From IMG/VR virus record IMGVR_UViG_3300046513_000171: a DNA stretch of 64,000 nt. One strand, 5' to 3'. The notes under the pieces are model-generated. The model ran no database searches. It was given only the letters and a program-made list of their open reading frames with translations, and was not told the origin of the DNA. Numbering within the stretch: the first letter of the stretch is position 1; every line of letters starts with the position of its first letter. The stretch is from an uncultured virus (IMG/VR IMGVR_UViG_3300046513_000171). Lineage: Duplodnaviria; Heunggongvirae; Uroviricota; Caudoviricetes. Shown piece after piece: positions 1 through 64,000 of the stretch. Made by a program: the position numbers and the translations under genes.

Positions 1-1
1 C

Positions 2-823
2 AGCGAAGTCGCGCTGTTCGACACGTTCATCACGGACAAGCAGACGGTCAGCAACAGCCGCTACTGGTGGCCGGTGCTGGACTACACGCGCCCGTCGCAG
101 GCAGCAAGCTCGCGCATCTCGCAGCTGGCTGAGCCGAACCTGATGATGACCCTCACGGCGTCGGACAAGACGGGCTCGATCCCGACGTTCTCGCTCGGTC
201 TGGTCATCTCGGACGAAGCGATGCAGCAGAACACGCTGGACTTCGTCGCACTGTCGATGACGCGTCAGGCCGAAATCGAAGCGGCTTCCCGCCTCGACGA
301 GTGCGTGAACGCGATGATCAACGGCGACGTGGACATCGGCCAGGGCGCACTCGCCGTGAACAAGGTGTCGGCTTACGACAGCTCGATCACGACGGACGGC
401 GTGATCACGCACGTGGCATGGATGAACTGGCTCTCGAAGTACCGCCGCATCCGCCAGATCGACGTGTGCCTGATGACGCTCAACACGTTCCTGAAGCTGG
501 AGAACCGCACGGGTCGCCCGACCAAGCTGGAAGACGCGTCGGCCCAGCCGTTCGAACAGCGCCCGGACATCATCCCGTCGCTGCTGAACCTGTCGCTCTC
601 GGGCATCAAGGTCATGATTTTCGACAACACGGTCATCCCCGATGACCTGATCGTCGGCTTCGACACGCGCTACGCAATGCGCAAGGTCACCAACGCCCAG
701 GCCGAGTACTCGGCAATCGAGCGGATGGTGCTGCGCAAGGGCAACAGCATGCGCTGGGACTGGGGCTACACGGTTCACCGCCTGTACGACCAGGCGTGGG
801 ACGTGCTGTCGCTGACCCACTAA
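2..823 (+). CDS. Probable major capsid protein, 5'-truncated by the window edge
   Basis: Frame is open from base 2 (SEVALFDTFITDKQTV…) into the 74..823 ORF. Strong codon bias, followed by hairpins and then neck/tail genes. Function inferred from synteny. Confidence 0.6.
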   Translation, partial: SEVALFDTFITDKQTVSNSRYWWPVLDYTRPSQAASSRISQLAEPNLMMTLTASDKTGSIPTFSLGLVISDEAMQQNTLDFVALSMTRQAEIEAASRLDECVNAMINGDVDIGQGALAVNKVSAYDSSITTDGVITHVAWMNWLSKYRRIRQIDVCLMTLNTFLKLENRTGRPTKLEDASAQPFEQRPDIIPSLLNLSLSGIKVMIFDNTVIPDDLIVGFDTRYAMRKVTNAQAEYSAIERMVLRKGNSMRWDWGYTVHRLYDQAWDVLSLTH

Positions 824-832
824 GCGTCACTG

Positions 833-902
833 GACCGGCTGGGAGACCCCGGCCGGTCGAGCCTCTAACGGGCCGGCTGGGAGACCCCGGCTGGCCCGTT
901 TC
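833..902 (+). terminator. Two tandem near-identical stem-loops; the second resembles an intrinsic terminator
   Basis: 833-858 GACCGGCTGGG-AGAC-CCCGGCCGGTC and 867-900 AACGGGCCGGCTGGG-AGAC-CCCGGCTGGCCCGTT, followed by TT. Confidence 0.65.
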
Positions 903-925
903 ACATCCAGCCAACGGAGCCAGAC

Positions 926-1354
926 ATGGTCAAGCTGAACCCTGCGATGCAGGCAATCGCCGACAAGGCGAAAGAATTCGAACAGTATCTCGGCAAGACG
1001 GTCGAGATCCAGGCGATCGGCGCAAACCTGCGCCACATCTTCACGGGCGCAGAGTTCCGCATTGGCGGCAAGGTCGAGCACGAGTTCGACGGCTTCCTGC
1101 GCGGCCAGCTGATGGCGCGACGCGTGCTCGCCTTCTTCGAGGGCAAGCAGATCGGCCAGGCCCCCGCCGAGATCAAGGCGCAGGCCGAAGGCGCGGGCAC
1201 CGACACGTCGGGCGAGACGCCGCCGCTGGTCATCAGCATGGCGCCGCCGAAAGCGCCCGAGACGCCGGCTGAAACACCGGAAACGCCCGAGGCACCGAAG
1301 GAAGAAGCGCCCGCTCCTGCCGCGAAGACGTCGATCCTCAAGAAGCAGTCGTAA
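926..1354 (+). CDS. Hypothetical virion-associated protein with Pro/Glu/Ala-rich C-terminus
   Basis: GGAG RBS, 142 aa, PETPAETPETPEAP low-complexity tail, located directly after the capsid gene. Confidence 0.6.
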   Translation: MVKLNPAMQAIADKAKEFEQYLGKTVEIQAIGANLRHIFTGAEFRIGGKVEHEFDGFLRGQLMARRVLAFFEGKQIGQAPAEIKAQAEGAGTDTSGETPPLVISMAPPKAPETPAETPETPEAPKEEAPAPAAKTSILKKQS

Positions 1355-1365
1355 GGAGTCCTGCG

Positions 1366-1860
1366 ATGCCCGTCATCAGCAACCTGTCTGACATCGTCTC
1401 GCCGGATGAGGTCCGCGCGATGCTGGGCGTCGCCGCGAAGGAGTTCAAGGACCAGACGCTGCAGCTGCCCATCTACCTGCGCTCGATCAAGATCGAGTGC
1501 GACCGGGCCGATGCGCGGCTGTGGGGGCTCTACAAGGGCCTGCCTGACTCCGGACTCACCGACGACCAGCAGAACTTCAGCGACCTGTTCTGCACGTTCG
1601 TGGGCTGGTCGGCGGCCAAGCTGATTGCCATCGCCCTGCCGCAGTTCTCGCCGCAGGAAGTGGGCAACGGCCAGGCCGTCATGCACCGCAATGATGACGC
1701 CGCCACGTCGGTGATGGCCGACATCCGCGCGCAGGTCGCGAGCGTGGTACCGCTGCTCGTGACGGCCGCAGACGTGCTGGACCCGGTGCAGCCCTCGAAC
1801 GTGAAGACGGCTTACGCGATGGGCCGGTTCGGCGCATCGGGCGACCCTGTTACGGGATAA
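1366..1860 (+). CDS. Putative head-tail adaptor
   Basis: AAGGAG RBS, 164 aa, lies between capsid and tail genes; function by synteny only. Confidence 0.4.
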   Translation: MPVISNLSDIVSPDEVRAMLGVAAKEFKDQTLQLPIYLRSIKIECDRADARLWGLYKGLPDSGLTDDQQNFSDLFCTFVGWSAAKLIAIALPQFSPQEVGNGQAVMHRNDDAATSVMADIRAQVASVVPLLVTAADVLDPVQPSNVKTAYAMGRFGASGDPVTG

Positions 1861-1865
1861 CTGGC

Positions 1866-2708
1866 ATGGATCTGATCGACGCCGCAGGCTATTTCGACGA
1901 CACTGCCGTAACCGCGCCGGGGTCGTCCGAGACGCTGTTCATGGCGTTTCTGGACCTCTATACCAACCAGCAGCGTGACGGCCTGCAGGTGCAGCGCCGC
2001 ACGCTCGCATACGACCCGACCCAGGTCTTCACGCTGCCAGCCGACGGCATCGTCGCGTTCGCGGGCCGTAACTGGGCGCTCGGGCTCGCCTCACCCGACG
2101 ACTTCGCGGGCGGGCCGCTGCGCAGCGCCTATATCGCCCACCTGCTCGACTCGGTGATCCAGATCGGCACCGCTGGAGACTGGCTCGCCAACACACCGCG
2201 CGCGGCCACGCACGGCGGCATGGTGTGGATGAAAAGCTCGAAGAACAGCGACGGCACCGAGGAAGTGTGGAGCGAGGTCGATGTGTATTCGGGAAGCGGC
2301 GTGCAGGCCGAGGAAGGCGAGTTCGCGCTGCTGCAGGGGCAGCTGTACCGCATCAGGAACAGCTACTTCACGGTGAGCGGGATTCGCGCACTGGACTGCA
2401 TCGAGCTGCCGAAGGACGTCAGGAAGACGGTCACCTGGACCACACAGGCCGGCTACGACAAGGTCAAGCAGCAGTCGGTGCCGGGCGCATCGGTCGACAT
2501 CCCGGCGCTCGTGATGCGCTTCTACCACGACTACCGGCGCGTCACGCAGGCTGCGATCAAGCCCGTCGACGGTGACCTGGTCGCGCGCGTCACGCAGACC
2601 CACGGCGTGACGGCGGGCGATGCCGCCCTGATCGACGGCGTCACCTACCGGGTCGTCTCGCGCCGCGCGATGCCGGACGCGACGTGGTGGCTGCACCTGA
2701 CGGTGTAA
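1866..2708 (+). CDS. Putative head-closure/neck protein
   Basis: 280 aa; C-terminal GDxxxIDGxxYRV beta-rich pattern typical of head-closure proteins; synteny. Confidence 0.4.
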   Translation: MDLIDAAGYFDDTAVTAPGSSETLFMAFLDLYTNQQRDGLQVQRRTLAYDPTQVFTLPADGIVAFAGRNWALGLASPDDFAGGPLRSAYIAHLLDSVIQIGTAGDWLANTPRAATHGGMVWMKSSKNSDGTEEVWSEVDVYSGSGVQAEEGEFALLQGQLYRIRNSYFTVSGIRALDCIELPKDVRKTVTWTTQAGYDKVKQQSVPGASVDIPALVMRFYHDYRRVTQAAIKPVDGDLVARVTQTHGVTAGDAALIDGVTYRVVSRRAMPDATWWLHLTV

Positions 2709-2710
2709 GC

Positions 2711-3271
2711 ATGAAATTCACGAACCTCCCCGAGTTCAACACAGCCCTCGAAGCCGCCGTGATGCGCGGCATCGAGAAGGACATCGTGTCCGTGTTCAAG
2801 GGCGTGGTGATGCAGGCTGCGCAGGCGCTGATTGCCGGGGATTTTCGTTATGCAGGTACGCCGGAATGGAGCGGCAACGCGGCGGCGAACTGGTGGCCTT
2901 CTGTCGACGGCGGCCCGCAGCCGTTCGAGGAGTTCTTCCACGACGTGCCGCGCCCCGGCCAGCGGGACTTCCCCCGCGACTTTGTGTCGCCCTACAGTGC
3001 GGCCACGCCGCGGCCGGAAGCGATCGAGATGTCGGAGCTGCGCATCAAGGCCTTCCTTCAGGAGTTGCCTGGCATTCCAAAGCAGGTCGTGATCCAGAAC
3101 ACGGCGCCGTACCTGCTCGAATACCAGCCGTATGGACCAAGCCAGAAGACCTTCCGGCTGGAAAACCTCTATCCGCTGTCCGCGACGCGGGCGGTCCTCT
3201 TCATGAACCAGCAGATAGCCTCTGCCAGCAGGCAGCAGCTCGACGCGTGGAAGGTGGGGTTTGTCAAATGA
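2711..3271 (+). CDS. Putative tail-completion/neck protein
   Basis: ATG at 2711 just after the upstream stop; TPEWSGNAAANW and IQNTAPY motifs resemble HK97-gp10-like neck proteins. Confidence 0.45.
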   Translation: MKFTNLPEFNTALEAAVMRGIEKDIVSVFKGVVMQAAQALIAGDFRYAGTPEWSGNAAANWWPSVDGGPQPFEEFFHDVPRPGQRDFPRDFVSPYSAATPRPEAIEMSELRIKAFLQELPGIPKQVVIQNTAPYLLEYQPYGPSQKTFRLENLYPLSATRAVLFMNQQIASASRQQLDAWKVGFVK

Positions 3272-3681
3272 GCCGGCAATACATCATTGAGACATTGAAT
3301 GCAGCGGTGCTCGCCGCGCTGGGCAGTTTCACCGGCATCGACTCGTTTAACGAGGAAGGCCCGCAGCCCGATCTCGCGAACCAGAGCCGTCCGTGGCTGG
3401 CCTTCGGCGTGGTGATCGACGGTCGCGCGCAGGCCTCGCTCGCGATGGCGGGCAGGCAGGTCAAGCGCTTTCGTGGCGGCATCCAGGTGGGTGCGTTCGA
3501 GAAGGTGGGCACAGGCACCTTCCAGACCACGGCAGTGCTCGATGCGCTGGACCTCGCACTCGCGAACCGGAGTGTGGGCGGCATCATCGTGGGCGACGCG
3601 CACAGCTACCGGCCACAGCAGTATGGGGACTGGAATCCGTCAGGAGTCCAATATTTGTTCTACTACGACGTAACTGATTGA
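3268..3681 (+). CDS. Putative tail terminator protein
   Basis: True start MSRQYII at 3268 (ATGA overlap), 137 aa, immediately before the tail tube gene. Confidence 0.5.
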   Translation: MSRQYIIETLNAAVLAALGSFTGIDSFNEEGPQPDLANQSRPWLAFGVVIDGRAQASLAMAGRQVKRFRGGIQVGAFEKVGTGTFQTTAVLDALDLALANRSVGGIIVGDAHSYRPQQYGDWNPSGVQYLFYYDVTD

Positions 3682-3733
3682 CCTATTCACATAGACCCGC
3701 GACAATCGCGGCAAACCTATCGGGAGCAGCAAA

Positions 3734-4966
3734 ATGACAGGACAAGTGCTTGCCGCATCCAGCTTTACACAGCTGCGGTATATCGTTGAAGCGAGCTGGG
3801 GCGTCACGCCGGTTGCTGGAAATGGCGTTGAGCTGCGCATGACGGGAGAATCGCTCGACTTCAGCCTCACGAAGGGAAGCTCGAACGAAGTCAACAGCTC
3901 GCGCCAGGTGCGCTCGCTCGCGACCACGGACGCTTCCGCCAGCGGCTCCGTGAACATCGAAATGAGCTACGCCGAGTACGACCCGTTCCTCGCGGCCCTG
4001 CTCGGTTCGGCGTGGGTCCAGTACGGCACGAACGGCACCTCGGGCACGATCAGCGCGACCTTCGTGAAGGACGGCACGGGTACCGGCCACGACACGATCA
4101 CGGCCAGCGTCGCGACGGCGGGCGCTGACGCGTGGACGCAGCTCAAGAAGGGCGACTACGTCAAGATCACGGGATTCGACCCGGTGGCCGACAACATCGG
4201 CGCGAACCAGGGCCTGATGCTGCAGCTCGACGCCGACGGCACCGCCACGGTCCTGTCGTTCGCGACGGGCTCGGGCATCGTCGCGATGGCGGGCAAGAAC
4301 ATCAAGGTCTCCAGCGCGCGCCTGAAGATCGGCAACAACATCGGCAGCTTCACGCTGGAGAAGAACTTCACCGACGTGAACCAGTTCTTCAGCTACACGG
4401 GCATGTCGCCGTCGAAGCTGGACCTGTCGCTGCAAACGGGCAGCTTCATCACCGGCTCGCTGGCGTTCGTCGGCTCGCGCGGACAGCGCAAAAACACGAC
4501 CGTCCTGCCGGGCGTACCTGTCGCCTCGCAGCCGTACCGCTCGATGTCGGCCGTTGACGGTGTCGCGGATGTGCGCATCGACGGCATCCCCGTCGTGCAG
4601 CGCTACAACACGTACGTCAAAGAGCTGACGATGTCTTACGACAACCAGCTCGAAGGCCTGAAGGCGCTCGGCAACCTCGGCTCCGTGCAGCTGATGGCGA
4701 AGGAAATCAAGCTCGACGGCGGCATGCAGATCTACCTCGCCGACGGCTCGCTCTATGACGACTTCGTGGCGGGCGTGCAGCACAGCTTCTCGTTCATCGT
4801 GAAAGACCCGGACGGCTTCGGCTACGCATTCGTATTCGACAAGATCGACTTCAACTCGATGCCCGCGCAGGCAAGCGGCAACGGCCAGTCGATCATGCTC
4901 GCCGCGAAGTGGACGGCGCTGATGGGTCCGAACACGAAGAACTCGCTGACCATCTACAAACTTTAA
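3734..4966 (+). CDS. Major tail (tube) protein
   Basis: 410 aa; N-terminal LRYIVEASWGVTP…LRMTGESL…SNEV pattern of siphophage tube proteins; precedes chaperone and tape measure. Confidence 0.8.
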   Translation: MTGQVLAASSFTQLRYIVEASWGVTPVAGNGVELRMTGESLDFSLTKGSSNEVNSSRQVRSLATTDASASGSVNIEMSYAEYDPFLAALLGSAWVQYGTNGTSGTISATFVKDGTGTGHDTITASVATAGADAWTQLKKGDYVKITGFDPVADNIGANQGLMLQLDADGTATVLSFATGSGIVAMAGKNIKVSSARLKIGNNIGSFTLEKNFTDVNQFFSYTGMSPSKLDLSLQTGSFITGSLAFVGSRGQRKNTTVLPGVPVASQPYRSMSAVDGVADVRIDGIPVVQRYNTYVKELTMSYDNQLEGLKALGNLGSVQLMAKEIKLDGGMQIYLADGSLYDDFVAGVQHSFSFIVKDPDGFGYAFVFDKIDFNSMPAQASGNGQSIMLAAKWTALMGPNTKNSLTIYKL

Positions 4967-5000
4967 AGGCCTTGAGATAAGGCGAATGAAACAGTAGACT

Positions 5001-5032
5001 ACGCCTCGATGCTTCGGCTTCGAGGCGTTTTT
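5001..5032 (+). terminator. Intrinsic terminator after tail tube gene
   Basis: ACGCCTCGA…gc-TTCG-gc…TCGAGGCGT followed by a T-run. Confidence 0.75.
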
Positions 5033-5055
5033 CAATCTAACAAGGACTGCTACAC

Positions 5056-5466
5056 ATGGACATCTTTGCCCGTTTTGCGACCGACCCGAACAAGGAAGCG
5101 GAAGGCACCATCATGCCGCTGGACGACAAGACGTCCCTGCGCGTGCGTCGCTTCGCGAATGACGACTACCTCGCGCTGAACCGCACACTGCGCGAGCGCC
5201 ACAAGGTCGTTCTGGAAGGCACCGACGCGACGGCGGCGGAAAAGGCCGGGAAGGACATCCTGATCGAGGCGATGGCGAACTGCGTGCTCGTGGGCTGGGA
5301 AGGCGTCGACTTCAAGGACGCGCCGCTGCCGTACAGCGTCGATAACGCGAAGATGCTGCTGAAGCTCAACGACTTCCGCAACTTCGTGTTTCAGGCCTCG
5401 AACAACATCGAGAACTACCGCTACGAAAAGCTGGAAACCACCGAAAAAAACTCGTCGGCCGGCTGA
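5056..5466 (+). CDS. Tail assembly chaperone (gpG-like)
   Basis: 136 aa between tube and tape measure; LVGWEGV…PYSVDNAKMLL motif; slippery site near the 3' end. Confidence 0.8.
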   Translation: MDIFARFATDPNKEAEGTIMPLDDKTSLRVRRFANDDYLALNRTLRERHKVVLEGTDATAAEKAGKDILIEAMANCVLVGWEGVDFKDAPLPYSVDNAKMLLKLNDFRNFVFQASNNIENYRYEKLETTEKNSSAG

Positions 5467-5816
5467 CGTGGGATCTGCGGTGGGGCAGCCAGGAGGACTT
5501 CCTGCGCGACGTGGTGTGGAAGAACAGCGGCAAGATGCCCGCCCCACTCGCAGAAAAGCCCAAGCTGGACGCAGAAGCCGCTGAGTTCTTCGCTGATTTT
5601 CGCGCGCTAAGCTCCGGGCGCGAATACAACGAACTGGGCGCCCAGGCGCTCAAGCTGTCGGAGATCCTGGCGTACTGCGAGCTGCGCCAGATCCACCACC
5701 CCGACCAGCGGCGTGACCTGCTGCAGATGATCCAGGCTATGGACGCGGTGTATGTCAAACACATGATTGACATGCGAAACGGTAAGACCGCGGCCCCGCC
5801 ACCGGCCCGAAAATAG
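5445..5816 (+). CDS. gpT-like extension reached by programmed -1 frameshift (gpGT fusion 5056..5816)
   Basis: A AAA AAC heptamer at 5445-5451 in the correct phase; the -1 frame is open to the stop at 5816. Confidence 0.75.
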   Translation, partial: KKLVGRLTWDLRWGSQEDFLRDVVWKNSGKMPAPLAEKPKLDAEAAEFFADFRALSSGREYNELGAQALKLSEILAYCELRQIHHPDQRRDLLQMIQAMDAVYVKHMIDMRNGKTAAPPPARK

Positions 5817-5843
5817 CGCCAGCCTTCGCGGCTGGCGTTTTTT
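5816..5843 (+). terminator. Intrinsic terminator before tape measure gene
   Basis: CGCCAGCC-TTCGC-GGCTGGCG-TTTTTT. Confidence 0.7.
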
Positions 5844-5893
5844 CGTCTACACACCGATAATGCGGACTACTAAACGGTGGTCAGGGGCGGGTC

Positions 5894-8800
5894 ATGGCTG
5901 AACAGGCAGGCGGTGTAGCACTCGTAGCGACGCTGGACTACGGTCCCGCGCTTGCCGCCCTGCGCGAGTTCCAGAAGGCCGTCACGGAGGTAGAGAACTC
6001 CGGCGCGCAGATCAGTAAGCTGCAGGACGACATGCTGCGCGTGAACGCGCGCCTGCAGGAGAACGTCGCCGCGCAGCAGGCTTCCGCCGCCGAGATGGAA
6101 GTCCTGATCCAGAAGACCAACCAGCTGACCGCCGCGCAGGACAAGGAAGCGGGCGAGGCCGACAAGGCGAACCGCGCGCAGGCGAACGCCATGCGCGCGC
6201 AGATCAAGGACGCCGAGTACCTGAACAAGACGCTGGAGCAGCGTCAGCAGATCCTCGCGCGGATCTCGGCCTCGCTGAAGGGCCAGGATGTGTCGGAGCT
6301 GCAGCCCAAGCAGGCAGAAGTCCTGGCCGCACGCTACGGGCAGCTCGCGGTCACCGAGTACGCGGGCGGCGGTCTCGCGCAGGCGTCGCTCGCGCAGCAG
6401 CGTATCGCCGAGCAGGAGGCGCTCGCGCAGCAGGAGCGGCGCATGAAGCAGGCGAAGCTCGCGGATGACGCGCAGGCCGCCCTGCTGGAAAAGCAACTGG
6501 CCGCCGATACGGCCGCTGCGCAGATCGCCAGCGACCAGGCGATCCTGGCTGAGCGTGAGGAAGCCGCCGTCGCGCAGAAGAAGCTCACGGCAGCGCGCAT
6601 TGCCGATAACCAGCAGGCTGCCTTGCTGGAAAAGCAGCTTGCGGCTGATGCAGCGACCGCACAGATCGCTGCCGACCAGGCGATTCTCGCCGAGCGTGAG
6701 GAAGCCGCCGTCGCGCAGAAGCGCCTGAATGCTGCCCGCCTTGCGGACGACGCGCAGGTCGTGCTGCTGGAAAAGGAAATCGCCGCGGGTGAAGCCGCTG
6801 CGCGGGTGACGGCTGACCAGGCGATTCTCGCCGAACGCGCCGAACGCGTCGCAGCAGAGGCTGCGCTGGCGGCCGCACGCCTTGCCGATGACGAACAGGT
6901 CGCGCTGCTGGAAAAGGCGATCTACGCGCTCGAAGTCGAAAACATCAAGGAGCGTGACCGGCTGATCCTCGCCGAGCAGGCCGAGTACCTCGCCGCGCAG
7001 AAGCGCGCAGCGTCCGAACAGGCTGCGGTTGAAGCGGCGCGCGCTGCCGAGATCAAGCGCAGCGCGGATTACGAGACGTCGACGGTCAGCTCGAAGATGA
7101 AGATGCTGAAGTCGATTGCGGAAGCCGAGAAGATGAGCGGCCCGCTGTCGCAGAACCCGTCGGTAGCCTCGCTGTTCCCGACCTCGGCGCTGTCCGACTA
7201 CGCGATGATCGGCGCGGGTGCGGATGCGTACCACAAGTTCCGCATGGAGCTGGAAGCCGTCGGCAAGGGTGCCGCGAGCGCCGCGACGGGCATCAAGGCC
7301 ACCGCGCAGGAAGCGCGCGAAGTGGTGACCATCGCTAAGGACGTCGGCACTGGCGAGTGGGGTCGCTTCACGTCCTCGTTCGTGCGGCTGCTGACGCTCT
7401 CGGGCACCTTCGACGGAATCCTCGGGCCGCTCGGGCTTGCCATCGGCGCGGTGGGCACGGGTGTGGCGATTCTCGGGCTGGCGGCCGTCAAGGGCGCCGA
7501 AGAGCAGAACAAGCTGAACCTCGCGCTCGCGATGACGGGCAACTACGCCGGTACCACGGTCGAAGGGCTCGAACAGATCGCACACGCTGCGACCTCGATG
7601 GGCGGCACGATCGGTGAGGCGAAGGAAGTCGTCGCGCAGCTGGCCGAGACAGGCAAGTTCACCAGCGGCCAGATCCTGAACATCGCGACGGCCGTAGTCG
7701 AGCTGGGCCATGCCGGCGGCGACACGAGCAAGGTGCTGCGCGAGTTCCAGTCGCTCGCGCAAGACCCGCTGACCGCGACCGAGCGTTCGGTCGGCGCGCT
7801 CACGATGGCGCTCGCCAAGCTCAACGAGCAGTACCACTTCCTGACCGACGAGCAGTACGAAGAGGTGCGGCTGCTGGAGAAGTCCGGGCAGACTCAGGAA
7901 GCGGCGCGCGTGGCGACTGAGCTGTACGCGGAAGCCGTCCAGGAGCGCGCCAAGCAGGTGGTCGAGGCGCAGGGGTGGATTCTGCAGGGCTGGCACGCCA
8001 TCAAGGAAGGTGCGAGCGCAGCGTGGGACGCGATGATGGGGCTGGGGCGCGACGTCGGCACCTCGGGCCGCATCGCGCAGCTCGAAGCCCAGATCAAGGG
8101 CGCGCAGGCCACACAAGGTGGACCGTTTGCCGCAGGCCCCGGCGAGGCGGGCTATGTCGACACGGACGCGATCAAGAGCGAGCTGGCGAGTCTGTACGAG
8201 CAACGCCGGCTGGAAACCGCGGATGCCGCCAAGCAGTCGGAGAAGGCTCAGAGCGATGCCGCGCTGATCGCGGCGACCGCGTGGCATGACCGCTTCGACC
8301 AGAAGTTCTGGAGTCCTGCGCAAAAACGTGCCGCCGAAATCGCCGAGTACTACAAGGCGATTGACCCGCTGCGCAAGGCGGGCAAGATCGATGAGGCGAC
8401 GATCGCCTCGGACATCGCCAACATCAACGCGAAGTACCACGACAAGGCGCCCAAGCGCGGTCACATTGACCCGACCGATTACGAGGCGGCCAAGGTACAG
8501 GCGACGCTCGACGCCGACGCAGTCAAGCAGGCGCAGCAGCTGCTTAACCTGCGCAAGCAGATCGGCCTGTACGTCACGGATGAGAACCGCCAGCACCTGC
8601 TCACGCTGCAGGCGCAGGCAGAGATCAGCGCATACGACGCCCAGCGTGAGAAGATCCTCAAGGACATCAAAAACGCGGATCGCAACGGCAATCCGAACAG
8701 CAAGCAGCATCTGGTCGAGGAACTCGACACGCTGGAGCGCCAGCACCGCTCGAAGATGGACAACCTCGAACTCGACTTCGAGGCGCAGACCGTCGCGCTG

Positions 8801-10408
8801 AACATGCAGCGCGCGCTGACCAACATCGCCACCGTCGAGCAGGCGCGCACGCAGATCCTGACGGCGCAGGACGCACTATGGGGGAACGCTGCCAGCCAGC
8901 AGGATGACATCCTGACGCAGATGTACGAGGCGGTGGCGGTCCAGAAGGCGCAGTACGAGCAGGCCAAGCAGATGGTCGCGCTGGGGGACTCGCGCGCGTC
9001 GCAGGAAGAGATCGCGTACGCGCGGCAGGCCAACACGCTGTCGCTCGCCCGGCAGCTGTTTGACATCGAGCAGCAGCGTCAGAAACTGCTGATGGACAAC
9101 GCGTTCTCGCTGCAGAACGTGTACCAGCAGACGCTCAACGCGGTGGACGCGCAGATCTCCGCGCTGGAGAAGTCGCGCACCACCCTCGCCGACCAGGCCG
9201 TCACGGGCTTCAGCTCGGGGCTCGGCAAGGCGAATGATTCGCTGTTCCAGTCGTTCAAGGAAAAGAAGACGGCGGACGCGTACACGTTGCAGAACTTCAC
9301 CGGCAACATCGGCGGCGGCATCTACGACTCGATCACGCAATCGCTGTCCAAGGAGCTGACCGAGTCAACGCTCAAGGGCTTCCAGGGTCTTCTGAAGGCG
9401 ACGGGCGCGGTGTCGATCGCGGACGCCGCGCGCGAGAAGGCGCAGCAGGATCTGGCACTGAACACCGCGTCGATGACGGAATCGCTGGGCGTGACGATCC
9501 CTGACCTGTTGCGCAAGCAGCTCGGCTACATGGACGGCACGCTGACGCCGACCGGGCCGGTGGGCAATGCCGCCGTCCCCGGCGGCCACGGGGCACTCTC
9601 CCAGGCCGACCAGAATGCGCAGAACGGTGTGATCGGGCAGGCCGACTTCACCCGCGCCACCGGCAAGCCTTCGGACATCAGCAACGCAACCTCCGCGCTG
9701 CAGACGTTTGGCAAAGAGTCCGATTCAACGCTCAGCCAGTTCGGCCTGACGGCATCGAGCGCTGCGAGCCTGCTCTACACGGGCGTGGTGGCCGCGACCT
9801 CGGGCAGCTCGAAGGCGATCAAGAACTACGTGATCTACGCGACCGCGCAGCTGCTCGAACTGTATGCGATCCAGAAGCTCGTAGGCCTGATCGGCGCCGC
9901 AGCGGGGGGTGCAGGCGCCGCCGCTGGCGAAGGGGTGCAGGTCGGCGCGGTCGCCACGCCCACTGTCACCTCCACACCGCTCTATGCCGACGGTGTCGCG
10001 AGCGTCGACAAGGACGGCTACATCACCGCGCCGGGCGGCCCGAAGGACGACCGCGGCCTCGCGTGGCTATCCAACGGCGAGTCGGTGCTCACGGCTGCCG
10101 CCACCAAGTACTACGGCGCCGACCGCATCGCGCGCATGAACAAGATGCAGCTGCCGCGCTTTGCCGACGGACGGGTCGGTGCGGGCGCCGGTAGCGGCGT
10201 TTCAGGCGGCGGCAACGTGTACATCGACATGAACTTCGCGAGCGGCGGCGGCAGCAGCACGGACGGCAAGGCGGGCGTGTCGGACGCCGCGCAGAACGGC
10301 CAGATGGCGCGCGATCTCGAATCGGCCGTGCTGAAGGTGATCTCGAAATACTCCCAGCCTGGTGGTGCGGTCTACACCACCATTCGCCAGATTGCAGGAC
10401 GACCCTAA
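5894..10408 (+). CDS. Tape measure protein
   Basis: 1504 aa, Ala/Gln-rich and helical; lambda-type ALAMTGNYAGTT segment; C-terminal GPKDD…LSNGESV motif; canonical position. Confidence 0.92.
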   Translation: MAEQAGGVALVATLDYGPALAALREFQKAVTEVENSGAQISKLQDDMLRVNARLQENVAAQQASAAEMEVLIQKTNQLTAAQDKEAGEADKANRAQANAMRAQIKDAEYLNKTLEQRQQILARISASLKGQDVSELQPKQAEVLAARYGQLAVTEYAGGGLAQASLAQQRIAEQEALAQQERRMKQAKLADDAQAALLEKQLAADTAAAQIASDQAILAEREEAAVAQKKLTAARIADNQQAALLEKQLAADAATAQIAADQAILAEREEAAVAQKRLNAARLADDAQVVLLEKEIAAGEAAARVTADQAILAERAERVAAEAALAAARLADDEQVALLEKAIYALEVENIKERDRLILAEQAEYLAAQKRAASEQAAVEAARAAEIKRSADYETSTVSSKMKMLKSIAEAEKMSGPLSQNPSVASLFPTSALSDYAMIGAGADAYHKFRMELEAVGKGAASAATGIKATAQEAREVVTIAKDVGTGEWGRFTSSFVRLLTLSGTFDGILGPLGLAIGAVGTGVAILGLAAVKGAEEQNKLNLALAMTGNYAGTTVEGLEQIAHAATSMGGTIGEAKEVVAQLAETGKFTSGQILNIATAVVELGHAGGDTSKVLREFQSLAQDPLTATERSVGALTMALAKLNEQYHFLTDEQYEEVRLLEKSGQTQEAARVATELYAEAVQERAKQVVEAQGWILQGWHAIKEGASAAWDAMMGLGRDVGTSGRIAQLEAQIKGAQATQGGPFAAGPGEAGYVDTDAIKSELASLYEQRRLETADAAKQSEKAQSDAALIAATAWHDRFDQKFWSPAQKRAAEIAEYYKAIDPLRKAGKIDEATIASDIANINAKYHDKAPKRGHIDPTDYEAAKVQATLDADAVKQAQQLLNLRKQIGLYVTDENRQHLLTLQAQAEISAYDAQREKILKDIKNADRNGNPNSKQHLVEELDTLERQHRSKMDNLELDFEAQTVALNMQRALTNIATVEQARTQILTAQDALWGNAASQQDDILTQMYEAVAVQKAQYEQAKQMVALGDSRASQEEIAYARQANTLSLARQLFDIEQQRQKLLMDNAFSLQNVYQQTLNAVDAQISALEKSRTTLADQAVTGFSSGLGKANDSLFQSFKEKKTADAYTLQNFTGNIGGGIYDSITQSLSKELTESTLKGFQGLLKATGAVSIADAAREKAQQDLALNTASMTESLGVTIPDLLRKQLGYMDGTLTPTGPVGNAAVPGGHGALSQADQNAQNGVIGQADFTRATGKPSDISNATSALQTFGKESDSTLSQFGLTASSAASLLYTGVVAATSGSSKAIKNYVIYATAQLLELYAIQKLVGLIGAAAGGAGAAAGEGVQVGAVATPTVTSTPLYADGVASVDKDGYITAPGGPKDDRGLAWLSNGESVLTAAATKYYGADRIARMNKMQLPRFADGRVGAGAGSGVSGGGNVYIDMNFASGGGSSTDGKAGVSDAAQNGQMARDLESAVLKVISKYSQPGGAVYTTIRQIAGRP
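6461..6920 (+). repeat. 141-bp (47-aa) tandem repeats in the tape measure gene
   Basis: Units start at 6461, 6602, 6743 and 6884 (ADDxQxALLEK…DQAILAER…AARL). Confidence 0.85.
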
Positions 10409-10759
10409 ATGGCAGACCTCGAAATTTACGACTGGTTTTGCACCTACGGCGCGACCAACTCCGTCACGCCGAACGTGCTCTCCGCGCAGTTCGGCGACGG
10501 CTACTCGCAGGATGTGCCGAACGGGATCAACACCACGGCCGACTCGTGGGACATCACGTCGCGCCTGTCGCCGAGCGACGCCGACGACGCGTTCGAGTTC
10601 CTGCGCCGGCAAGGCGGCACTAGGCGCTTCTGGTGGCTGCCGCCGCGCTACGCCGACCCGATCAAGGTGAAGACCAAAGGCGCCTTCAAGAAGAACGAAG
10701 AGAGCTGGGGCTTCGTCGTTGTCTCGGCCACCTTCGTGCAGTGTTTCGACCCGGACTGA
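10409..10759 (+). CDS. Minor tail protein, lambda gpM-like (distal tail)
   Basis: FGDGYSQ…GIN, FLRRQGG..RFWWLPP and ATFVQCF motifs. Confidence 0.85.
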   Translation: MADLEIYDWFCTYGATNSVTPNVLSAQFGDGYSQDVPNGINTTADSWDITSRLSPSDADDAFEFLRRQGGTRRFWWLPPRYADPIKVKTKGAFKKNEESWGFVVVSATFVQCFDPD

Positions 10760-10769
10760 GGACTGACAC

Positions 10770-11474
10770 ATGACCACCGCCAACACCATCAACGCCGAGT
10801 GCATGCGGCTCGCGCCCGACGCACTGATCGAGCTGTACCTGCTCGACCTCAATCCGATCGGGCTCGCTTCCGTGCAGTACTTCCATTGCGGCACCAACGA
10901 GTTCCGCCAGCCGATCGTGTTTCAGGGCATCACCTACCAGCCGTACCCGGTCAACGTGACGGGCTTCGAACTGAACGGGCAGGGGCAGATGCCCACACCC
11001 GGCCTGGTGGTGTCCAACGTGAACGGCGCGATCTCGCAAACCATCATGCAGTATCAGGACATGGTGGGTGCCAAGCTCACGCGCAAGCGCACCTTCCGCA
11101 AGTTCCTCGACGGCATGCCCGACGCGAACCCGACCCAGGAGTTCCCGCAGGACGTCTTCTACCTCGGCCGCAAGACGGCTGAGAGTGACGACGTGGTGGC
11201 CTTCGACCTCGTCAGCTCGCTGGATCTGACGGGCATCACGCTGCCCAACCGGCAGGTCATCCAGAACAGCTGCCCGTGGGTCTACAAGAGTTCCGAGTGC
11301 AGCTGGGTGCCCATCGCGGGCTTCTATTTCGACATCAACGACCAGCCCGTCGCGCTACCGGGCGCGGACATCTGCGGCAAGCGGCTGGACAGCTGCAAAT
11401 GCCGTTTCGCCCACTTTGGCGCGAACCCTGACCTGCCGTTCGGCGGCTTTCCTGGAGCACGACGCTATGTCTGA
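10770..11474 (+). CDS. Minor tail protein, lambda gpL-like
   Basis: IELYLLDL, GAKLTRKRTF, Cys cluster CPW..K.SEC…CGKRLDSCKCRF, terminal FGGFPG. Confidence 0.9.
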   Translation: MTTANTINAECMRLAPDALIELYLLDLNPIGLASVQYFHCGTNEFRQPIVFQGITYQPYPVNVTGFELNGQGQMPTPGLVVSNVNGAISQTIMQYQDMVGAKLTRKRTFRKFLDGMPDANPTQEFPQDVFYLGRKTAESDDVVAFDLVSSLDLTGITLPNRQVIQNSCPWVYKSSECSWVPIAGFYFDINDQPVALPGADICGKRLDSCKCRFAHFGANPDLPFGGFPGARRYV

Positions 11475-12213
11475 TGTCATCCTGATCCGCCAGATGCTGG
11501 CGCGCATGGAGGAAGAGAAGGCCCTGCACCCCGACAAGCCGCTGGAGCTGTGCGGCGTGATCGTCGAGCGCGAGCACGGCAACGAACTGGTCGAATGCGC
11601 GAACGTGTCGACCGAGCCCGACCAGCAGTTCCGCATCGGAGCGGTCGAGTGGGCGAGGCTGCACAACAGCGAGAAGGTGGTGGCCGTATGGCACACGCAC
11701 CCGCGCGCCACCGCGCAGCCTACCCAGGCTGATCTCGTGCAGCTGGAGCCCTCGGGCCTGCCGTGGCATATCGTCGGCGCGGACGGCAGCCACAGCCTGA
11801 CGCTGCCCACCGGCTACGTGGCGCCCTACGTCGGACGCGAGTTCTATCACGGCATCCTCGACTGCTACGCGCTGTGCCGGGACTGGTACAGCCGCGAGAT
11901 GGGTATCGAGCTGCCCGACGTCGAGCGCGCGGATGACTGGTGGAGTAACGGCGGCAACATGTACGTCGAGCAGTTCACCCAGCACGGCTTCCGGGAGGTG
12001 TCGCCCGAGGTCAACTTCAACGATCTGAAGCGCGGCGACGGGTTGCTGATGCAGATGGCCTCGCGCGTGCCGAATCATGGTGCGATCTACCTGGGTGACG
12101 GTACAATCCTGCACCATAGACACGGTCGGTTGTCCGAAATTGTTCCCTACACCTTCGGCAGCGACTGGTTCAAGAGGACTACTCACCACCTGCGACACGA
12201 GAGCCAGCTATGA
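11467..12213 (+). CDS. Tail assembly protein, lambda gpK-like (JAB + NlpC/P60)
   Basis: ELCG, HTHP…PTQAD JAB motif; DCYALCRDWY and NHGAIYLGDG.ILHH NlpC motifs. Confidence 0.9.
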   Translation: MSDVILIRQMLARMEEEKALHPDKPLELCGVIVEREHGNELVECANVSTEPDQQFRIGAVEWARLHNSEKVVAVWHTHPRATAQPTQADLVQLEPSGLPWHIVGADGSHSLTLPTGYVAPYVGREFYHGILDCYALCRDWYSREMGIELPDVERADDWWSNGGNMYVEQFTQHGFREVSPEVNFNDLKRGDGLLMQMASRVPNHGAIYLGDGTILHHRHGRLSEIVPYTFGSDWFKRTTHHLRHESQL

Positions 12214-12863
12214 GCGCGCGCGTCATCGACAACGAAACCGTGGAAGTCGTGCTCGCCGGCCAGCTCGGCGAGCTGTTCGGCCGCACCCACCACCTCGTGG
12301 CCAGCACGACGGCCGAGGTGTTCCGCCTGCTCGGCATGAACTATCCGGAGTTCAAGCAGAAGCTGATCGAGGACTCGCAGGCGGGGGCCGAGTATCAGAT
12401 CGTGGTCGACGACGGTGCGCGCGGCGTCGGCGAGAAGGAGCTGACGCTGCCTATCGCCGGCAAGCGGCTGACGATCGTGCATGTGATACAGGGCGGCGGC
12501 GGCAAGCTCTTCTCGGCGGTCGAGTTCGTGGTCGGCCTGATCATTCTCGCGGTGTGCTGGTGGAACCCGTTCGGCTGGGTAGCGGGCGGCGGCATGATGA
12601 TGGCAGCCGTGGGCCTGGGCGTGTCGCTCACGCTGGGCGGCATCACAGGGCTGCTGACCACCATCCCGAAAAACAGTAACGGCGGCAATAGCGGCGACTC
12701 GCTCAGCTCGTTCTACTTCAACGGCCCGGCCAACACACAGCAACAGGGTGCGCCCGTGCCCGTCGTCTACGGCCGCGTGCTGATCGGCTCACAGGCCATC
12801 TCGGCAGCGCTGTCGGCGGTGGATCTGGCGAACGCACCCGCCGAAACGGGGAACCTCACTTGA
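12210..12863 (+). CDS. Tail assembly protein, lambda gpI-like
   Basis: LAGQLGELFGR N-terminus, hydrophobic middle, FNGPANT.QQGAPVPVVYG. Confidence 0.88.
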   Translation: MSARVIDNETVEVVLAGQLGELFGRTHHLVASTTAEVFRLLGMNYPEFKQKLIEDSQAGAEYQIVVDDGARGVGEKELTLPIAGKRLTIVHVIQGGGGKLFSAVEFVVGLIILAVCWWNPFGWVAGGGMMMAAVGLGVSLTLGGITGLLTTIPKNSNGGNSGDSLSSFYFNGPANTQQQGAPVPVVYGRVLIGSQAISAALSAVDLANAPAETGNLT

Positions 12864-15800
12864 ACGCGCCCTTTCCGCGACGCTTCGCGCACTACCCGGC
12901 TCAGAAAATTGTCGCCCGCATCCCCACTCCGCCGCGCGGCGCGGGCGGCGGCAAGGATGGCGGAGGCTCAGCCAACACGCCCACGGAAGATCCCGACTCG
13001 CTGCAGTCGGTCGCCTTCGTGTCGCTGCTCGACCTGCTGTGTGAGGGTGAGATCAAGGGGCTGGTGCAGGGTGGTCTGAACCCGAGCGTCGCAGGCGCCC
13101 AGACGGACGCGATCTTTCTGGATAACGTCCCCATCACCACCAACGGCTCTCCGAACTTCAACGGCTATAAGGTTGCGTGGGTGAACGGCACGCAGAGCCA
13201 GCCGGTGGTTCCCGGCTTCGGCTCGGTCTACACGAGCACGCAGCTGGGTACCCAGGTCAAGAAGGGTGTGCCGATCCAGACGGCCATCGACAACCCCGAG
13301 GCGAACGCCTGCGTGGTCACGCTGTCGGTGTCCGCGCTTTACAGCGTGAACGCGTCAACAGGCGACGTGCATGGCAGCTCGGTCGAGATGGTGGTCGAGT
13401 ACCAGTCAAGTGGCAGCCTGGCGTGGACCCAGGTGGTCGATATGACGATCACGGGCAAGACGCGCAGCAAGTACCAGCGCAGCGCCCGCTTCGACCTGCA
13501 GGGCGCGGGCCCGTGGCTCGTGCGCGTGCGCCGTATCACAGACGACTCGACCAGCTCCACGCTGATCAACGACACCTTCTTCGACGTGCTCGAATCAGTG
13601 GTCGACCAGCGGCTGCGCTACCCGAACTCGGCGCTCGTCGGCCTGAACATCGACGCACGCCAGTTCAGCAGCGTGCCGGGCCGCAGCTACCTGATCGACG
13701 GGCTGCTGGTGCGCGTGCCGAACAACTACGACCCGGATCTGCGCACCTACAGCGGCGCATGGAACGGCGGCTTCAAGCTCGCCTTCACCGACAACCCGGC
13801 GTGGTGTTTCTACGACCTGATCACCTCGACCCGCTATGGGCTGGGCAACTACCTGTCCGATTCGACCATCGACAAGACGGCGCTCTACCAGATCAGTCAG
13901 TACTGCGACGAGATGGTACCCGACGGCTTTGGCGGGCTGGAGCCACGCTTCACCTGCAACATGGTGATCAACAACGCCAAGGAAGCGTACCAGTGCGTGC
14001 AGGACATGCTGTCGATCTTCCGCGGCATGAGCTACTGGGCGGCCGGCAATATCCTCGTCACGCAGGACGCGCCGCATACGCCCGTCAAGACGTTCAGCCG
14101 CGCGAACGTGATCAACGGCAAGTTCCAGTACCAGGGAACGGCGCTCAAGGACCGGCACAGCGTCGCGCTGGTGCGCTGGAACGACCCCGCCCAGCAGTAC
14201 CAGCAGAACACCGAGTACGTCGAAAACGCCGATGCGCTGCAGCGCTTTGGCGTAAAGGTCACGGAGATCATGGCCGTTGGCTGCACCTCGCGAGGACAGG
14301 CCCACCGGCTGGGCCAGTGGGCGCTGATCAGCGAGCTGGCCGACACCGACCAGCTGACCTTCCAGGCCGGGCTCGACGCCGCGATGCTCACGCCGGGCGA
14401 GATCATCTACGTCGCTGACCCGACGCGCAGCACCAAGCGCATCGGCGGCCGGATCATGAAGGCCGACGTCAACACGATCACGCTCGATGCGCCCGTTGTG
14501 CTCGACCCCGGCGTCACCTACTCGATCATCTACTACGACGGCGACGGCAACAGCCACCAGGCGCAAGTCCTGAATACAGTCAATACGACGGCGCTGCTGA
14601 GCTTCGTGTCGCCCGTCGCTAACGTGCCGCAGCCGGGCTTCATGTGGGTGCTGACGGGCTCGAACCTCGTGCCGCAGACTTTTCGCGTGCTCAACGTGAA
14701 GGAGTCCGAGAAGAACCAGTTCGACGTGACGGCCGTCACCTACAACGCCTCGAAGTACAGCGCGATCGATTTCGGCACCAAGCTGCAGATGCCGCCCATC
14801 GGTTACGGCGACGCGCTCGGCGCGGCATTGCCGACGCTGTGGTCGCTCACCGAGACGACGTTCCTCGCGGCACCTGGCGTGATCGGCTCGAAGATCATCA
14901 TGAGCTGGTCGGGCAACACCACCCACTTCATGATCCAGTGGCGCGTAAATGGCGGCATCTGGATGAGCGACACGACGCGCACGCCCGGCTACGAGATCGA
15001 TGGCGTGACCAAGGGAGACATCTACGACTTCAAGGTCTACGGCATCAGCTCGGACGGCTCGCTGTCGCCTTCGCTGGACGAGACCTACACGATCCAGGGC
15101 AGCAGCGCACCGCCGGGAGCCTGCACGTCACTCACGGGCGCGGCAGACTTCCGCAGCGCGATCCTGAACTGGGCGGCGCCGTCCGACCTCGACCTGAACT
15201 ACTTCCAGGTCGCCTACAGCGGCACCAACAATATCGCCACGGCCGCCATTATTGGCGACAAGATCGGCTCGACCAACTGGACGGTGGGCGGCCTCACGCC
15301 CACCGTGCCGTACTACTTTTGGGTGCGCGCGGTCGACACCAGCGGCAACGTCGGGCCGTGGAACAGCAACGTCGGCACGCAGGTGATCCCGAAACAGGGC
15401 GGCACGCTCGACATCGAGAACCTGTCGGTCACCAATGCGAAGATCGCCAACGCCGCGATCGGCACGGCCAACATCCAGAACGCGGCGATCACGGCTGCGC
15501 TGATCGCCAACGCGCAGATCCTGGCCGCACACATCGCCAACGCGCAGATCCAGACGGCACACATCGGCGTCGCGCAGATCGACACGCTGCGCATCGGCGG
15601 TAACGCGGTGACGACGATGGCGTCCTACGGTGTTGGCAACGGCAGCGTGATCAACTACGCGGCGGGCGGCGGCGCCATGCTGGTGTTCCTGACGGGCAAC
15701 GTCGGCCAGCCGCCGTCGGGCTCGGGCAACGCCTCGGCAGCCACCAACGTTGGGGGTACCGTATCGATCTCCGGTACTGCGGGTATTCCGCAAAGTAACG

Positions 15801-15898
15801 TCATAACCATCGGCAACTACTCAGGAAACCTGCAGATTGTGGTGAGCGTAAACAACTGCACGAACCTGGCGGTAACCGTCTTCGAGGCAAAGCGATGA
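12860..15898 (+). CDS. Central tail tip/host specificity protein, lambda gpJ-like
   Basis: DLLCEGEIKG, YPNSALVG, TDNPAWCFYD, EPRFTCN, GCTSRGQAHR.G.W motifs; FN3-like domain; C-terminal NAxI pentapeptide repeats. Confidence 0.92.
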   Translation: MNAPFPRRFAHYPAQKIVARIPTPPRGAGGGKDGGGSANTPTEDPDSLQSVAFVSLLDLLCEGEIKGLVQGGLNPSVAGAQTDAIFLDNVPITTNGSPNFNGYKVAWVNGTQSQPVVPGFGSVYTSTQLGTQVKKGVPIQTAIDNPEANACVVTLSVSALYSVNASTGDVHGSSVEMVVEYQSSGSLAWTQVVDMTITGKTRSKYQRSARFDLQGAGPWLVRVRRITDDSTSSTLINDTFFDVLESVVDQRLRYPNSALVGLNIDARQFSSVPGRSYLIDGLLVRVPNNYDPDLRTYSGAWNGGFKLAFTDNPAWCFYDLITSTRYGLGNYLSDSTIDKTALYQISQYCDEMVPDGFGGLEPRFTCNMVINNAKEAYQCVQDMLSIFRGMSYWAAGNILVTQDAPHTPVKTFSRANVINGKFQYQGTALKDRHSVALVRWNDPAQQYQQNTEYVENADALQRFGVKVTEIMAVGCTSRGQAHRLGQWALISELADTDQLTFQAGLDAAMLTPGEIIYVADPTRSTKRIGGRIMKADVNTITLDAPVVLDPGVTYSIIYYDGDGNSHQAQVLNTVNTTALLSFVSPVANVPQPGFMWVLTGSNLVPQTFRVLNVKESEKNQFDVTAVTYNASKYSAIDFGTKLQMPPIGYGDALGAALPTLWSLTETTFLAAPGVIGSKIIMSWSGNTTHFMIQWRVNGGIWMSDTTRTPGYEIDGVTKGDIYDFKVYGISSDGSLSPSLDETYTIQGSSAPPGACTSLTGAADFRSAILNWAAPSDLDLNYFQVAYSGTNNIATAAIIGDKIGSTNWTVGGLTPTVPYYFWVRAVDTSGNVGPWNSNVGTQVIPKQGGTLDIENLSVTNAKIANAAIGTANIQNAAITAALIANAQILAAHIANAQIQTAHIGVAQIDTLRIGGNAVTTMASYGVGNGSVINYAAGGGAMLVFLTGNVGQPPSGSGNASAATNVGGTVSISGTAGIPQSNVITIGNYSGNLQIVVSVNNCTNLAVTVFEAKR

Positions 15899-16284
15899 TC
15901 CCTACTGACGCACTAGGCAACGTGGACTTCGTGTGCGCTGACGCTGACGGCCGCATCGACCACACGGGCAACGCGCCGCGCTACATTTTCGAGGCCCACC
16001 AGCGGGAGGTGGGCCGCCGCTACATCGAGGGGCGGGGCTCGATCGAGGGCCACTACGTGACGGCTGACGACCAGGTAGTTGCCAGGCAGTCCAATCCGTC
16101 AAGCCTCGACGGCATGAAAATTTCGAACGTGCCGAACCCGTCCACGGTTACAATCGGCACCGAACTGCCCGTCGATATTCAGGACGGCGAAATAGATCTG
16201 GAGTTCGCCTACCCCGGCACGTACCTCGTGGTGATTGAGTCGTGGCCGTACCTGGCGGCGAAGTTTGAGGTAACCCAGCCATGA
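15895..16284 (+). CDS. Hypothetical tail-associated protein
   Basis: ATGA overlap with gpJ, 129 aa. Confidence 0.6.
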   Translation: MIPTDALGNVDFVCADADGRIDHTGNAPRYIFEAHQREVGRRYIEGRGSIEGHYVTADDQVVARQSNPSSLDGMKISNVPNPSTVTIGTELPVDIQDGEIDLEFAYPGTYLVVIESWPYLAAKFEVTQP

Positions 16285-16478
16285 CAAAAATAGTTCACGC
16301 ACCTAACCCCGCGCCGCTGCGCGCCGTCTCGTACCCGGACTACGGGGACCAGATGGACGAATTGTGGAAGGGCTTCGAGGCGCTGCTTAACGGACAGCCG
16401 GTGCCGCAGAGCACGCTGGACATGCTCGCGCGCATCAAGGCGGTCAAGGCGAAATACCCGAAAAGGAAGGCGACATGA
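16281..16478 (+). CDS. Small tail-fibre-associated protein
   Basis: 65 aa; R…YP..GDQ.D.LWK…IKAVKAKYPK pattern is common in phage tail regions. Confidence 0.6.
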   Translation: MTKIVHAPNPAPLRAVSYPDYGDQMDELWKGFEALLNGQPVPQSTLDMLARIKAVKAKYPKRKAT

Positions 16479-16885
16479 GCGGCGCAGCGCTGGACCTGTA
16501 CATCGAGCAGGGTGACGACTGGACGCCCATCTGGACGCTGCGGTTCAAGGCGAACGCGCAGCCGATGGACCTGACGGGCTATACGGCGCGCATGCAGATC
16601 CGCTCGTCCTACTCCGCGACGGCCACGCTGGTTGACCTGCAGTCCGCCACGGGCGGCATTGCGCTGGGCGGCGTGAACGGCACGATCCAGCCGAAGCTCA
16701 CCGATACGCAGACGATGGCGTTTTTCCCGGTGGGCGGCCCTGCGCCGAACCCGGTGAACGTCAAGGTCAATGACCGGCCCTTCACGCTGGTGGGCGCCTA
16801 CGACCTGAAGCTCACGAGCCCGGCAGGCAATACCTTGACCGTCGCGGGCGGCCGCGTGTACTGCTCGCCCGACGTAACCCGATAA
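16475..16885 (+). CDS. Putative fibre adaptor/baseplate-upper-like protein
   Basis: L.IEQGDDW…P.DLTGYTARMQIR…YDL…G.V..SPDVTR pattern; located just before the fibre gene. Confidence 0.5.
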   Translation: MSGAALDLYIEQGDDWTPIWTLRFKANAQPMDLTGYTARMQIRSSYSATATLVDLQSATGGIALGGVNGTIQPKLTDTQTMAFFPVGGPAPNPVNVKVNDRPFTLVGAYDLKLTSPAGNTLTVAGGRVYCSPDVTR

Positions 16886-16898
16886 TCAGGACCGCGAA

Positions 16899-19800
16899 AT
16901 GGCCTCGGATCTCGAACTTGTAGTAGACGACAGCAACGTCATCGAGTTGCACGACTCGGATGTCGGCGGCACGGCTGCGGCTGGCGCAGCCACCAGTGCG
17001 TCAGCAGCCGCTGCCAGTGCGACAGCCGCGGCCGGAAGCGCGACGGCAGCCGCAGGCAGCGCTACGGCGGCGAGCGGCAGCGCGATGTCGGCCACGGCCT
17101 CGAAGAACGCGGCTGCCACGTCGGCGACCAATGCGGCCACGAGCGAGACGAATGCGCTCGCCTCGAAGAACGCGGCTGCCACGTCGGCGACTAATGCGGC
17201 CACGAGCGAGACGAATGCGCTCGCCTCGAAGAACGCTGCGGCGACATCCGCGACCAACGCGGCAACCAGCGAGACGAATGCGCTCGCCTCGAAGAACGCA
17301 GCCGCCACGTCGGCAACAGCCGCTGCCACGTCGGCGACCAACGCCGCCACGTCGGCGACCAACGCCGCCACGAGCGAGACGAACGCGGCGGCCAGCGCGA
17401 GCGCGGTGAACGGCATCCTGACCAAGGACGTCAGCTCCGCGGACGTGACGCTCACCACCCTCGAAGCGGGCAACGGCATCTATCGCTTCACGGGCACGCT
17501 GACGGGCAACCGCATCGTCACGATCCCGAACACCGGGCACCCGTTCGTCGCGGAGAACCTGACCACCACGGGCGACAGCTTCACGCTCACCCTGAAGGCG
17601 GCCGGGCAGACCCCGTCGATCTCGCTGCTGCGCGGCAAGCCCGCCTCGGGCTTCTGTGACGGCACGGGCGTGTACGCCACGACCTCCAGCCCCGGCCTGG
17701 GCTACAGCAACATCGCGACGGCAGCCGTCGACACGGCGCTCACGCTGTCGAACGTGGGCGGCCTGTTCGTGCAGTCGGGCGCGGGCAGGACCACCACGCT
17801 GCCGAAGGCGTCCACCATCCCTGCCGGGCTCGGGGTGGCTGTCCAGATGGCAGCGGCGTCGAGCATCGCCCTGAACGGCACGGACACGGCCACGGGCATC
17901 ACCATGCCGTACAGCGGTGTGCTGCTCGACACGTTTTTCTTCGTCTCGGACGGTGTATCGAACTGGAAGCTGCAGTTCTACGCCAACAAGACGACGCCGA
18001 AGTTCGACACCAGTGTCAGCGCGCCGCGCGTGCTGGCCGGCGGTGTGACGGATGATGGCGTAACCTCGCTGCAGGCGAGCACGACGCACTTTGGCAACCT
18101 GTACGGCACGGCTAAACCGAACCTCGTGGTCAACGGTAGCGGCGAGTTGGGTCTGGTAGGGTGGACCGCTGGACCGTCGGCGCTGAGTGTCGTGACGGAC
18201 AGCGACGGCACCTACTTCAAGGGCGCCGCAAACGGTGTGTCCACCACCAACTCGTGGTCCAGTGCGCCGTTCCCGGTATCGCCGAACCAGATCCACTCGG
18301 CGCAGGCTGAGGTGCAGGTGGATGCGGGGGCGACGGGCACCTACTACGTGGACGTGCTGTACTACAGCACAGCAGACGGCTCTGGCGCAGCCGTGCTCGA
18401 TGGCTCGAACTCCTTGCTCAGCGCGACCGATGGCGCGTGGCATTCGTGCCAGGGTACGGATAGCGCAGCTCCGGCGAACGCTTTGTCGGCACGCGTGCGC
18501 ATTGTGGTGACTTCGGCCACGTGGACGACGCTCAAGTTCCGCCGCGTCAAGGTCGAGCAGAACGCCGTGCGCTCGGTGTACTCGCAGGAAGCGACTATCG
18601 CGCAGGCCTTGTCGGGGAACAGCCCCGTCATCGCCTCGGGCGGCCTAACCTTCCCCGACGGCTCGCAGCAGACCACGGCACAAGGCCTCACGCAGGCCAC
18701 CTCGGTGCGCTATCTGGTCGGTGCCACCGACACGGTCGGCAGCTTCGCAGCGGGCGACACGTCGCTGCGCACGGGCGGCTTCGTGGCGCCGTATGTCGAG
18801 ATCCTGCGCAACGGGGATGAGCTGTATCAGGGCATCCACTACACGCTCAACGCCGACGGCATCCACATCAACGGGCTGGACCCGCTGCTGGCGGACGAAG
18901 ACCTGCTGATCAAGACGAAGTTTCCGTACAACCCGAGCACGGTGTATGCGCCGAACTTCCAGCCGCTGACAGTGGCTGCCGGTGCCACGACGATCCCGTT
19001 TGCGCATGTGCAGGGCTGCGCGCTGCTGGCAATGAACGGCGCGCTGCTCGACTATGGCACGGACTACACGGACGACGCGAACAACTTCTACCTGGCAGCG
19101 GCGGCGGGGGGTGAGAAGTACGGTGTGCTGAACCTGAATCCGATCACGATTGCCAACATGCTGGCGAACGTGAACCCGGTGATCGCCTCGGGTGTGCTGC
19201 AGTTTGCTGACGGCACGCAGCAGAACTCCGCAGCGCTACCGTCTGGCCAGTGCTATCTCAGCCTTGTTGGCGGCAACCTCGTGCTCGCCCGCAAGAACGG
19301 TAACAAGCTGTCCATCAACGGCAAGCTATACGCGATCCCGGCAGCCGGTGTGTCGCTGGCTGTGACGGGTGCAACCGCCTCGACGCTCTACTATATCTAC
19401 GCGTACATGAACGGTACGACGATGACGCTGGAGCGGGTCACAACGGGCCACAGCACGGATGCAAACACTGGCGTCGAGATCAAGACGGGTGATCCGTCAC
19501 GCACGCTGGTGGGGATGGCCTATTGCGACGGGACTGGCAACTGGCGCGATGACTCGGCAAACCGAATGGTGGCGAGCTACTTCAATCGGAAGGCACGCGG
19601 CGCATTCGGCAACATAGGGACTGTCGGCGGAATCACCACCACATCATATGGCAGCGATGTTGGTTCTGGAATGTCTGCGGTCACCTGGGCTGATGAACTC
19701 GTCATATCGAATCTGGACGTGACGCTGCAGAACAACACCGGGTCGGCGGTGACTTATGCGGTCATATCCATCGATGGAGTTGCCACAACAAGTTCTGAGG

Positions 19801-19961
19801 CGCAATACCAGCCATATGCAAACAGTGCGTTTGGCATGGGTACGGCGAAGTCCAGAGCTTTCCTTTCCGAAGGGCTTCACGGATTCCAGATAAAGGTGCG
19901 GGTAAGCAGCAACACTGGCACGGTCGTATCTGGTGTGCTCGACATTCAATCGGCGGGGTAA
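16899..19961 (+). CDS. Side tail fibre / receptor-binding protein
   Basis: 1020 aa; lambda Stf-like Ala/Ser/Thr repeats at the N-terminus, CBM-like NLVVNGSGE module, two F.DG.QQ..A motifs. Confidence 0.85.
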   Translation: MASDLELVVDDSNVIELHDSDVGGTAAAGAATSASAAAASATAAAGSATAAAGSATAASGSAMSATASKNAAATSATNAATSETNALASKNAAATSATNAATSETNALASKNAAATSATNAATSETNALASKNAAATSATAAATSATNAATSATNAATSETNAAASASAVNGILTKDVSSADVTLTTLEAGNGIYRFTGTLTGNRIVTIPNTGHPFVAENLTTTGDSFTLTLKAAGQTPSISLLRGKPASGFCDGTGVYATTSSPGLGYSNIATAAVDTALTLSNVGGLFVQSGAGRTTTLPKASTIPAGLGVAVQMAAASSIALNGTDTATGITMPYSGVLLDTFFFVSDGVSNWKLQFYANKTTPKFDTSVSAPRVLAGGVTDDGVTSLQASTTHFGNLYGTAKPNLVVNGSGELGLVGWTAGPSALSVVTDSDGTYFKGAANGVSTTNSWSSAPFPVSPNQIHSAQAEVQVDAGATGTYYVDVLYYSTADGSGAAVLDGSNSLLSATDGAWHSCQGTDSAAPANALSARVRIVVTSATWTTLKFRRVKVEQNAVRSVYSQEATIAQALSGNSPVIASGGLTFPDGSQQTTAQGLTQATSVRYLVGATDTVGSFAAGDTSLRTGGFVAPYVEILRNGDELYQGIHYTLNADGIHINGLDPLLADEDLLIKTKFPYNPSTVYAPNFQPLTVAAGATTIPFAHVQGCALLAMNGALLDYGTDYTDDANNFYLAAAAGGEKYGVLNLNPITIANMLANVNPVIASGVLQFADGTQQNSAALPSGQCYLSLVGGNLVLARKNGNKLSINGKLYAIPAAGVSLAVTGATASTLYYIYAYMNGTTMTLERVTTGHSTDANTGVEIKTGDPSRTLVGMAYCDGTGNWRDDSANRMVASYFNRKARGAFGNIGTVGGITTTSYGSDVGSGMSAVTWADELVISNLDVTLQNNTGSAVTYAVISIDGVATTSSEAQYQPYANSAFGMGTAKSRAFLSEGLHGFQIKVRVSSNTGTVVSGVLDIQSAG
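17097..17390 (+). repeat. 63-bp (21-aa) tandem repeats in the tail fibre gene
   Basis: ASKNAAATSATNAATSETNAL units start at 17097, 17160, 17223 and 17286 (the last is degenerate). Confidence 0.9.
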
Positions 19962-19964
19962 GCA

Positions 19965-20984
19965 ATGACTCTCACACAAAAAATCCAGCAGGCCCTTGCG
20001 ATGATGTTCGGTGGCGGGGCGCAGCTGAGCAACCGCAATCTGATCGTCGATGGCAATAAAGATAGCTGGACACAACTTACCGCCCTTAGTCTCAGCACTA
20101 CCGGACAGTACACGCCTAACACGCTGTTAGCCGGTCGTGCGGGCGCGGGCGGCGTGGCCACGTACACTGCGGCACCGTGGTCGGGCGCTCCCGGTAACCC
20201 TACGATGTGGGGCATGCAGCAGCCCGCTAAGTATTATGGGAGTTTCCAACAGACCACGGCAAGCGCGGGTACACATGCAGCGCGGACTACTCCTGGTCTG
20301 TGGGCTCCTATTGAGGATGTGCAAACATGCGAGGGCCAATCTTTTACGCTCTCTCTGTGGCTGTGGGCGACTGCACCTATCACTCTCACTAAAGTTATCT
20401 TTGACCAAAACTTTGGTACTGGTGGCAGTCCTAGCGCTACTGTGCTGAACGACGTAACTGTTAATTGGAACCTTACTACCACGCCCCAGCGCTTCTCTGT
20501 TCGTATCGACGTGCCTAGCATTATCGGTAAGACGTTGGGCACGACTACACCCGGCTATACCCAAGTGGGTGTCTTGTTCCCTCCAGGCGTTACGTTCGCC
20601 ATTAACGACGGTCAATGGCAACTTGAAAAGTCTAGCCCGCAAAGCTCTAGCGACCTTAATGGTAAGGGCGGTACGCCTACGGCGTTTGAATACCGCGGCT
20701 TTCAGGCGGAACTGGCACGTGTGCTGCGATTTTACGAAACGGGCGTTTACTCTTTTTCGGCAGGGTTTACCGCAAACGGCGCGCAGCATGGCGGCACTAC
20801 ACAATTTCAACAACCAAAGCGCGCGAGTCCAGCGATGAGTGGCGCGAACCAGTCCGCTGGTGGAGTGGCCACCACCGTGAATTTCTCCATCTCTGTGACT
20901 GGCATTTTTATCTGGCACTCCACCAATGCCGCATCCGGCACAGGCGGATTCACAGACACTTGGACAGCCGACGCCCGACTCTAA
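19965..20984 (+). CDS. Tail fibre-associated carbohydrate-binding-like protein, paralog 1
   Basis: NRNLIVDG…FEYRG.QAELAR..RFY…WTADARL pattern typical of phage fibre tip modules. Confidence 0.65.
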   Translation: MTLTQKIQQALAMMFGGGAQLSNRNLIVDGNKDSWTQLTALSLSTTGQYTPNTLLAGRAGAGGVATYTAAPWSGAPGNPTMWGMQQPAKYYGSFQQTTASAGTHAARTTPGLWAPIEDVQTCEGQSFTLSLWLWATAPITLTKVIFDQNFGTGGSPSATVLNDVTVNWNLTTTPQRFSVRIDVPSIIGKTLGTTTPGYTQVGVLFPPGVTFAINDGQWQLEKSSPQSSSDLNGKGGTPTAFEYRGFQAELARVLRFYETGVYSFSAGFTANGAQHGGTTQFQQPKRASPAMSGANQSAGGVATTVNFSISVTGIFIWHSTNAASGTGGFTDTWTADARL

Positions 20985-20996
20985 GGACAACAGACC

Positions 20997-22052
20997 ATGT
21001 TCAATCCAACAAAAATCGCGCTGCTGATGGCGGGACTGTTCACGCTGAATGCGGCGAACGCGGTGCCGCTCTCAAACCGTAACCTGTTCGTTGATGGCCG
21101 GTTCGATAACTGGACTTCGACTAGCGCCGCTGCCGGTGTGGGCGTGCTGACGTACGTCGCCCCGACAATGTGGGCAACGGGTGCAGGAACAGGCGGCGCA
21201 GCGACCATCTCCCGTGTGGACCTGCGAACGAGTGCTAACCTGGCCTACATGGAAAGCGGTGCGCCCTACGCGCTACAGTTCAACCAGACTGTGGCGTCAA
21301 CAGGCACTGTAGCGGCAGGGACAGCTCCTTTGATCACGCAGAAAATTGAGGGAGTGAGCAAGTTCGCAGGGCGCAGCGTCACCTTCCAGGTCAAGCTGTG
21401 GGCCGCAGCCAACATGACCATTCCGTCGATTATCGCGAGGCAAGGTTTTGGGACTGGCGGCTCGCCCAGTGCGCAGGTCGTGCAGGACAAGGCGGTCAAC
21501 TGGGGCGTTACCACCACCCCAAGGAAGTTCAGCGTACGCATTGACCTGCCCGCCATTACCGGCAAAACAATGGGCAGTAATGGTGACGACTCCCTGCAGA
21601 TCGGGTTGTGGCTGCCACCTGGTGTGACGTACACGCTCACAATGGCCGAGGCCCAGGTAGAGTATTGCGATCCAAGCTCGTCGTCGGACATCAACGGGGC
21701 AGGCGGCGCTCCGACGACGTTTGAGTATCGCGGTGAGCAGGCGGAACTGGCGCGGATGAACCGTCATTACCAGGGCGGCAGCACCCGGATGGAGATCGTT
21801 AACACGAACTACTTCGGGGCCACCCATCGGTTCGTAGTGCCTATGCGAGGCATTCCTGCCATCACCGTTTCAGACGGATCGGGGAATGTAGGCAAATACG
21901 CGAGCGCCGCCGGTGGCAGTAACCGTACCAATTCTGGCGGGCAGTTGGCGCAAGCGCCGAACATTGCGGACTTTCAAACCGACGCCATTGCACAGACTAC
22001 GAGCGAAGGAAACTGGGCCTTCATACTGTGGACGGCAGACGCCCGCCTATAA
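20997..22052 (+). CDS. Tail fibre-associated carbohydrate-binding-like protein, paralog 2
   Basis: Shares LSNRNL, FGTGGSPSA, VNW..TTTP.+FSVRID.P, FEYRG.QAELAR and WTADARL with paralog 1. Confidence 0.65.
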   Translation: MFNPTKIALLMAGLFTLNAANAVPLSNRNLFVDGRFDNWTSTSAAAGVGVLTYVAPTMWATGAGTGGAATISRVDLRTSANLAYMESGAPYALQFNQTVASTGTVAAGTAPLITQKIEGVSKFAGRSVTFQVKLWAAANMTIPSIIARQGFGTGGSPSAQVVQDKAVNWGVTTTPRKFSVRIDLPAITGKTMGSNGDDSLQIGLWLPPGVTYTLTMAEAQVEYCDPSSSSDINGAGGAPTTFEYRGEQAELARMNRHYQGGSTRMEIVNTNYFGATHRFVVPMRGIPAITVSDGSGNVGKYASAAGGSNRTNSGGQLAQAPNIADFQTDAIAQTTSEGNWAFILWTADARL

Positions 22053-22077
22053 TCCGCACACCTAACCGGAGAACACC

Positions 22078-22626
22078 ATGTCCGATATCCGCTTCAAGCA
22101 GTTCCGTGACCCGGCGACGGGCGCAATCAGCGAAACCCGCGTGATCTATTTCGACGAGAACGGCCAGGATCACAACATCCCCGTCGCGGGCATGTGGATG
22201 AGTCAGATCTACCAGGACTGGCTCGCCGCGGGCGGCACTGTAGAGACTGACCAGGAGAGCACGCAGGACGGGCAGGCTGCGCAATGGAGCGCGATCAAGG
22301 CAGAGCGCGACCGGCGTACGCAGACGGGCGGCTACTACGTCGCGAGCGTCGATAAGTGGTTCCACTCGGACGCGCAGTCGCGCATCCAGCAGATCGGGCT
22401 CGTGATGTACGGCGCGAATATGCCCGCAGGACTGCAGTGGAAAACGCTGGATGGCTCGTTCGTCACGATGACGCCGACGCTGGCGCAAGCCGTCTTTGCC
22501 GCAGCGGGCGCGAGCGACGCTGCGCTGTTTGCCTACGGCGAGCAGCTCAACGCCCAGGTGCTCGCAGCGAGCGACCCGCTCAGCGTTGATGTGCTGGCAG
22601 GCTGGCCGAAAATCTACGGGGAGTAA
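22078..22626 (+). CDS. DUF4376-like tail fibre assembly protein
   Basis: W..IKAERDRR…WFHSD..SRIQQIGL…WKT.DGSFV.MT…GWP motifs. Confidence 0.7.
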   Translation: MSDIRFKQFRDPATGAISETRVIYFDENGQDHNIPVAGMWMSQIYQDWLAAGGTVETDQESTQDGQAAQWSAIKAERDRRTQTGGYYVASVDKWFHSDAQSRIQQIGLVMYGANMPAGLQWKTLDGSFVTMTPTLAQAVFAAAGASDAALFAYGEQLNAQVLAASDPLSVDVLAGWPKIYGE

Positions 22627-22629
22627 CCT

Positions 22630-23088
22630 ATGCGCGTCGCGTTCTTCACCGGGCGGCATCCGGGCTTTGCTGGGATCTATGGCGTCATTGTCAAGTGGTG
22701 GACGCGCGGCGACTTCTCGCATACGGAACTCATCGAGAGCGTCAATCCGGACGGCACCGCCAACTGCTGGTCCTCGGCATATCTCGACAAGGGTGTGCGC
22801 CGCAAGACCTACGCACTCCCCCCTTCCGACTGGCGCTTTGTCGACGTACCGACGACGCCAGAGCAGGAAGCGCAGGCGCTGCAGTGGTTCAAGGATCACG
22901 CCGGCGAGCCGTACGACGTGCGCGGCATGTTCGGCATCGCGCTGCGCCGCCTGCCCAACTATCGCGGCAAATGGTTCTGCTCAGAGTCGGTCGCGGCGGC
23001 TTTGGGCTTTTCCGAGCCGTGGCGGCTCGATCCCGCGACCCTGTATATCGCACTCCAACGTGCTGATTTTTCAGGACCGAGAAACTAA
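22630..23088 (+). CDS. Permuted papain-like (NlpC/P60-related) protein
   Basis: FSHTEL (His) precedes G.PYD and WFCSE (Cys), which is the permuted order. Confidence 0.6.
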   Translation: MRVAFFTGRHPGFAGIYGVIVKWWTRGDFSHTELIESVNPDGTANCWSSAYLDKGVRRKTYALPPSDWRFVDVPTTPEQEAQALQWFKDHAGEPYDVRGMFGIALRRLPNYRGKWFCSESVAAALGFSEPWRLDPATLYIALQRADFSGPRN

Positions 23089-23171
23089 GCAGTACGAATA
23101 AAGCGTCATTTTCCTGTAAACTGCGGGCAAACCTGATCCCACGCAGGCTGACCAACAGTACAGGACCGCTA

Positions 23172-23522
23172 ATGGACGCGACACTCGTTATCGCCGCTGC
23201 GGGCGTGATCGTGCCGGTAGTAGGCGGTCTCGTCGGGTGGCTGTGGAATGCGCATTCAAAGCGCATCGACGCGCTAGAACAGAGAAACGCCGAGCAGGAT
23301 GCAGCGATGAAGTCTATAGCAGACAAGCACGCAGCTTTCGAACTCCAGGTCACCAAGGACTTCATCACGCAGCCCGCGCTGATGCAGGTGATGAGCGCTC
23401 TGGACAGAACCATCACGGCACTCTCTGACGTCATCAAGGACAACCAGCGTGAGACGCGGGCGCAGCTCAACGCGCTCAATGAGCGAATCGACGTTCTCTT
23501 CAGCGAAAAGACCAAGGGGTGA
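23172..23522 (+). CDS. Putative holin/antiholin-like protein (N-terminal TM + coiled coil)
   Basis: Single hydrophobic N-terminal helix; overlaps the endolysin start. Confidence 0.5.
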   Translation: MDATLVIAAAGVIVPVVGGLVGWLWNAHSKRIDALEQRNAEQDAAMKSIADKHAAFELQVTKDFITQPALMQVMSALDRTITALSDVIKDNQRETRAQLNALNERIDVLFSEKTKG

Positions 23523-24088
23523 CCACGATGCTGCCACAGCCGAATTACTCTGCCCGCTTCCTCGCCGTCATCAAGACCCTCTTCAGGATCGAGGGCGGTG
23601 TCTCCAATGACAAGGACGACCACGGCGGCCTCACGAACATGGGCGTCACGCAGGCGGCCTACGACAGCTGGCGCAGGAAGCACGACCTGCCCGTGCAGCC
23701 CGTCACGTTCATCACCCCGCCCGAGGCCACGCAGCTGTACTGGGAAGACTACTGGACGCTTGCACAGGCGCCGCAACTGCCCGCCCCGCTCGATGCGCTC
23801 GTGTTCGACATGGGCGTGAACAGCGGCCCCGGCCAGGCGAAGATGACCTTGCAGCAGACGATGGGCATGGGCGGTTCGGCCGTCGACGGCAAGATCGGCC
23901 CGAAGACGCTGGGCATGATCGCGAGCTACCAGCCGCTGCGCCTCTCGGACGAATACCTCGACGCGCGCGAGCGCTTCTACTACGACATCTGCGCACGCGA
24001 CCCGTCGCAGAAGCGCTTCCTCTCGGGCTGGATCAACCGGCTCGAAGGGCTGCGCAAGACGTTCGGCGTGCCTCGCGCCGAAGCCTAA
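23519..24088 (+). CDS. Endolysin, glycoside hydrolase family 108 with PG-binding domain
   Basis: EGGVSNDKDDHGGLTNMGVT, FDMGVNSG, DGKIGPKT and F..GWINR motifs. Confidence 0.9.
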   Translation: MTTMLPQPNYSARFLAVIKTLFRIEGGVSNDKDDHGGLTNMGVTQAAYDSWRRKHDLPVQPVTFITPPEATQLYWEDYWTLAQAPQLPAPLDALVFDMGVNSGPGQAKMTLQQTMGMGGSAVDGKIGPKTLGMIASYQPLRLSDEYLDARERFYYDICARDPSQKRFLSGWINRLEGLRKTFGVPRAEA

Positions 24089-24108
24089 ACCCTGACCCGG
24101 AGAACGAC

Positions 24109-24345
24109 ATGATGCGAGCCAAGATGCAGGTTGAATCGGTACAGCGCTTTAGCGGCAGCGAAGTGCTGAAGATGCGTGCGGTATCGAAGTCCACTGCCTA
24201 CCCGAGTGACGGCACCGACGAGGACAACACGTTCGCGAAGTGGTCGCCGCAGGGCGAGCTGACGCTGACCGTGACGAACCCGGAGCTGCACGGCAAGTTC
24301 AATCCGGGCGACAAGTTCTACGTCGACTTCACGCCGGCCGGGTGA
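24109..24345 (+). CDS. Hypothetical protein
   Basis: GGAG RBS; MRAK…EDN.FAKWSP.G…YVDFTPA small phage protein. Confidence 0.7.
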   Translation: MMRAKMQVESVQRFSGSEVLKMRAVSKSTAYPSDGTDEDNTFAKWSPQGELTLTVTNPELHGKFNPGDKFYVDFTPAG

Positions 24346-24349
24346 CGCC

Positions 24350-24610
24350 ATGTGGGCCGCGCTCAAGAAGCTCGTCAAGGACTGCCTGACGGAAAACAAC
24401 GGCGAGAGCTATGACGTGATTCGCGTGATCACCGCGCTGGTGGGCGCGTCGGGCTTGCCGACGTTCATCGGCCTGTCGATCTACAGCGTCGTCGCGTCGA
24501 CTGACCACCACTTCCCGATGACCGAGTTCGGTGCAGCCTTCGGACTGATCCTGTCGGGACTGTGTGCGGCTGCCATTGGTGTCGGGCAGAAACAGAAGAC
24601 GGACACCTGA
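24350..24610 (+). CDS. Putative holin (2 TM)
   Basis: 86 aa with two hydrophobic segments and a charged C-terminus, between endolysin and spanin. Confidence 0.55.
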   Translation: MWAALKKLVKDCLTENNGESYDVIRVITALVGASGLPTFIGLSIYSVVASTDHHFPMTEFGAAFGLILSGLCAAAIGVGQKQKTDT

Positions 24611-24628
24611 CCAACTGGGGAATCGACC

Positions 24629-25231
24629 ATGCCTACGCTTAATCCGTGGGTACTACTGGGGGAGCTGGTGACCGTCGGGCTGCTGTGCGCAGCCTGTTAC
24701 CTGTGGGGCCACCACAATGAGGCGCTTGTGTTCGACGCGTATAAAGCCACGCAGTCGGCCAAGGCAGAGACGCAGGTCGCCGACAACAAGGGGGCGCTGC
24801 TCAGACAGGCGCAGGAACAGGCTGCGGGGCTGCAGTCCATTGCTTCAACACGCCAGGAGAAACTGGATGAAATCACTACTCAGCGCGATAAGCTGCTTGC
24901 TGATAATGGCGCTATGTCTCAGCGGCTGCGCAACTTCCTCGGAGCCAGCGCAACCGCAGCTCTCGTGTCCCGCTCTACAGCCGGCACCGACGGGCCTGAT
25001 GCTGCGGCGTACGCCGCACTATCTGAACGACTGGAACAACTTGCTCAATTCAACACCCGCCAGTTCGCCGCAGCCGACGCCGACCTCGTAGATCTGAACG
25101 CCGCGCAGGACGTAATTGAGCAAGACCGGAGGATCTGTACGGGCGAATTACCAGGTGTACAGACGAAAAAAAGCGCCGACGCAGTCCCACCCACATCGGC
25201 GCAACCCCCGGCCTTGGCAGCTGCGCAATAA
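24629..25231 (+). CDS. Rz: i-spanin (Rz-like)
   Basis: N-terminal TM, coiled coil, contains a nested lipoprotein gene. Confidence 0.75.
   Translation: MPTLNPWVLLGELVTVGLLCAACYLWGHHNEALVFDAYKATQSAKAETQVADNKGALLRQAQEQAAGLQSIASTRQEKLDEITTQRDKLLADNGAMSQRLRNFLGASATAALVSRSTAGTDGPDAAAYAALSERLEQLAQFNTRQFAAADADLVDLNAAQDVIEQDRRICTGELPGVQTKKSADAVPPTSAQPPALAAAQ
24867..25091 (+). CDS. Rz1: o-spanin lipoprotein (Rz1-like), embedded in Rz in the +1 frame
   Basis: AGGAG at 24855; MKSLLSAISCLLIMALCLSG-C lipobox; Pro-rich mature part. Confidence 0.8.
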   Translation: MKSLLSAISCLLIMALCLSGCATSSEPAQPQLSCPALQPAPTGLMLRRTPHYLNDWNNLLNSTPASSPQPTPTS

Positions 25232-25261
25232 CAATCCGCACAGCTGTCCACCCTACCTGTG

Positions 25262-25298
25262 AAAAGGCCGGCGACCATCTTCTGGTCGCCGGCTCTTT
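25262..25298. terminator. Bidirectional terminator between the convergent late and replication blocks
   Basis: AAAAG-GCCGGCGACCA-TCTTC-TGGTCGCCGGC-TCTTT. Confidence 0.75.
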
Positions 25299-25332
25299 CC
25301 GTATGTGCTCTACCGCACAGATCGATCCCTAA

Positions 25333-25671
25333 TTACGGCGCGGTCGCGACGATCTGCCGAAGCGCTGCGCTGGCCGCTCGCGCGGCTGCCTTCAGGGCTT
25401 CCTTGTGTGTCTCACTTGGATAGTTATTTGCCTCAGCCGACTCGACCGCTGCGTCAAGGTTGGCAGCGACGGACTTCAGCTGTATGACGCGCTCTGCGTC
25501 GACTAGCAATGTAGGCTGAGCTAAAGCCTGAACGTGGGGTTTTTTAAGCTCATCGTGAGCTTCTAGCAAGGCTTGTAGTGCCCTGCCCTCCCGCACGTTG
25601 TCTGAATTTTCAGCCATCTGAAGTCGCTCTCCAAGGGCTGTTAGCAGTGCTATTTCCATGTCAGAAATCAT
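25333..25671 (-). CDS. Hypothetical protein (AT-richer than its surroundings)
   Basis: AAGGAAG RBS, 112 aa. Confidence 0.6.
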   Translation of the reverse strand: MISDMEIALLTALGERLQMAENSDNVREGRALQALLEAHDELKKPHVQALAQPTLLVDAERVIQLKSVAANLDAAVESAEANNYPSETHKEALKAAARAASAALRQIVATAP

Positions 25672-25683
25672 GCTTAGCTTCCT

Positions 25684-26568
25684 TTAGACCGCGACTTGAG
25701 CGCGAATTGTGCCCTGGGGCGCGTAATTGCACAACCTGATCGCATCAGGACCGAACTCTAAAAGCTCATCGAGACTGTTAAATTTACCGGGGAGGCGCCC
25801 GATTCCGCGCTCAATCGCCACGCTCGGGCCGTCGCCCAGCACCGGCTCGCGGCGCAGCTGTTCGATAGCCTGCTCACGATGGTTCGAATAGAGGTGGACG
25901 TCGCCCGCCGTCCAGATGAACTTTCCGGGCTTGAGGCCTGTGAGGTGCGCAACGATGTGGCAAAGGAGTGCGTAGGATGCAAGATTAAACGGGACGCCGA
26001 GAAAAATGTCGCAACTGCGTTGATAGAGCTGCAAGTCTAGCAAACCTGAAGGCCTGACACGAAATTGGAAAAGACAATGACAGGGAGCTAGAGCCATTTG
26101 CCCGGCTGCGGCGTTCAGCTGCGGGGATATTTTCTCGTCGGGCAGCGCCGAGACGTCCCACGCGCTAACGACGTGACGCCGGCTGTAAGGCCGCTCCTTG
26201 AGGTTTGTAATCAGCTGGGCGATCTGGTCAATCCTCTCGCCACCAATTCCGATCCAGCGCCGCCACTGCGCGCCATACACCGGGCCTAGTTCCCCGTTCT
26301 CATCCTGCCACTCATCCCAAATTGTTACGCCATATTTCTCGCGCAGCACCTTGGCGCTGGTTGAGCCTTCGAGCATCCAGAAGAGTTCGCCGACGACCGA
26401 CTTCCACGCGACGCGCTTGGTCGTCATGAGCGGAAACTCCTGCGTCAGGTCGACGACGATCTGGCGGCCGAAGTCGCTGTACGTGCCCACGCCTGTACGG
26501 TCGTTCTTGATCTCATCGCCGCGCAAAAGCAGGTCGCGCAGCAGGTTCAGGTATTGGTGTTCCCACAT
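25684..26568 (-). CDS. thyA: Thymidylate synthase
   Basis: [43 protein letters not shown] and GDVHLY.NH motifs. Confidence 0.97.
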
Positions 26569-26592
26569 GGTTCGGTCCTATTTATGGTTTGT

Positions 26593-27201
26593 TTACGCTG
26601 CCTTGAGCAGCAACGATTGTTCAACAAAGTTACCCCACTGGTCGGCGGCCGCTGCGCCGACTCCTTCGAACGTGCGCGAGCGGATCTTCCAGCGGTCCTT
26701 GCCCGGCGACGCGAAGTGCACCTTCGGCGCGCGCCCCTCGACGATGTTGGTCGGCGTGAGCGGCGGCAGGTTCTTGAGCCAGAAGCAGGTGCGCTTGACC
26801 TCCCCGTGACCGTGCTGCCAAGGCTGCAGCGAGAAGCTGAAGTCCTGCCCGATGACCTCCTTAGCATACTTGTGCATCACGGGGTTCTCGATAGCGATGT
26901 GCTCGATATCAGCCTGCAGCAGCATCTTGAAGAACTCCGCGCCCTCGCGCATCTGCTCCCAGCGCTCGGGGCGCTCGTGCAGCCAGCGCACGCCGCTGTT
27001 GCACAGGTACGTGCAGCTCGGGTGGAAGATGCCGAGATCCCAGTCATCCTCAAGCAGGTCGCGCACGTCGCCGCGGTAGTGCCGGTTCGTGTGCTCGCCC
27101 TCGCCTTCCTCGAAGTCGCAGCTCCACGCGTCGTGCCCGCGCGCGATGAAGGCGTCGCGCATGACGCCTGAGTACTCACACCCCACCAGGACTCGTGCCA
27201 T
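26593..27201 (-). CDS. Phage DNA cytosine methyltransferase-like protein
   Basis: Start MARVLVGCEYSG at 27201; AWSCD, HPSCTYL, IENPV, QPWQHGH and RSRTF.G motifs of short phage C5-MTase-like family. Confidence 0.7.
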   Translation of the reverse strand: MARVLVGCEYSGVMRDAFIARGHDAWSCDFEEGEGEHTNRHYRGDVRDLLEDDWDLGIFHPSCTYLCNSGVRWLHERPERWEQMREGAEFFKMLLQADIEHIAIENPVMHKYAKEVIGQDFSFSLQPWQHGHGEVKRTCFWLKNLPPLTPTNIVEGRAPKVHFASPGKDRWKIRSRTFEGVGAAAADQWGNFVEQSLLLKAA

Positions 27202-27758
27202 TACGCGCGCCTCCGCGCCAGTACCTCGGCCGCCACACCGTGAGCGAATGCGTGCAGCTTCTCCAGCTGGTCGCCGTCGGGGTGATACGTCGACACGCCA
27301 GCCGCCTGAAACAGCTTGTCGATGACGCGCGGCGGCAGATCGACCTGTGTTGGCGCGGCCGCATACGGTTGCTGCGGCTCTTCCAGATCCGTCACGCTGC
27401 CGTCGATCTCGTGATAGACGCCGATCTCGCCGCCGCAACAACGGCACCGCCAGTCGGGCTTGCAGCGGCTGCTGATCAGCGTCTCGTCGGTCGTCTCTTC
27501 GCGTGAGAACTCGAAGGCCTCGACGGCGAGCTTCGGCGAGTCGCAGCCCTCGCTGCACGAGAGTTCCTGACCGGGCGCCAGCTGGATCTCAAACCGCTGC
27601 CCACCCTCCTTCCTGCGCTCGAAGAAGACCTTCGCCGGCCGCGACCACACCGTGCCGTCGCTGAGCGCCTTGTAGACCACCAGCGGCTCGTTGGTGGCCT
27701 CGTCCATCGCGAGCGTGACGAGTTCGTACTCGCCGCCCTTGTAGTGTTTGAATTTCAT
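27201..27758 (-). CDS. DUF1653-like domain fused to a Cys-rich region
   Basis: FKHYKGG.Y…A..E.T.E.LVVY.AL…WSRP…F; later CxxxC and CRCC. Confidence 0.65.
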   Translation of the reverse strand: MKFKHYKGGEYELVTLAMDEATNEPLVVYKALSDGTVWSRPAKVFFERRKEGGQRFEIQLAPGQELSCSEGCDSPKLAVEAFEFSREETTDETLISSRCKPDWRCRCCGGEIGVYHEIDGSVTDLEEPQQPYAAAPTQVDLPPRVIDKLFQAAGVSTYHPDGDQLEKLHAFAHGVAAEVLARRRA

Positions 27759-29945
27759 TTAGATCTCCAGGATATTCTCGAACAACTCTTCAGTTCCAGC
27801 CTCATGCGTAATGACGATCGTCTGCCCGAACCCCGCGCTGGCGGCAAACGCGAGGCACGCTTGCGTGCGGTCAGCGCTGCACGCACTGAAGGGCTCGTCG
27901 AGCACCAGCATGTCGGCGCCGGGCACAAACACTTTCGTGAGAGCCACGCGGATACCGAGCCCCAGTAGGTCCAAAGCGCTGCCGCTGTAGCTCGTGTACG
28001 GCTTCCCGTTGATCAGGAATGTCTTACCTTCCCTCACAACTTCTGACGGCTCCTTTCGCATGCGCGTCAGGTACGTTGACACAGCGGACAGCACCATATT
28101 CCACAAAGTGTTTCCCACCACGGGCCGCGCGCGACGCAGCGCTGCGATCAGGTCGTTATTGAACTGCCACTTCGCAGCCTTCGCCTCGTCTTCGGCCAGC
28201 TGCTGCTTCAGGCGCGCGAGTTGCTGCTTGTGGCGCGTGGCGCTCTCGCTGAGCGACTTGATCTGCCCTTGCAGCTGGCCGACACGGCTGGCCGACTCGT
28301 TCAGCGACGCGCGCAGGCTGGCGCACTCCTGCTCCAGCGTCTCGATCTGCGCGTTGATCTTGTCTTCCGTCTCGGCCGGGCGCGTCGCGCGGTGCTCGTT
28401 CAGCTCGTGCCGTGCGTCCGACAGCCGCTTGTCCGCATGCTCAGCCGTTGAGCGCGCAACGTTCAGTGCGCTGTCGGCCTGCTGGCGTGCGCGCATCTCG
28501 TTCTGCACGCGCGTGATCTCGTCAGCGAAGTTCACGCGCGGCGCGTTCAGATCGATCTCCGGTCCCTTCCACTCGACGCGGAACGGCACGAACGTCGAGT
28601 CGATCTCGAACAGGTCGGGGAACTGCAGCGCGGTCTCGAAGCGCGGCGTGCGCAGGATCGCTTCGCCAGCCTCTACGTTCTCTTCCGCTTCGGTACGCTG
28701 CGCAACCAGCGCGGGCGTCTGGCCTTGCGCGGCCTGCCGGTCGTTCTGCAGCGCCACGATGTGGTCCTCGATCTGCCCGTTCTTTGCCCTGACTTCAGGC
28801 ATCTCGCTGACGTCCTTGCCGCACAGCCCGCACATGCTCGACGTAACCTTCTTGCCCTCAGCGACCGCGATCTGCTTGTCGATGTTGGCGACCGTGCGCG
28901 TCACTTCGACGAGACTGTCGCTCACCTTGCGCACGACCGCGCGCTGCTCGTCGATGAACGCGCGCAGCCCTGCCTCGCCCGTCTCGTTCCACTCCACCTC
29001 GGGCGGCACGTACTTGTCGAACTTCGCCTTCGCTGCGCAGATCCCGGCCCAGCGGTCGACGTCGACCTGCTGCTCGCGCAGCTGCGCCAGATCCTGCTCG
29101 ATGTCGCTCACCTCGCGCAGCTTGCCCACCGCTGCGTTCTGCGCGCCGAGCTTCGTGTGCGCCTCGGCGTGTTCCTGCACCGAGCGCGACACGGCGCGGT
29201 CAAGCTGGTGCTCGGTCGCGAGCCACTGGCCCACCGTGCGCAGCTTCGTACGCGCGTCCTTCAGCGGCTCCGTGCGCTCGGCCAGCTTCGCGTTGATCTT
29301 CTCCTGCTCGGCGACGAGCGGGGCAAGCATCCTGTTCGTCTGGTCGATCGCGCCCTGGTAGTCGACCTTCGACTCGACCTCGATCTGCTCGCGCTGCGTG
29401 GCGATCCTGTCATCGAGCGCACCCGTCGGGCCGCACTCACCGCCCGCCTCGATCTTGCCGATAATCCACTCGACGATGTCCAGACCGCTCAGCCTCTCGA
29501 TGAACTCGACCGCCTTCGCGTTGCCCTCGTCCAGCAGGCCGCCGATCTCCTTCTGGCCCGCGAACGACATCTTCTCGACGATCTCCAGCGGGGCACCGAA
29601 CTGCTCGGTGAACCACGCCGTGACTTCGTTCTGGCCTGTGATGGTCGGCTTCTTCGCGTCGGCGGGGACGAACAGCTCGGCACCCTTTGGGCTGCGCGTG
29701 GCGCGCACCGTGATGCCGTTGAACGTGAACACGCCCTCGACCTTCGTCGAGCTGGGCTTGGCGCCCCACGTCGTGAAGTCGCTGTTGCGGCAGCGCTTCG
29801 TGCCGCCCATCAGGTACATCGTGCCTTCGATGATGGTCGTCTTGCCTGCTTCGTTCTCGCCGCGCAGCGCTGTGTTGCCTGCGTTGAACTGGACCAGCTT
29901 GTCAGTGTGCTGGCGGAAATTGGTCAGGTGTACAGAGTTAAGCAT
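27759..29945 (-). CDS. sbcC: SbcC/Rad50-like recombination ATPase
   Basis: Walker A GENEAGKTT, long coiled coil with CGLC zinc hook, signature YSGS, Walker B LVLDEP, ITH. Confidence 0.9.
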   Translation of the reverse strand: MLNSVHLTNFRQHTDKLVQFNAGNTALRGENEAGKTTIIEGTMYLMGGTKRCRNSDFTTWGAKPSSTKVEGVFTFNGITVRATRSPKGAELFVPADAKKPTITGQNEVTAWFTEQFGAPLEIVEKMSFAGQKEIGGLLDEGNAKAVEFIERLSGLDIVEWIIGKIEAGGECGPTGALDDRIATQREQIEVESKVDYQGAIDQTNRMLAPLVAEQEKINAKLAERTEPLKDARTKLRTVGQWLATEHQLDRAVSRSVQEHAEAHTKLGAQNAAVGKLREVSDIEQDLAQLREQQVDVDRWAGICAAKAKFDKYVPPEVEWNETGEAGLRAFIDEQRAVVRKVSDSLVEVTRTVANIDKQIAVAEGKKVTSSMCGLCGKDVSEMPEVRAKNGQIEDHIVALQNDRQAAQGQTPALVAQRTEAEENVEAGEAILRTPRFETALQFPDLFEIDSTFVPFRVEWKGPEIDLNAPRVNFADEITRVQNEMRARQQADSALNVARSTAEHADKRLSDARHELNEHRATRPAETEDKINAQIETLEQECASLRASLNESASRVGQLQGQIKSLSESATRHKQQLARLKQQLAEDEAKAAKWQFNNDLIAALRRARPVVGNTLWNMVLSAVSTYLTRMRKEPSEVVREGKTFLINGKPYTSYSGSALDLLGLGIRVALTKVFVPGADMLVLDEPFSACSADRTQACLAFAASAGFGQTIVITHEAGTEELFENILEI

Positions 29946-30225
29946 TATTGTTCTCCCACAGCGTTTCAGGTTTCGCCAGTTCGAGCGGCGACTGCTTCAA
30001 TCCCATCAGCGTCGCAAAGAAGTTCAGCCAGCCGCCGCGATCCAGACGGCCTTGCAGGCGGTGCCAGCGGAACTGCCCGCGCAGGTTCATCTCGACTGTG
30101 ACGCGCGAGGACTCTTTCAGGCCGTGGTGTTCGACGAGCCAGTCGACCATCGCCTTCGAGCTGAGGGCCTGTGTGATGTCCTGCACCGGGTCGCCCTCGG
30201 GTACCAGTCGCTCGTACTTAGACAT
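29938..30225 (-). CDS. Hypothetical protein
   Basis: Start MSKYERL at 30225; tightly packed between sbcD and sbcC. Confidence 0.55.
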   Translation of the reverse strand: MSKYERLVPEGDPVQDITQALSSKAMVDWLVEHHGLKESSRVTVEMNLRGQFRWHRLQGRLDRGGWLNFFATLMGLKQSPLELAKPETLWENNNA

Positions 30226-31321
30226 CTTCCGTCTCCTTGCGCGTCGCCACGATCGCATCGACCGCTGCAGCCTGTTCCGGCGTGAGGTTGTCCTTCAGGA
30301 AGTGCAGCACGTCAAAGCGCTGCACATTTTCGACCGCTTCAAGCGCGCTCACGTCCATCGACCGGCCGTCGACCTCAACCGCGTTGGTGATGACGAATGC
30401 GTTGTGCGTCTTGCGCAGCGCGGATACCGCGGCCAGTACGTCGGCTGCTTCCTCCGCTGTGGCCTCGCCCTTCACGCGCATGAAGTTGATTTCATTCGGC
30501 ACGGTACCCAGCTTGTGCCAGTCGACTTCCATGTAGCTGCCCTTCTCTTCCCACGTGTCGAGCGAGTGGATCTCGCTGCCCACGATCTGCAGCATCCGCT
30601 TGGTCGAGTTGTTCAGGCAGTCCGAGACCGACGTCGGGAACTGGTTGCCCACGACCACCACGCCGAACGCTTCCTGACGCTGCTGGTGCTCGTGCGCGAA
30701 GATGATGTGCCGCACGCCCGCTTCGTTAAGCCGCTGCGCCTGCTGCTTCGAGAGGTTCAGCGAGTGGTCCGCTTCCTCCGCAAAGCCGTTGTCGTAGTTC
30801 GCGTGCACGAACAGGAACGGTCGCGGGTCGGCGCAGATATCGTCGATAGCCACGTCGAACAGATCCTGATTCTGCAGGTGCGGAAGGACGATACCTACGC
30901 CGCCGTTGCCTTCGTCCCAGCGAATCTTTGTCGGCTCAGTGATGACCTCCACCGCGACGTAGCCCGAGTCGAATCCGTTGCACGCAGCCTGCAGCATGTG
31001 GCCGAGCACGTCGAACGAGCTGAGCTTCTCGCTGTTCTTCGAGATGTCGTGGTTGCCGCGCGAGAGGATCACGCCCCCGATACGGCCGTCGGCTATGCGC
31101 GACTGGATCGCTTCGAACGCACGCACGAGCACGTTGTTCGAGACCACGAAGCCATCGAACAGGTCGCCGTTGATCAGCACCTTCTTGTCCGGATCGGCTT
31201 CGGCCTGGTCGAGCAGCTGCTCGAAACAGTCCATCGTGTAGTTGTCCAGCATCGCGTACGAGAGCGGCGTCGTGCCGCCCGTGCGGTGTACCCCGAGGTG
31301 GGTGTCATTGATGATTAGCAT
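30218..31321 (-). CDS. sbcD: SbcD/Mre11-like metallophosphoesterase nuclease
   Basis: NDTHLG, GDLFD, GNHD and AHEH motifs; adjacent to sbcC. Confidence 0.88.
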   Translation of the reverse strand: MLIINDTHLGVHRTGGTTPLSYAMLDNYTMDCFEQLLDQAEADPDKKVLINGDLFDGFVVSNNVLVRAFEAIQSRIADGRIGGVILSRGNHDISKNSEKLSSFDVLGHMLQAACNGFDSGYVAVEVITEPTKIRWDEGNGGVGIVLPHLQNQDLFDVAIDDICADPRPFLFVHANYDNGFAEEADHSLNLSKQQAQRLNEAGVRHIIFAHEHQQRQEAFGVVVVGNQFPTSVSDCLNNSTKRMLQIVGSEIHSLDTWEEKGSYMEVDWHKLGTVPNEINFMRVKGEATAEEAADVLAAVSALRKTHNAFVITNAVEVDGRSMDVSALEAVENVQRFDVLHFLKDNLTPEQAAAVDAIVATRKETEDV

Positions 31322-31902
31322 TTTTCGGTCTCCTTGCCTGCTTTGACGAGGCACTCTGTGTAACGGTGCAGGAACTGCTCGTACGCGATCTCCGGGTACT
31401 CAGCCTGCTCAACACTGAACTCTTTCAGTAGCTCGTTGCCGTAGATGTGGATCAGCGCACCCCACACGTCCTTGTTGCGCATCACATCGCGCTGCTCGAC
31501 GGCCAGTGCGATAAGATCAGCTGTCCGAATGGAGTGATGGTGGACGCTCGCACCCGGCGCGAGACGGTCCATCAGGTACCGCTGCACCTCGTCCTCGATC
31601 TCCGTGTACTGCGGCAGCAGGCTCTTGAGCGGCGAGGTGATGTCACCCAGCAGCGCCTCGCTCGCGTCGTGCATCAATGCTGCGAAGACGACGCTCCACG
31701 GCGCCCCCGCGCGCTCTACGATCTGCGACACCATCACGCTATGCTGCGCGACGCTGTAGAACTCTTCGCACTGGCCGGCGAACCGGCACACGTTCGACAG
31801 GCCCTTGGCAATGTCCACGATCTCGACTTCGTTCTGCCAGATGTTCGTGAAGTCGAAGTACTTGCCGGTGAACGTGATGATGTCTTTGCGGATGTGGCTC
31901 AT
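31315..31902 (-). CDS. HD-domain phosphohydrolase (5'-deoxynucleotidase-like)
   Basis: DIA..LS..CRF.G…FYSVAQHS…LMHDASEA..GDI.SPLK. Confidence 0.85.
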   Translation of the reverse strand: MSHIRKDIITFTGKYFDFTNIWQNEVEIVDIAKGLSNVCRFAGQCEEFYSVAQHSVMVSQIVERAGAPWSVVFAALMHDASEALLGDITSPLKSLLPQYTEIEDEVQRYLMDRLAPGASVHHHSIRTADLIALAVEQRDVMRNKDVWGALIHIYGNELLKEFSVEQAEYPEIAYEQFLHRYTECLVKAGKETEKC

Positions 31903-33251
31903 GCGATTTCTCCCGGCGCCGTAACGAGGTCGCGGAACTTGATCTTGCGTGCGTGGCGCAGCGCGCCGCTAGGCATCGTGCCGTTGCTCAGAACGTCGAT
32001 CAGGCGCCCGATGACGTAGTGCTGGGGGTCAGGCATCGCCACATGCTCGGTGACCACGCGCAGGCCCGTGGGCTTGTCCTGCTCGATGCTCGACCACTTC
32101 ACCGGCTCCCCGGTGTGCGCCGCCCATATCAGCGCGCGCTCTTCCGTGCCCCAGCCGCCGCCGACGTTCGAAGGCACACCGTTCTTCGTGACCACGACGC
32201 CGCCGAGCGAGTGCTCGAACTGGCCGCCTGCTTCGCCGCCGTACACCGCGTTGATCTCCAGCGTGTCGGGATCTTCGCCCTTGATCTTCAGCCAGTCGGC
32301 GCTGCGCTTCTTGCTGTAGCGCGACGCAGCGTTCTTGAACACGCCGCCTTCGAAGCCGGCTGCCATCCACCGGTCGGCTGCAGCCGTCATGAGCGTTGCG
32401 TCGTCGCCGTAGTCGATGTGCGAGAGCAGGCTGACGTTGGGGCAGTCGTCCTGGAAGTAGCTGCGCAGGTCCATCAGCCGCTCGATCAGCGGGCCGCCCA
32501 CAGTGTCACCGCCGCGCGTGTCGTCAAAGTGCTTGAACGGAATGATGTCGAAGCACTGCAGGATCGTCGAAGACTTCAGCTCACCGATGTTCACCGTCTT
32601 GCGCAGCGTCGACACGGAGTCGAGGAAGTCGACGCCCACACCCTCAGCGTCGACCACAACGTGGTGGCCGCCGAACACTTCAAGCACCTGCGGCTCCAGG
32701 TGCTTGAGCGCAGGGATCTCGTTCCCGCTGCGCGTGAAGAACGTCGCGCTGTTATCGCGCACCACTGCCAGCGCGCGCATGCCGTCGAACTTGATCGAGC
32801 CCAGCCACTTCGAGCCCGGCTTGATGCGCTTCGCTTCGAACGGCTTGGCCAGCGCGCAGGTGAATACCGGGATGTGGAAGTCGAGGCCGAGCGAGTTGAT
32901 GAGCTTGATGCCGACGCCGCACTTCAGCTCCTTGTCGAGCGCGCGGTTCATCAGGTCGACCGCACACACGCTGTAGTGCTGGCCGAAGTTCAGCAGCTCC
33001 AGCTTCGCCGCGCTGCCCGTCAGTCGGCGCTGCGCCAGCGAGTCGAGCAGCGTGTAGCAGCCCTCGTCCCACTCGCGCTGGCCGCCGCCCCACGCGATCT
33101 TGCCCTTCTGGCCGTACGTGATGGACGGGTCAAGCACCGCTGTGACATAGCGCTGCAGTTCGGGGGAGTGCTGCAGCTGGGACTGCACGAGCGCCGAGAG
33201 TGCCAGACCCGAGGTGCTGGCGAACGCGTTGAGGGTTTCGTGGATATTCAT
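31899..33251 (-). CDS. ATP-dependent DNA ligase
   Basis: Motif I KFDGMR, TRSG, DAE, FDI, motif IV EGGVFK, motif V WLKIK, C-terminal OB fold. Confidence 0.9.
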   Translation of the reverse strand: MNIHETLNAFASTSGLALSALVQSQLQHSPELQRYVTAVLDPSITYGQKGKIAWGGGQREWDEGCYTLLDSLAQRRLTGSAAKLELLNFGQHYSVCAVDLMNRALDKELKCGVGIKLINSLGLDFHIPVFTCALAKPFEAKRIKPGSKWLGSIKFDGMRALAVVRDNSATFFTRSGNEIPALKHLEPQVLEVFGGHHVVVDAEGVGVDFLDSVSTLRKTVNIGELKSSTILQCFDIIPFKHFDDTRGGDTVGGPLIERLMDLRSYFQDDCPNVSLLSHIDYGDDATLMTAAADRWMAAGFEGGVFKNAASRYSKKRSADWLKIKGEDPDTLEINAVYGGEAGGQFEHSLGGVVVTKNGVPSNVGGGWGTEERALIWAAHTGEPVKWSSIEQDKPTGLRVVTEHVAMPDPQHYVIGRLIDVLSNGTMPSGALRHARKIKFRDLVTAPGEIA

Positions 33252-33285
33252 TACTGGTCCTTTGGGTGGGAAAAGGATGTGGGGT

Positions 33286-34800
33286 TTAGTAGCCGATCAC
33301 AGCATCGAAACGGGCGCGCGTCACGGCTACGTACAGCGCGGTGTTATAGGCAAACGTCGTGGGCATCTGCATCAGATTCGGCAGGTCGACCAGCACCGTA
33401 TCAAAGGTGCTGCCCTGCGACTTGTGCGTCGTCATCGAGTACGTGTGACGGATGTCCGCGAAGCTGTTCTTGTAGAGCCACGCAGCCGTGCGCGCCTGCG
33501 TGTACTTCTCTTTCAGGTTCAGGTCGCGCGGGTTGTGGTGATGCAGCTGCTTCAGATCCTGCACCTCGCCGAACAGCTCAGCCAGGCGGTTGTTCAGCGC
33601 GTTCATCAGCTTCGGTGTGTGGACCTTGACGAGGTTGCCGAGGTCATCGCGCAGGATCATGATGTAGCAGGTGAAGCCGGGGTACTGGTTGTGCTCGCCC
33701 ATCTCGACGTACTCGATCACCAGCTCTTCACTGGTCACGAGGTCGACGTCCTTGCCGGTGTCGATGTTCTCGGCCTTCGTCGCGCTCTGCACGATCACGC
33801 GCTCGCCGGCTGAGAACTGCAGCGGTACCGACTCGGGGAACAGGTCGAAGTGGATCTCGCGGTTGTAATCGAGCACAGCGCGGTTCGTGTACGCCAGAAT
33901 CCGCGCGTCGCGGCCCTCGCGCTGCAGACCGATGCCGATACCCTGCAGGCGGTTGCGCTTGACCATCGAGTCGGGCAGCAGGTCCATCAGGTCGCTGACC
34001 TGCACGCGATCGTCGGGCCCGAGCGAGCTGATGATGCGCTGCTGCTCGTCGACCGTGGGCGCGTTGAGGATGTCTTCAATCCGGTTCTTGCGGCGGATGA
34101 ACATCGATGCCTCGATCAGCGGGTTGCCCTCAGCCTGACGGATGATCTTCGTCATCGTCGACTTCTGCGGCAGCGTGAAGACCTTGGACATGCTGCCCTC
34201 CATCACCGGCTCCAGCTGGCCGGGGTCGCCCACGAACAGGACCAGCGTGCGGCCGCGGCTGTTCTGGATCGAGCGCAGCAGCATCTTCGAGTCGACCATC
34301 GATGCCTCGTCGACGATCAGCAGGTTCACGCCGTCGAACTTCGTGTAGCCGGTGCTGGAGATCTTGTGCTCGCCGTCGTCGCCCTCGACCATACGCAGCC
34401 CGCAGACGCTGTGCAGGCTGCTGAAGGTGGCGTTGACCACGCGCGTCTTCGCAATCGCGCGGACCTTCTCCTGCAGGATCGAGACGGCCTTGTTGGTGGG
34501 CGCGGTGACGGCGATGTTCCAGCCGGCGGCCGTCGCTTCCATGATCAGCTCGCCGACGAGCACGGTCTTGCCGACGCCAGCGAAGCCGCGCAGCACGAAG
34601 TAGTCGTCGGGGTTGTCATCGAACCACTCTTCGGCGCCTTCGGGCAGCCTGAAGGTCGGCTTCTGCCATTTGAGTTCGTCGCCGCCTTGCTGCCGTGGGT
34701 CACGGCGCGTCATCCAGGCGAGGATCTTGTCGAGTTCGGCTTGCTGCTGGGGCTGCAAACCTTCAAAGGACGCGATTGCGTCCGTGGCGATGGTGCTCAT
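33286..34800 (-). CDS. Dda/RecD-like SF1B helicase
   Basis: GFAGVGKT, APTNKA, DEASM, GDPGQL.PV, THKSQGSTF and YVAVTRA motifs. Confidence 0.92.
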   Translation of the reverse strand: MSTIATDAIASFEGLQPQQQAELDKILAWMTRRDPRQQGGDELKWQKPTFRLPEGAEEWFDDNPDDYFVLRGFAGVGKTVLVGELIMEATAAGWNIAVTAPTNKAVSILQEKVRAIAKTRVVNATFSSLHSVCGLRMVEGDDGEHKISSTGYTKFDGVNLLIVDEASMVDSKMLLRSIQNSRGRTLVLFVGDPGQLEPVMEGSMSKVFTLPQKSTMTKIIRQAEGNPLIEASMFIRRKNRIEDILNAPTVDEQQRIISSLGPDDRVQVSDLMDLLPDSMVKRNRLQGIGIGLQREGRDARILAYTNRAVLDYNREIHFDLFPESVPLQFSAGERVIVQSATKAENIDTGKDVDLVTSEELVIEYVEMGEHNQYPGFTCYIMILRDDLGNLVKVHTPKLMNALNNRLAELFGEVQDLKQLHHHNPRDLNLKEKYTQARTAAWLYKNSFADIRHTYSMTTHKSQGSTFDTVLVDLPNLMQMPTTFAYNTALYVAVTRARFDAVIGY

Positions 34801-34851
34801 GTTGTTCTCCCGGCGACGTTTTCAGTCGCCTCGATTCTGCTGTTTGAATTG

Positions 34852-35373
34852 CTATAGGGTGGTATTGAACCAGGCTTTAAGGGTCACGTCAAGTGCTGCC
34901 TTGGCCGACGCGTAGGTGGGATACCCGTCGGTTGCGAAGTCGCCCTTCACCTGCTCGAAGAACGGCTCGATTGGCATCACCACCCAGCGGTCCCGCTCGC
35001 CAACGTGGTGAACCAGAACTACTACCGGCACGCCAGCCAGCGCGCGCCGCTTCAGGCGGTTGATCTGCGGACGCTTGAAGTTCTTCGAGGGCAGCTTGTC
35101 GAAGCTGGTCTCCTTCACTTCCATCGTCAGCAGCCGACCGGCGTACATCAGGTCATAGTCACCGACCACGGCCTTTACCGGACCTCCCGCCTCACGCGTA
35201 TCGACCGGGCGGTCCCACGCGAACTCCATGCCGCGCTTGAGTTGCTCAGCCTGCAGCCAGAGCTTCACGGTGTTCTCGCTGGCCTTGCCCTTCTGTGACT
35301 GCTTCTTGCGCCGCGCACGGTCATCGCGCCACGCGGTGAAGGCGTTGCTGTCGTCATGCTCAAGCGCCGACAT
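34852..35373 (-). CDS. PD-(D/E)xK nuclease, putative RecU-like Holliday junction resolvase
   Basis: Start MSALEHDD; G…E, GDY…EVKET…Q motif arrangement. Confidence 0.65.
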   Translation of the reverse strand: MSALEHDDSNAFTAWRDDRARRKKQSQKGKASENTVKLWLQAEQLKRGMEFAWDRPVDTREAGGPVKAVVGDYDLMYAGRLLTMEVKETSFDKLPSKNFKRPQINRLKRRALAGVPVVVLVHHVGERDRWVVMPIEPFFEQVKGDFATDGYPTYASAKAALDVTLKAWFNTTL

Positions 35374-35629
35374 GCTTGAACCTCCCGGCGACACCTGCTG
35401 GCATCTCGCCCCGCCAGTCGAGCGGGTAGACGTCCTGCAGCGCGCGCATGTTCGTGCTGCCGCTGCCGTCTTCGAGCTGCACGTCGATGCGCCACGCCCT
35501 CGACTCCGCACTCCAGTTAGCTGAGTGACCGATCACCCTCATCGGGTACGGCTCTTTCTGCGAAGCGAGGCGGATCAATACGTCGCTACCTACTGGCGGG
35601 AGGTCCTTGCCGTCCCATATCTGTGTCAT
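35360..35629 (-). CDS. Hypothetical protein
   Basis: ATGA overlap at 35629; WDGKDLPPVG N-terminus is common in phage proteins. Confidence 0.55.
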   Translation of the reverse strand: MTQIWDGKDLPPVGSDVLIRLASQKEPYPMRVIGHSANWSAESRAWRIDVQLEDGSGSTNMRALQDVYPLDWRGEMPAGVAGRFKHVGA

Positions 35630-35895
35630 GCCCATGTCTGCTGCCTCCGTGTGCCGAGGCGGCGTTCGTGGTCCTGCTGGCACTCCGACTTGCCCTGCCC
35701 GTCGAGCGGCGGGCAGTACAGCGTGCCCTTCTCGATCGAGTCCCTGCAGTTCAGGCACACGCCGGCTGCGAGGTTTCTCTCTTCATGCTCGCGACGCTGC
35801 TGCGAGAGCTTCTCTGCGGCCTTCCGCTGGACGGACAGGCTGGCAGCCAGCTCGATTTCTACGGTGTCGTTTGCGCTATCTGCAATATCTGGCAT
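35626..35895 (-). CDS. TraR/DksA-like C4 zinc-finger protein
   Basis: DIADSA N-terminal DxxDxA motif; CLNC…YC…EC..D.E. Confidence 0.6.
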   Translation of the reverse strand: MPDIADSANDTVEIELAASLSVQRKAAEKLSQQRREHEERNLAAGVCLNCRDSIEKGTLYCPPLDGQGKSECQQDHERRLGTRRQQTWA

Positions 35896-35964
35896 TTTTG
35901 AACCCCACTTGTTTCGTTGAATACCCGGTCTTTGCCGGGCATTCGTATCGTACTCCGAACCACT

Positions 35965-36225
35965 TTATCGCGGTACACCGTACAGTTCGATGACCTTGTT
36001 CTCGATCTGCTCCAGCGTCGTGCGGGCCAGTCTCGTGTCCGCGTAGTTGCATCGTGGATTGTTAGCCGCGCTGGCCCACGCCTCGGCCATGTGCCCTTTC
36101 GAGCAGCCGCCGAAATCGATGCCCGGCGTGAGCGCCGTCAGAGCACGCGAGACCTTGTGAGCTGCGTACGGGCGCATCGTGACCATGAACTCGATTGAGT
36201 TACGCTCGTCGCTGTTATGCGGCAT
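35965..36225 (-). CDS. Hypothetical protein
   Basis: 86 aa, overlaps the polymerase stop. Confidence 0.5.
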   Translation of the reverse strand: MPHNSDERNSIEFMVTMRPYAAHKVSRALTALTPGIDFGGCSKGHMAEAWASAANNPRCNYADTRLARTTLEQIENKVIELYGVPR

Positions 36226-39200
36226 GCTTCACCTCGATGTCGTTCGCAGCGTGCTGCGGCCACAGCCGGTCGATCGCACCCTGGATCTTCGCGTCGCTCG
36301 GCACTTCGCCGATCTCGATCAGGTTCATGAAGTCGTGGCCGATGCCGATGGACGACTCGATCGGGATGGTCATGTCCGCGTACCGAACCGTCATCAGTGC
36401 GTGCAGCTCCTTCGTGAACGCGACGATGTCTTCGCGCGCGCAGCTGAACACCAGCTCGTCGTGCACCACGCCGATGAACGTCGCGTCGTAGCGCACGATC
36501 AGGCCAGAGCGCCAGATGCGGCCCATCGCGAGCTTGGTCATCTCCGCGCAGCTGCCCTGAATCTCGAAGTTAACCGCCTGGCGCTCGGCTTTGCTGCGTT
36601 CCCACCACTCGCTCGAAGCGAACGCACGCGCCAGGTGCCGGCGGCCGCCCAGTCGTGTGAGGCTGTAGCCGAGGCGCTTGGCCTTCGGGATGACCTCTTC
36701 TTTCTTCCACTCTTCCGCGCGCCAGAACGTGCCGTGCTTGGCGTCCAGGTACGACTGCGCTTCCTCTTCCGGAACCATCAGCGTCGCAGCCATCTTCGGG
36801 GCCTGCGCGCCGTACTCGGATGCGAAGTTGGTCGTCTTCGCTTTCTTGCGCGTGGCCTTGAGTACCTTGTGCAGCGGGTGATTCTCGTCCTCCAGCGCCG
36901 CTGCGAAGATCTCGTAGGTCATCTCCTTGTCGACCTTCTTCTGAGCGATCGAGACGCCCGTCAGATGGTGCATGTCGCGCAGGTTGTCGCCCACGAAACA
37001 CGACGTCATTGCCTCGTCTCCCGACGTGTCGGCAATCACGCGCAGCTCCTGCGCCTTGAAGTCGAGCGCGACGATCGCTGCGTCGTGGTGGTGCGGCTTG
37101 ATACAGGCGCGGAAGTCGCCCTTGTCGCCCTTCGGCCACTGGGCCTTGTTCGGCTTGCTCGGCGCGAAACGGCGCGTCACCGTGCGGCACTGACCATCGG
37201 CGCCGTGCACGCGGCCATCCGTCCAGTGCGGCAGCGCCCGGTACGGCCGGTAGAACATCTTGCGGCGCGTGCCGACCGCGCGCATGTTGTGGATCGCATC
37301 GAGCATCGCGACCTGCTCGGGGTGCGTCTCGCTGTCGTAGAACTTGGCCGATGCAATTGCCAGCGCGTCCGTCTTCGGCGAGCCCACAGCGCTGCGGCCC
37401 ATCTCGGCCTTCTGCTTCTTCGTCGGCTTGTTGCGGGCGCGCACCGGGAGCTGCATGACTTCGTACAGCAGCCGGCCCATCTGCTTCGGGCTGTCCGAAT
37501 TCAGTTCGGGCTCGCCCTTGTAGAAGCGGCGCACGTACTTCTCGACGTGCGACATGTCGCCATCAGCCTTCTTGATCGCGTCGTCGTACAGGTCAGCCAG
37601 CGTGCCCGCATCGTCGTTCTGACGCATGACGGCGGTGATCTTCGCGGGCGTGCGTGCCTTGCACTCCAGATCCGTGCCCGTAACGATCTGGTACATCACC
37701 TTCATCGACGCGGGTTCGAGCGTCACGGCGGGCAGCTCGACGCCGTCCCACTTCTTCTCGATCAGGTACTGGCGCAGCTGCGCCCACGCGGCGTCGTACA
37801 CCTTGTCGTCGGCGCGCTCCTGCTTGCGCATCTCTTCGCGGCTGAAGTTCACGCCCGTAATGAAGCCCGCAGCGCTGAGGTACGATGCGTCGATCTCGAC
37901 CTCACGATACAGGTCGAACGTGCGCTCCAGCTGCATCACGATCTCGTAGTAGTTGCGCAGCGCCGCCGTCACGATCGTGTCGTCCGTGCCGTAGTCGAAC
38001 GCCTCGCGCGGCGTGAGCTGGTCCATCTTGCGACCCTGCGTCACCTCTTCGTAGCTGACCTGGTCGTAGTCGAGGACCATCTTCGCCTGCTGCTTCAGGC
38101 CCAGCGACACGTTCTCGTCGACGTAGCTCGCCATGAAGAACGTGTCGTCGATGCGCGGCATGAAGCCGTGGTCGAACGCCTCGTCGCTGTCCGTCCACTC
38201 GATCAGGTTCATGAAGAACACGACCAGTTCGAACGCGCTGTTGTGCACCGGGAAGCGGATCTCGACGTCCTCGCGGATGCAGCGTGCGAGGAACTGGTAC
38301 AGGTTGTGCATCGAGATGTTCTTGTCGGTCTTGTGATTGACCGTCAGGTACAGCGTCTTCTCGGTGTTCTCGCCCAGCGTCACGCCCATGCTGACGATCT
38401 TCGAGGCCAGCACATCGACGCCGCCCGCACGCTTCTTCGCGGTCTGCTCCTGCTCGTCGACATCCTCGTCGTCGTCATCGCTCTCCAGATCCTCGACGTA
38501 GTCGGGGTCGTTCACCTGCGCGAGCCACTCGTCGGACTCGGGCGGCGTCGCCGTTTCCAGGTCGAGCGTGACGTACGGCGACTTGCGGATCTGCGCCCAC
38601 AGGCCGCTCGCCATCAGCTGCGCGAAGTTGCCGCTCGTGACCAGCGTACGGTCCTGATACCAGTGATCGAAGCGCTCGTCCTTGGGCTCGCCCTCGGGCT
38701 TCTCCAGCACCATGCCGACGTCCCACTGCAGATCCTTGCCGGGCGTGCCGATCTCGGCGTCGAAGAACTGCACGCACTGGTAGCAGCGGCGCACGACGTC
38801 CTTGTGTTCGAGCGTCAGTCTCAGCGCCTTGCCTGCCGGCGTGGGCGTCGCTGCGTCTTCTTCGAGCGACTTCCAGTCGGCCTTCTCGATCACCTCTTCG
38901 ATCTGCTTCATGCCGTCCAGCTCGGCTGCGCAGTAGAGGTCGATGAACTTCGCTTCGCCGAAGCCGTGCGCGCCCGGCAGCGTGTCGCTCTTGTCGCCGA
39001 CCAGTGCCTTGTAGAGGCGGTTCAGTTCGAGCGGCCACGGACCCAGCGGGTTTTCTTCCGGGTTGATGACCTTCGACTGGTAGCGGATCTGCACATCCGG
39101 CAGATCTGCGAGGATCAGCATGTCGCCGTCGTCAGCGACGCCTACGCGCGGGCCGGTCAGGTTCTTGATCAGGTACGCGAATACGTCGTCAGCCTCTCGG

Positions 39201-39580
39201 CCGTCGAGCTTCACAAACACGCTGCCCAACCGCTTGAAGAACTTGACGATCGCCGCTTCCATCAGGTTGTACTGTTCCAGCGCTTCGGGCGGCTTCTCCT
39301 TCTTCGACTTGTCCTTGTAGCCGGGGAAGATGTTGCGGCGCAGCTGCGAGCCGTTCAGGCCTTCGAGCACGAAGATGATGTCGATCGGGGTTGCCTCGTG
39401 ATCGCGCAACGTTGCTGCCACGCTGTTCAGGAAATTCTCCATCCCGTACTGCCAGCCATTGATCCAGTGTTCCTTCTCGTTGAACACGGTCGGGAAGCCG
39501 AACTCTTTGTCTTTGTTTGCGAACAGGCAGCGTTTTGCAACGCTGCTCACGTCGTAGATAATCCGGGTGCGGTTACGCAT
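36215..39580 (-). CDS. polA: Family A DNA polymerase with 5'-3' and 3'-5' exonuclease domains
   Basis: Start MRNRTRIIYD; FEN motifs YK, EADD, DGDM, GDKSD..PG..G.G; ExoI DLET; motifs A DFKAQELR, B RKKAKTTNF…YG, C HDE. Confidence 0.93.
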   Translation of the reverse strand: MRNRTRIIYDVSSVAKRCLFANKDKEFGFPTVFNEKEHWINGWQYGMENFLNSVAATLRDHEATPIDIIFVLEGLNGSQLRRNIFPGYKDKSKKEKPPEALEQYNLMEAAIVKFFKRLGSVFVKLDGREADDVFAYLIKNLTGPRVGVADDGDMLILADLPDVQIRYQSKVINPEENPLGPWPLELNRLYKALVGDKSDTLPGAHGFGEAKFIDLYCAAELDGMKQIEEVIEKADWKSLEEDAATPTPAGKALRLTLEHKDVVRRCYQCVQFFDAEIGTPGKDLQWDVGMVLEKPEGEPKDERFDHWYQDRTLVTSGNFAQLMASGLWAQIRKSPYVTLDLETATPPESDEWLAQVNDPDYVEDLESDDDDEDVDEQEQTAKKRAGGVDVLASKIVSMGVTLGENTEKTLYLTVNHKTDKNISMHNLYQFLARCIREDVEIRFPVHNSAFELVVFFMNLIEWTDSDEAFDHGFMPRIDDTFFMASYVDENVSLGLKQQAKMVLDYDQVSYEEVTQGRKMDQLTPREAFDYGTDDTIVTAALRNYYEIVMQLERTFDLYREVEIDASYLSAAGFITGVNFSREEMRKQERADDKVYDAAWAQLRQYLIEKKWDGVELPAVTLEPASMKVMYQIVTGTDLECKARTPAKITAVMRQNDDAGTLADLYDDAIKKADGDMSHVEKYVRRFYKGEPELNSDSPKQMGRLLYEVMQLPVRARNKPTKKQKAEMGRSAVGSPKTDALAIASAKFYDSETHPEQVAMLDAIHNMRAVGTRRKMFYRPYRALPHWTDGRVHGADGQCRTVTRRFAPSKPNKAQWPKGDKGDFRACIKPHHHDAAIVALDFKAQELRVIADTSGDEAMTSCFVGDNLRDMHHLTGVSIAQKKVDKEMTYEIFAAALEDENHPLHKVLKATRKKAKTTNFASEYGAQAPKMAATLMVPEEEAQSYLDAKHGTFWRAEEWKKEEVIPKAKRLGYSLTRLGGRRHLARAFASSEWWERSKAERQAVNFEIQGSCAEMTKLAMGRIWRSGLIVRYDATFIGVVHDELVFSCAREDIVAFTKELHALMTVRYADMTIPIESSIGIGHDFMNLIEIGEVPSDAKIQGAIDRLWPQHAANDIEVKHAA

Positions 39581-40196
39581 GTTCTTTCTCCGTGATGCGG
39601 ACCAGCGACGCGAGCAGCAGGCCCACGTGAATCGCCAGCGTGTCGATGCTGCCTTCATTGCGCAGCACGAGGTCGCCCGGCTTCTGGACGACGCCGCGGG
39701 TGCTGCGATGGTTGCCGCCGTCGCCAGTTGCACGCCCACGCAGCGGTCCCTGCATATGCACGATGAAGCTGTTGGGCAGCGAGCGAATCCAATCCGACTC
39801 GACCGTGCCAATCGGGTCGGTCAGGTCCGTGATGACGATCACCGGTTCGCGCGCAATGTCGCTGCCGTCGTCATGCAGGTAGTCGTACGTGGACTTGGCC
39901 GTGCGCACCCAAAAATCGGCGCCGTAGGCGGTCTGGTAGATGTCAGCCGTCTGCTGGTACATCTGGCGCGGCGTGATGCCCCACGTGGGGTGTACGGTGC
40001 TTTTGGCTGCGTCTTCGAGCCAGTCGTCCGTCAGACCGAACGCGGACTGCGCAGCCTTCTTCACCGGGTCTGCGAACGCCAGACGGTACGGCGGGAGGGT
40101 GTTCTTCGTGGCCGCCTGCTGGATCAGCTTGCAGACGGTGTCTTTACCGATGCCGTGGGGGCCCGTCAGGGCGATGGTCATTGAGGGCAGGTACAT
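39573..40196 (-). CDS. Deoxynucleoside monophosphate kinase
   Basis: GPHGIGKDT P-loop, AFADPVK, TPRQ..Q and D.WV motifs. Confidence 0.8.
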   Translation of the reverse strand: MYLPSMTIALTGPHGIGKDTVCKLIQQAATKNTLPPYRLAFADPVKKAAQSAFGLTDDWLEDAAKSTVHPTWGITPRQMYQQTADIYQTAYGADFWVRTAKSTYDYLHDDGSDIAREPVIVITDLTDPIGTVESDWIRSLPNSFIVHMQGPLRGRATGDGGNHRSTRGVVQKPGDLVLRNEGSIDTLAIHVGLLLASLVRITEKEHA

Positions 40197-40205
40197 GTCG
40201 GTCTC

Positions 40206-40907
40206 CTACAGTTCGCGCAGCGCGCGCTTGAGTTCCCAGCTTGCCGACTCGCAGTCGGTCAGCAGCCAGTTCACATACGTCTCGGGCAGGTTTTCGAGGC
40301 GCTGCCCCTTGTACTGGCCGAAGCTGATGTTCGTGAGACGCTCACACATCACGTCGACGAGCAGATCCCAGCTGGTGCCGAAGCTGAGGATGAAGTTCAC
40401 GAGCACGTACAGCCGCTCGCAGTCGCCCATCGCGCTGTGCGCGTTCTTCATTACGGGCAGCTCCAGGCCGTGCGTCTCCTGCAGCGTGCGCACCAGGGCG
40501 TCCAGCTTGTAGCTGGGCATGTCCTTGATGAAGCGCTTTGCAGCACGCAGCGTGCATCCGACGTCCGCGCCTTTGGGCACGTAGTAGTCGATGTACTTCA
40601 TGTCGAAGCTGGGAAAGCTGTGGCCGAGGATGTAGAACTTCTCGGTGGGCAACACGCCGAACGCGTGCGGCAGGACTTCGCTGATCGTCGGCGCGCGCTT
40701 GACCTGGTGATCAAGCAGTCCGTGAACGGCTGCAGCGTGCGGGGAGATCGGGCGCAGCGGGTTGACGAGGGTCTCGAAGCGGCGCACGGGTTCGAGCTGT
40801 GCGTACGTCTCGTTCTGCCACAGCCGGCATTCGATGAACGCAAGCTCGCAGACCTTGTCGTCGCGCGACATGCCCGTAGCTTCCGTATCCATCAGGAAGA
40901 TTTTCAT
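40206..40907 (-). CDS. DEDDh 3'-5' exonuclease (exonuclease X-like)
   Basis: DTEATG, H…FD, HSAMGD; C-terminal FGQYKG…LP..Y..WLL. Confidence 0.85.
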   Translation of the reverse strand: MKIFLMDTEATGMSRDDKVCELAFIECRLWQNETYAQLEPVRRFETLVNPLRPISPHAAAVHGLLDHQVKRAPTISEVLPHAFGVLPTEKFYILGHSFPSFDMKYIDYYVPKGADVGCTLRAAKRFIKDMPSYKLDALVRTLQETHGLELPVMKNAHSAMGDCERLYVLVNFILSFGTSWDLLVDVMCERLTNISFGQYKGQRLENLPETYVNWLLTDCESASWELKRALREL

Positions 40908-40923
40908 GTGGGTGGGTTCCATG

Positions 40924-40949
40924 AAAAGAAGCCACCCGAGAGGGTGGCT
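40924..40949 (-). terminator. Intrinsic terminator
   Basis: Minus strand AGCCACCC-TCTC-GGGTGGCT-TCTTTT. Confidence 0.65.
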
Positions 40950-40971
40950 CCGTTGCTACGTTGCTTTCGCG

Positions 40972-41964
40972 TTACGCCAGTTCAGGCGCAGCCGTCAGAC
41001 CGTCAGACGACACGAGGTTGAAGTACGAGCGTTGCTTGCCGACCACGCGCTCCGAGGTGAAGCGAACGACCGGGTTGCCCGAGTCTTCCTTGATCTTGCC
41101 CATGCGCGCCTTCACTGCACGGTTCAGGATGTAGTTCTCGAACTTCGGCTTCGACGTCGGCGACAGCGACAGGGCGACGATCTCGTTCATGAACTTGAAG
41201 TCCTTCTTCTCCGAGTCCATCGCGATGCCGTACACCATCAGGTACTCCTTGACGGCTGCCTTCTCGAAGCCCTGATCACGCAGGAAGTCGCGATACTCCA
41301 CGCACGTCTTGCCAGCGTGCTCGTCTTCATCGTCGGCACCGCGGATCGTCTTGCCGTCTTCCGAGAACCGCACGTGCTGCTTGCTTTCCTCGCTGTCATC
41401 GCCCGTGCCGACCGTCCACGTCGAGTTGAACGAGACCACAGCCAGCTCAATGTAGTTACCCGCCTCGACGCCTTCGGACGTTGCGATCACGCCCGTGTCC
41501 AGACGCAGGCGCTGGAACGTGCTGTGGTCGATCGGGATACCGGCCTTGAAGAACGCGTCGCGCAGGTCCGCCAGCGGGTTCGGGATGTCCTTGCCGCCCG
41601 ACAGGAAGTTCGACAGCACCTTGCGCTGCGGAACGGCGACGGCCGTCGACTGCGATGCAGCCGGTGCTGCGTCCTCGGCCTTCGCTTCACCCTTCGGCGT
41701 CGCTGCCTTGGCGAGCGCGGCTGCGGCGCCCGCTTCCGCTACTTCGCTGACCTTCGTTTCCGTGACGTCGTCACGCGTGACCGTACGCACCGTTTCGGTG
41801 TGCTCAACGTCGGTGACACCACTGTTCGCGGCTGCTGCGCCAGCGCTCACCGACGCGGGGTTCTCTTCAACGGCAACATCGCCGCGATCTTCACCCGCTT
41901 CGAACGCCGGGGTAGCTGCCTTGGTAGCTGCTTGGGACTGAGCGTTTTTCTTGAGGATAGACAT
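40972..41964 (-). CDS. Hypothetical replication protein, possibly ssDNA-binding, with disordered Ala/Glu-rich N-terminus
   Basis: 330 aa, strong codon bias, has its own promoter and terminator, lies between primase and exonuclease. Confidence 0.45.
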   Translation of the reverse strand: MSILKKNAQSQAATKAATPAFEAGEDRGDVAVEENPASVSAGAAAANSGVTDVEHTETVRTVTRDDVTETKVSEVAEAGAAAALAKAATPKGEAKAEDAAPAASQSTAVAVPQRKVLSNFLSGGKDIPNPLADLRDAFFKAGIPIDHSTFQRLRLDTGVIATSEGVEAGNYIELAVVSFNSTWTVGTGDDSEESKQHVRFSEDGKTIRGADDEDEHAGKTCVEYRDFLRDQGFEKAAVKEYLMVYGIAMDSEKKDFKFMNEIVALSLSPTSKPKFENYILNRAVKARMGKIKEDSGNPVVRFTSERVVGKQRSYFNLVSSDGLTAAPELA

Positions 41965-42032
41965 GATTTAGATTCCTGAACGATTTTTAATTTAGCTATG
42001 GAAATTTGCGCACTAGGGGATGCGCAACACGA

Positions 42033-42067
42033 ACATTAGACTACGTTTTGGCATTTGTCAAATGCCA
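42033..42067 (-). promoter_or_regulatory. Sigma70-like promoter with an inverted repeat over the -35 box
   Basis: TTGACA(42061-42056)-17 bp-TAATGT(42038-42033); TGGCATTTG-T-CAAATGCCA at 42049-42067. Confidence 0.7.
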
Positions 42068-42086
42068 GATTTACTGCGACTTCAAT

Positions 42087-44975
42087 TTACTTTCCGTCCC
42101 CGATCTTGAACGTGCCGAGGTTGTACTGCGCAAGCATTTCGCCCGAGAACCGCACCACGCGCGCAGCCTGTCCATTACCGGCATTGCGCAGGAGCGGCGA
42201 GTCGGCCGGCTGCCTGTCCATCACGAGCGAGCTGACCTGCACGCCCATCATGAAAGATTCGACGTCGTTGAACTCAGGCGTCACGCTGCGTCGCGTACAC
42301 GCAACACGGTAACGCCCGAAGAACGCGTCGACATTGATATCGAGGTCCAGGGTCGGCGTGTAGGCGAACTCGACGCCGTGCCGGATGTTGTGATCCATCG
42401 ACTGGTCGTCCTGCCAGCTGATCGTCGCCATGAAGCGCAGGATGCGCACCATCGCCGGGATCGACACGAGCGCCGGGTGATTCTCGATGGTCAGCATGGC
42501 GTCCTGCAGCTCGGAAAAACGCGGCAGGAACTTCTCGTCAAAGACTGCCGCCCCGAACGCGTGGCGCAGCACCTTGCCGAGAAACTTCAGCCCGCTGAGC
42601 GCCACGCCCAGGTTGTAGACGATCCGCGAGTTGCCCGTCATCGATAGCCGCTCGGCTGCGTCCGCGTGGCTCTCGTCGATCAGCTTCTTGATCACTTCAG
42701 GCTTGCCCGACATCGCCGCCTGCAGCATCGACTTGCCGATGCTGCTGAGCACTTCAGGGTTCTGGCTGAGCGTGATGAACGCAGCCTTGGCGCGGCCTTC
42801 GCGGTTCTTCTTGCTGAACGCTGCCGCGATCGTGCGCTCCTGGATCGCAGCCTCGGCCTCGGCCGTCTCGGTCGAGAACACCATCGGCGTGGTCTTCGTC
42901 TCGAACGCGAGGTCGTGCCAGCTGCCGCCCGCGATGCCGTTGCCATTGCCGCCGCCGCGAGGCGCCTGCATGCTCGGCGTGTACATCTCGTGGATCAGCG
43001 TGCGGATCTCGCGCACCAGGTCCTGCGACATCTGCTTGGGCTTGAACTCGTCCATGAAGTACGGGATGGTCGAGCTGCTCGTGAGCATCATGCGCCGGCC
43101 ATAGCTCGTGCCCTGCGAAGCGTTGGTCGCCTTTGGTTCGGACTTCAGATAGAACATGCGCAGGCACAGCAGGATCATCGCCGTTTTGCCCGCGCCCGCT
43201 TCACCGAAGATCTGCAGCAATGGGAAATTTGTACCGTACTTGTGGTGCAGCGTTTTCAGCCAGCACGCACCAAGCCAACCCAGTACGCATCCCACCGTGG
43301 TCGGATCGTTATTCATGTGCAACAGCGCGTCGACGACTTGCAAAGCGTTCTCATGTTCAGTGAGTGCGCGCGCTTCCGCCACGTCGCTGCGAAAATTACC
43401 GACCTCGGTACCGCTCGGGCTGCGGTAGCGGTATGCGCGTGAGCTGTCCGGCGCGAAGCAGCCTTCGCTCGATGCCCACACCATCTTTTCTTCACCCGAT
43501 TCGTCGCGCACGAGGTTGAAGCCTTCCTTCATGAGCGCGAAGATCTTCGGGTTGGCGCGCGCAGCCTGCATCACTGAGGCGAACATGCCGCCCGCCTTAA
43601 ACGAATCGAGCTTGGGTGCGACGCCGCCCTGCCCGCCGATGAACTTCTTCGCAGCCTCTGCGCTGATGAACGTCGACGCGTCGAGCTGCACCTCGCCCTG
43701 CGTGATGCCAGCGCGCAGCGACTCGACCAGATAGCCGCGCGTCTTCATGTCGGCTGCATCGATCACCTCGACCGCGGTCGAATTGTCGAAGTGCCAGTTC
43801 GTCTCGCGACGCATCGAGTCTTCACCCTTGGTCGAGTACACGCCATACGAGCCGACGACGATACCGCCCATCAGGTCCGACAGGTCGCCCCTGGCCGCGC
43901 GCTCTGCCTGCTTGCCGCCCTTCGTCGGGTCGCCGCGCAGATCGTTGACGTCGGCCGTCTCGTCCATGATGGTCGTCATGGCGCTCGGCGAGTACTGATA
44001 CGCGATGTTGCCCGCAGCGTAGCGGTACATGCGCTTCAGCTCGTCACGTACTGCACGTACCGTGCCGTGTCCGTCACCGCGATAGGTCTGGATGAGGCCC
44101 GTACATGATTCGATATGCTCATCGAGTGACTTGCCCAGCGCGTTCGACAGGATGCCCAGCTGCAGCGCGATCTTGTTCAGGCCGACGTTCGGGTTGATGT
44201 TGTTGCCATCCATCAAGGCCCTGACCGAGTCGGGCCAGTCGCCGTTGAGCGCCTTCACCGCTTCAGCCGTCTCGCCCGCCTTCTTGCGGTTCTCGCTGTA
44301 GCGTTGCGCGATCTTCTTGCGAAAGTTATCGAACTTCGAGCCCAGCTGCGGCGAGTAGACGGGGTCGGCGAGCTTCGCAAACACGCGCGGCGCGCTCGTC
44401 AGTTCCGTGTACAGGTCGGGCGTCATCTCCTGCAGCTGCTGCAGCGTGATGGGTACCTTGAAGCGTCCCGCCGTCTCGCGCTCGACGTTCGGCGTGCGCC
44501 ACATGCGGCCACGCTTGGCGCTGTACACGGCCATGTCCAGATCTTCCGTGTACAGCTCGTTGGCCATCTCACGGTAGATCTGCGGCAGGTACTGGACGCC
44601 GCCCAGGATGGTCGGCTCATGCGAACAGAATGTTCGAAACGGCAGTTCGATGTGATAGCCACGACCGCCCGTTGCGTACAGTTGCACACTCAACGGATCA
44701 ACGTCGTATTCATCGTGGAGGACTGCGAGGAAGCGTTTGACTGCGTCGGCGCCGATCATCAGATCGTCGCAATCCCAGTCAGCGTAAAACGGACCCGTGT
44801 AACGGATCTTCAGTTGATCGTCCAGCGTCGCATCGTCATCGAGCAGTTCAGACAGGTCCAGCACGGTGACGTACTTCGGCTGCTTCGTATCGATGATCGT
44901 CTGACGTAAGTCAGATTTACCGGACGACCATCCGCTGGACTTGTCTAGAGTCCAGTAGAAGAACTTATCTGTCAT
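42087..44975 (-). CDS. AEP-type primase fused to a P-loop ATPase/helicase
   Basis: FYADWD (DxD), TGGRGYH, D.AVY…RMWRTPN; C-terminal GEAGAGKT and FMDE. Confidence 0.8.
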   Translation of the reverse strand: MTDKFFYWTLDKSSGWSSGKSDLRQTIIDTKQPKYVTVLDLSELLDDDATLDDQLKIRYTGPFYADWDCDDLMIGADAVKRFLAVLHDEYDVDPLSVQLYATGGRGYHIELPFRTFCSHEPTILGGVQYLPQIYREMANELYTEDLDMAVYSAKRGRMWRTPNVERETAGRFKVPITLQQLQEMTPDLYTELTSAPRVFAKLADPVYSPQLGSKFDNFRKKIAQRYSENRKKAGETAEAVKALNGDWPDSVRALMDGNNINPNVGLNKIALQLGILSNALGKSLDEHIESCTGLIQTYRGDGHGTVRAVRDELKRMYRYAAGNIAYQYSPSAMTTIMDETADVNDLRGDPTKGGKQAERAARGDLSDLMGGIVVGSYGVYSTKGEDSMRRETNWHFDNSTAVEVIDAADMKTRGYLVESLRAGITQGEVQLDASTFISAEAAKKFIGGQGGVAPKLDSFKAGGMFASVMQAARANPKIFALMKEGFNLVRDESGEEKMVWASSEGCFAPDSSRAYRYRSPSGTEVGNFRSDVAEARALTEHENALQVVDALLHMNNDPTTVGCVLGWLGACWLKTLHHKYGTNFPLLQIFGEAGAGKTAMILLCLRMFYLKSEPKATNASQGTSYGRRMMLTSSSTIPYFMDEFKPKQMSQDLVREIRTLIHEMYTPSMQAPRGGGNGNGIAGGSWHDLAFETKTTPMVFSTETAEAEAAIQERTIAAAFSKKNREGRAKAAFITLSQNPEVLSSIGKSMLQAAMSGKPEVIKKLIDESHADAAERLSMTGNSRIVYNLGVALSGLKFLGKVLRHAFGAAVFDEKFLPRFSELQDAMLTIENHPALVSIPAMVRILRFMATISWQDDQSMDHNIRHGVEFAYTPTLDLDINVDAFFGRYRVACTRRSVTPEFNDVESFMMGVQVSSLVMDRQPADSPLLRNAGNGQAARVVRFSGEMLAQYNLGTFKIGDGK

Positions 44976-45100
44976 CTTTTTAGGGCAGGGGTAGGCCGGG
45001 ACAAACCGACCGGACGCCAAGGGTGGGATTAGCGTGTCGGCCAGCGGGTGGAGACGGATTGTACTCTTGTGTGACCTGCAGAACAATTCGTTACAACTTT

Positions 45101-46513
45101 TTATGCTTGGCCTAACAACTGCGCTCTGAGGTCAGAAGTACTCGGTATAACTTGCTGGATCAAACCGTTGTTTTGCACGAGATTCCGTCTCAGCGTCACC
45201 TGAACTGTCCCTAAAGCCGTCGCCACGCGGATGTCGCAAACGAACTTCTGGCCCGGCCGTTCGATGCGTCGCACCGCCTGGAAAAAGTCCTTACTTACTG
45301 ATGGGATCTCCAGAAAGAGCGCGTGATTGCAGCAGTCCTGCAGCCCGTCCACACCCACCCCGCCCGAGAGCGGATTCATGACTGCTACTGAGCAGTCCGG
45401 ATTAAATTTAAAGCGGTCCACGTTACGGTCCTTTTGTGCTTTGCTTATATCCCCGTTCACGGCGACGGCATCGATACCCCGCTTGAGCAGGTAGTCCATG
45501 ATCGCCCTGACCGACATCTTGTAGTTCGCGAATACCAGCAGCTTCTGCCCCCGCAGTTCTGTGACAAATTCGTCCAGTAGCTGGAATCCGTACGGCACCA
45601 TCTTGTCATCCTGCGCGAAGTACGCAGCGTTCAGTACGACCTGCTGCAGCGCGACGTGCAGCTTGTTCGCGGTGGTTGCGTCGATTGCAAAGCCGCTCTC
45701 GTACACCAGCATCTGCTGGTCGACAAGCGTCCTGTACATCTTCATGTGCTGCGCTTCGAGGTCGTACACAACCGGGCTGATGTTCGCGCGCGGCATGTCC
45801 GGGTGAACTTCAGGTGTGCTGATGAACGACGCATTGAGCGCGAGGTTCCTGGCCAGCATGTCGAGCTTGCGCCACTTGACCGGGCGCTTGTACAGGTCGA
45901 ACTTCTCGACGTGAATGCTCTCGAACTGGCTGTAGCTGCGGTACACACCGGGCGACACCAGCTTGATGTACGCGTACGCATCCTTCGGTGTCGACAGCGG
46001 CGAGCCCGTCATAGGCAGCACACCGTTGCCCGCAGCCATCTGCAACACGGCGCGGAACGTGCCCGACTCGAAGTTCTTCGCGCAGGTCGCCTCGTCGTTC
46101 TTCAACATCACCCGGCGCCGGCCGAACACTTCGTACAGCCTGTCGAAGTCGTTCTTGAGCATCCCCGGCGTGGTCAGGAAGTAGTTGGTATCCGGGTCGA
46201 GCGTGATCTGGCTGCGCTGCTTCTTGTCCCCGTAGTAGACCTTGTTGGAGATGCCGCACTCGTCCAGCCACCGCTGCCACTGCTTGAGCAGGATGGGTGG
46301 ACACAGCTGGATCATCTGCGCGCCCGTCTGCTCGCGCCGGATCATTGCGTACAGCGTCGCGCCGAACGTCTTGCCCGCGCCCATGTCCCAGTACATGCCG
46401 AAGCGGTCCTCGGATTCAATCACTCCGCGGTTCACCTCGTCGCGCTGGTACGGCCAGGGCGTTTTGGGGAAGCTGATCTTCCTGCAGATCTTTTCAACGT
46501 AATCAGTACTCAT
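45101..46513 (-). CDS. SNF2-like SF2 helicase
   Basis: PYQ, DMGAGKT, DEAT, MTGSP, GGVGVDGLQ and QAVRRIERPGQ motifs. Confidence 0.85.
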   Translation of the reverse strand: MSTDYVEKICRKISFPKTPWPYQRDEVNRGVIESEDRFGMYWDMGAGKTFGATLYAMIRREQTGAQMIQLCPPILLKQWQRWLDECGISNKVYYGDKKQRSQITLDPDTNYFLTTPGMLKNDFDRLYEVFGRRRVMLKNDEATCAKNFESGTFRAVLQMAAGNGVLPMTGSPLSTPKDAYAYIKLVSPGVYRSYSQFESIHVEKFDLYKRPVKWRKLDMLARNLALNASFISTPEVHPDMPRANISPVVYDLEAQHMKMYRTLVDQQMLVYESGFAIDATTANKLHVALQQVVLNAAYFAQDDKMVPYGFQLLDEFVTELRGQKLLVFANYKMSVRAIMDYLLKRGIDAVAVNGDISKAQKDRNVDRFKFNPDCSVAVMNPLSGGVGVDGLQDCCNHALFLEIPSVSKDFFQAVRRIERPGQKFVCDIRVATALGTVQVTLRRNLVQNNGLIQQVIPSTSDLRAQLLGQA

Positions 46514-46555
46514 AATCGACTCCAGCGGGCGGCTGCCATCCAGCCGCCCTGCATC

Positions 46556-47032
46556 TTACGCTGGTTCCCTCACATGGTGAGTCACCGCCTGGGTGATCTT
46601 CACGCCCTCGCGGATTTCAGGCGACGCCAGGTGCATACCGAACGCGTTGGACCAGAAGATCGGCGCAGCGGCGAGCCCGCCGTCATTGACCATCAGCGCG
46701 TGCAGGATGATCGGCTCGTACTTCAGCGCCGCGTCGCCCAGCGTGATCATGTTGCTCTCGCCCAGCGCCTTCGACCCGTCCATCGAGACGAAGTAGCCCA
46801 GGTTCTGGAACACGCCGAGGAACAGCGGATCGAAACTCTTGCGCATGCGCATCGCGCCCTCATTGCGCAGCGCATGCGCATAGTCGAGATCCCAGTCGTG
46901 CAGCTGCGGCTCCATCACCGTGATGATGTTGAACGCAGCCTGCGACCGGCGGGCGATGCGCTGCATGGTGGAGTCGGACTGCACCCCATACATGAACGAC
47001 CGCTGGATTGGATACTTCAGATAACTCAGCAC
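46556..47032 (-). CDS. Hypothetical protein
   Basis: Probable GTG start at 47032 with AAAGGAG RBS, overlapping the upstream stop. Confidence 0.5.
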   Translation of the reverse strand: MLSYLKYPIQRSFMYGVQSDSTMQRIARRSQAAFNIITVMEPQLHDWDLDYAHALRNEGAMRMRKSFDPLFLGVFQNLGYFVSMDGSKALGESNMITLGDAALKYEPIILHALMVNDGGLAAAPIFWSNAFGMHLASPEIREGVKITQAVTHHVREPA

Positions 47033-47838
47033 CTTCTGGCTCCTTTGGGTTTGGGCACAGCTTCGAGATCCTTTTCCCATGCGAATTTCGAAAGCTGCTC
47101 GGGGACAACGACGATGCGACCACGTGGGGTGTCGCTCTCGTCTTCTACTGCTGCAAACGTGTGTGCTGCAACGACGCGCCGCTTGAGCAGCGGCGAGTCG
47201 GGGAACTTCTCCTGCATCTCCGGGCCCGTCATCAGCTCGCCCGAGGCGTGCAGCCGGCTGAACTCCTGCATCGACGAGCCGTTGGCGATCGTCATCTCGA
47301 CGTGGATGATCTCCCTCTGTTCGGTCCAGATGTTCTCGATCACGCGGTACGTGTCCATGCGCTTCCTGCGCACCGCGCCCTGGATCAGCGCGGGCGGCAG
47401 CCACTTGTCCAGCCCGCCGCGCGTGGCCTGCTGCCGGAAGACGTCGGGCGACTCCAGCGGCAGCCCGATGATCGTCACCTCAGCCGCGCGCTCGGCCACC
47501 GCACGGGCCTTCAGTGCCTCTGTCACGCGCAGGTCGGTACTCTGCTGCTGGATCGTGGCCACGAGGTTCCTGGCGACGTGGTCATGCAGTGCGTTGCCGG
47601 GCTTCGCGTGGTCGGTGATCCACCGGTCCAGATCGAGGGGCAGCAGCGCCTGCGCGTTGTTCGTGCGGTTGCCCTTCACGGGTGCAGCGCCGTAGTCGAC
47701 CAGCTTCTTCACGCTCGACGCGACGTGCAGGCCCATCATGTCGATGATGTTGCGCATGACCACGCGGCCTTCGGAGACGACCACCGGCAGCTGTCGTGCT
47801 TCCTCGTTCACCACGTACGTGAAGTGAATCGTCTCCAT
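47026..47838 (-). CDS. Hypothetical protein
   Basis: 270 aa, GGAG RBS, operon packing. Confidence 0.65.
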   Translation of the reverse strand: METIHFTYVVNEEARQLPVVVSEGRVVMRNIIDMMGLHVASSVKKLVDYGAAPVKGNRTNNAQALLPLDLDRWITDHAKPGNALHDHVARNLVATIQQQSTDLRVTEALKARAVAERAAEVTIIGLPLESPDVFRQQATRGGLDKWLPPALIQGAVRRKRMDTYRVIENIWTEQREIIHVEMTIANGSSMQEFSRLHASGELMTGPEMQEKFPDSPLLKRRVVAAHTFAAVEDESDTPRGRIVVVPEQLSKFAWEKDLEAVPKPKGARRC

Positions 47839-47841
47839 TCG

Positions 47842-48621
47842 TTACTCCGCGGGCACAGCTTCGAGTTTAGCGAGCACTGCGCTCGCCGGCACGATCAGCG
47901 CTTTCACCGGCTCGGGAATGTGCGGCACGTGTTTCGCAAGCTCGGGGAAGTCTTCGCGGAAGCGCTCGACCGTCTTCCGCTGCTCGAAGTCAGCGATCAG
48001 ATCCTTCGCGAGCACGGCGGCTTCCGTGTACATCTCCAGCAGCCTCACCTCCAGATCGACCGCCTGCAGCCACAGCGAGTCCGCGACGTGGATAGTGCTT
48101 GCGCTGTAGCTGGTATTCTCCTTGAAGACGCTTTTGGGCTGCACATACACGACGTGCTCGCCGCTCGGGCCGACGCGGGCGTATGTGTTGTAGCCGCCCG
48201 GCTTGAAAGGACTGGCGCGCTGATCCTGACCTCGCAGGAACTGGTGGCGGTTCAGCACAAACTCGCGACCCTTGACGACGCCACGATCCAGACCGTCCGT
48301 CAGCCGGAACGTGCCGTCGTCATCCTTTGACGCGCTCAGTGCCTTCGAGCACGCTGCGATGCGCGCTGACATGTCCTTGTCCGCGTCGGGGCGGTGCCAG
48401 CTGATACTCCACGCGGTCAGGCTCATACATTTCGCGAGCTTGGGCTGCTCTGCATACACCTGCTGTACTTCCGGGTCGAAGAACTTCTCGACTATCTTCA
48501 TCTCCAGCGCCTTCACTTTCTTGCGGTGCGCGGCGAGTACCTTTGTGTAGCGTTCTGCAACAACGCTCTGCACAATCTCACCTACATGCGTTATGATGCT
48601 GGTGCGTCTTTGCTGTGACAT
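47842..48621 (-). CDS. Nmad5-like (nucleotide-modification-associated) protein
   Basis: AAAGGAGG RBS; C-terminal KTVERFREDFPEL…P resembles the Nmad5 T...L...WPE motif. Confidence 0.45.
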   Translation of the reverse strand: MSQQRRTSIITHVGEIVQSVVAERYTKVLAAHRKKVKALEMKIVEKFFDPEVQQVYAEQPKLAKCMSLTAWSISWHRPDADKDMSARIAACSKALSASKDDDGTFRLTDGLDRGVVKGREFVLNRHQFLRGQDQRASPFKPGGYNTYARVGPSGEHVVYVQPKSVFKENTSYSASTIHVADSLWLQAVDLEVRLLEMYTEAAVLAKDLIADFEQRKTVERFREDFPELAKHVPHIPEPVKALIVPASAVLAKLEAVPAE

Positions 48622-48662
48622 GTGGGGTGTCCTCCTTTGGGACTGGGACGTAAGGGACAGGG

Positions 48663-48693
48663 AAGCCCGCTATCGAAAGGTAGCGGGCTTTTT
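48663..48693 (+). terminator. Hairpin/terminator with U-tract on the + strand
   Basis: AAGCCCGCTAtc-GAAA-ggTAGCGGGCTT-TTT. Confidence 0.6.
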
Positions 48694-49092
48694 CTATTGT
48701 GACTCGGCTTTTACACGGACTCTCTGGAGTGCCAGGAAAAGTTTCGTGGCGTCGAGGCGCGGAAGCATAGCATCGACGGCGTTCACAGCGTTCGTGATGG
48801 GGACGCGCTCGAACTCCGTCGCCGCGATCGGCAGCCCGCGCCTTGCGAGCGCCTGCAGCGCCAGAATGCCCGAGTTCAGCAGGATCACCTCGTCCTTGAA
48901 TCTCGGGTCACCGTCGATCGTGTACCCCACCATGTCGATGCCTTCCGCCAGCTGCTCGATCGTCTCGTCGCTCGCAAACTTCGTGGACAGCACGACCAGC
49001 GCGCTGTGCAGGCCCATGCGGATGTGGTCCGCAAGGCCCTGCGTCACGGGCGCGTGCTTGAGCCGGATCTTGCGGACGGTGCGCTTTCTCAT
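48694..49092 (-). CDS. Hypothetical protein
   Basis: 132 aa, basic N-terminus, ATGA overlap. Confidence 0.6.
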   Translation of the reverse strand: MRKRTVRKIRLKHAPVTQGLADHIRMGLHSALVVLSTKFASDETIEQLAEGIDMVGYTIDGDPRFKDEVILLNSGILALQALARRGLPIAATEFERVPITNAVNAVDAMLPRLDATKLFLALQRVRVKAESQ

Positions 49093-49673
49093 TGCATCGG
49101 TATGCCGTCGCCGTCGACGAGCGTCACGCCTTCCTGCTTGAACGCGATGGGCGCCGTCAGGTACGCCTCGGGCATCGTGCTGAAGAAGCCCGCCGCGCGC
49201 TCCAGATCTTTACTCAGCTCAAAGAACGACGTCTGCCCCTTACGACCGGCCAGCAGCCCTTCCATCATCAGTATCACGAGGTGCATGCCGCAAACCTTCT
49301 TCTCGACCATCTCGGGCATGGTCGCGTCGGTCACGTGGCCCATGAACTCGCCCATCGGATAGTCGTCGGGCGCCGGGTGCAGCTGGAAACCCATGCCGAT
49401 GAACAGCGCGAGCTGTGCGATGAAGTCGATCTGCATCTCCAGCGTGTCCTCGGGCACCTTCACCGTCATCACGCTCTTGTGCTCGCCCGGCATCGACAGC
49501 GAGCCGTCCTCAGCCAGCGGGTACTGACGGAACAGGTACAGCGCGCCAGTCCGGATGTTGCCCAGCGGGATCACGTGGCGGTTGAACGACGTGAAGACGT
49601 TGCCCGTGTCCGGGTCGAAGATCGTACGCAGCGTCAGTCCGAAAGTCTGTGCTGCCATCTGTTTGTTTTCCAT
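49089..49673 (-). CDS. Hypothetical protein
   Basis: Probable start MENKQ at 49673, downstream of the 49682..50080 gene. Confidence 0.55.
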   Translation of the reverse strand: MENKQMAAQTFGLTLRTIFDPDTGNVFTSFNRHVIPLGNIRTGALYLFRQYPLAEDGSLSMPGEHKSVMTVKVPEDTLEMQIDFIAQLALFIGMGFQLHPAPDDYPMGEFMGHVTDATMPEMVEKKVCGMHLVILMMEGLLAGRKGQTSFFELSKDLERAAGFFSTMPEAYLTAPIAFKQEGVTLVDGDGIPMQ

Positions 49674-49681
49674 CTCGGTCT

Positions 49682-50080
49682 CTATAGCGGAATGAAGTCG
49701 GGTTCGTACAGTTCTTGCGCGGCGTCGCAGTACTGTACGAAGTCGAGGAACGCCTCGCGCGACATCGTGCGCGGCGGCTCTTCCAGACCCTGGGTCGTGA
49801 AGAGGCTGCCCTCGATGATGTGCGCGCGGGCGGCGTCCGTGAATCGGATCGGCACAGGGTACGGCGCGATGTTCGGCATCTCGTTGTCGAGATACAGCGA
49901 GCGCACACCGGCCTCGGTGAGCACCGTCACGAGCTGGGGCCGCCCTGCCTTCACGCTGGGCATCTGCAGCGTCCTCGCGTACCGGGCGTGGGAGTGGGCG
50001 ATGCGGTTGCGATAACTTGCAAGCGTGTCGCGCAGCTCCTTGTCCCGGTAGACGTCGGCCACGTCGTACCACTTCTCCAT
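49682..50080 (-). CDS. Hypothetical protein
   Basis: AAGGAG RBS, 132 aa. Confidence 0.6.
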   Translation of the reverse strand: MEKWYDVADVYRDKELRDTLASYRNRIAHSHARYARTLQMPSVKAGRPQLVTVLTEAGVRSLYLDNEMPNIAPYPVPIRFTDAARAHIIEGSLFTTQGLEEPPRTMSREAFLDFVQYCDAAQELYEPDFIPL

Positions 50081-50091
50081 GATGCGTCTCC

Positions 50092-50727
50092 TTAGCTGCT
50101 GCGTGCGTCAGCGCCGCCCTTGTCGGCGCGCGCCTCAGCTGCTGCGTTGCTGTAGCCGTTCGAGCCGTACCGGCCGTTCGCGCCCTGCAACTTGTCGATG
50201 TTCTGCTGCAGGACGGCGCCAAAGTCGGTACCGAGCAGGCGGCACGCGTCGAGGATCAGACCGATCACGCCCGAGATATTCGCCGTCAAGTGTGCCTCGG
50301 AGCCGCTCATGTTCTGGATGTAGCGGCCGATCTCCACGCCCATCTGCAGCGTGACTTCGAGCAGCAGTGCGCTGCGGGCCTCGTTGGTGATGGCTTCGAG
50401 GGAGTCCAGATCGTCAACCAGACCCAGCTGCGCCGCCTTGATCAAGGCCCATGAGTTCGAGGTCGGCTGCGCCTTCGTGCCGAACACGTTGAACGGGATG
50501 ACCGCGTAGAACATCGCATCGCCCAGCTCTTCGAGCATGTGGTCGATGAGCGTCGCACCGTCCTTCACGTCGGTCAGCTTCTTTTCATAGACGGCGACGC
50601 GCTTCACCTGGGTGGCGAACTCGCCGATCTCGGTCTGCAGACCGACCGCTGCATGCTTCAGACGCATCTCACGGGGATACTGCTTCTCGGTGTTCTGAGA
50701 GAGGGACTGGTAGAGGTGGAGGTCCAT
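50092..50727 (-). CDS. MazG-like NTP pyrophosphohydrolase
   Basis: GL..E.GE…EELGD..FY…NIDKL…RY motifs. Confidence 0.75.
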   Translation of the reverse strand: MDLHLYQSLSQNTEKQYPREMRLKHAAVGLQTEIGEFATQVKRVAVYEKKLTDVKDGATLIDHMLEELGDAMFYAVIPFNVFGTKAQPTSNSWALIKAAQLGLVDDLDSLEAITNEARSALLLEVTLQMGVEIGRYIQNMSGSEAHLTANISGVIGLILDACRLLGTDFGAVLQQNIDKLQGANGRYGSNGYSNAAAEARADKGGADARSS

Positions 50728-50797
50728 TTTGTTTTTCCGATTAAAGGGATTGATAGTTTACAGCAGGGGTAATTCAAACGCCAGACTTATTGCTATT

Positions 50798-50995
50798 TCA
50801 CTCTGGCTTCTCGACAACGAACGACTGGCAGGAGTGTTCGTCGAGATCGAACTCGTCACTGCACTGGTGGCAAAGCCCGTAGCTGTTCTGCGGGCTGTTC
50901 GCAGCGGCGGTTTCAGCCGACTGCTCGTCGTCGGCCTCGAACTCCCCGAGGTACTTGCTGCCGGTAACGATGCCGTACACGCGGAACTTAGGCAT
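50798..50995 (-). CDS. Small acidic hypothetical protein with CxxC
   Basis: 65 aa, LCHQCS. Confidence 0.6.
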   Translation of the reverse strand: MPKFRVYGIVTGSKYLGEFEADDEQSAETAAANSPQNSYGLCHQCSDEFDLDEHSCQSFVVEKPE

Positions 50996-50997
50996 GC

Positions 50998-51228
50998 TTA
51001 CTCTCCCTTCCAGAACACCTCAACAGCCTCGAACGTCGAGTCCGGCCAGCGCTCGCGCAGCTTGACGAGCACTGCGTCCTTCAGCGCTGTGTCAAGTAGC
51101 TCTGCGTTGTGCCGGCTGTTAAGAAATCCGAACTCAGCCGGGCCTGCTGACGGCAGGTTGATCGAGTGCAGGTACTGCGGCCTGCCTTCAGAAAACAGCT
51201 TCCTCACTATCCAGCCGAATCGCTCCAT
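50998..51228 (-). CDS. Hypothetical protein
   Basis: AAGGAG RBS, 76 aa. Confidence 0.55.
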   Translation of the reverse strand: MERFGWIVRKLFSEGRPQYLHSINLPSAGPAEFGFLNSRHNAELLDTALKDAVLVKLRERWPDSTFEAVEVFWKGE

Positions 51229-51232
51229 TGCG

Positions 51233-51415
51233 CTACTCCTTTACAAATTCAACCTTCTCGCCGCGACGCGCGGCTTCAAAGTACAGTTGCTTCAACGACA
51301 GTTCACGACCGACCGCGTCCCCATCGATCACGTAGCGGGTCACGGGTATCTCGTGCTGCTCGCGCTCCCCCACTCCGCGATTCAAACGGAGGGATCTGAC
51401 GACTGTTACCTTCAT
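51233..51415 (-). CDS. Hypothetical protein
   Basis: ATGA overlap, 60 aa. Confidence 0.5.
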   Translation of the reverse strand: MKVTVVRSLRLNRGVGEREQHEIPVTRYVIDGDAVGRELSLKQLYFEAARRGEKVEFVKE

Positions 51416-51894
51416 GCCAGATCTCCGTAACGTGGAATCACCGTCGCGTCGCTCTCATACAGCAGCGTCGCATCCGCATCCTTCAGCTCGTCGCGCAGCT
51501 GCGGCGAGTCCTTGGCTACCGCGAACTCGCTGCCCAGTTTGAGCAGCACGAACGGGATCAGGTTCTCGAAGCAGTGCGCCATCACAAACCACAGCGGGCC
51601 GCGCAGGTCGGCATCGTACTGCACGCTGTTGTCGGTGAACGACTGCACGACGGCATCCTTCGCTGTGCTCGTCCACTTCCCCTTGGGCTTGAACTGCACG
51701 AGCACGGCCGGCAGCGGCGTCTTCAGGTGGTCCTCGTACATCTGCAGCGCGACCGTGTGAGCGTAGCCGAGCCGCGTCAGGTCGGCGGCGACGCGGTCGC
51801 GCCACTTGGCCAGCGTGTACGTGGGGTGCTCGACGGCGCCGCGCTGTTCGAGGATGTCGCGCCAGTGCGCGGCGAGGGGCTTGTTTCGTCTCAT
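51412..51894 (-). CDS. Hypothetical protein
   Basis: 160 aa, preceded by the palindrome copy at 51907. Confidence 0.6.
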   Translation of the reverse strand: MRRNKPLAAHWRDILEQRGAVEHPTYTLAKWRDRVAADLTRLGYAHTVALQMYEDHLKTPLPAVLVQFKPKGKWTSTAKDAVVQSFTDNSVQYDADLRGPLWFVMAHCFENLIPFVLLKLGSEFAVAKDSPQLRDELKDADATLLYESDATVIPRYGDLA

Positions 51895-51961
51895 GGTGTG
51901 GTCCGTTCGGAAATTTCCGAAAAAATTTTGACTCGCCCGAAGCTATTGTTCGGACCCCTAT

Positions 51962-52357
51962 TTAATCGTTGACGGGAACCTTCGTGATCGCGCGGTGCTG
52001 CGCGGGCATCGACTTCGTCATGACGCCACGGTCGTACTGGCCGACGAAGATGTGCCACAGCTCGCTACAGTCTCGGCCGCCGTAGCAGACCACGAAGCGC
52101 GCCGAGATCAGGTGGTCGCCCTTGCCGATCTGCGGCGCCATCACATCCTGCTGTCGCACACGGTAGAACGTGCGCGGGTCGAGGCGCACGGAGGCGTTAG
52201 GCTCGTGCTGCGTGACTGCGTAGATCTCGACCTCGCACTCGCCGTCACGCCACATCAGGCCGCCCTGCGCATGGATGATGTCGCAGCCCTTCGGCAGGCT
52301 GGTCGTGCAGGTGTCGTCCTCTTCAAAGCGCAGTATGAAGCGCGAGACGTAGCTCAT
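51962..52357 (-). CDS. Hypothetical protein
   Basis: 131 aa; LPKG..I…R.F…WHIF pattern of a small phage family. Confidence 0.55.
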   Translation of the reverse strand: MSYVSRFILRFEEDDTCTTSLPKGCDIIHAQGGLMWRDGECEVEIYAVTQHEPNASVRLDPRTFYRVRQQDVMAPQIGKGDHLISARFVVCYGGRDCSELWHIFVGQYDRGVMTKSMPAQHRAITKVPVND

Positions 52358-52486
52358 GCCGCACCCCGCAGCGCCGACTCATTCACCGTGTACTGGCGCC
52401 CGACGCAGGCTGCGACGATCGTATAGCGCGTCTCGGCCCCGGGCCACGTGTGCACCGTCTGCACAGTCAGTGGCAGGGCCTCCCCG

Positions 52487-52846
52487 TCAATCATGACGCG
52501 GTCGTGCTCCGCGAACTTTGGTCTGTTCATCTTCGTTCTCTTGCAGGTTAGGTGTTGCATTGAAAAGCTGCTCGTACACCTGCGCACCGACGGTCGTCAG
52601 GTGCCAGTTGTTACGGCGATTCTCGGTGCTGGCGCGAGTGAGGCCCATGCGGCGCAGCGCCTTGAACGCGCCGTACACGAATACCATGTTGCCGCTGGCT
52701 GGCATGTCCCGGCGCGCTTCGGGCATCAGTACTTCCTTGGCGCGTGCCGGGCCTGCCTCACCGATCGCTTTCAGCACCTCGATATGACCACGCGAAAGTG
52801 ACAGCGCGATCCGGAACGTCGCAATCTCGGGGTGCGAGGTTGTCAT
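52487..52846 (-). CDS. Putative winged-helix DNA-binding protein
   Basis: VLKAI…GP…E…VY..FKAL…GL…WHLT..G pattern of MarR/TrmB-like wHTH; GGAG RBS. Confidence 0.5.
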   Translation of the reverse strand: MTTSHPEIATFRIALSLSRGHIEVLKAIGEAGPARAKEVLMPEARRDMPASGNMVFVYGAFKALRRMGLTRASTENRRNNWHLTTVGAQVYEQLFNATPNLQENEDEQTKVRGARPRHD

Positions 52847-52855
52847 AAAAACTCC

Positions 52856-52884
52856 AGATTAAATGGGAATTGATAGTTTGTCAA
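52856..52884 (-). promoter_or_regulatory. Sigma70-like promoter upstream of the wHTH gene
   Basis: TTGACA(52884-52879)-17 bp-TAATCT(52861-52856). Confidence 0.6.
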
Positions 52885-52890
52885 ACGGCT

Positions 52891-53874
52891 TTATTCTGCC
52901 GTTTGAATTTCAGCGGCGATGCTGGCCGCTTCTTCGAATACGTTGATCTCGATGGCGAAGCGCTCGACCTCGGCCCACGTGACGCTGTGGCAGCCGGCGC
53001 GGAAGTCGCCGTTCGGCTCGATGCTGTCGATCTCGAAGTGGCCGACGGGGACGCGGTGGCCGTTCTTCTCCCAGCGCTGCCCGCTCATGCGAACCCACTT
53101 CACGAACTGGAAGACGCGTACGGCGTGACGCAGCGGCACTTCGGCGCCGAGCGACGTCTGCACGGTCTCGGTGTCCTTCAGGCGGAACATGACCAGGTCG
53201 TTCGGCACGCCTGCCATCGTCCGACGCTCGCCCCGGCGCCACTCTTCACGCTGCAGGGCGCTGCGCTCGTCCTGAACGCGTTGCGCTTCCTTCCTCTTCG
53301 CGTCGCGCTTCTCCTTGTCGGCCTTGCGCCGCGCCTTCGCTTCGGGCGTGTCGCGCTTCTCCCACGCTTGCCTGATCTCGATGAAGTCGAGATCCACAGT
53401 CAGGCGCGGTCCCTTCAGGTCGAACCAGTCGCAGTACGTATGGACCGAGTCGGCGCGGTCGGCCATCTCCGTGATGGACGGTTCGCTGCGCGACTTCATC
53501 TGCCTGACCTTGGCCTCAGCGTAGCGGCCCAGCAGGTATTCGAGATTCCATGTGTGCATCTGCTCCGGGGTGAAGGCGGTGGGCGCCCTGCCGCCGTTCT
53601 CGCCGACGTACGGTACGTGCATGTATAGCCCGTGCAGCGCGCTTGCGAGGCCGCTCAGCTGCTTGCTCTTCGTGATCGGTGAGTATCCGTCGCTCGTGAT
53701 CAGGACCGCCGTGCGGCCGCGGCTGATGTGGTGCCACTTCGCGATCGGCGTCTGGTAGCTATACAGCCGGTTGCCGGTGAAGAAGAACGTGTGGGCGCCG
53801 TTCGAGCCCTCAGCCGTGGAGTCGGGGCCTTGCTGCGCGAAAAGGTGGCGGATCTGTGCGTTGGTGTGTGCCAT
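52891..53874 (-). CDS. Hypothetical phage protein
   Basis: 327 aa, preceded by palindrome-RBS at 53887. Confidence 0.75.
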   Translation of the reverse strand: MAHTNAQIRHLFAQQGPDSTAEGSNGAHTFFFTGNRLYSYQTPIAKWHHISRGRTAVLITSDGYSPITKSKQLSGLASALHGLYMHVPYVGENGGRAPTAFTPEQMHTWNLEYLLGRYAEAKVRQMKSRSEPSITEMADRADSVHTYCDWFDLKGPRLTVDLDFIEIRQAWEKRDTPEAKARRKADKEKRDAKRKEAQRVQDERSALQREEWRRGERRTMAGVPNDLVMFRLKDTETVQTSLGAEVPLRHAVRVFQFVKWVRMSGQRWEKNGHRVPVGHFEIDSIEPNGDFRAGCHSVTWAEVERFAIEINVFEEAASIAAEIQTAE

Positions 53875-53936
53875 GATGAAACTCCTTCGGAAATTTCCGA
53901 TTGATGAACTGCCCCGGTCGAGCCGGGGCCGAGGTA

Positions 53937-54299
53937 TTACGCTGTGGCCCAGCGGGCGTTCTCTTCCTGCACGAGGGGGCGCAGCCGGTCAGCGCGCTCG
54001 CTGAGCATGCTGACCTTCGCGCACATCTCTTCGGCGCGCGCCTCGATCTCCAGCAGCGCCAGACGGGCCTTGGCGACGTCGCGGGCGATGCGGCGGTCCA
54101 GACGGTCGCCCTCGCTCCTGCGGACGCTCAGACGGCGGATACGGGCCCGCAGCAACTCGGCCTTCGCGCAGAACTCTTCGGCCATCCCTTCGGCTTCGAG
54201 CAGCTCCACGTCCGTGCGGTGCAGCTCGCGCTCGGCCTTCAGCTCGGGCGTGTCGTTGACGACGCCCCACACGATCATCAGGTCACGAAGCATTCGCAT
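53937..54299 (-). CDS. Hypothetical coiled-coil protein
   Basis: 120 aa with internal duplication (LLE.E..AEE.CAK..L). Confidence 0.55.
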   Translation of the reverse strand: MRMLRDLMIVWGVVNDTPELKAERELHRTDVELLEAEGMAEEFCAKAELLRARIRRLSVRRSEGDRLDRRIARDVAKARLALLEIEARAEEMCAKVSMLSERADRLRPLVQEENARWATA

Positions 54300-54489
54300 G
54301 GCTCACCCCCGATCCGAAGCCGAAGTTGAACATCACGCGACCCGTCGTCGTCTCGACGTAGCCATACGCGCCTTCATTCGCGAGCTGCCTGCCCTTCTTC
54401 TTCAAGTTCTCCAGGCTCTTGCCCTCGACCACGTGATAGCGCCCGGTCTTGAGCGTCGCCCGCAGCCTGTACGTTGCTTTGATTGCCAT
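54283..54489 (-). CDS. Small basic hypothetical protein
   Basis: GGAG RBS, start MAIKATY. Confidence 0.5.
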   Translation of the reverse strand: MAIKATYRLRATLKTGRYHVVEGKSLENLKKKGRQLANEGAYGYVETTTGRVMFNFGFGSGVSHANAS

Positions 54490-54898
54490 TTTTACGTTCT
54501 CCAAGGTGGGACTGATTCACTGCGAGCAGTGAACGGATAAAGCCGAACGCGCTGCCTGCGATCTGCATGTGCTTGAGCAGAACGTTCGGTGGGCTGGCTG
54601 CTTCCAGCTCCTTTATTATCAGGTCAGCTTCGAGCAGCTGGGCGTACGTCAGGGGCGCGGGCTGGCCGGCGAGCGCTGCGTGTACCTCTTCTTCACCGGG
54701 CACACTCCAGAACCACTTCTTGCCGTCCTGCTCCAGCACGACGCCGAACTGCAGGGCGAAGCTGTTGATGACGTCGTGCTGGCGAGCTGTAGGGGGCAGC
54801 TCCGCGCGCCAGCCTTTGTAGCCTCGGCGCACATAGTCCAGATCGACAGCAGCCCCTTCGAACGCGTGGGACGCCGTTGCGTAGGGGCCGCGCTTCAT
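54374..54898 (-). CDS. Hypothetical protein
   Basis: ATGA overlap with the upstream gene; 3' end overlaps the next gene by about 115 nt. Confidence 0.5.
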   Translation of the reverse strand: MKRGPYATASHAFEGAAVDLDYVRRGYKGWRAELPPTARQHDVINSFALQFGVVLEQDGKKWFWSVPGEEEVHAALAGQPAPLTYAQLLEADLIIKELEAASPPNVLLKHMQIAGSAFGFIRSLLAVNQSHLGERKNGNQSNVQAAGDAQDRALSRGRGQEPGELEEEGQAARE

Positions 54899-55674
54899 TG
54901 CGGTGTCCAGAGCAGGCCGGTTGAATCCATCGCCGCACGGAAGCGCTGCATCAGTTCCGGGTGGCGTGCTTCGAGCTTGGCCTTCAGCTCGTCGCGCTCG
55001 ACCGACAGTTCCTCGTCCGTCGCTTCCGGCCAGACGGCGCAGCTGCGCGCGGCGTCGAGGTTGCGCTCCTTGCCCTCGCCCTCACGACACCACGGGCGCC
55101 AGTCGAGCGTGAACTCGCAGACTGGCTTCACGGCGCTGTCCGTGTACTCCGGCAGCTTGTACAGTTCGAGTTCGTTACCGTCCGCGTCGAGCGCAACGAG
55201 TTGCCACGACGGTTGCCCCGACTTGCCGTTGATGATCTGCCGCTTCTCGCCCTTGAGCAGGCCGCTGGAGTCGCGGTTACCTGCGTGGTACACCGTATTG
55301 GCGATGTATTGCAGCCGGCCGTCCGTCGACGTACCGTGCCATTTGCACAGCGCAGCGAGTTCGGGGAAGCGCTTCGAGATCGACTCGTGATCCGAGCCGC
55401 CACCGTAGTCACGCCAGGAGCCGCGAGAAAGCTCCTGGATGTCGCACGTGATGTGGAACGTGTTGTGGCTGTTTCTGCAGTCGTCATCCAGCGTGATCTC
55501 AGCCTGGATGCGCAGCCGTGCGCCGCTGCGCTTGAACTCGCGCCATTCCGACACCCACTTCTGTTGATCGAACAGCCCTTTCGTCATGCGCTCGCCGTTC
55601 GCGTTCTGCATCAGGCGGCCCTTGACACCCAGCACTTCGTGATCGTGCCAGTCACGGTAGAAACGTTCGCTCAT
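54895..55674 (-). CDS. Hypothetical phage protein
   Basis: 259 aa, preceded by palindrome-RBS at 55687. Confidence 0.75.
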   Translation of the reverse strand: MSERFYRDWHDHEVLGVKGRLMQNANGERMTKGLFDQQKWVSEWREFKRSGARLRIQAEITLDDDCRNSHNTFHITCDIQELSRGSWRDYGGGSDHESISKRFPELAALCKWHGTSTDGRLQYIANTVYHAGNRDSSGLLKGEKRQIINGKSGQPSWQLVALDADGNELELYKLPEYTDSAVKPVCEFTLDWRPWCREGEGKERNLDAARSCAVWPEATDEELSVERDELKAKLEARHPELMQRFRAAMDSTGLLWTPQ

Positions 55675-55714
55675 GTTGCATCTCCTTCGGAAATTTCCGA
55701 AAAAATTTTAGGAT

Positions 55715-55738
55715 AATCCGCACCGGATGGTGCGGATT
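55715..55738. other. 10-bp stem-loop adjacent to a palindrome copy
   Basis: AATCCGCACC-GGAT-GGTGCGGATT. Confidence 0.6.
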
Positions 55739-55740
55739 CC

Positions 55741-56055
55741 TTACTGCTCTCGTGCGTCGAAAGTCAGACGACCTCGGCCCATCGGGATGTTACCGTTTGA
55801 GTCGCGCACGAAGAAGTCACTGGGGTTAAGCGGCTTCGACGACTTGCCGTACGGCGCCCCGAACGGTGCAGTGATCTTCACCATCCGTCGCGGGATGCGG
55901 CCTGACTTCACCATCCGGTCATGGATGTAGTAGTCATAGTCGCTGCCGGGGCGGGACTTGCGTTTCTTGCTGCGAATCCACTGGCTGTTACGGCGCCGCG
56001 CAGCCTTCACGCGCGGGTCGTGCCAGGGTTCACGCTTGACGTGGTTTGCTTTCAT
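55741..56055 (-). CDS. Basic hypothetical protein
   Basis: 104 aa, Arg/Lys-rich, ATGA overlap. Confidence 0.5.
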   Translation of the reverse strand: MKANHVKREPWHDPRVKAARRRNSQWIRSKKRKSRPGSDYDYYIHDRMVKSGRIPRRMVKITAPFGAPYGKSSKPLNPSDFFVRDSNGNIPMGRGRLTFDAREQ

Positions 56056-56231
56056 GTCTTCACCACCATAAAGACCTCGCGTTCTTCGACGCTGGCGATG
56101 AAGTCCTTGAACGGGTCGGACGACTGAACGACCATCTCGATCGCCGCCGCACCAGCTTCGTCTTCATTCTCAGCTTCTACTTCCATTGTGTAGCGGATTT
56201 CCTCTTCCACCGTTACTGTGAACTTTGCCAT
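56052..56231 (-). CDS. Small acidic hypothetical protein
   Basis: AGGAG RBS; VEAENEDEA motif. Confidence 0.6.
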   Translation of the reverse strand: MAKFTVTVEEEIRYTMEVEAENEDEAGAAAIEMVVQSSDPFKDFIASVEEREVFMVVKT

Positions 56232-56380
56232 CACTTGTCTCCTGACACAGGGATCACGGCGTTAAGGCAGAGAATCACGAGAGCGAGGATAAACAGCCAC
56301 GCCGCATGAAACTCGTCACCTTCGAGATTGACGTAAATGCCCGCGACGAGGGTGACCGCTGCGCCGGCGAGGGCGAACAT
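56231..56380 (-). CDS. 49-aa two-TM membrane protein (not in the ORF track)
   Basis: MFALAGAAVTLVAGIYVNLEGDEFHAAWLFILALVILCLNAVIPVSGDK; TAATG and TGATG overlaps with both neighbours. Confidence 0.65.
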   Translation of the reverse strand: MFALAGAAVTLVAGIYVNLEGDEFHAAWLFILALVILCLNAVIPVSGDK

Positions 56381-56817
56381 TACTCACTCTCCGCAGCGTC
56401 ATGTTCCTTCTTCGGCTCACCGTCCTCGAACAGCGTCACAGCCTCGCCTTTCGCGCGGTTGCCGTCGAGCACCGTGGACTTGACCCAGGCGTCGTACTCT
56501 TCGTTTGCCTTGACCTCGTCATTGCCCTTGTAAACGCTGCCGACGTTACCGACGACGACCTCGAAATACGGTCGATCGCTGAAGTTGATGAACACGACAG
56601 TCGCACTACCCCGCGGCACGAGCTTGATCATGTCGCCGTAGTTCTGGTTGTCGGTGCGCACACCGCTCAGACCGAGCGCTTTCTTTGCGGCAGTAACCAG
56701 CTGCCGGTCGGTGTGGCCCTCTTCCATGAAGACGGTCTCACGCTTGACCCAGCAATAGTTGGCTTCGCCGCTCATTGTGTCGGTGTACTCGACATCAAAG
56801 CGAATCTTGTCAGCCAT
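56380..56817 (-). CDS. Hypothetical protein
   Basis: 145 aa, palindrome-RBS at 56829. Confidence 0.7.
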   Translation of the reverse strand: MADKIRFDVEYTDTMSGEANYCWVKRETVFMEEGHTDRQLVTAAKKALGLSGVRTDNQNYGDMIKLVPRGSATVVFINFSDRPYFEVVVGNVGSVYKGNDEVKANEEYDAWVKSTVLDGNRAKGEAVTLFEDGEPKKEHDAAESE

Positions 56818-56855
56818 TTCGTTCTCCTTCGGAAATTTCCGATTACAGAGGTTCT

Positions 56856-57149
56856 TTAGTGCGTAGGGATGTCGATCAGCCTGACTTCACATGCGTCCAC
56901 GTTAAACCCAAGCCGGTCGATGAATCTGTCGACCTCGGCCTTGCTCGCGAACGGCCCATAGAAGCTGAAGCCGTCTGAGATCGTGCCGTAAATGACGATG
57001 AACGGGCACTCATCAGATCCGTTCAACTCATTTGCTACCGCCTTGGCCTGTTGCTCGGTCAGACCAACCACGAACGTACGCGGCGGGATCGCAGATGAGT
57101 CCATAACCTCCCATCCGTGCGGGATGTTTTCGTAGGCTTCGTAGCTCAT
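56856..57149 (-). CDS. Hypothetical protein
   Basis: Start MSYEAY via ATGA overlap; shares I.YG…DG….GPF with 61966..62313. Confidence 0.6.
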   Translation of the reverse strand: MSYEAYENIPHGWEVMDSSAIPPRTFVVGLTEQQAKAVANELNGSDECPFIVIYGTISDGFSFYGPFASKAEVDRFIDRLGFNVDACEVRLIDIPTH

Positions 57150-57496
57150 GCGCGCACCCAGTACGTTTCGCCGTCGTAATTGACCTGCTTGTAGTCCTGC
57201 TTGAGCGCGGTCGCTGCCTTCTCCCAGTTGATGCAGTCGTACGGCCAGCCCGACGTCGGCCCCATACCGCTCGCGTAGTCTTCGCACCACGCCTCGAAGT
57301 GCGAGTCACGGATCAGCAGCCATTCGCGCTCGCCCGACGACCCGTCCGCGTCTTCGAGGACGCTGCGCAGATTCGACAACTCGTCCATGTCGTCGAAGTC
57401 AGTGGGGCTTTCCTTCAACTCGCCCGCGTAATAGGCAATCGAGGCCAGCACTTCGTCGCGCTGAATCGTGTTGTTCATGTTGGTGACATCAGCCAT
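57146..57496 (-). CDS. Acidic protein resembling the ArdA antirestriction C-terminal domain
   Basis: D/E-rich; INWEKAA.AL..DY..V..DG..Y resembles ArdA IDYEA.ARDL; variant palindrome-RBS at 57508. Confidence 0.4.
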   Translation of the reverse strand: MADVTNMNNTIQRDEVLASIAYYAGELKESPTDFDDMDELSNLRSVLEDADGSSGEREWLLIRDSHFEAWCEDYASGMGPTSGWPYDCINWEKAATALKQDYKQVNYDGETYWVRA

Positions 57497-57530
57497 TTCG
57501 TTCTCCTTTGGAAATTTCCGATTGATGGGG

Positions 57531-57926
57531 TCAGGCTTCCTGCAGTTCGCGCCTGTTGTTCTGCGTCACCCGCTTCTTTGGGTCCGTCTTGATCAGGTAG
57601 TCATCGCGATTACCCACGATCCACCTCGGTGTGTGGCCCAGCCCGCTCCACGTCTTGCCCGATGCCGGGTCTACGTACTTCGGCGGATAGACCTTCTTCG
57701 GCTTCTGCGCCGTGAACGTCTTCTCGCTCTTCTTGACCTTGTTCGGCGGCACCTGCTGCGGCTTGACGAAACCGAGATCGACCGTGGTCAGCGAGAACTC
57801 GTCGATGAGCGCACGGCAGGTCTCGATTGCGTCCTTGGCAGCCAGACGCCGCAAGTCCTCGATTTCGGCGTCGAGTTTGGCACGGCGCGCGAGCAGTTCG
57901 CGGTAACGGGTTTCTTCTTTCTTCAA
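57531..57926 (-). CDS. hns: H-NS family nucleoid-associated protein
   Basis: N-terminal Y.ELLA….L..EIE coiled coil; C-terminal PPKY.DP.SGKTWSG.G..P.W DNA-binding motif. Confidence 0.9.
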   Translation of the reverse strand: MKKEETRYRELLARRAKLDAEIEDLRRLAAKDAIETCRALIDEFSLTTVDLGFVKPQQVPPNKVKKSEKTFTAQKPKKVYPPKYVDPASGKTWSGLGHTPRWIVGNRDDYLIKTDPKKRVTQNNRRELQEA

Positions 57927-57927
57927 C

Positions 57928-58449
57928 TTAAAGCTCCTGGTTCTTGATACGGTTGCGCAGCCACTTCGCCAGATCTACGTTGCTGCGCAGGGTGATGTCA
58001 ACCTTCGGCAGGGCGAACCCGCCGCGCTCGCTCCAGAACTCATCCACCTTGGGTCCGAGCATGACAACGTTGGTGCTGCATACGTCGTAGTAGCCGTAGC
58101 TGACGAACGCGCTGACGATGCGGTGGCGCAGCTCCCGCGCGTTGAGCTTCTCATCGAGCCAGCCGCACGCGGAGAATGCGTTTTTCACCCGCGTGTCGCC
58201 CATCTTCTCGTCGACGTTGACCGTCAGTTCCTCGATCCAGAACAGGTTATCGGGGCCGCCTGCATCGCTGCACGGCACCACACGCCGCGCGTCGACGTAA
58301 TACGGCCAGTTATCGAGGTTGTAGAAGTAGCCGCCGTTCTCGATGTTCACGTCGCCGCTGTAGAACCAGCGCGGCTTCTTCTTGCCTTTGCTGATGCTGC
58401 TCATCCAGCGGCTGACTTCGGGGTCAGTGGTTTTTATCGTTCCAAACAT
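57928..58449 (-). CDS. Hypothetical protein
   Basis: 173 aa, palindrome-RBS at 58461. Confidence 0.7.
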   Translation of the reverse strand: MFGTIKTTDPEVSRWMSSISKGKKKPRWFYSGDVNIENGGYFYNLDNWPYYVDARRVVPCSDAGGPDNLFWIEELTVNVDEKMGDTRVKNAFSACGWLDEKLNARELRHRIVSAFVSYGYYDVCSTNVVMLGPKVDEFWSERGGFALPKVDITLRSNVDLAKWLRNRIKNQEL

Positions 58450-58450
58450 G

Positions 58451-58729
58451 TCACTCTCCTTCGGAAATTTCCGAATCGTCCAGCTTGGGATTCTCTTCCA
58501 CGTAACGGCACACGTCGCTCGTGCTGGTGCCCATGTCGCTCTTCACCTCGTAGAGAATGATGCGCTTGACACTACCCTGCAGCTGCCGCGCGAATCCTAG
58601 ACCCTCTCCTAAGCTCGTCACCTCAAAGCCGTGGTTATCGTCCTTGTCGATCCACTCGACGACGTCCCACGACCAGCGCTCATCGCTGACCATGTCGACT
58701 GTTTCACGAATCTCGACCTGTGTTGCCAT
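58451..58729 (-). CDS. Hypothetical acidic protein
   Basis: True start MATQVEI after palindrome-RBS at 58741; C-terminus SEISEGE is encoded by the next palindrome. Confidence 0.65.
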   Translation of the reverse strand: MATQVEIRETVDMVSDERWSWDVVEWIDKDDNHGFEVTSLGEGLGFARQLQGSVKRIILYEVKSDMGTSTSDVCRYVEENPKLDDSEISEGE

Positions 58730-58730
58730 G

Positions 58731-58973
58731 TCACTCTCCTTCGGAAATTTCCGATCGTGGTTGTGCTGCCCTATCAAACGCCTGTACACCCTCCAGCGCG
58801 AGCTGCCACTTCACGCGCCGACCACCCACATACGTCGCCACGCCCTCCCCGCCGCCGAACTTCGGATACTTGCGAAACTCGATCACGAAGCCGTGAATCG
58901 TGAAGTGGGCGCGCGGCTGTACGCTACTCAACACCTGCTTGAACGCCTGCAGGAAAAGCTCTTCGCCAGTCAT
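58731..58973 (-). CDS. Hypothetical protein
   Basis: 80 aa, ATGA overlap; C-terminus SEISEGE is encoded by the palindrome. Confidence 0.55.
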   Translation of the reverse strand: MTGEELFLQAFKQVLSSVQPRAHFTIHGFVIEFRKYPKFGGGEGVATYVGGRRVKWQLALEGVQAFDRAAQPRSEISEGE

Positions 58974-59185
58974 TGCATCGAGTTCCAGACCGCCGCGATA
59001 AGCGAGATCGCCCCTGCCTTGCTGTGGCCGTTACGAAGCAGTGCGTCGGCGTGCGGCTTCGCTGCCGCTGTGAGCTTTTTCTTCAGCTCGGGCGTCATCG
59101 GCTGACCCTTCAGCGGCTGAAGATCTGTTGCGCACTGCATAAGCAAGTACGCGTCGGTGTTCTGGATTGGTTGTTGCATGGTCAC
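58970..59185 (-). CDS. Hypothetical protein
   Basis: GAGGTG RBS, about 70 aa. Confidence 0.5.
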   Translation of the reverse strand: MTMQQPIQNTDAYLLMQCATDLQPLKGQPMTPELKKKLTAAAKPHADALLRNGHSKAGAISLIAAVWNSMQ

Positions 59186-59186
59186 C

Positions 59187-59381
59187 TCACATCAATGTAT
59201 TACGGACTACGGAACGTTCCTCAAGCATATTCCGAATCCAGATGTGTCGCTGCTCACGCCATCCGCGGCCCTTGGCCTGCTTGTGTATAAGCGTATGGCA
59301 GCCTCGTATGAACTGGCGGGTGGTGCAGTGAACGCCACCCGCCGCGCGCTCGGCGCGGCAGTACTGGGCGAAGGTGGTCAT
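59187..59381 (-). CDS. Small basic hypothetical protein
   Basis: Start MTTFAQY via TGATG overlap, GGAG RBS. Confidence 0.5.
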   Translation of the reverse strand: MTTFAQYCRAERAAGGVHCTTRQFIRGCHTLIHKQAKGRGWREQRHIWIRNMLEERSVVRNTLM

Positions 59382-59950
59382 CACTTTCTCCACTTCGCGC
59401 ACTCGCGCCACTTCGCGCACTCGCGCCAGATTTCCAGATCGAGGTCGGTTGCCACGCGCAGTTGCTCTCTCGTGACGAACGTCGAACCGCCCATGCACTG
59501 CTGCCCGTGAAATCCGCCCACGTGGTGGCTCGCAAGCTTGACCAGCGCAGTCACGCCGTGGTCGTAGCGCACGATCTGGCCGAGGTACGGAGTAAGGGCG
59601 CGCTCTCCCCGCTGCGGATCGGAGTTATAGCGGGCACAAGCGTCGGGCGTGACGGCCGGAGTCGCATACTCCACATGCGACTCCAGATCGATCGCCCCGA
59701 ACAGGTTATCGACATGGCTCTCATTGATCGCGTCGTAAACCTCCGAGGGGCTAATTGGCGCGGCACCCGCCAGCAGTTTGATGTGGTCGAGCACCTCGTC
59801 GCTGCCGGCGTCGTTCATCTCCGCGCCGTCGAGCACTGCGCGCTCCAGCCGCGTTTGCAGATCCCACATGTGGATCTGCATCATCACAGCCTGACGCAGG
59901 AGTTCGAGGACTCGTGCGCGGCGTGCGTTGGCATCGATTGCCTTGATCAT
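59381..59950 (-). CDS. Hypothetical protein
   Basis: 189 aa, palindrome-RBS at 59964, ends in WRECAK x2. Confidence 0.65.
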   Translation of the reverse strand: MIKAIDANARRARVLELLRQAVMMQIHMWDLQTRLERAVLDGAEMNDAGSDEVLDHIKLLAGAAPISPSEVYDAINESHVDNLFGAIDLESHVEYATPAVTPDACARYNSDPQRGERALTPYLGQIVRYDHGVTALVKLASHHVGGFHGQQCMGGSTFVTREQLRVATDLDLEIWRECAKWRECAKWRK

Positions 59951-59978
59951 GTTACGTTCTCCTTCGGAAATTTCCGAT

Positions 59979-60212
59979 TTACTGCTTCCAGTCCACGCCG
60001 TCGGGCGGCATCACGCTGCCGTCGGGCTGGTACTCACCGACCAGCAGGCAGACGTCGTACTTATAGATATCGCCGTCCTCAGCGTCCCCGTCGCGGTAGT
60101 CAATCTCGGCCAGCTTCCGGGCCTCGGCCTCATCGTCCGCAGGCTGCAAGAAAGTGCACCACTCGTCAGCGCGGGTGTCGCGCATTACGATAAGGAACAG
60201 GTACTTTTTCAC
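59979..60212 (-). CDS. Small very acidic protein
   Basis: 77 aa, bounded on both sides by palindromes (59964 and 60224). Confidence 0.65.
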   Translation of the reverse strand: MKKYLFLIVMRDTRADEWCTFLQPADDEAEARKLAEIDYRDGDAEDGDIYKYDVCLLVGEYQPDGSVMPPDGVDWKQ

Positions 60213-60241
60213 TTCGCTCTCCTTCGGAAATTTCCGAAAAC

Positions 60242-60592
60242 TTACCCTAAAAGAAACTTGATACGCAGGCCGTCGAGCGAGTACCAGGCGACGTGCTTGA
60301 GCACTTCCTCGACCGTGATCTTCGGCGCGGTCGAATCGCCCTTTGAATCGACGCCGAGGATGAGGCCGCGACCTGCGAGCGGCTCATGCCACAGCGGGAG
60401 CAGTGAGAAGAACTGCTGTTCCTCCAGGTTGCCGAGGAGCCCGTTGTCATCGACGTACACCGCGTCGGTGCGGCTGATCTGGACGCACGTGAACGTGTCG
60501 CACTTGATCAGATCGTAGATGTGGCGATAGTCGCCTGTGTGCTCGACTTCGGTGACCGTCTTTTCGAACGGGTCGATCAGGATGCTTTTCAT
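60242..60592 (-). CDS. DUF3846-like protein
   Basis: ILIDP…IY.LI.C…YVDD.GL…PLAG..LILG.D..G.S pattern. Confidence 0.6.
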   Translation of the reverse strand: MKSILIDPFEKTVTEVEHTGDYRHIYDLIKCDTFTCVQISRTDAVYVDDNGLLGNLEEQQFFSLLPLWHEPLAGRGLILGVDSKGDSTAPKITVEEVLKHVAWYSLDGLRIKFLLG

Positions 60593-60768
60593 AGCGCCTC
60601 CAGGTAAAGCCGCAGGTGACCTTCGGCTTGCTCCAGACGCTCTGCGGCTTGCTCCAAAGTTACGGTCTCGATCTGCCCCGTGCGGGCGCGGTACTTGACC
60701 ACGCGCGCCGTGGCCAGCACAGACGCAAGGCGCTCGATCTCGGCGATCTGCTCGGGCTTCAGTTTCAT
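60589..60768 (-). CDS. Hypothetical protein
   Basis: GAGGTG RBS, start MKLKPEQ. Confidence 0.5.
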   Translation of the reverse strand: MKLKPEQIAEIERLASVLATARVVKYRARTGQIETVTLEQAAERLEQAEGHLRLYLEAL

Positions 60769-60769
60769 C

Positions 60770-60880
60770 TCACACCTCAATAAAATAAACCCACTGCCGG
60801 CCGCGCATGTGGCGGAAGCAGTGGGGGTTCATGAAACCGCCGCGGCGGTACCATTCCTCGCGCGTGACCCGGACTTTCAT
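60770..60880 (-). CDS. 36-aa basic/aromatic peptide (not in the ORF track)
   Basis: MKVRVTREEWYRRGGFMNPHCFRHMRGRQWVYFIEV; TGATG overlap; fills the gap exactly. Confidence 0.5.
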   Translation of the reverse strand: MKVRVTREEWYRRGGFMNPHCFRHMRGRQWVYFIEV

Positions 60881-61650
60881 CACAGTTCCCAGTAGCGGTA
60901 GCTATCCGTACGCACGGGCATCGTCAGCACGCCACGATCACGCCAGTGCGCAGCCTCGTGGTCCTCGATCGCTGCGTCAAGCAGTTCGGAAACTTCCGAA
61001 TCGGCCTGCGCCTTGCGCGCGTCGTTATACGCGGAGATGCAGTTGTCCATGCACTCTTCGACGGTCATGAACAGGTAGTCCTCTTCGCTACTTTCGACGC
61101 CGCCGATCGAGTCGTCATAGCCCATCTCGCACTCGTCCTCGTCGACCATCTCGACGCGAATCCACTTCCATTCCCACTGGTCGTTGCACCAGCCGCGCAG
61201 GTACTCGAAGTCCAGGCGCACAGCTTCAGCGTGGATCTCGCCAGCGGTGAGAGGTTTGTTCGGGTCACGCGTCTGGACGTCCACCCACTCCACCTTGTCC
61301 TGCCGGATGTTGTTGACGACGCGATAGGTGGACCGCTTGACGCGTCGCATTGCGCACAGTCGCTTCAGCAACTCGGCCTTGTCGTCGTCGCCCAGCCCCC
61401 AGCCGTCGCGCCTGGCGATCTTGCTGGATGCCTGGACATCGTAGAACCGCTTGCTGCCGCGGTCCTCGCACAGCACACGCTCACCGGGGCGCTTGTCGCG
61501 GCTCGTCCAGTCCGACACCACACCGTGGCCGTCGTGCTCTTTCCACGGCTCGCCCATGTCACCATCGCCCTCGATGGTGACCTTGAACGAGTGGCCCTTG
61601 TATTCGTACACGTCGCCAGCGGCTGACCAGTACTTTTGCGTTGCTGACAT
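60880..61650 (-). CDS. Hypothetical phage protein
   Basis: Start MSATQKY after palindrome-RBS at 61662, 256 aa. Confidence 0.7.
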   Translation of the reverse strand: MSATQKYWSAAGDVYEYKGHSFKVTIEGDGDMGEPWKEHDGHGVVSDWTSRDKRPGERVLCEDRGSKRFYDVQASSKIARRDGWGLGDDDKAELLKRLCAMRRVKRSTYRVVNNIRQDKVEWVDVQTRDPNKPLTAGEIHAEAVRLDFEYLRGWCNDQWEWKWIRVEMVDEDECEMGYDDSIGGVESSEEDYLFMTVEECMDNCISAYNDARKAQADSEVSELLDAAIEDHEAAHWRDRGVLTMPVRTDSYRYWEL

Positions 61651-61685
61651 GATGCCCTCCTTCGGAAATTTCCGATTGGTACTGC

Positions 61686-61934
61686 TTACCACAGCTGAAT
61701 TTCAGCGCCGCACAGGCGGTGCTTCACACACTCCGCACGCGCCCACGCCTCGACTTCTTCGATCGTCTCGATGCAGCGCAGGCGCGTCTCGCGGCAGTAG
61801 TCCATCACCTTGCCGTCGTGCTGCACCCTGAACACGACCTGCCAGTTCGCGTCCTTCTTCCACTCGCTGGCGAGGTCTTTGTCGTTGAAACGGTGCGTGA
61901 TGATCGCCGTGCCGGTTATTTCGAACTTTGCCAT
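61686..61934 (-). CDS. Hypothetical protein
   Basis: Start MAKFEIT after palindrome-RBS at 61949. Confidence 0.65.
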   Translation of the reverse strand: MAKFEITGTAIITHRFNDKDLASEWKKDANWQVVFRVQHDGKVMDYCRETRLRCIETIEEVEAWARAECVKHRLCGAEIQLW

Positions 61935-61965
61935 TGCTATGTTCTCCTTCGGAAATTTCCGATTG

Positions 61966-62313
61966 TCAGTCTGCTTCGATCTCTTTGACTTCAACCACAC
62001 GCCAGTCCGTCATGCCCGTAGTCTTCTCCGCTTCCTTGAGCGCGGCGTCATAGTCATCGAACGGGCCTTCGAGCGTCAACCCGTCGAACGCATTGCCGTA
62101 CGCAATCACGAACTGCGGCACGCGTGTGTTCTGCTTCTCGAAGTACGCCTCGATGTCGGCGATGCGGTTGCGCATCTCTTCACGATCCTCGTCGGTGTAT
62201 TGGTGGCACTCACCGCGCTCCATGTTGTCGAGGTCTGCCTTGAGCGTAGCCAGCAGCTCGCTCTCGATATAGAAAGCGACCGCCGTGTCGTCTGCAAAGT
62301 GCTTGTACATCAT
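61966..62313 (-). CDS. Hypothetical acidic protein
   Basis: Start MMYKHF after palindrome-RBS at 62323. Confidence 0.65.
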   Translation of the reverse strand: MMYKHFADDTAVAFYIESELLATLKADLDNMERGECHQYTDEDREEMRNRIADIEAYFEKQNTRVPQFVIAYGNAFDGLTLEGPFDDYDAALKEAEKTTGMTDWRVVEVKEIEAD

Positions 62314-62348
62314 GTCTCTCCTTCGGAAATTTCCGATTGGTGCTGCGG

Positions 62349-62627
62349 TTAATCGCGCAAAACCTTCTGCGCCTTGTAGATCCACGCGCCGCGCTCGTGC
62401 ACGGTGGTAGCTTCCTGAACAAGCTCGCGAAGTACCTGGTTATCTGCCGTGAGCTGATTAATCTGCTCGTCTCGTGTGTCGCGACCTTCCTTGCGCATGC
62501 GCTCACGCAGGTGGAAGAAAAGCTCGGTGCGGTTCGCTGCATCTGCCGCGACGTTTTCGATAAACCACCACAGCGCTTGCGCGAGTGCCTGGCCGTCGAG
62601 GTATGCCTTGGTCTGTTCGGTGTTCAC
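62349..62627 (-). CDS. Hypothetical protein
   Basis: GTG start after palindrome-RBS at 62639. Confidence 0.65.
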   Translation of the reverse strand: MNTEQTKAYLDGQALAQALWWFIENVAADAANRTELFFHLRERMRKEGRDTRDEQINQLTADNQVLRELVQEATTVHERGAWIYKAQKVLRD

Positions 62628-62655
62628 TTCGGTCTCCTTCGGAAATTTCCGAAAA

Positions 62656-62916
62656 TTACTGCTGGTTCAGGTAATCCAGAATGCAGTGCTTCGCCGCGCG
62701 CATGTCAGGCTCGGGCGTGTTGTAGCTCATGCTGAAGCATTCGAGATCCGTCGCTGCGAAGTGCGGCGCAGCCTTGATATTGATCGTGCGTGCGCCACGC
62801 TGCCACTCGAAATACACGCCGTCGTTGGAGGTCGTGAAGTACAGGTACTCATGACCGTTGCGCTTGACGGTGCGCTCCAGGTTGATGTGGGCGTACCTCA
62901 CCTTGGGTTTTTTCAC
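62656..62916 (-). CDS. Hypothetical protein
   Basis: GTG start after palindrome-RBS at 62928. Confidence 0.65.
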   Translation of the reverse strand: MKKPKVRYAHINLERTVKRNGHEYLYFTTSNDGVYFEWQRGARTINIKAAPHFAATDLECFSMSYNTPEPDMRAAKHCILDYLNQQ

Positions 62917-62956
62917 TTCGGGCTCCTTCGGAAATTTCCGATTGGTGCTGCGGTTG

Positions 62957-63295
62957 TTACTTCCAGAGGTGCTGCACCGTGACGATCAGGCCGACCATCG
63001 CGATGCCTACGATGTACAGCTTGTTCGTCAGGCGCTGCTCGATACCGTCGACGTGTGCCTTGAGCAAAGCAATGTCGGCCTTCAGATCAGATCTGGCCGC
63101 AGCCAGGTCTGCTTTCGTCGCGGCAATGTCGGCCTTCAGATCGGTCTTGAGCAGCGCCACGTCAGCCTTCGTCGCGACTGCGTCCGTCAGGCCCTTGTTG
63201 AGCGCGGTCACCAGGATCTCGGCGCCGCGCTCGGTCATGCCGCCCTCAGACGTGAGCTGCTTGATGAGTTCGTGTGTGTCGTTGAAAACGGGCAT
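62957..63295 (-). CDS. DUF1640/CCDC90-like coiled-coil membrane-anchored protein
   Basis: F.DTH…L…G…AE…ATKAD repeats and a C-terminal TM helix; AAGGAG RBS. Confidence 0.65.
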   Translation of the reverse strand: MPVFNDTHELIKQLTSEGGMTERGAEILVTALNKGLTDAVATKADVALLKTDLKADIAATKADLAAARSDLKADIALLKAHVDGIEQRLTNKLYIVGIAMVGLIVTVQHLWK

Positions 63296-63305
63296 GACAG
63301 TCTCC

Positions 63306-63515
63306 TTAATCAACCGCGCGATGCACAACCTGCGTACCCACCGGTTTGCCGTCGATCATCTTCACGTCGGTCTCAGCCAGCGTCACGCTGACCATGTGGT
63401 GCTTCGACTTCGGCGTTTTGAACTTGACCAGCGCCGCGACCTTGGCGTCGTAAAGCGTGTTCGCGTAGATCTCCGCGCGCTGGCCGTTGTGCGAAAAAGC
63501 GATATAGCCGTTCAT
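63306..63515 (-). CDS. Hypothetical protein
   Basis: Start MNGYIAF after palindrome-RBS at 63527. Confidence 0.65.
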   Translation of the reverse strand: MNGYIAFSHNGQRAEIYANTLYDAKVAALVKFKTPKSKHHMVSVTLAETDVKMIDGKPVGTQVVHRAVD

Positions 63516-63540
63516 CTTGAACTCCTTCGGAAATTTCCGA

Positions 63541-63993
63541 TTAATGCTGCTCGACGATACTGCCATCAATGCGCACGACAGCGGCTACGTCCAGTTCGCT
63601 GTACTCCTTCGTGCACTGGTCCTCAGCCTCTTTCGCGCTCTTTGCCCACAGGCCGCGATACCAGCGCGTCTGGGCCACGCCGTTCAACCCGAACACACGC
63701 CAGAACTCCACGCGCACGAGCAGGTCTTCGTCGAGCGTAGTGGCTGTGCCGTCGTGCCATCCTGAAACCAGACCATCTTCATCGATCTTGCACTGGGAGC
63801 AGCCGTACGTCACGCGGCCGTCCTCGCTGGATACGGTCAGGATCTCGAACAGGTTCATCGACCACACGCCCGTCGTGCGCACCCTGTCCCCCACCTCGAA
63901 CTGCGGGCAAGGCTTGAGTGATGAGATATCGACAGGGAACGGGTTTCTGACACCCACCTTCACGCTGCGCAGCTGCGGCAGGCCGGCGTACAT
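63541..63993 (-). CDS. Hypothetical protein (start uncertain, near window edge)
   Basis: F.VGDRVR SH3-like stretch; its stop abuts the palindrome at 63540. Confidence 0.5.
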   Translation of the reverse strand: MYAGLPQLRSVKVGVRNPFPVDISSLKPCPQFEVGDRVRTTGVWSMNLFEILTVSSEDGRVTYGCSQCKIDEDGLVSGWHDGTATTLDEDLLVRVEFWRVFGLNGVAQTRWYRGLWAKSAKEAEDQCTKEYSELDVAAVVRIDGSIVEQH

Positions 63994-64000
63994 GCCGACC

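Follow-up and report, generated by a model that had tools for sequence, protein, structure and literature searches.

The window analysed here, a stretch of 64,000 nucleotides, belongs to an uncultured rhizosphere siphovirus of a Gram-negative host, with a phage G+C content of about 62%. The minus strand of its right-hand part carries an array of small genes punctuated by a 14-nt palindrome, TCGGAAATTTCCGA. The window contains fourteen exact copies, against 0 expected (100 shuffles, largest count 0), and two one-mismatch copies at 57508 and 60986, which together make 16 against 0.12 expected. All 16 lie within 51907-63540, and positions 1-51906 hold no copy even when up to two mismatches are allowed. 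The motif count thus reproduced every copy listed in the earlier note, including both variants, and bore out the absence of the motif from the first 51 kb. On the minus strand, AGGAG follows 14 of the 16 copies (13 exact copies and the 57508 variant) at zero spacing. These copies continue with a spacer of 6–9 nt (either 4 or 7 in one ambiguous case), after which ATG or GTG opens an ORF of 69–327 aa. This arrangement had been described correctly, as had the spacings of 260–374 bp in the densest part. The features are, from right to left:

51907..63540, minus strand: early-gene array within the window; 16 copies, about 34 small genes, continues past the right end
63513..63540, minus strand: junction module; palindrome 63527-63540, AGGAG, 6 nt, ATG 63515, 69-aa ORF
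62914..62941, minus strand: junction module; palindrome 62928-62941, AGGAG, 6 nt, GTG 62916, 86 aa
62625..62652, minus strand: junction module; palindrome 62639-62652, AGGAG, 6 nt, GTG 62627, 92 aa
62311..62336, minus strand: junction module; palindrome 62323-62336, AGGAG, ATG 62313 or 62310, 115 or 114 aa
61932..61962, minus strand: junction module; palindrome 61949-61962, AGGAG, 9 nt, ATG 61934, 82 aa
61648..61675, minus strand: junction module; palindrome 61662-61675, AGGAG, 6 nt, ATG 61650, 256 aa, phrog_11104
60986..60999, minus strand: one-mismatch copy, centre A>G (minus strand), inside ORF 60880-61650; no ribosome site or start
60242..60592, minus strand: DUF3846 protein (E 4e-9), coupled inside the unit headed by palindrome 61662-61675
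60210..60237, minus strand: junction module; palindrome 60224-60237, AGGAG, 6 nt, GTG 60212, 77 aa
59948..59977, minus strand: junction module; palindrome 59964-59977, AGGAG, 8 nt, ATG 59950, 189 aa
58727..58754, minus strand: junction module within the 3' end of coupled ORF 58973-58731; palindrome 58741-58754, AGGAG, 6 nt, ATG 58729, 92 aa
58447..58474, minus strand: junction module; palindrome 58461-58474, AGGAG, 6 nt, ATG 58449, 173 aa; palindrome and ribosome site are translated as SEISEGE and the stop codon that end the upstream gene
57531..57926, minus strand: H-NS-like protein; H-NS C-terminal domain, E 1.7e-7
57494..57521, minus strand: one-mismatch junction module; palindrome 57508-57521, AGGAG, 6 nt, ATG 57496, 116 aa; the mismatch is G>A (minus strand) at stem position 13
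56815..56842, minus strand: junction module; palindrome 56829-56842, AGGAG, 6 nt, ATG 56817, 145 aa
55672..55700, minus strand: junction module; palindrome 55687-55700, AGGAG, 7 nt, ATG 55674, 259 aa
53872..53900, minus strand: junction module; palindrome 53887-53900, AGGAG, 7 nt, ATG 53874, 327 aa, phrog_7247, DUF8033-like
51892..51920, minus strand: last array copy; palindrome 51907-51920, weak ribosome site ACGGAC, ATG 51894, 160 aa

The approximately 34 genes of the array are headed by about 15 start-linked copies, and genes without a copy of their own overlap or abut the preceding gene. A copy is found at nearly every uncoupled start and at none of the coupled ones. This refines the proposal of one gene per unit in the densest part: a unit may hold more than one gene. 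The H-NS and DUF3846 identities of the cargo stood, whereas the CCDC90-like/DUF1640 match scored 28 bits, under the Pfam cut-off of 33.5 bits, and no ArdA family was matched among the 31 ORFs scanned. With H-NS-like and DUF3846 as the only recognised domains, the reading of the cargo as anti-defence genes is unproven. The H-NS-like protein, which has LGH in place of the RGR minor-groove motif, is the sole protein of the array with a DNA-binding domain recognisable by Pfam.

The complete relative of the phage (G002; 85,240 bp, map closed by G004) keeps all 27 of its copies in one early block of 17.5 kb (63396-80866), and its remaining 67.7 kb contain none. The position of the last array copy of the window is conserved in G002 (63396) and in a further relative, G003 (7290). 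The palindrome consensus is identical across genomes with flanking genes only 72–84% identical. The array of the 19-mer formed by palindrome and AGGAG is confined to this lineage: three viral contigs carry the exact 19-mer, one of them in multiple copies, and elsewhere it occurs as single chance-level matches at 23 metagenome and 6 genome loci.

Gene units are lost, gained and rearranged by recombination between copies. The joint 56844>57528, located within a 6.2-kb contig with 53 nt on its shorter side and present in contigs of two other runs, X9 and X11, skips 683 nt and removes exactly one palindrome-to-palindrome unit, including the coupled gene 57149-56856. The two modules concerned (57521 and 56842) share 35 nt, the longest identical tract between copies of the window. 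Of the 30 joint endpoints listed, 12 lie within 10 nt of a copy, and 5 of 20 distinct loose-end places do so, against 3.9% expected in both cases. G003 begins to diverge from the 97% identical G002 3 nt upstream of a copy, and one end of a 292-nt insertion in G003 lies 2 nt from a copy. Four homologous units of the window stand in reversed order on the same strand in G002, which is 75–80% identical, and G002 lacks a homologue for 13 of the 30 array genes called. Extended flanks of 28–35 nt common to subsets of copies suggest recent exchange between them. The proposal that the repeats serve as recombination joints is thus supported by the loss of one unit, which is a repeat-to-repeat deletion of the kind the earlier note had suggested looking for, and by breakpoints and unit order. 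The expectation that breakpoints between relatives fall at repeats held in part: some are at copies, between relatives 97–99% identical, but five of eight between close relatives are elsewhere.

The integron-like part of the same proposal, with palindromes as sites of a dedicated site-specific recombinase, did not hold. Direct repeats bounding gene units, unit order permuted with orientation kept, and a population variant lacking exactly one unit would all fit it. However, Phage_integrase and Resolvase were each found in none of four related records, namely the complete 85-kb genome and three partial records (controls matched 14/14 and 12/14 genomes, respectively), and the window ORFs scanned contain no tyrosine or serine recombinase family. 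Furthermore, the site is 14 bp long and perfectly symmetric, unlike attC, the crossover joined the pair with the longest plain homology, and many breakpoints are away from copies. An integron-like system is largely refuted and highly improbable. Rearrangement is a by-product of the repeats, with no dedicated recombinase system. The junctions, 19–35 nt long, are direct repeats of one another, and ordinary homologous recombination at them therefore moves, drops and adds gene units.

The array belongs beside known kinds of repeated phage elements: the PeSL cassettes, the start-associated sequences and the Cluster O repeats. PeSLs (promoter-early stem-loops) are cassettes found in T4-type phages (Arbiol et al. 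2010, PMC2839356; Comeau et al. 2014, PMC4122927). In the sections of PMC2839356 used here, they are repeated intergenic modules that contain a small stem-loop, finish with a Shine-Dalgarno sequence plus start codon, and cluster in a plastic early region before small genes of unknown function. Recombination between PeSL copies accounts for insertions, deletions and replacements among close relatives, and where one genome has a unit between two copies, another has just one copy in its place. In contrast to the array, PeSLs are about 100 bp long and loosely conserved, with a sigma-70 consensus promoter and a terminator, and reside in T4-like myoviruses; the array, in a siphovirus of about 62% G+C, has an exactly conserved part of 19 nt without -35 or -10 elements, and its hairpin has 5 bp and no T-run. 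Selection for evolvability was proposed for PeSLs (PMC2839356, in the same sections), and the junction could similarly be a self-propagating one with no regulatory role, kept uniform by recombination or gene conversion and enabling swaps of early accessory genes. The recombination seen directly at copies, the recombining of the very pair with the longest shared tract, and the extended flanks all fit. Nevertheless, concerted evolution accounts for uniformity within a genome but not for an identical 14-mer across lineages about 25% diverged, and it fails for a copy kept letter-perfect in the coding sequence of 45%-identical proteins. It leaves the perfect palindrome unexplained, and most breakpoints between close relatives are off copies. 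We consider a purely self-propagating junction unlikely.

Among 53 distinct copies, 36 have AGGAG abutting the palindrome at exactly zero spacing, and in these the conservation is about 2 bits per position over 14+5 nt and almost nil outside. The alignment of copies showed no conserved sequence upstream of the palindrome; a subset has a weaker extended motif there (TAAC-GCAGCA-like). The effective site is W-TCGGAAATTTCCGA-A, with the half-site layout TCGG-N6-CCGA. The symmetry extends through the centre of the site: the four bases AATT form an invariant palindrome there, although they could not pair with each other in a hairpin. Five variant copies, two in the stem and three in the centre, include no compensatory change, and both uncompensated stem breaks are at copies still heading genes; the variants do not discriminate between DNA and RNA readings. 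The base at -1 is A-biased in ribosome-site-linked copies (29 A versus 12 T, n=41) and T in 10 of 12 copies without a ribosome site (Fisher p = 0.0003; 0.002 without sites where a stop codon abuts the palindrome).

The ribosome site is missing at 7 of the 27 copies of G002. One 152-aa ORF in that genome contains two copies in two different reading frames. Another copy, at the RKFP residues aligned between two first-early proteins with 45% identity, is kept 14/14, with AAA and TTT codons in a genome whose called genes have a third-position G+C of 0.7–0.9. Two copies stand on either side of a non-coding hub, between a hairpin with a 17-bp stem and an AT-rich, TATAAT-containing stretch; judging by that terminator-like hairpin, which has a poor T-run, they may lie in untranscribed DNA. 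At copy 77992, an ATG directly follows the palindrome, without a ribosome site. The copies without a ribosome site and the copy conserved inside a gene show that the palindrome has a role of its own, independent of ribosome sites and translation starts.

Both kinds of copy, those lacking a ribosome site and those within genes, favour a factor-binding site. Our main reading, to which we assign a probability of about 0.45, is that the palindrome is a cis site of the early block, bound by a candidate sequence-specific factor, likely a protein dimer on DNA, and that its repeats recombine. A dimer on DNA is more likely than recognition of an RNA hairpin. The palindrome would mark one temporal class, namely the genes in the long leftward early block of this siphovirus, a lytic phage. 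One trans-acting factor, most likely a symmetric dimer on double-stranded DNA at TCGG-N6-CCGA, would act on the whole block together, for example shutting it off by roadblock or silencing. In the compact intergenic gaps, the palindrome is set flush with the consensus AGGAG, and the conserved unit is a 19-nt junction of stop, palindrome, ribosome site and start heading every non-coupled cistron. The shut-off function is inferred by analogy with the stoperators of Cluster A and other dispersed operators. Stoperators have a role in transcription regulation (cited in PMC3203893), and the sections of PMC3203893 and PMC4351075 used here describe tens of copies of a short site in tiny intergenic gaps of transcribed regions, with a proposed DNA-level block of transcription over the whole region. 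Stoperators, however, belong to temperate phages, whose prophage repressor binds them, and they are asymmetric and follow the direction of transcription; the site here has symmetry, and the searches yielded neither a repressor nor an integrase. HTH_3 and ParB_N had no Pfam match in G002, and the 31+30 ORFs scanned with Pfam contained no DNA-binding family other than the H-NS-like protein, in which the RGR motif is not kept. A DNA operator alone does not explain the zero spacing to AGGAG, the -1 bias, or the copy at nearly every uncoupled start.

The fixed register with AGGAG and the -1 base bias favour an RNA-level element, which we regard as possible but doubtful. Each copy would fold in the polycistronic early transcript into a UCGGA-AAUU-UCCGA hairpin directly 5' of the Shine-Dalgarno sequence. 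The hairpin could shield the ribosome site from GC-rich upstream coding sequence and give newly placed cistrons context-independent translation, serve as a 5' stabiliser or processing site, or be the element that a trans-acting nuclease or RNA-binding protein, comparable to T4 RegB or a translational repressor, recognises in order to switch all early cistrons together. The start codon 6–9 nt beyond AGGAG and the presence of copies at essentially all uncoupled starts but no coupled one agree with this. The 5-bp stem with a 4-nt loop has a predicted energy of -4.9 kcal/mol, and it is predicted in 15 of 16 native contexts (pair probability at least 0.57) with the ribosome site mostly unpaired. 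U is found at -1 where the stem can extend, in copies without a ribosome site, and A predominates where U could pair with the initial A of AGGAG. In copy 57521, whose stem is broken, the pairing predicted between the released UUUCC and GGAGA lowers the unpaired share of the ribosome site to 0.25. Shielding would, however, give no purpose to copies without a ribosome site or start, including the nucleotide-constrained ones inside ORFs. The invariant palindromic loop is not needed for pairing, stem breaks persist uncompensated, the alternative anti-ribosome-site hairpin is weak (-2.0 versus -5.7 kcal/mol), and no Rfam family matched. In T4, RegB cleaves GGAG in early translation-initiation regions (Uzan and Miller 2010, PMC3014915). 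As that review describes in the sections used here, RegB with S1 likewise reads a class-specific signal at early ribosome sites, GGAG with an A-rich 3' context, and inactivates early messages together; in contrast, no upstream hairpin is needed, and secondary structure protects against RegB. A RegB homologue was not found in G002, in a search whose control was blank.

A strongly conserved word of about 19 nt before many genes is typical of phage-specific promoters. The word might accordingly be a delayed-early promoter, at which a phage factor redirects host RNA polymerase to start at or just after the palindrome with a very short leader. The minus strand of the array lacks sigma-70-like promoters (two promoter-like sites, both on the plus strand, versus 3.0 expected), and the ATG directly after G002 copy 77992 resembles a leaderless start. 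Against this, a symmetric promoter would fire in both directions, with a start 3' of the palindrome there would be little or no space before the ribosome site, internal transcripts would arise from copies inside ORFs, nothing is conserved upstream of the palindrome, and the ORFs scanned contain no RNA polymerase or sigma-like family. A promoter is thus quite improbable.

Start-associated sequences (SAS/ESAS) are known from Cluster K mycobacteriophages (Pope et al. 2011, PMC3203893), and an SAS-like motif from Microbacterium Cluster EF (PMC7302621). As described in the sections of PMC3203893 used here, an SAS is a short, highly conserved, AGGAG-containing word a few bases before starts, mostly ATG, of genes of unrelated families. 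Its copies are confined to the non-structural half of the genome, a subset has a weaker extended upstream motif, and it is a candidate for DNA or RNA binding by a host or phage factor. It is, however, asymmetric, a word of 13 bp (GGGATAGGAGCCC) that has AGGAG at its middle, whereas the array of this phage of a Gram-negative host has a perfect palindrome 5' of AGGAG, which also occurs without any ribosome site, and its copies are demonstrably recombination joints. The 17-bp dyad repeats of Cluster O mycobacteriophages (Cresawn et al. 2015, PMC4351075) are predicted sites of a dimeric DNA-binding protein in phages that are not obviously temperate. This inverted repeat is invariant, has TCGG...CCGA arms around an A/T centre and is present more than 30 times; its copies reach a higher density in the leftward non-structural operon, and some of them lie inside ORFs. 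Their sequence is TGTTCGG-N3-CCGAACA, and they are genome-wide, unlinked to translation starts and reported to take part in rearrangements only rarely (PMC4351075); in contrast, the TCGG-N6-CCGA site of the array is confined to one block, mostly fused to a ribosome site, and involved in rearrangements.

The earlier note had counted 14 exact copies of the palindrome TCGGAAATTTCCGA, and all 14 were recovered where it had placed them; shuffled sequences are expected to contain none. When mismatches were allowed, the only additions were the two variants that it had named, at 57508 and 60986, which gives 16 matches against 0.12 expected. All copies are on the minus strand within the early-gene block at 51907–63540, hereafter the array, and window positions 1–51906 contain none. 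In 14 of the 16 copies, AGGAG follows the palindrome without a gap on the minus strand, and a spacer of 6–9 nt (one ambiguous) separates it from an ATG or GTG codon. The ORFs opened in this way encode 69–327 residues. The copy at 51907 has ACGGAC in place of AGGAG, and the copy at 60986 is internal to ORF 60880–61650.

Where an array gene has no copy, it overlaps or adjoins the gene before it through an ATGA-type junction, and therefore the copies head translational units of one to four genes. Several of these coupled genes were found by eye, having been missed by a crude gene caller. The modules of palindrome and ribosome site at 58461–58474 and 58741–58754 are embedded in the 3′-terminal part of the gene that precedes them: the stretch 58474–58451 is translated as ...SEISEGE*, and ORF 58973–58731 crosses the copy at 58754. 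One set of letters thus has three uses, as palindrome, ribosome site, and coding sequence. The intervals between copies measure 260–1980 bp and are made of ORFs with ribosome sites. CRISPR repeats are about 23–50 bp long, are separated by non-coding spacers of similar length, and are usually accompanied by cas genes. The 14-bp repeat with whole genes as its intervals is not a CRISPR array, as the earlier note had argued.

Repeat statistics were calculated from four records containing 57 copies in 53 distinct contexts, and the sequence logo from the 36 contexts in which AGGAG adjoins the palindrome at zero spacing. In the logo, each of the 14 positions of the palindrome and the five of AGGAG carries about 2 bits of information, and the positions beyond them carry nearly none, except for A or T at −1 and −2. 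A GGAG-, GGGA-, or GGAA-type site is present within 7 nt in 41 of the 53 contexts, and none is present in the remaining 12. The stop codon of the upstream gene is positioned 0–1 nt 5′ of the palindrome in 13 of the 41 linked copies, and within 16 nt in most of them. About one third of copies are preceded by a weak TAAC-GCAGCA-like extension.

The left 25 kb of the window encode head, tape-measure, and lambda-J-like tail proteins on the plus strand. From 64 kb down to approximately 25.6 kb the genes are on the minus strand, with the array first and the replication and nucleotide genes after it (helicase, primase, DNA polymerase, ligase, Mre11/Rad50-type nuclease, and thymidylate synthase). The G+C content of the window is about 62%. 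Record G001 is from the same phage (99.996% identity over 24.7 kb) and provides no sequence to the right of the window. The 19-mer formed by the palindrome and AGGAG retrieves three IMG/VR contigs. The relative G002 is 85,240 bp long and rated complete; its map is closed, since the partial relative G004 joins its end to its start at 99.99% identity. The window and G002 are colinear through the structural and replication genes at 72–84% identity. G002 contains 25 exact and two variant copies, all within 63396–80866, which is 17.5 of its 85 kb, and none in the remaining 67.7 kb. Its leftward block begins at about 81.9 kb and its rightward genes at 82.35 kb. Therefore, the array is the promoter-proximal part of one long leftward block, and presumably its early part, as judged from position and gene content.

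The array is specific to this lineage. Searches with the 19-mer identified 23 loci in metagenome collections and six in genome collections, each with a single copy and none with a further array. These isolated matches belong to unrelated organisms, are at chance level (about four are expected in the genome set), and provide no clue to the host. Parts of the array are present in 21 rhizosphere and soil metagenome runs. Window segments 56000–64000 and 1–20000 had no megablast match among 50,697 phage records that would indicate a close cultured relative, and the best protein matches reach 40% identity for the J-like tail protein and at most 30% for DNA polymerase. The exact 14-mer was found in no paper, and the titles and abstracts listed by a broader word search contained no report of the motif.

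Seven of the 27 copies in G002 lack a ribosome site, and these are clustered at the promoter-proximal end. Two of them lie within one 152-residue ORF, in two different frames, and one is inside the first large early gene. The protein encoded by this gene is 45% identical between G002 and G004, and the DNA does not align, yet both preserve the 14-mer letter for letter at an aligned RKFP, with the codons AAA and TTT in a genome whose called genes have a third-position G+C content of 0.7–0.9. No conserved start codon is present 3′ of this in-gene copy. The retention of the 14-mer between such divergent proteins indicates selection at the nucleotide level, and not for translation initiation. Two copies without ribosome sites flank a non-coding hub of about 650 bp:

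L014 (locus of G002) 14400–15070, equivalent to G002 79650–80300: non-coding hub, immediately 5′ of the first large early gene
L016 (locus of G004) 1150–1830: non-coding hub, immediately 5′ of the first large early gene

The hub contains at least seven GACTTGTGC boxes in both orientations, one inverted pair of which forms a hairpin with a 17-bp stem, an AT-rich stretch with TATAAT, and three occurrences of the word CCGCAGC. The hub may serve as a replication origin or as an early promoter/operator region. Its equivalent in the window genome lies beyond position 64000, in a right-hand part that comparison with G002 puts at about 15–20 kb. The palindrome at G002 77992–78005 (L014 12752–12765) lacks a ribosome site and runs straight into an ATG that begins a short hydrophobic ORF, which resembles either a start of the leaderless type or an ORF arising by chance.

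We rank first the reading of the palindrome as a DNA site bound by a factor, with a probability of roughly 45%. The symmetry extends through the four central bases, which would be unable to pair in a hairpin. The outer half-sites in the layout TCGG-N6-CCGA are one helical turn apart, the classical arrangement for a dimeric helix-turn-helix protein. Copies are present inside genes and without ribosome sites, and none of the 14 positions varies between lineages whose flanking sequence differs at about one in four positions. An RNA element is ranked second and is the less probable reading. It would account for the exact register of the palindrome with AGGAG and for the one-for-one match of copies with uncoupled cistron starts. 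Folding of the RNA predicts a hairpin with a 5-bp stem and a 4-nt loop (−4.9 kcal/mol) in 15 of the 16 native contexts, at pair probabilities of 0.57 or more. The base at −1 also fits an RNA: it is T in 10 of the 12 copies without a ribosome site, where it would provide a sixth pair, and A in 29 of the 41 linked copies, where the first A of the ribosome site would be a pairing partner for U (the difference between classes has a Fisher p of 0.0003, and 0.002 when copies abutted by a stop codon are left out). The five variant copies, two in the stem and three in the centre, carry no compensatory change and do not discriminate between DNA and RNA. A search of Rfam gave no matches at E values up to 1, and no RNA dataset was listed among the 21 runs containing parts of the array.

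Searches for a protein that might bind the palindrome gave no firm candidate. Pfam families HTH_3 and ParB_N (ParB/KorB-like) have no match in G002, and the only DNA-binding family matched by Pfam among 61 ORFs from the window and the loci is that of an H-NS-like protein. A RegB-like nuclease had no match in G002 in a search that left the control genomes blank as well. The coordinates of two array proteins are as follows:

57531–57926, minus strand: H-NS-like protein, with a coiled-coil N-terminus and an H-NS C-terminal domain
52891–53874, minus strand: DUF8033-like protein (phrog_7247, 327 residues), the most conserved array protein

The closest solved match of the H-NS-like protein is 2l92_A (E value 8e-7), which we take to be a Burkholderia protein; as a hint only, this would make a rhizosphere beta-proteobacterium the probable host. 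The minor-groove RGR motif is replaced by LGH, and by GRGH in G002. Judged from its sequence, interference with host H-NS, rather than silencing of DNA, would fit this protein. The H-NS site published in PMC2094087 is tCGATAAATT, with emphasis on its central T-A step, and in our own alignment the palindrome is like this site at seven of ten positions. As the binder, the H-NS-like protein is no more than a weak lead, because the palindrome has no central T-A step and RGR is not kept.

The phiCbK-like Caulobacter phages encode homologues of the DUF8033-like protein in their terminal-repeat (early) regions, and homologues are also present in Brevundimonas, Rhizobium, and Erythrobacter phages; its C-terminal segment of about 90 residues is found alone in other phages. 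The Protein Atlas neighbours of 51412–51894 and 52891–53874 are annotated just as hypothetical and DUF8033. The palindrome is absent from 24 further viral loci found with a profile of this protein, and tblastn with 36 window-array proteins against these loci showed only one other protein in common. Four distant soil-phage loci found through the same protein (L053, L060, L063, and L068) each contain 8–11 dispersed copies, counted with up to two mismatches, of the 15-bp palindrome CGGAAGTWACTTCCG. It has the CGGAA/TTCCG arms of the window palindrome and a centre that is 3 bp wider. A few of its copies directly precede a ribosome site and start codon, and most are elsewhere. Other DUF8033-like loci do not contain CGGAAGTWACTTCCG, and therefore there is no clear link between the two.

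Recombination takes place at the copies. Contigs of four other metagenome runs were compared with window positions 50001–64000, and two of the runs, X9 and X11, contained the joint 56844>57528, which skips 683 nt and has a shorter side of 53 nt. In X11 the joint is inside a 6.2-kb contig at a depth of 12. It deletes exactly the unit headed by the copy at 57508 (genes 57496–57146 and 57149–56856) and leaves one palindrome intact. The two copies involved share an identical tract of 35 nt, longer than that of any other pair in the window, as homology-driven recombination predicts. Among the joints listed, 12 of 30 endpoints fall no more than 10 nt from a copy, where 3.9% would be expected (p ~5e-10), although the endpoints are not independent, because the short sides of many joints are mostly motif. 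Among the loose ends listed, five of 20 distinct places are within 10 nt of a copy. Joints with short sides of 22–37 nt were rejected as true deletions; their short side is mostly motif, and only the long-side endpoint is informative. They probably represent contigs whose match to the window breaks off at one copy and resumes at the next, with different cargo in between.

The earlier note had asked whether breakpoints between relatives fall at the repeats, and some of them do. Among all eight breakpoints in the comparisons of G002 with the partial relatives G003 and G004, three are within 20 nt of a copy (8% expected, p = 0.02), and the other five are elsewhere. Homology between G003 and G002, which are 97–99% identical, ends 3 nt upstream of a copy, and the 325 nt of G003 past this point have no match in G002, G004, or the window. 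An extra gene of 292 nt in G003 has an end 2 nt from a copy. G002 lacks homologues of 13 of the 30 array genes called in the window. Four units with counterparts in both genomes are in reversed order with unchanged strand: the window has units like those at G002 74926, 75900, 76745, and 77175, which in G002 run 77175, 76745, 75900, 74926. Exchange between direct repeats gives such an orientation-keeping permutation, and a single inversion would not; with identities of 48–69%, partly over partial length, some of the units may be paralogues. For recombination, the phage has genes of its own, encoding a Mre11/Rad50-type nuclease, a Dda-like helicase, and a ligase, together with a weak RecU-like match. 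We conclude that the early gene set, presumably host-directed, is renewed without a dedicated recombinase.

The earlier suggestion of integron-like sites does not hold. The integrase family PF00589 was matched in none of four related records, including the complete G002, in a search whose control matched 14 of 14 genomes. Pfam detected no integrase or resolvase in G002, and no integrase family among the 61 window and locus ORFs. Integron attC sites are imperfect inverted repeats of about 57–141 bp that fold with extrahelical bases, whereas the repeat here is a perfect 14-bp palindrome with no conservation beyond 14+5 nt. The absence of a recombinase and of attC-like structure, the crossover at the longest plain homology, and the many breakpoints elsewhere all argue against an integron.

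The closest parallels are repeats of other phages. Like PeSLs, the copies precede small ORFan genes in a plastic early region, end in a Shine-Dalgarno sequence and start codon, and bound indels or replacements between close relatives (three of eight breakpoints); in both, the recombination joint carries expression signals (PMC2839356). PeSLs have a sigma-70 consensus promoter within the repeated module (PMC2839356), whereas the module here differs from a strict PeSL in having neither promoter nor terminator. No promoter-like site was found on the minus strand at 48000–64000, where the only two sites are on the plus strand, against 3.0 expected, and the repeat logo shows no −35 or −10 element. 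The repeat is not a terminating stem-loop, as its 5-bp stem (−4.9 kcal/mol) has AGGAG on its 3′ side and no T-run, and terminator-like sites show no enrichment (18, with 13.8 expected).

The start-associated sequences (SAS) of Cluster K phages (PMC3203893) are words with AGGAG that stand in one orientation, 3–7 bp 5′ of start codons of the non-structural region. The window is similar, with AGGAG, 6–9 nt, and a start at 14 of 16 copies, all on the minus strand of an early block. The SAS is a 13-bp asymmetric, non-palindromic word, GGGATAGGAGCCC, whereas here a perfect palindrome stands outside AGGAG, and, unlike the SAS, 12 of 53 distinct copies have no ribosome-site-like sequence. The Cluster O dyad repeats, predicted in PMC4351075 to bind a dimeric protein, share the palindromic form with TCGG/CCGA arms. 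They read TGTTCGG-N3-CCGAACA, occur genome-wide, and are not linked to starts, in contrast to TCGG-N6-CCGA, which is confined to one block and mostly start-linked. Cluster A stoperators are asymmetric, oriented with transcription, and bound by a temperate-phage repressor; the site here is symmetric, and G002 has no HTH_3 or integrase. The array is a real, lineage-specific variant of a recurring phage theme. What is new is the combination: a perfect palindrome fused to a ribosome site in one temporal block of a Gram-negative siphovirus, site-only and start-linked copies together, and direct population evidence of unit loss.

We speculate, as an unlikely extension, that one 19-nt module does two jobs, as a factor address label for about 25 early cistrons and as a gene connector. 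A single phage or host factor, reading DNA or RNA, would switch these cistrons on or off as a group. The word equals its own reverse complement, so that either form could be read by one protein or even by another transcript copy. As a connector, the module would allow early accessory genes to be cut out, pasted in, or moved together with their ribosome site. It would work through the general recombination of the phage and would serve host-takeover genes as a functional counterpart of an integron that has no recombinase. If this is true, CGGAAGTWACTTCCG in distant soil phages would point to a wider, undescribed family of factor–site pairs. To our knowledge, among short exact repeats at phage early gene starts (SAS, Cluster O, and PeSLs), a mechanism is established for PeSLs only. 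The array is an unusually clean case, with a perfect palindrome, one gene class, and limits set by a complete relative. Copies with and without a ribosome site stand side by side, making the two possible roles separable, and natural population variants catch copy-to-copy recombination in the act. A binder, if found, would offer a compact means of co-regulating many cistrons, and the system provides defined constructs for testing whether such marks work at the DNA or the RNA level.

The sole long palindrome-free gap within the array, 52891>52846, contains a different shared motif, AAACTATCAAT(T)CCC(A)TTTAATC:

52858–52879, minus strand: second shared motif, preceded by TTGACA
50749–50770, minus strand: second shared motif, kept before the MazG homologue in G002 and G003

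The motif is located 20–30 nt before the starts of genes 52846–52487 and 50727–50092 (MazG-like), and the window contains two occurrences of ACTATCAAT, where 0.09 would be expected. The motif may be a promoter of another temporal class. In the tape-measure gene, window positions 6472–6917 on the plus strand show a tandem-like self-similarity of about 76% over 305 nt at an offset of 141 nt, seen as off-diagonal matches between the window and G001.
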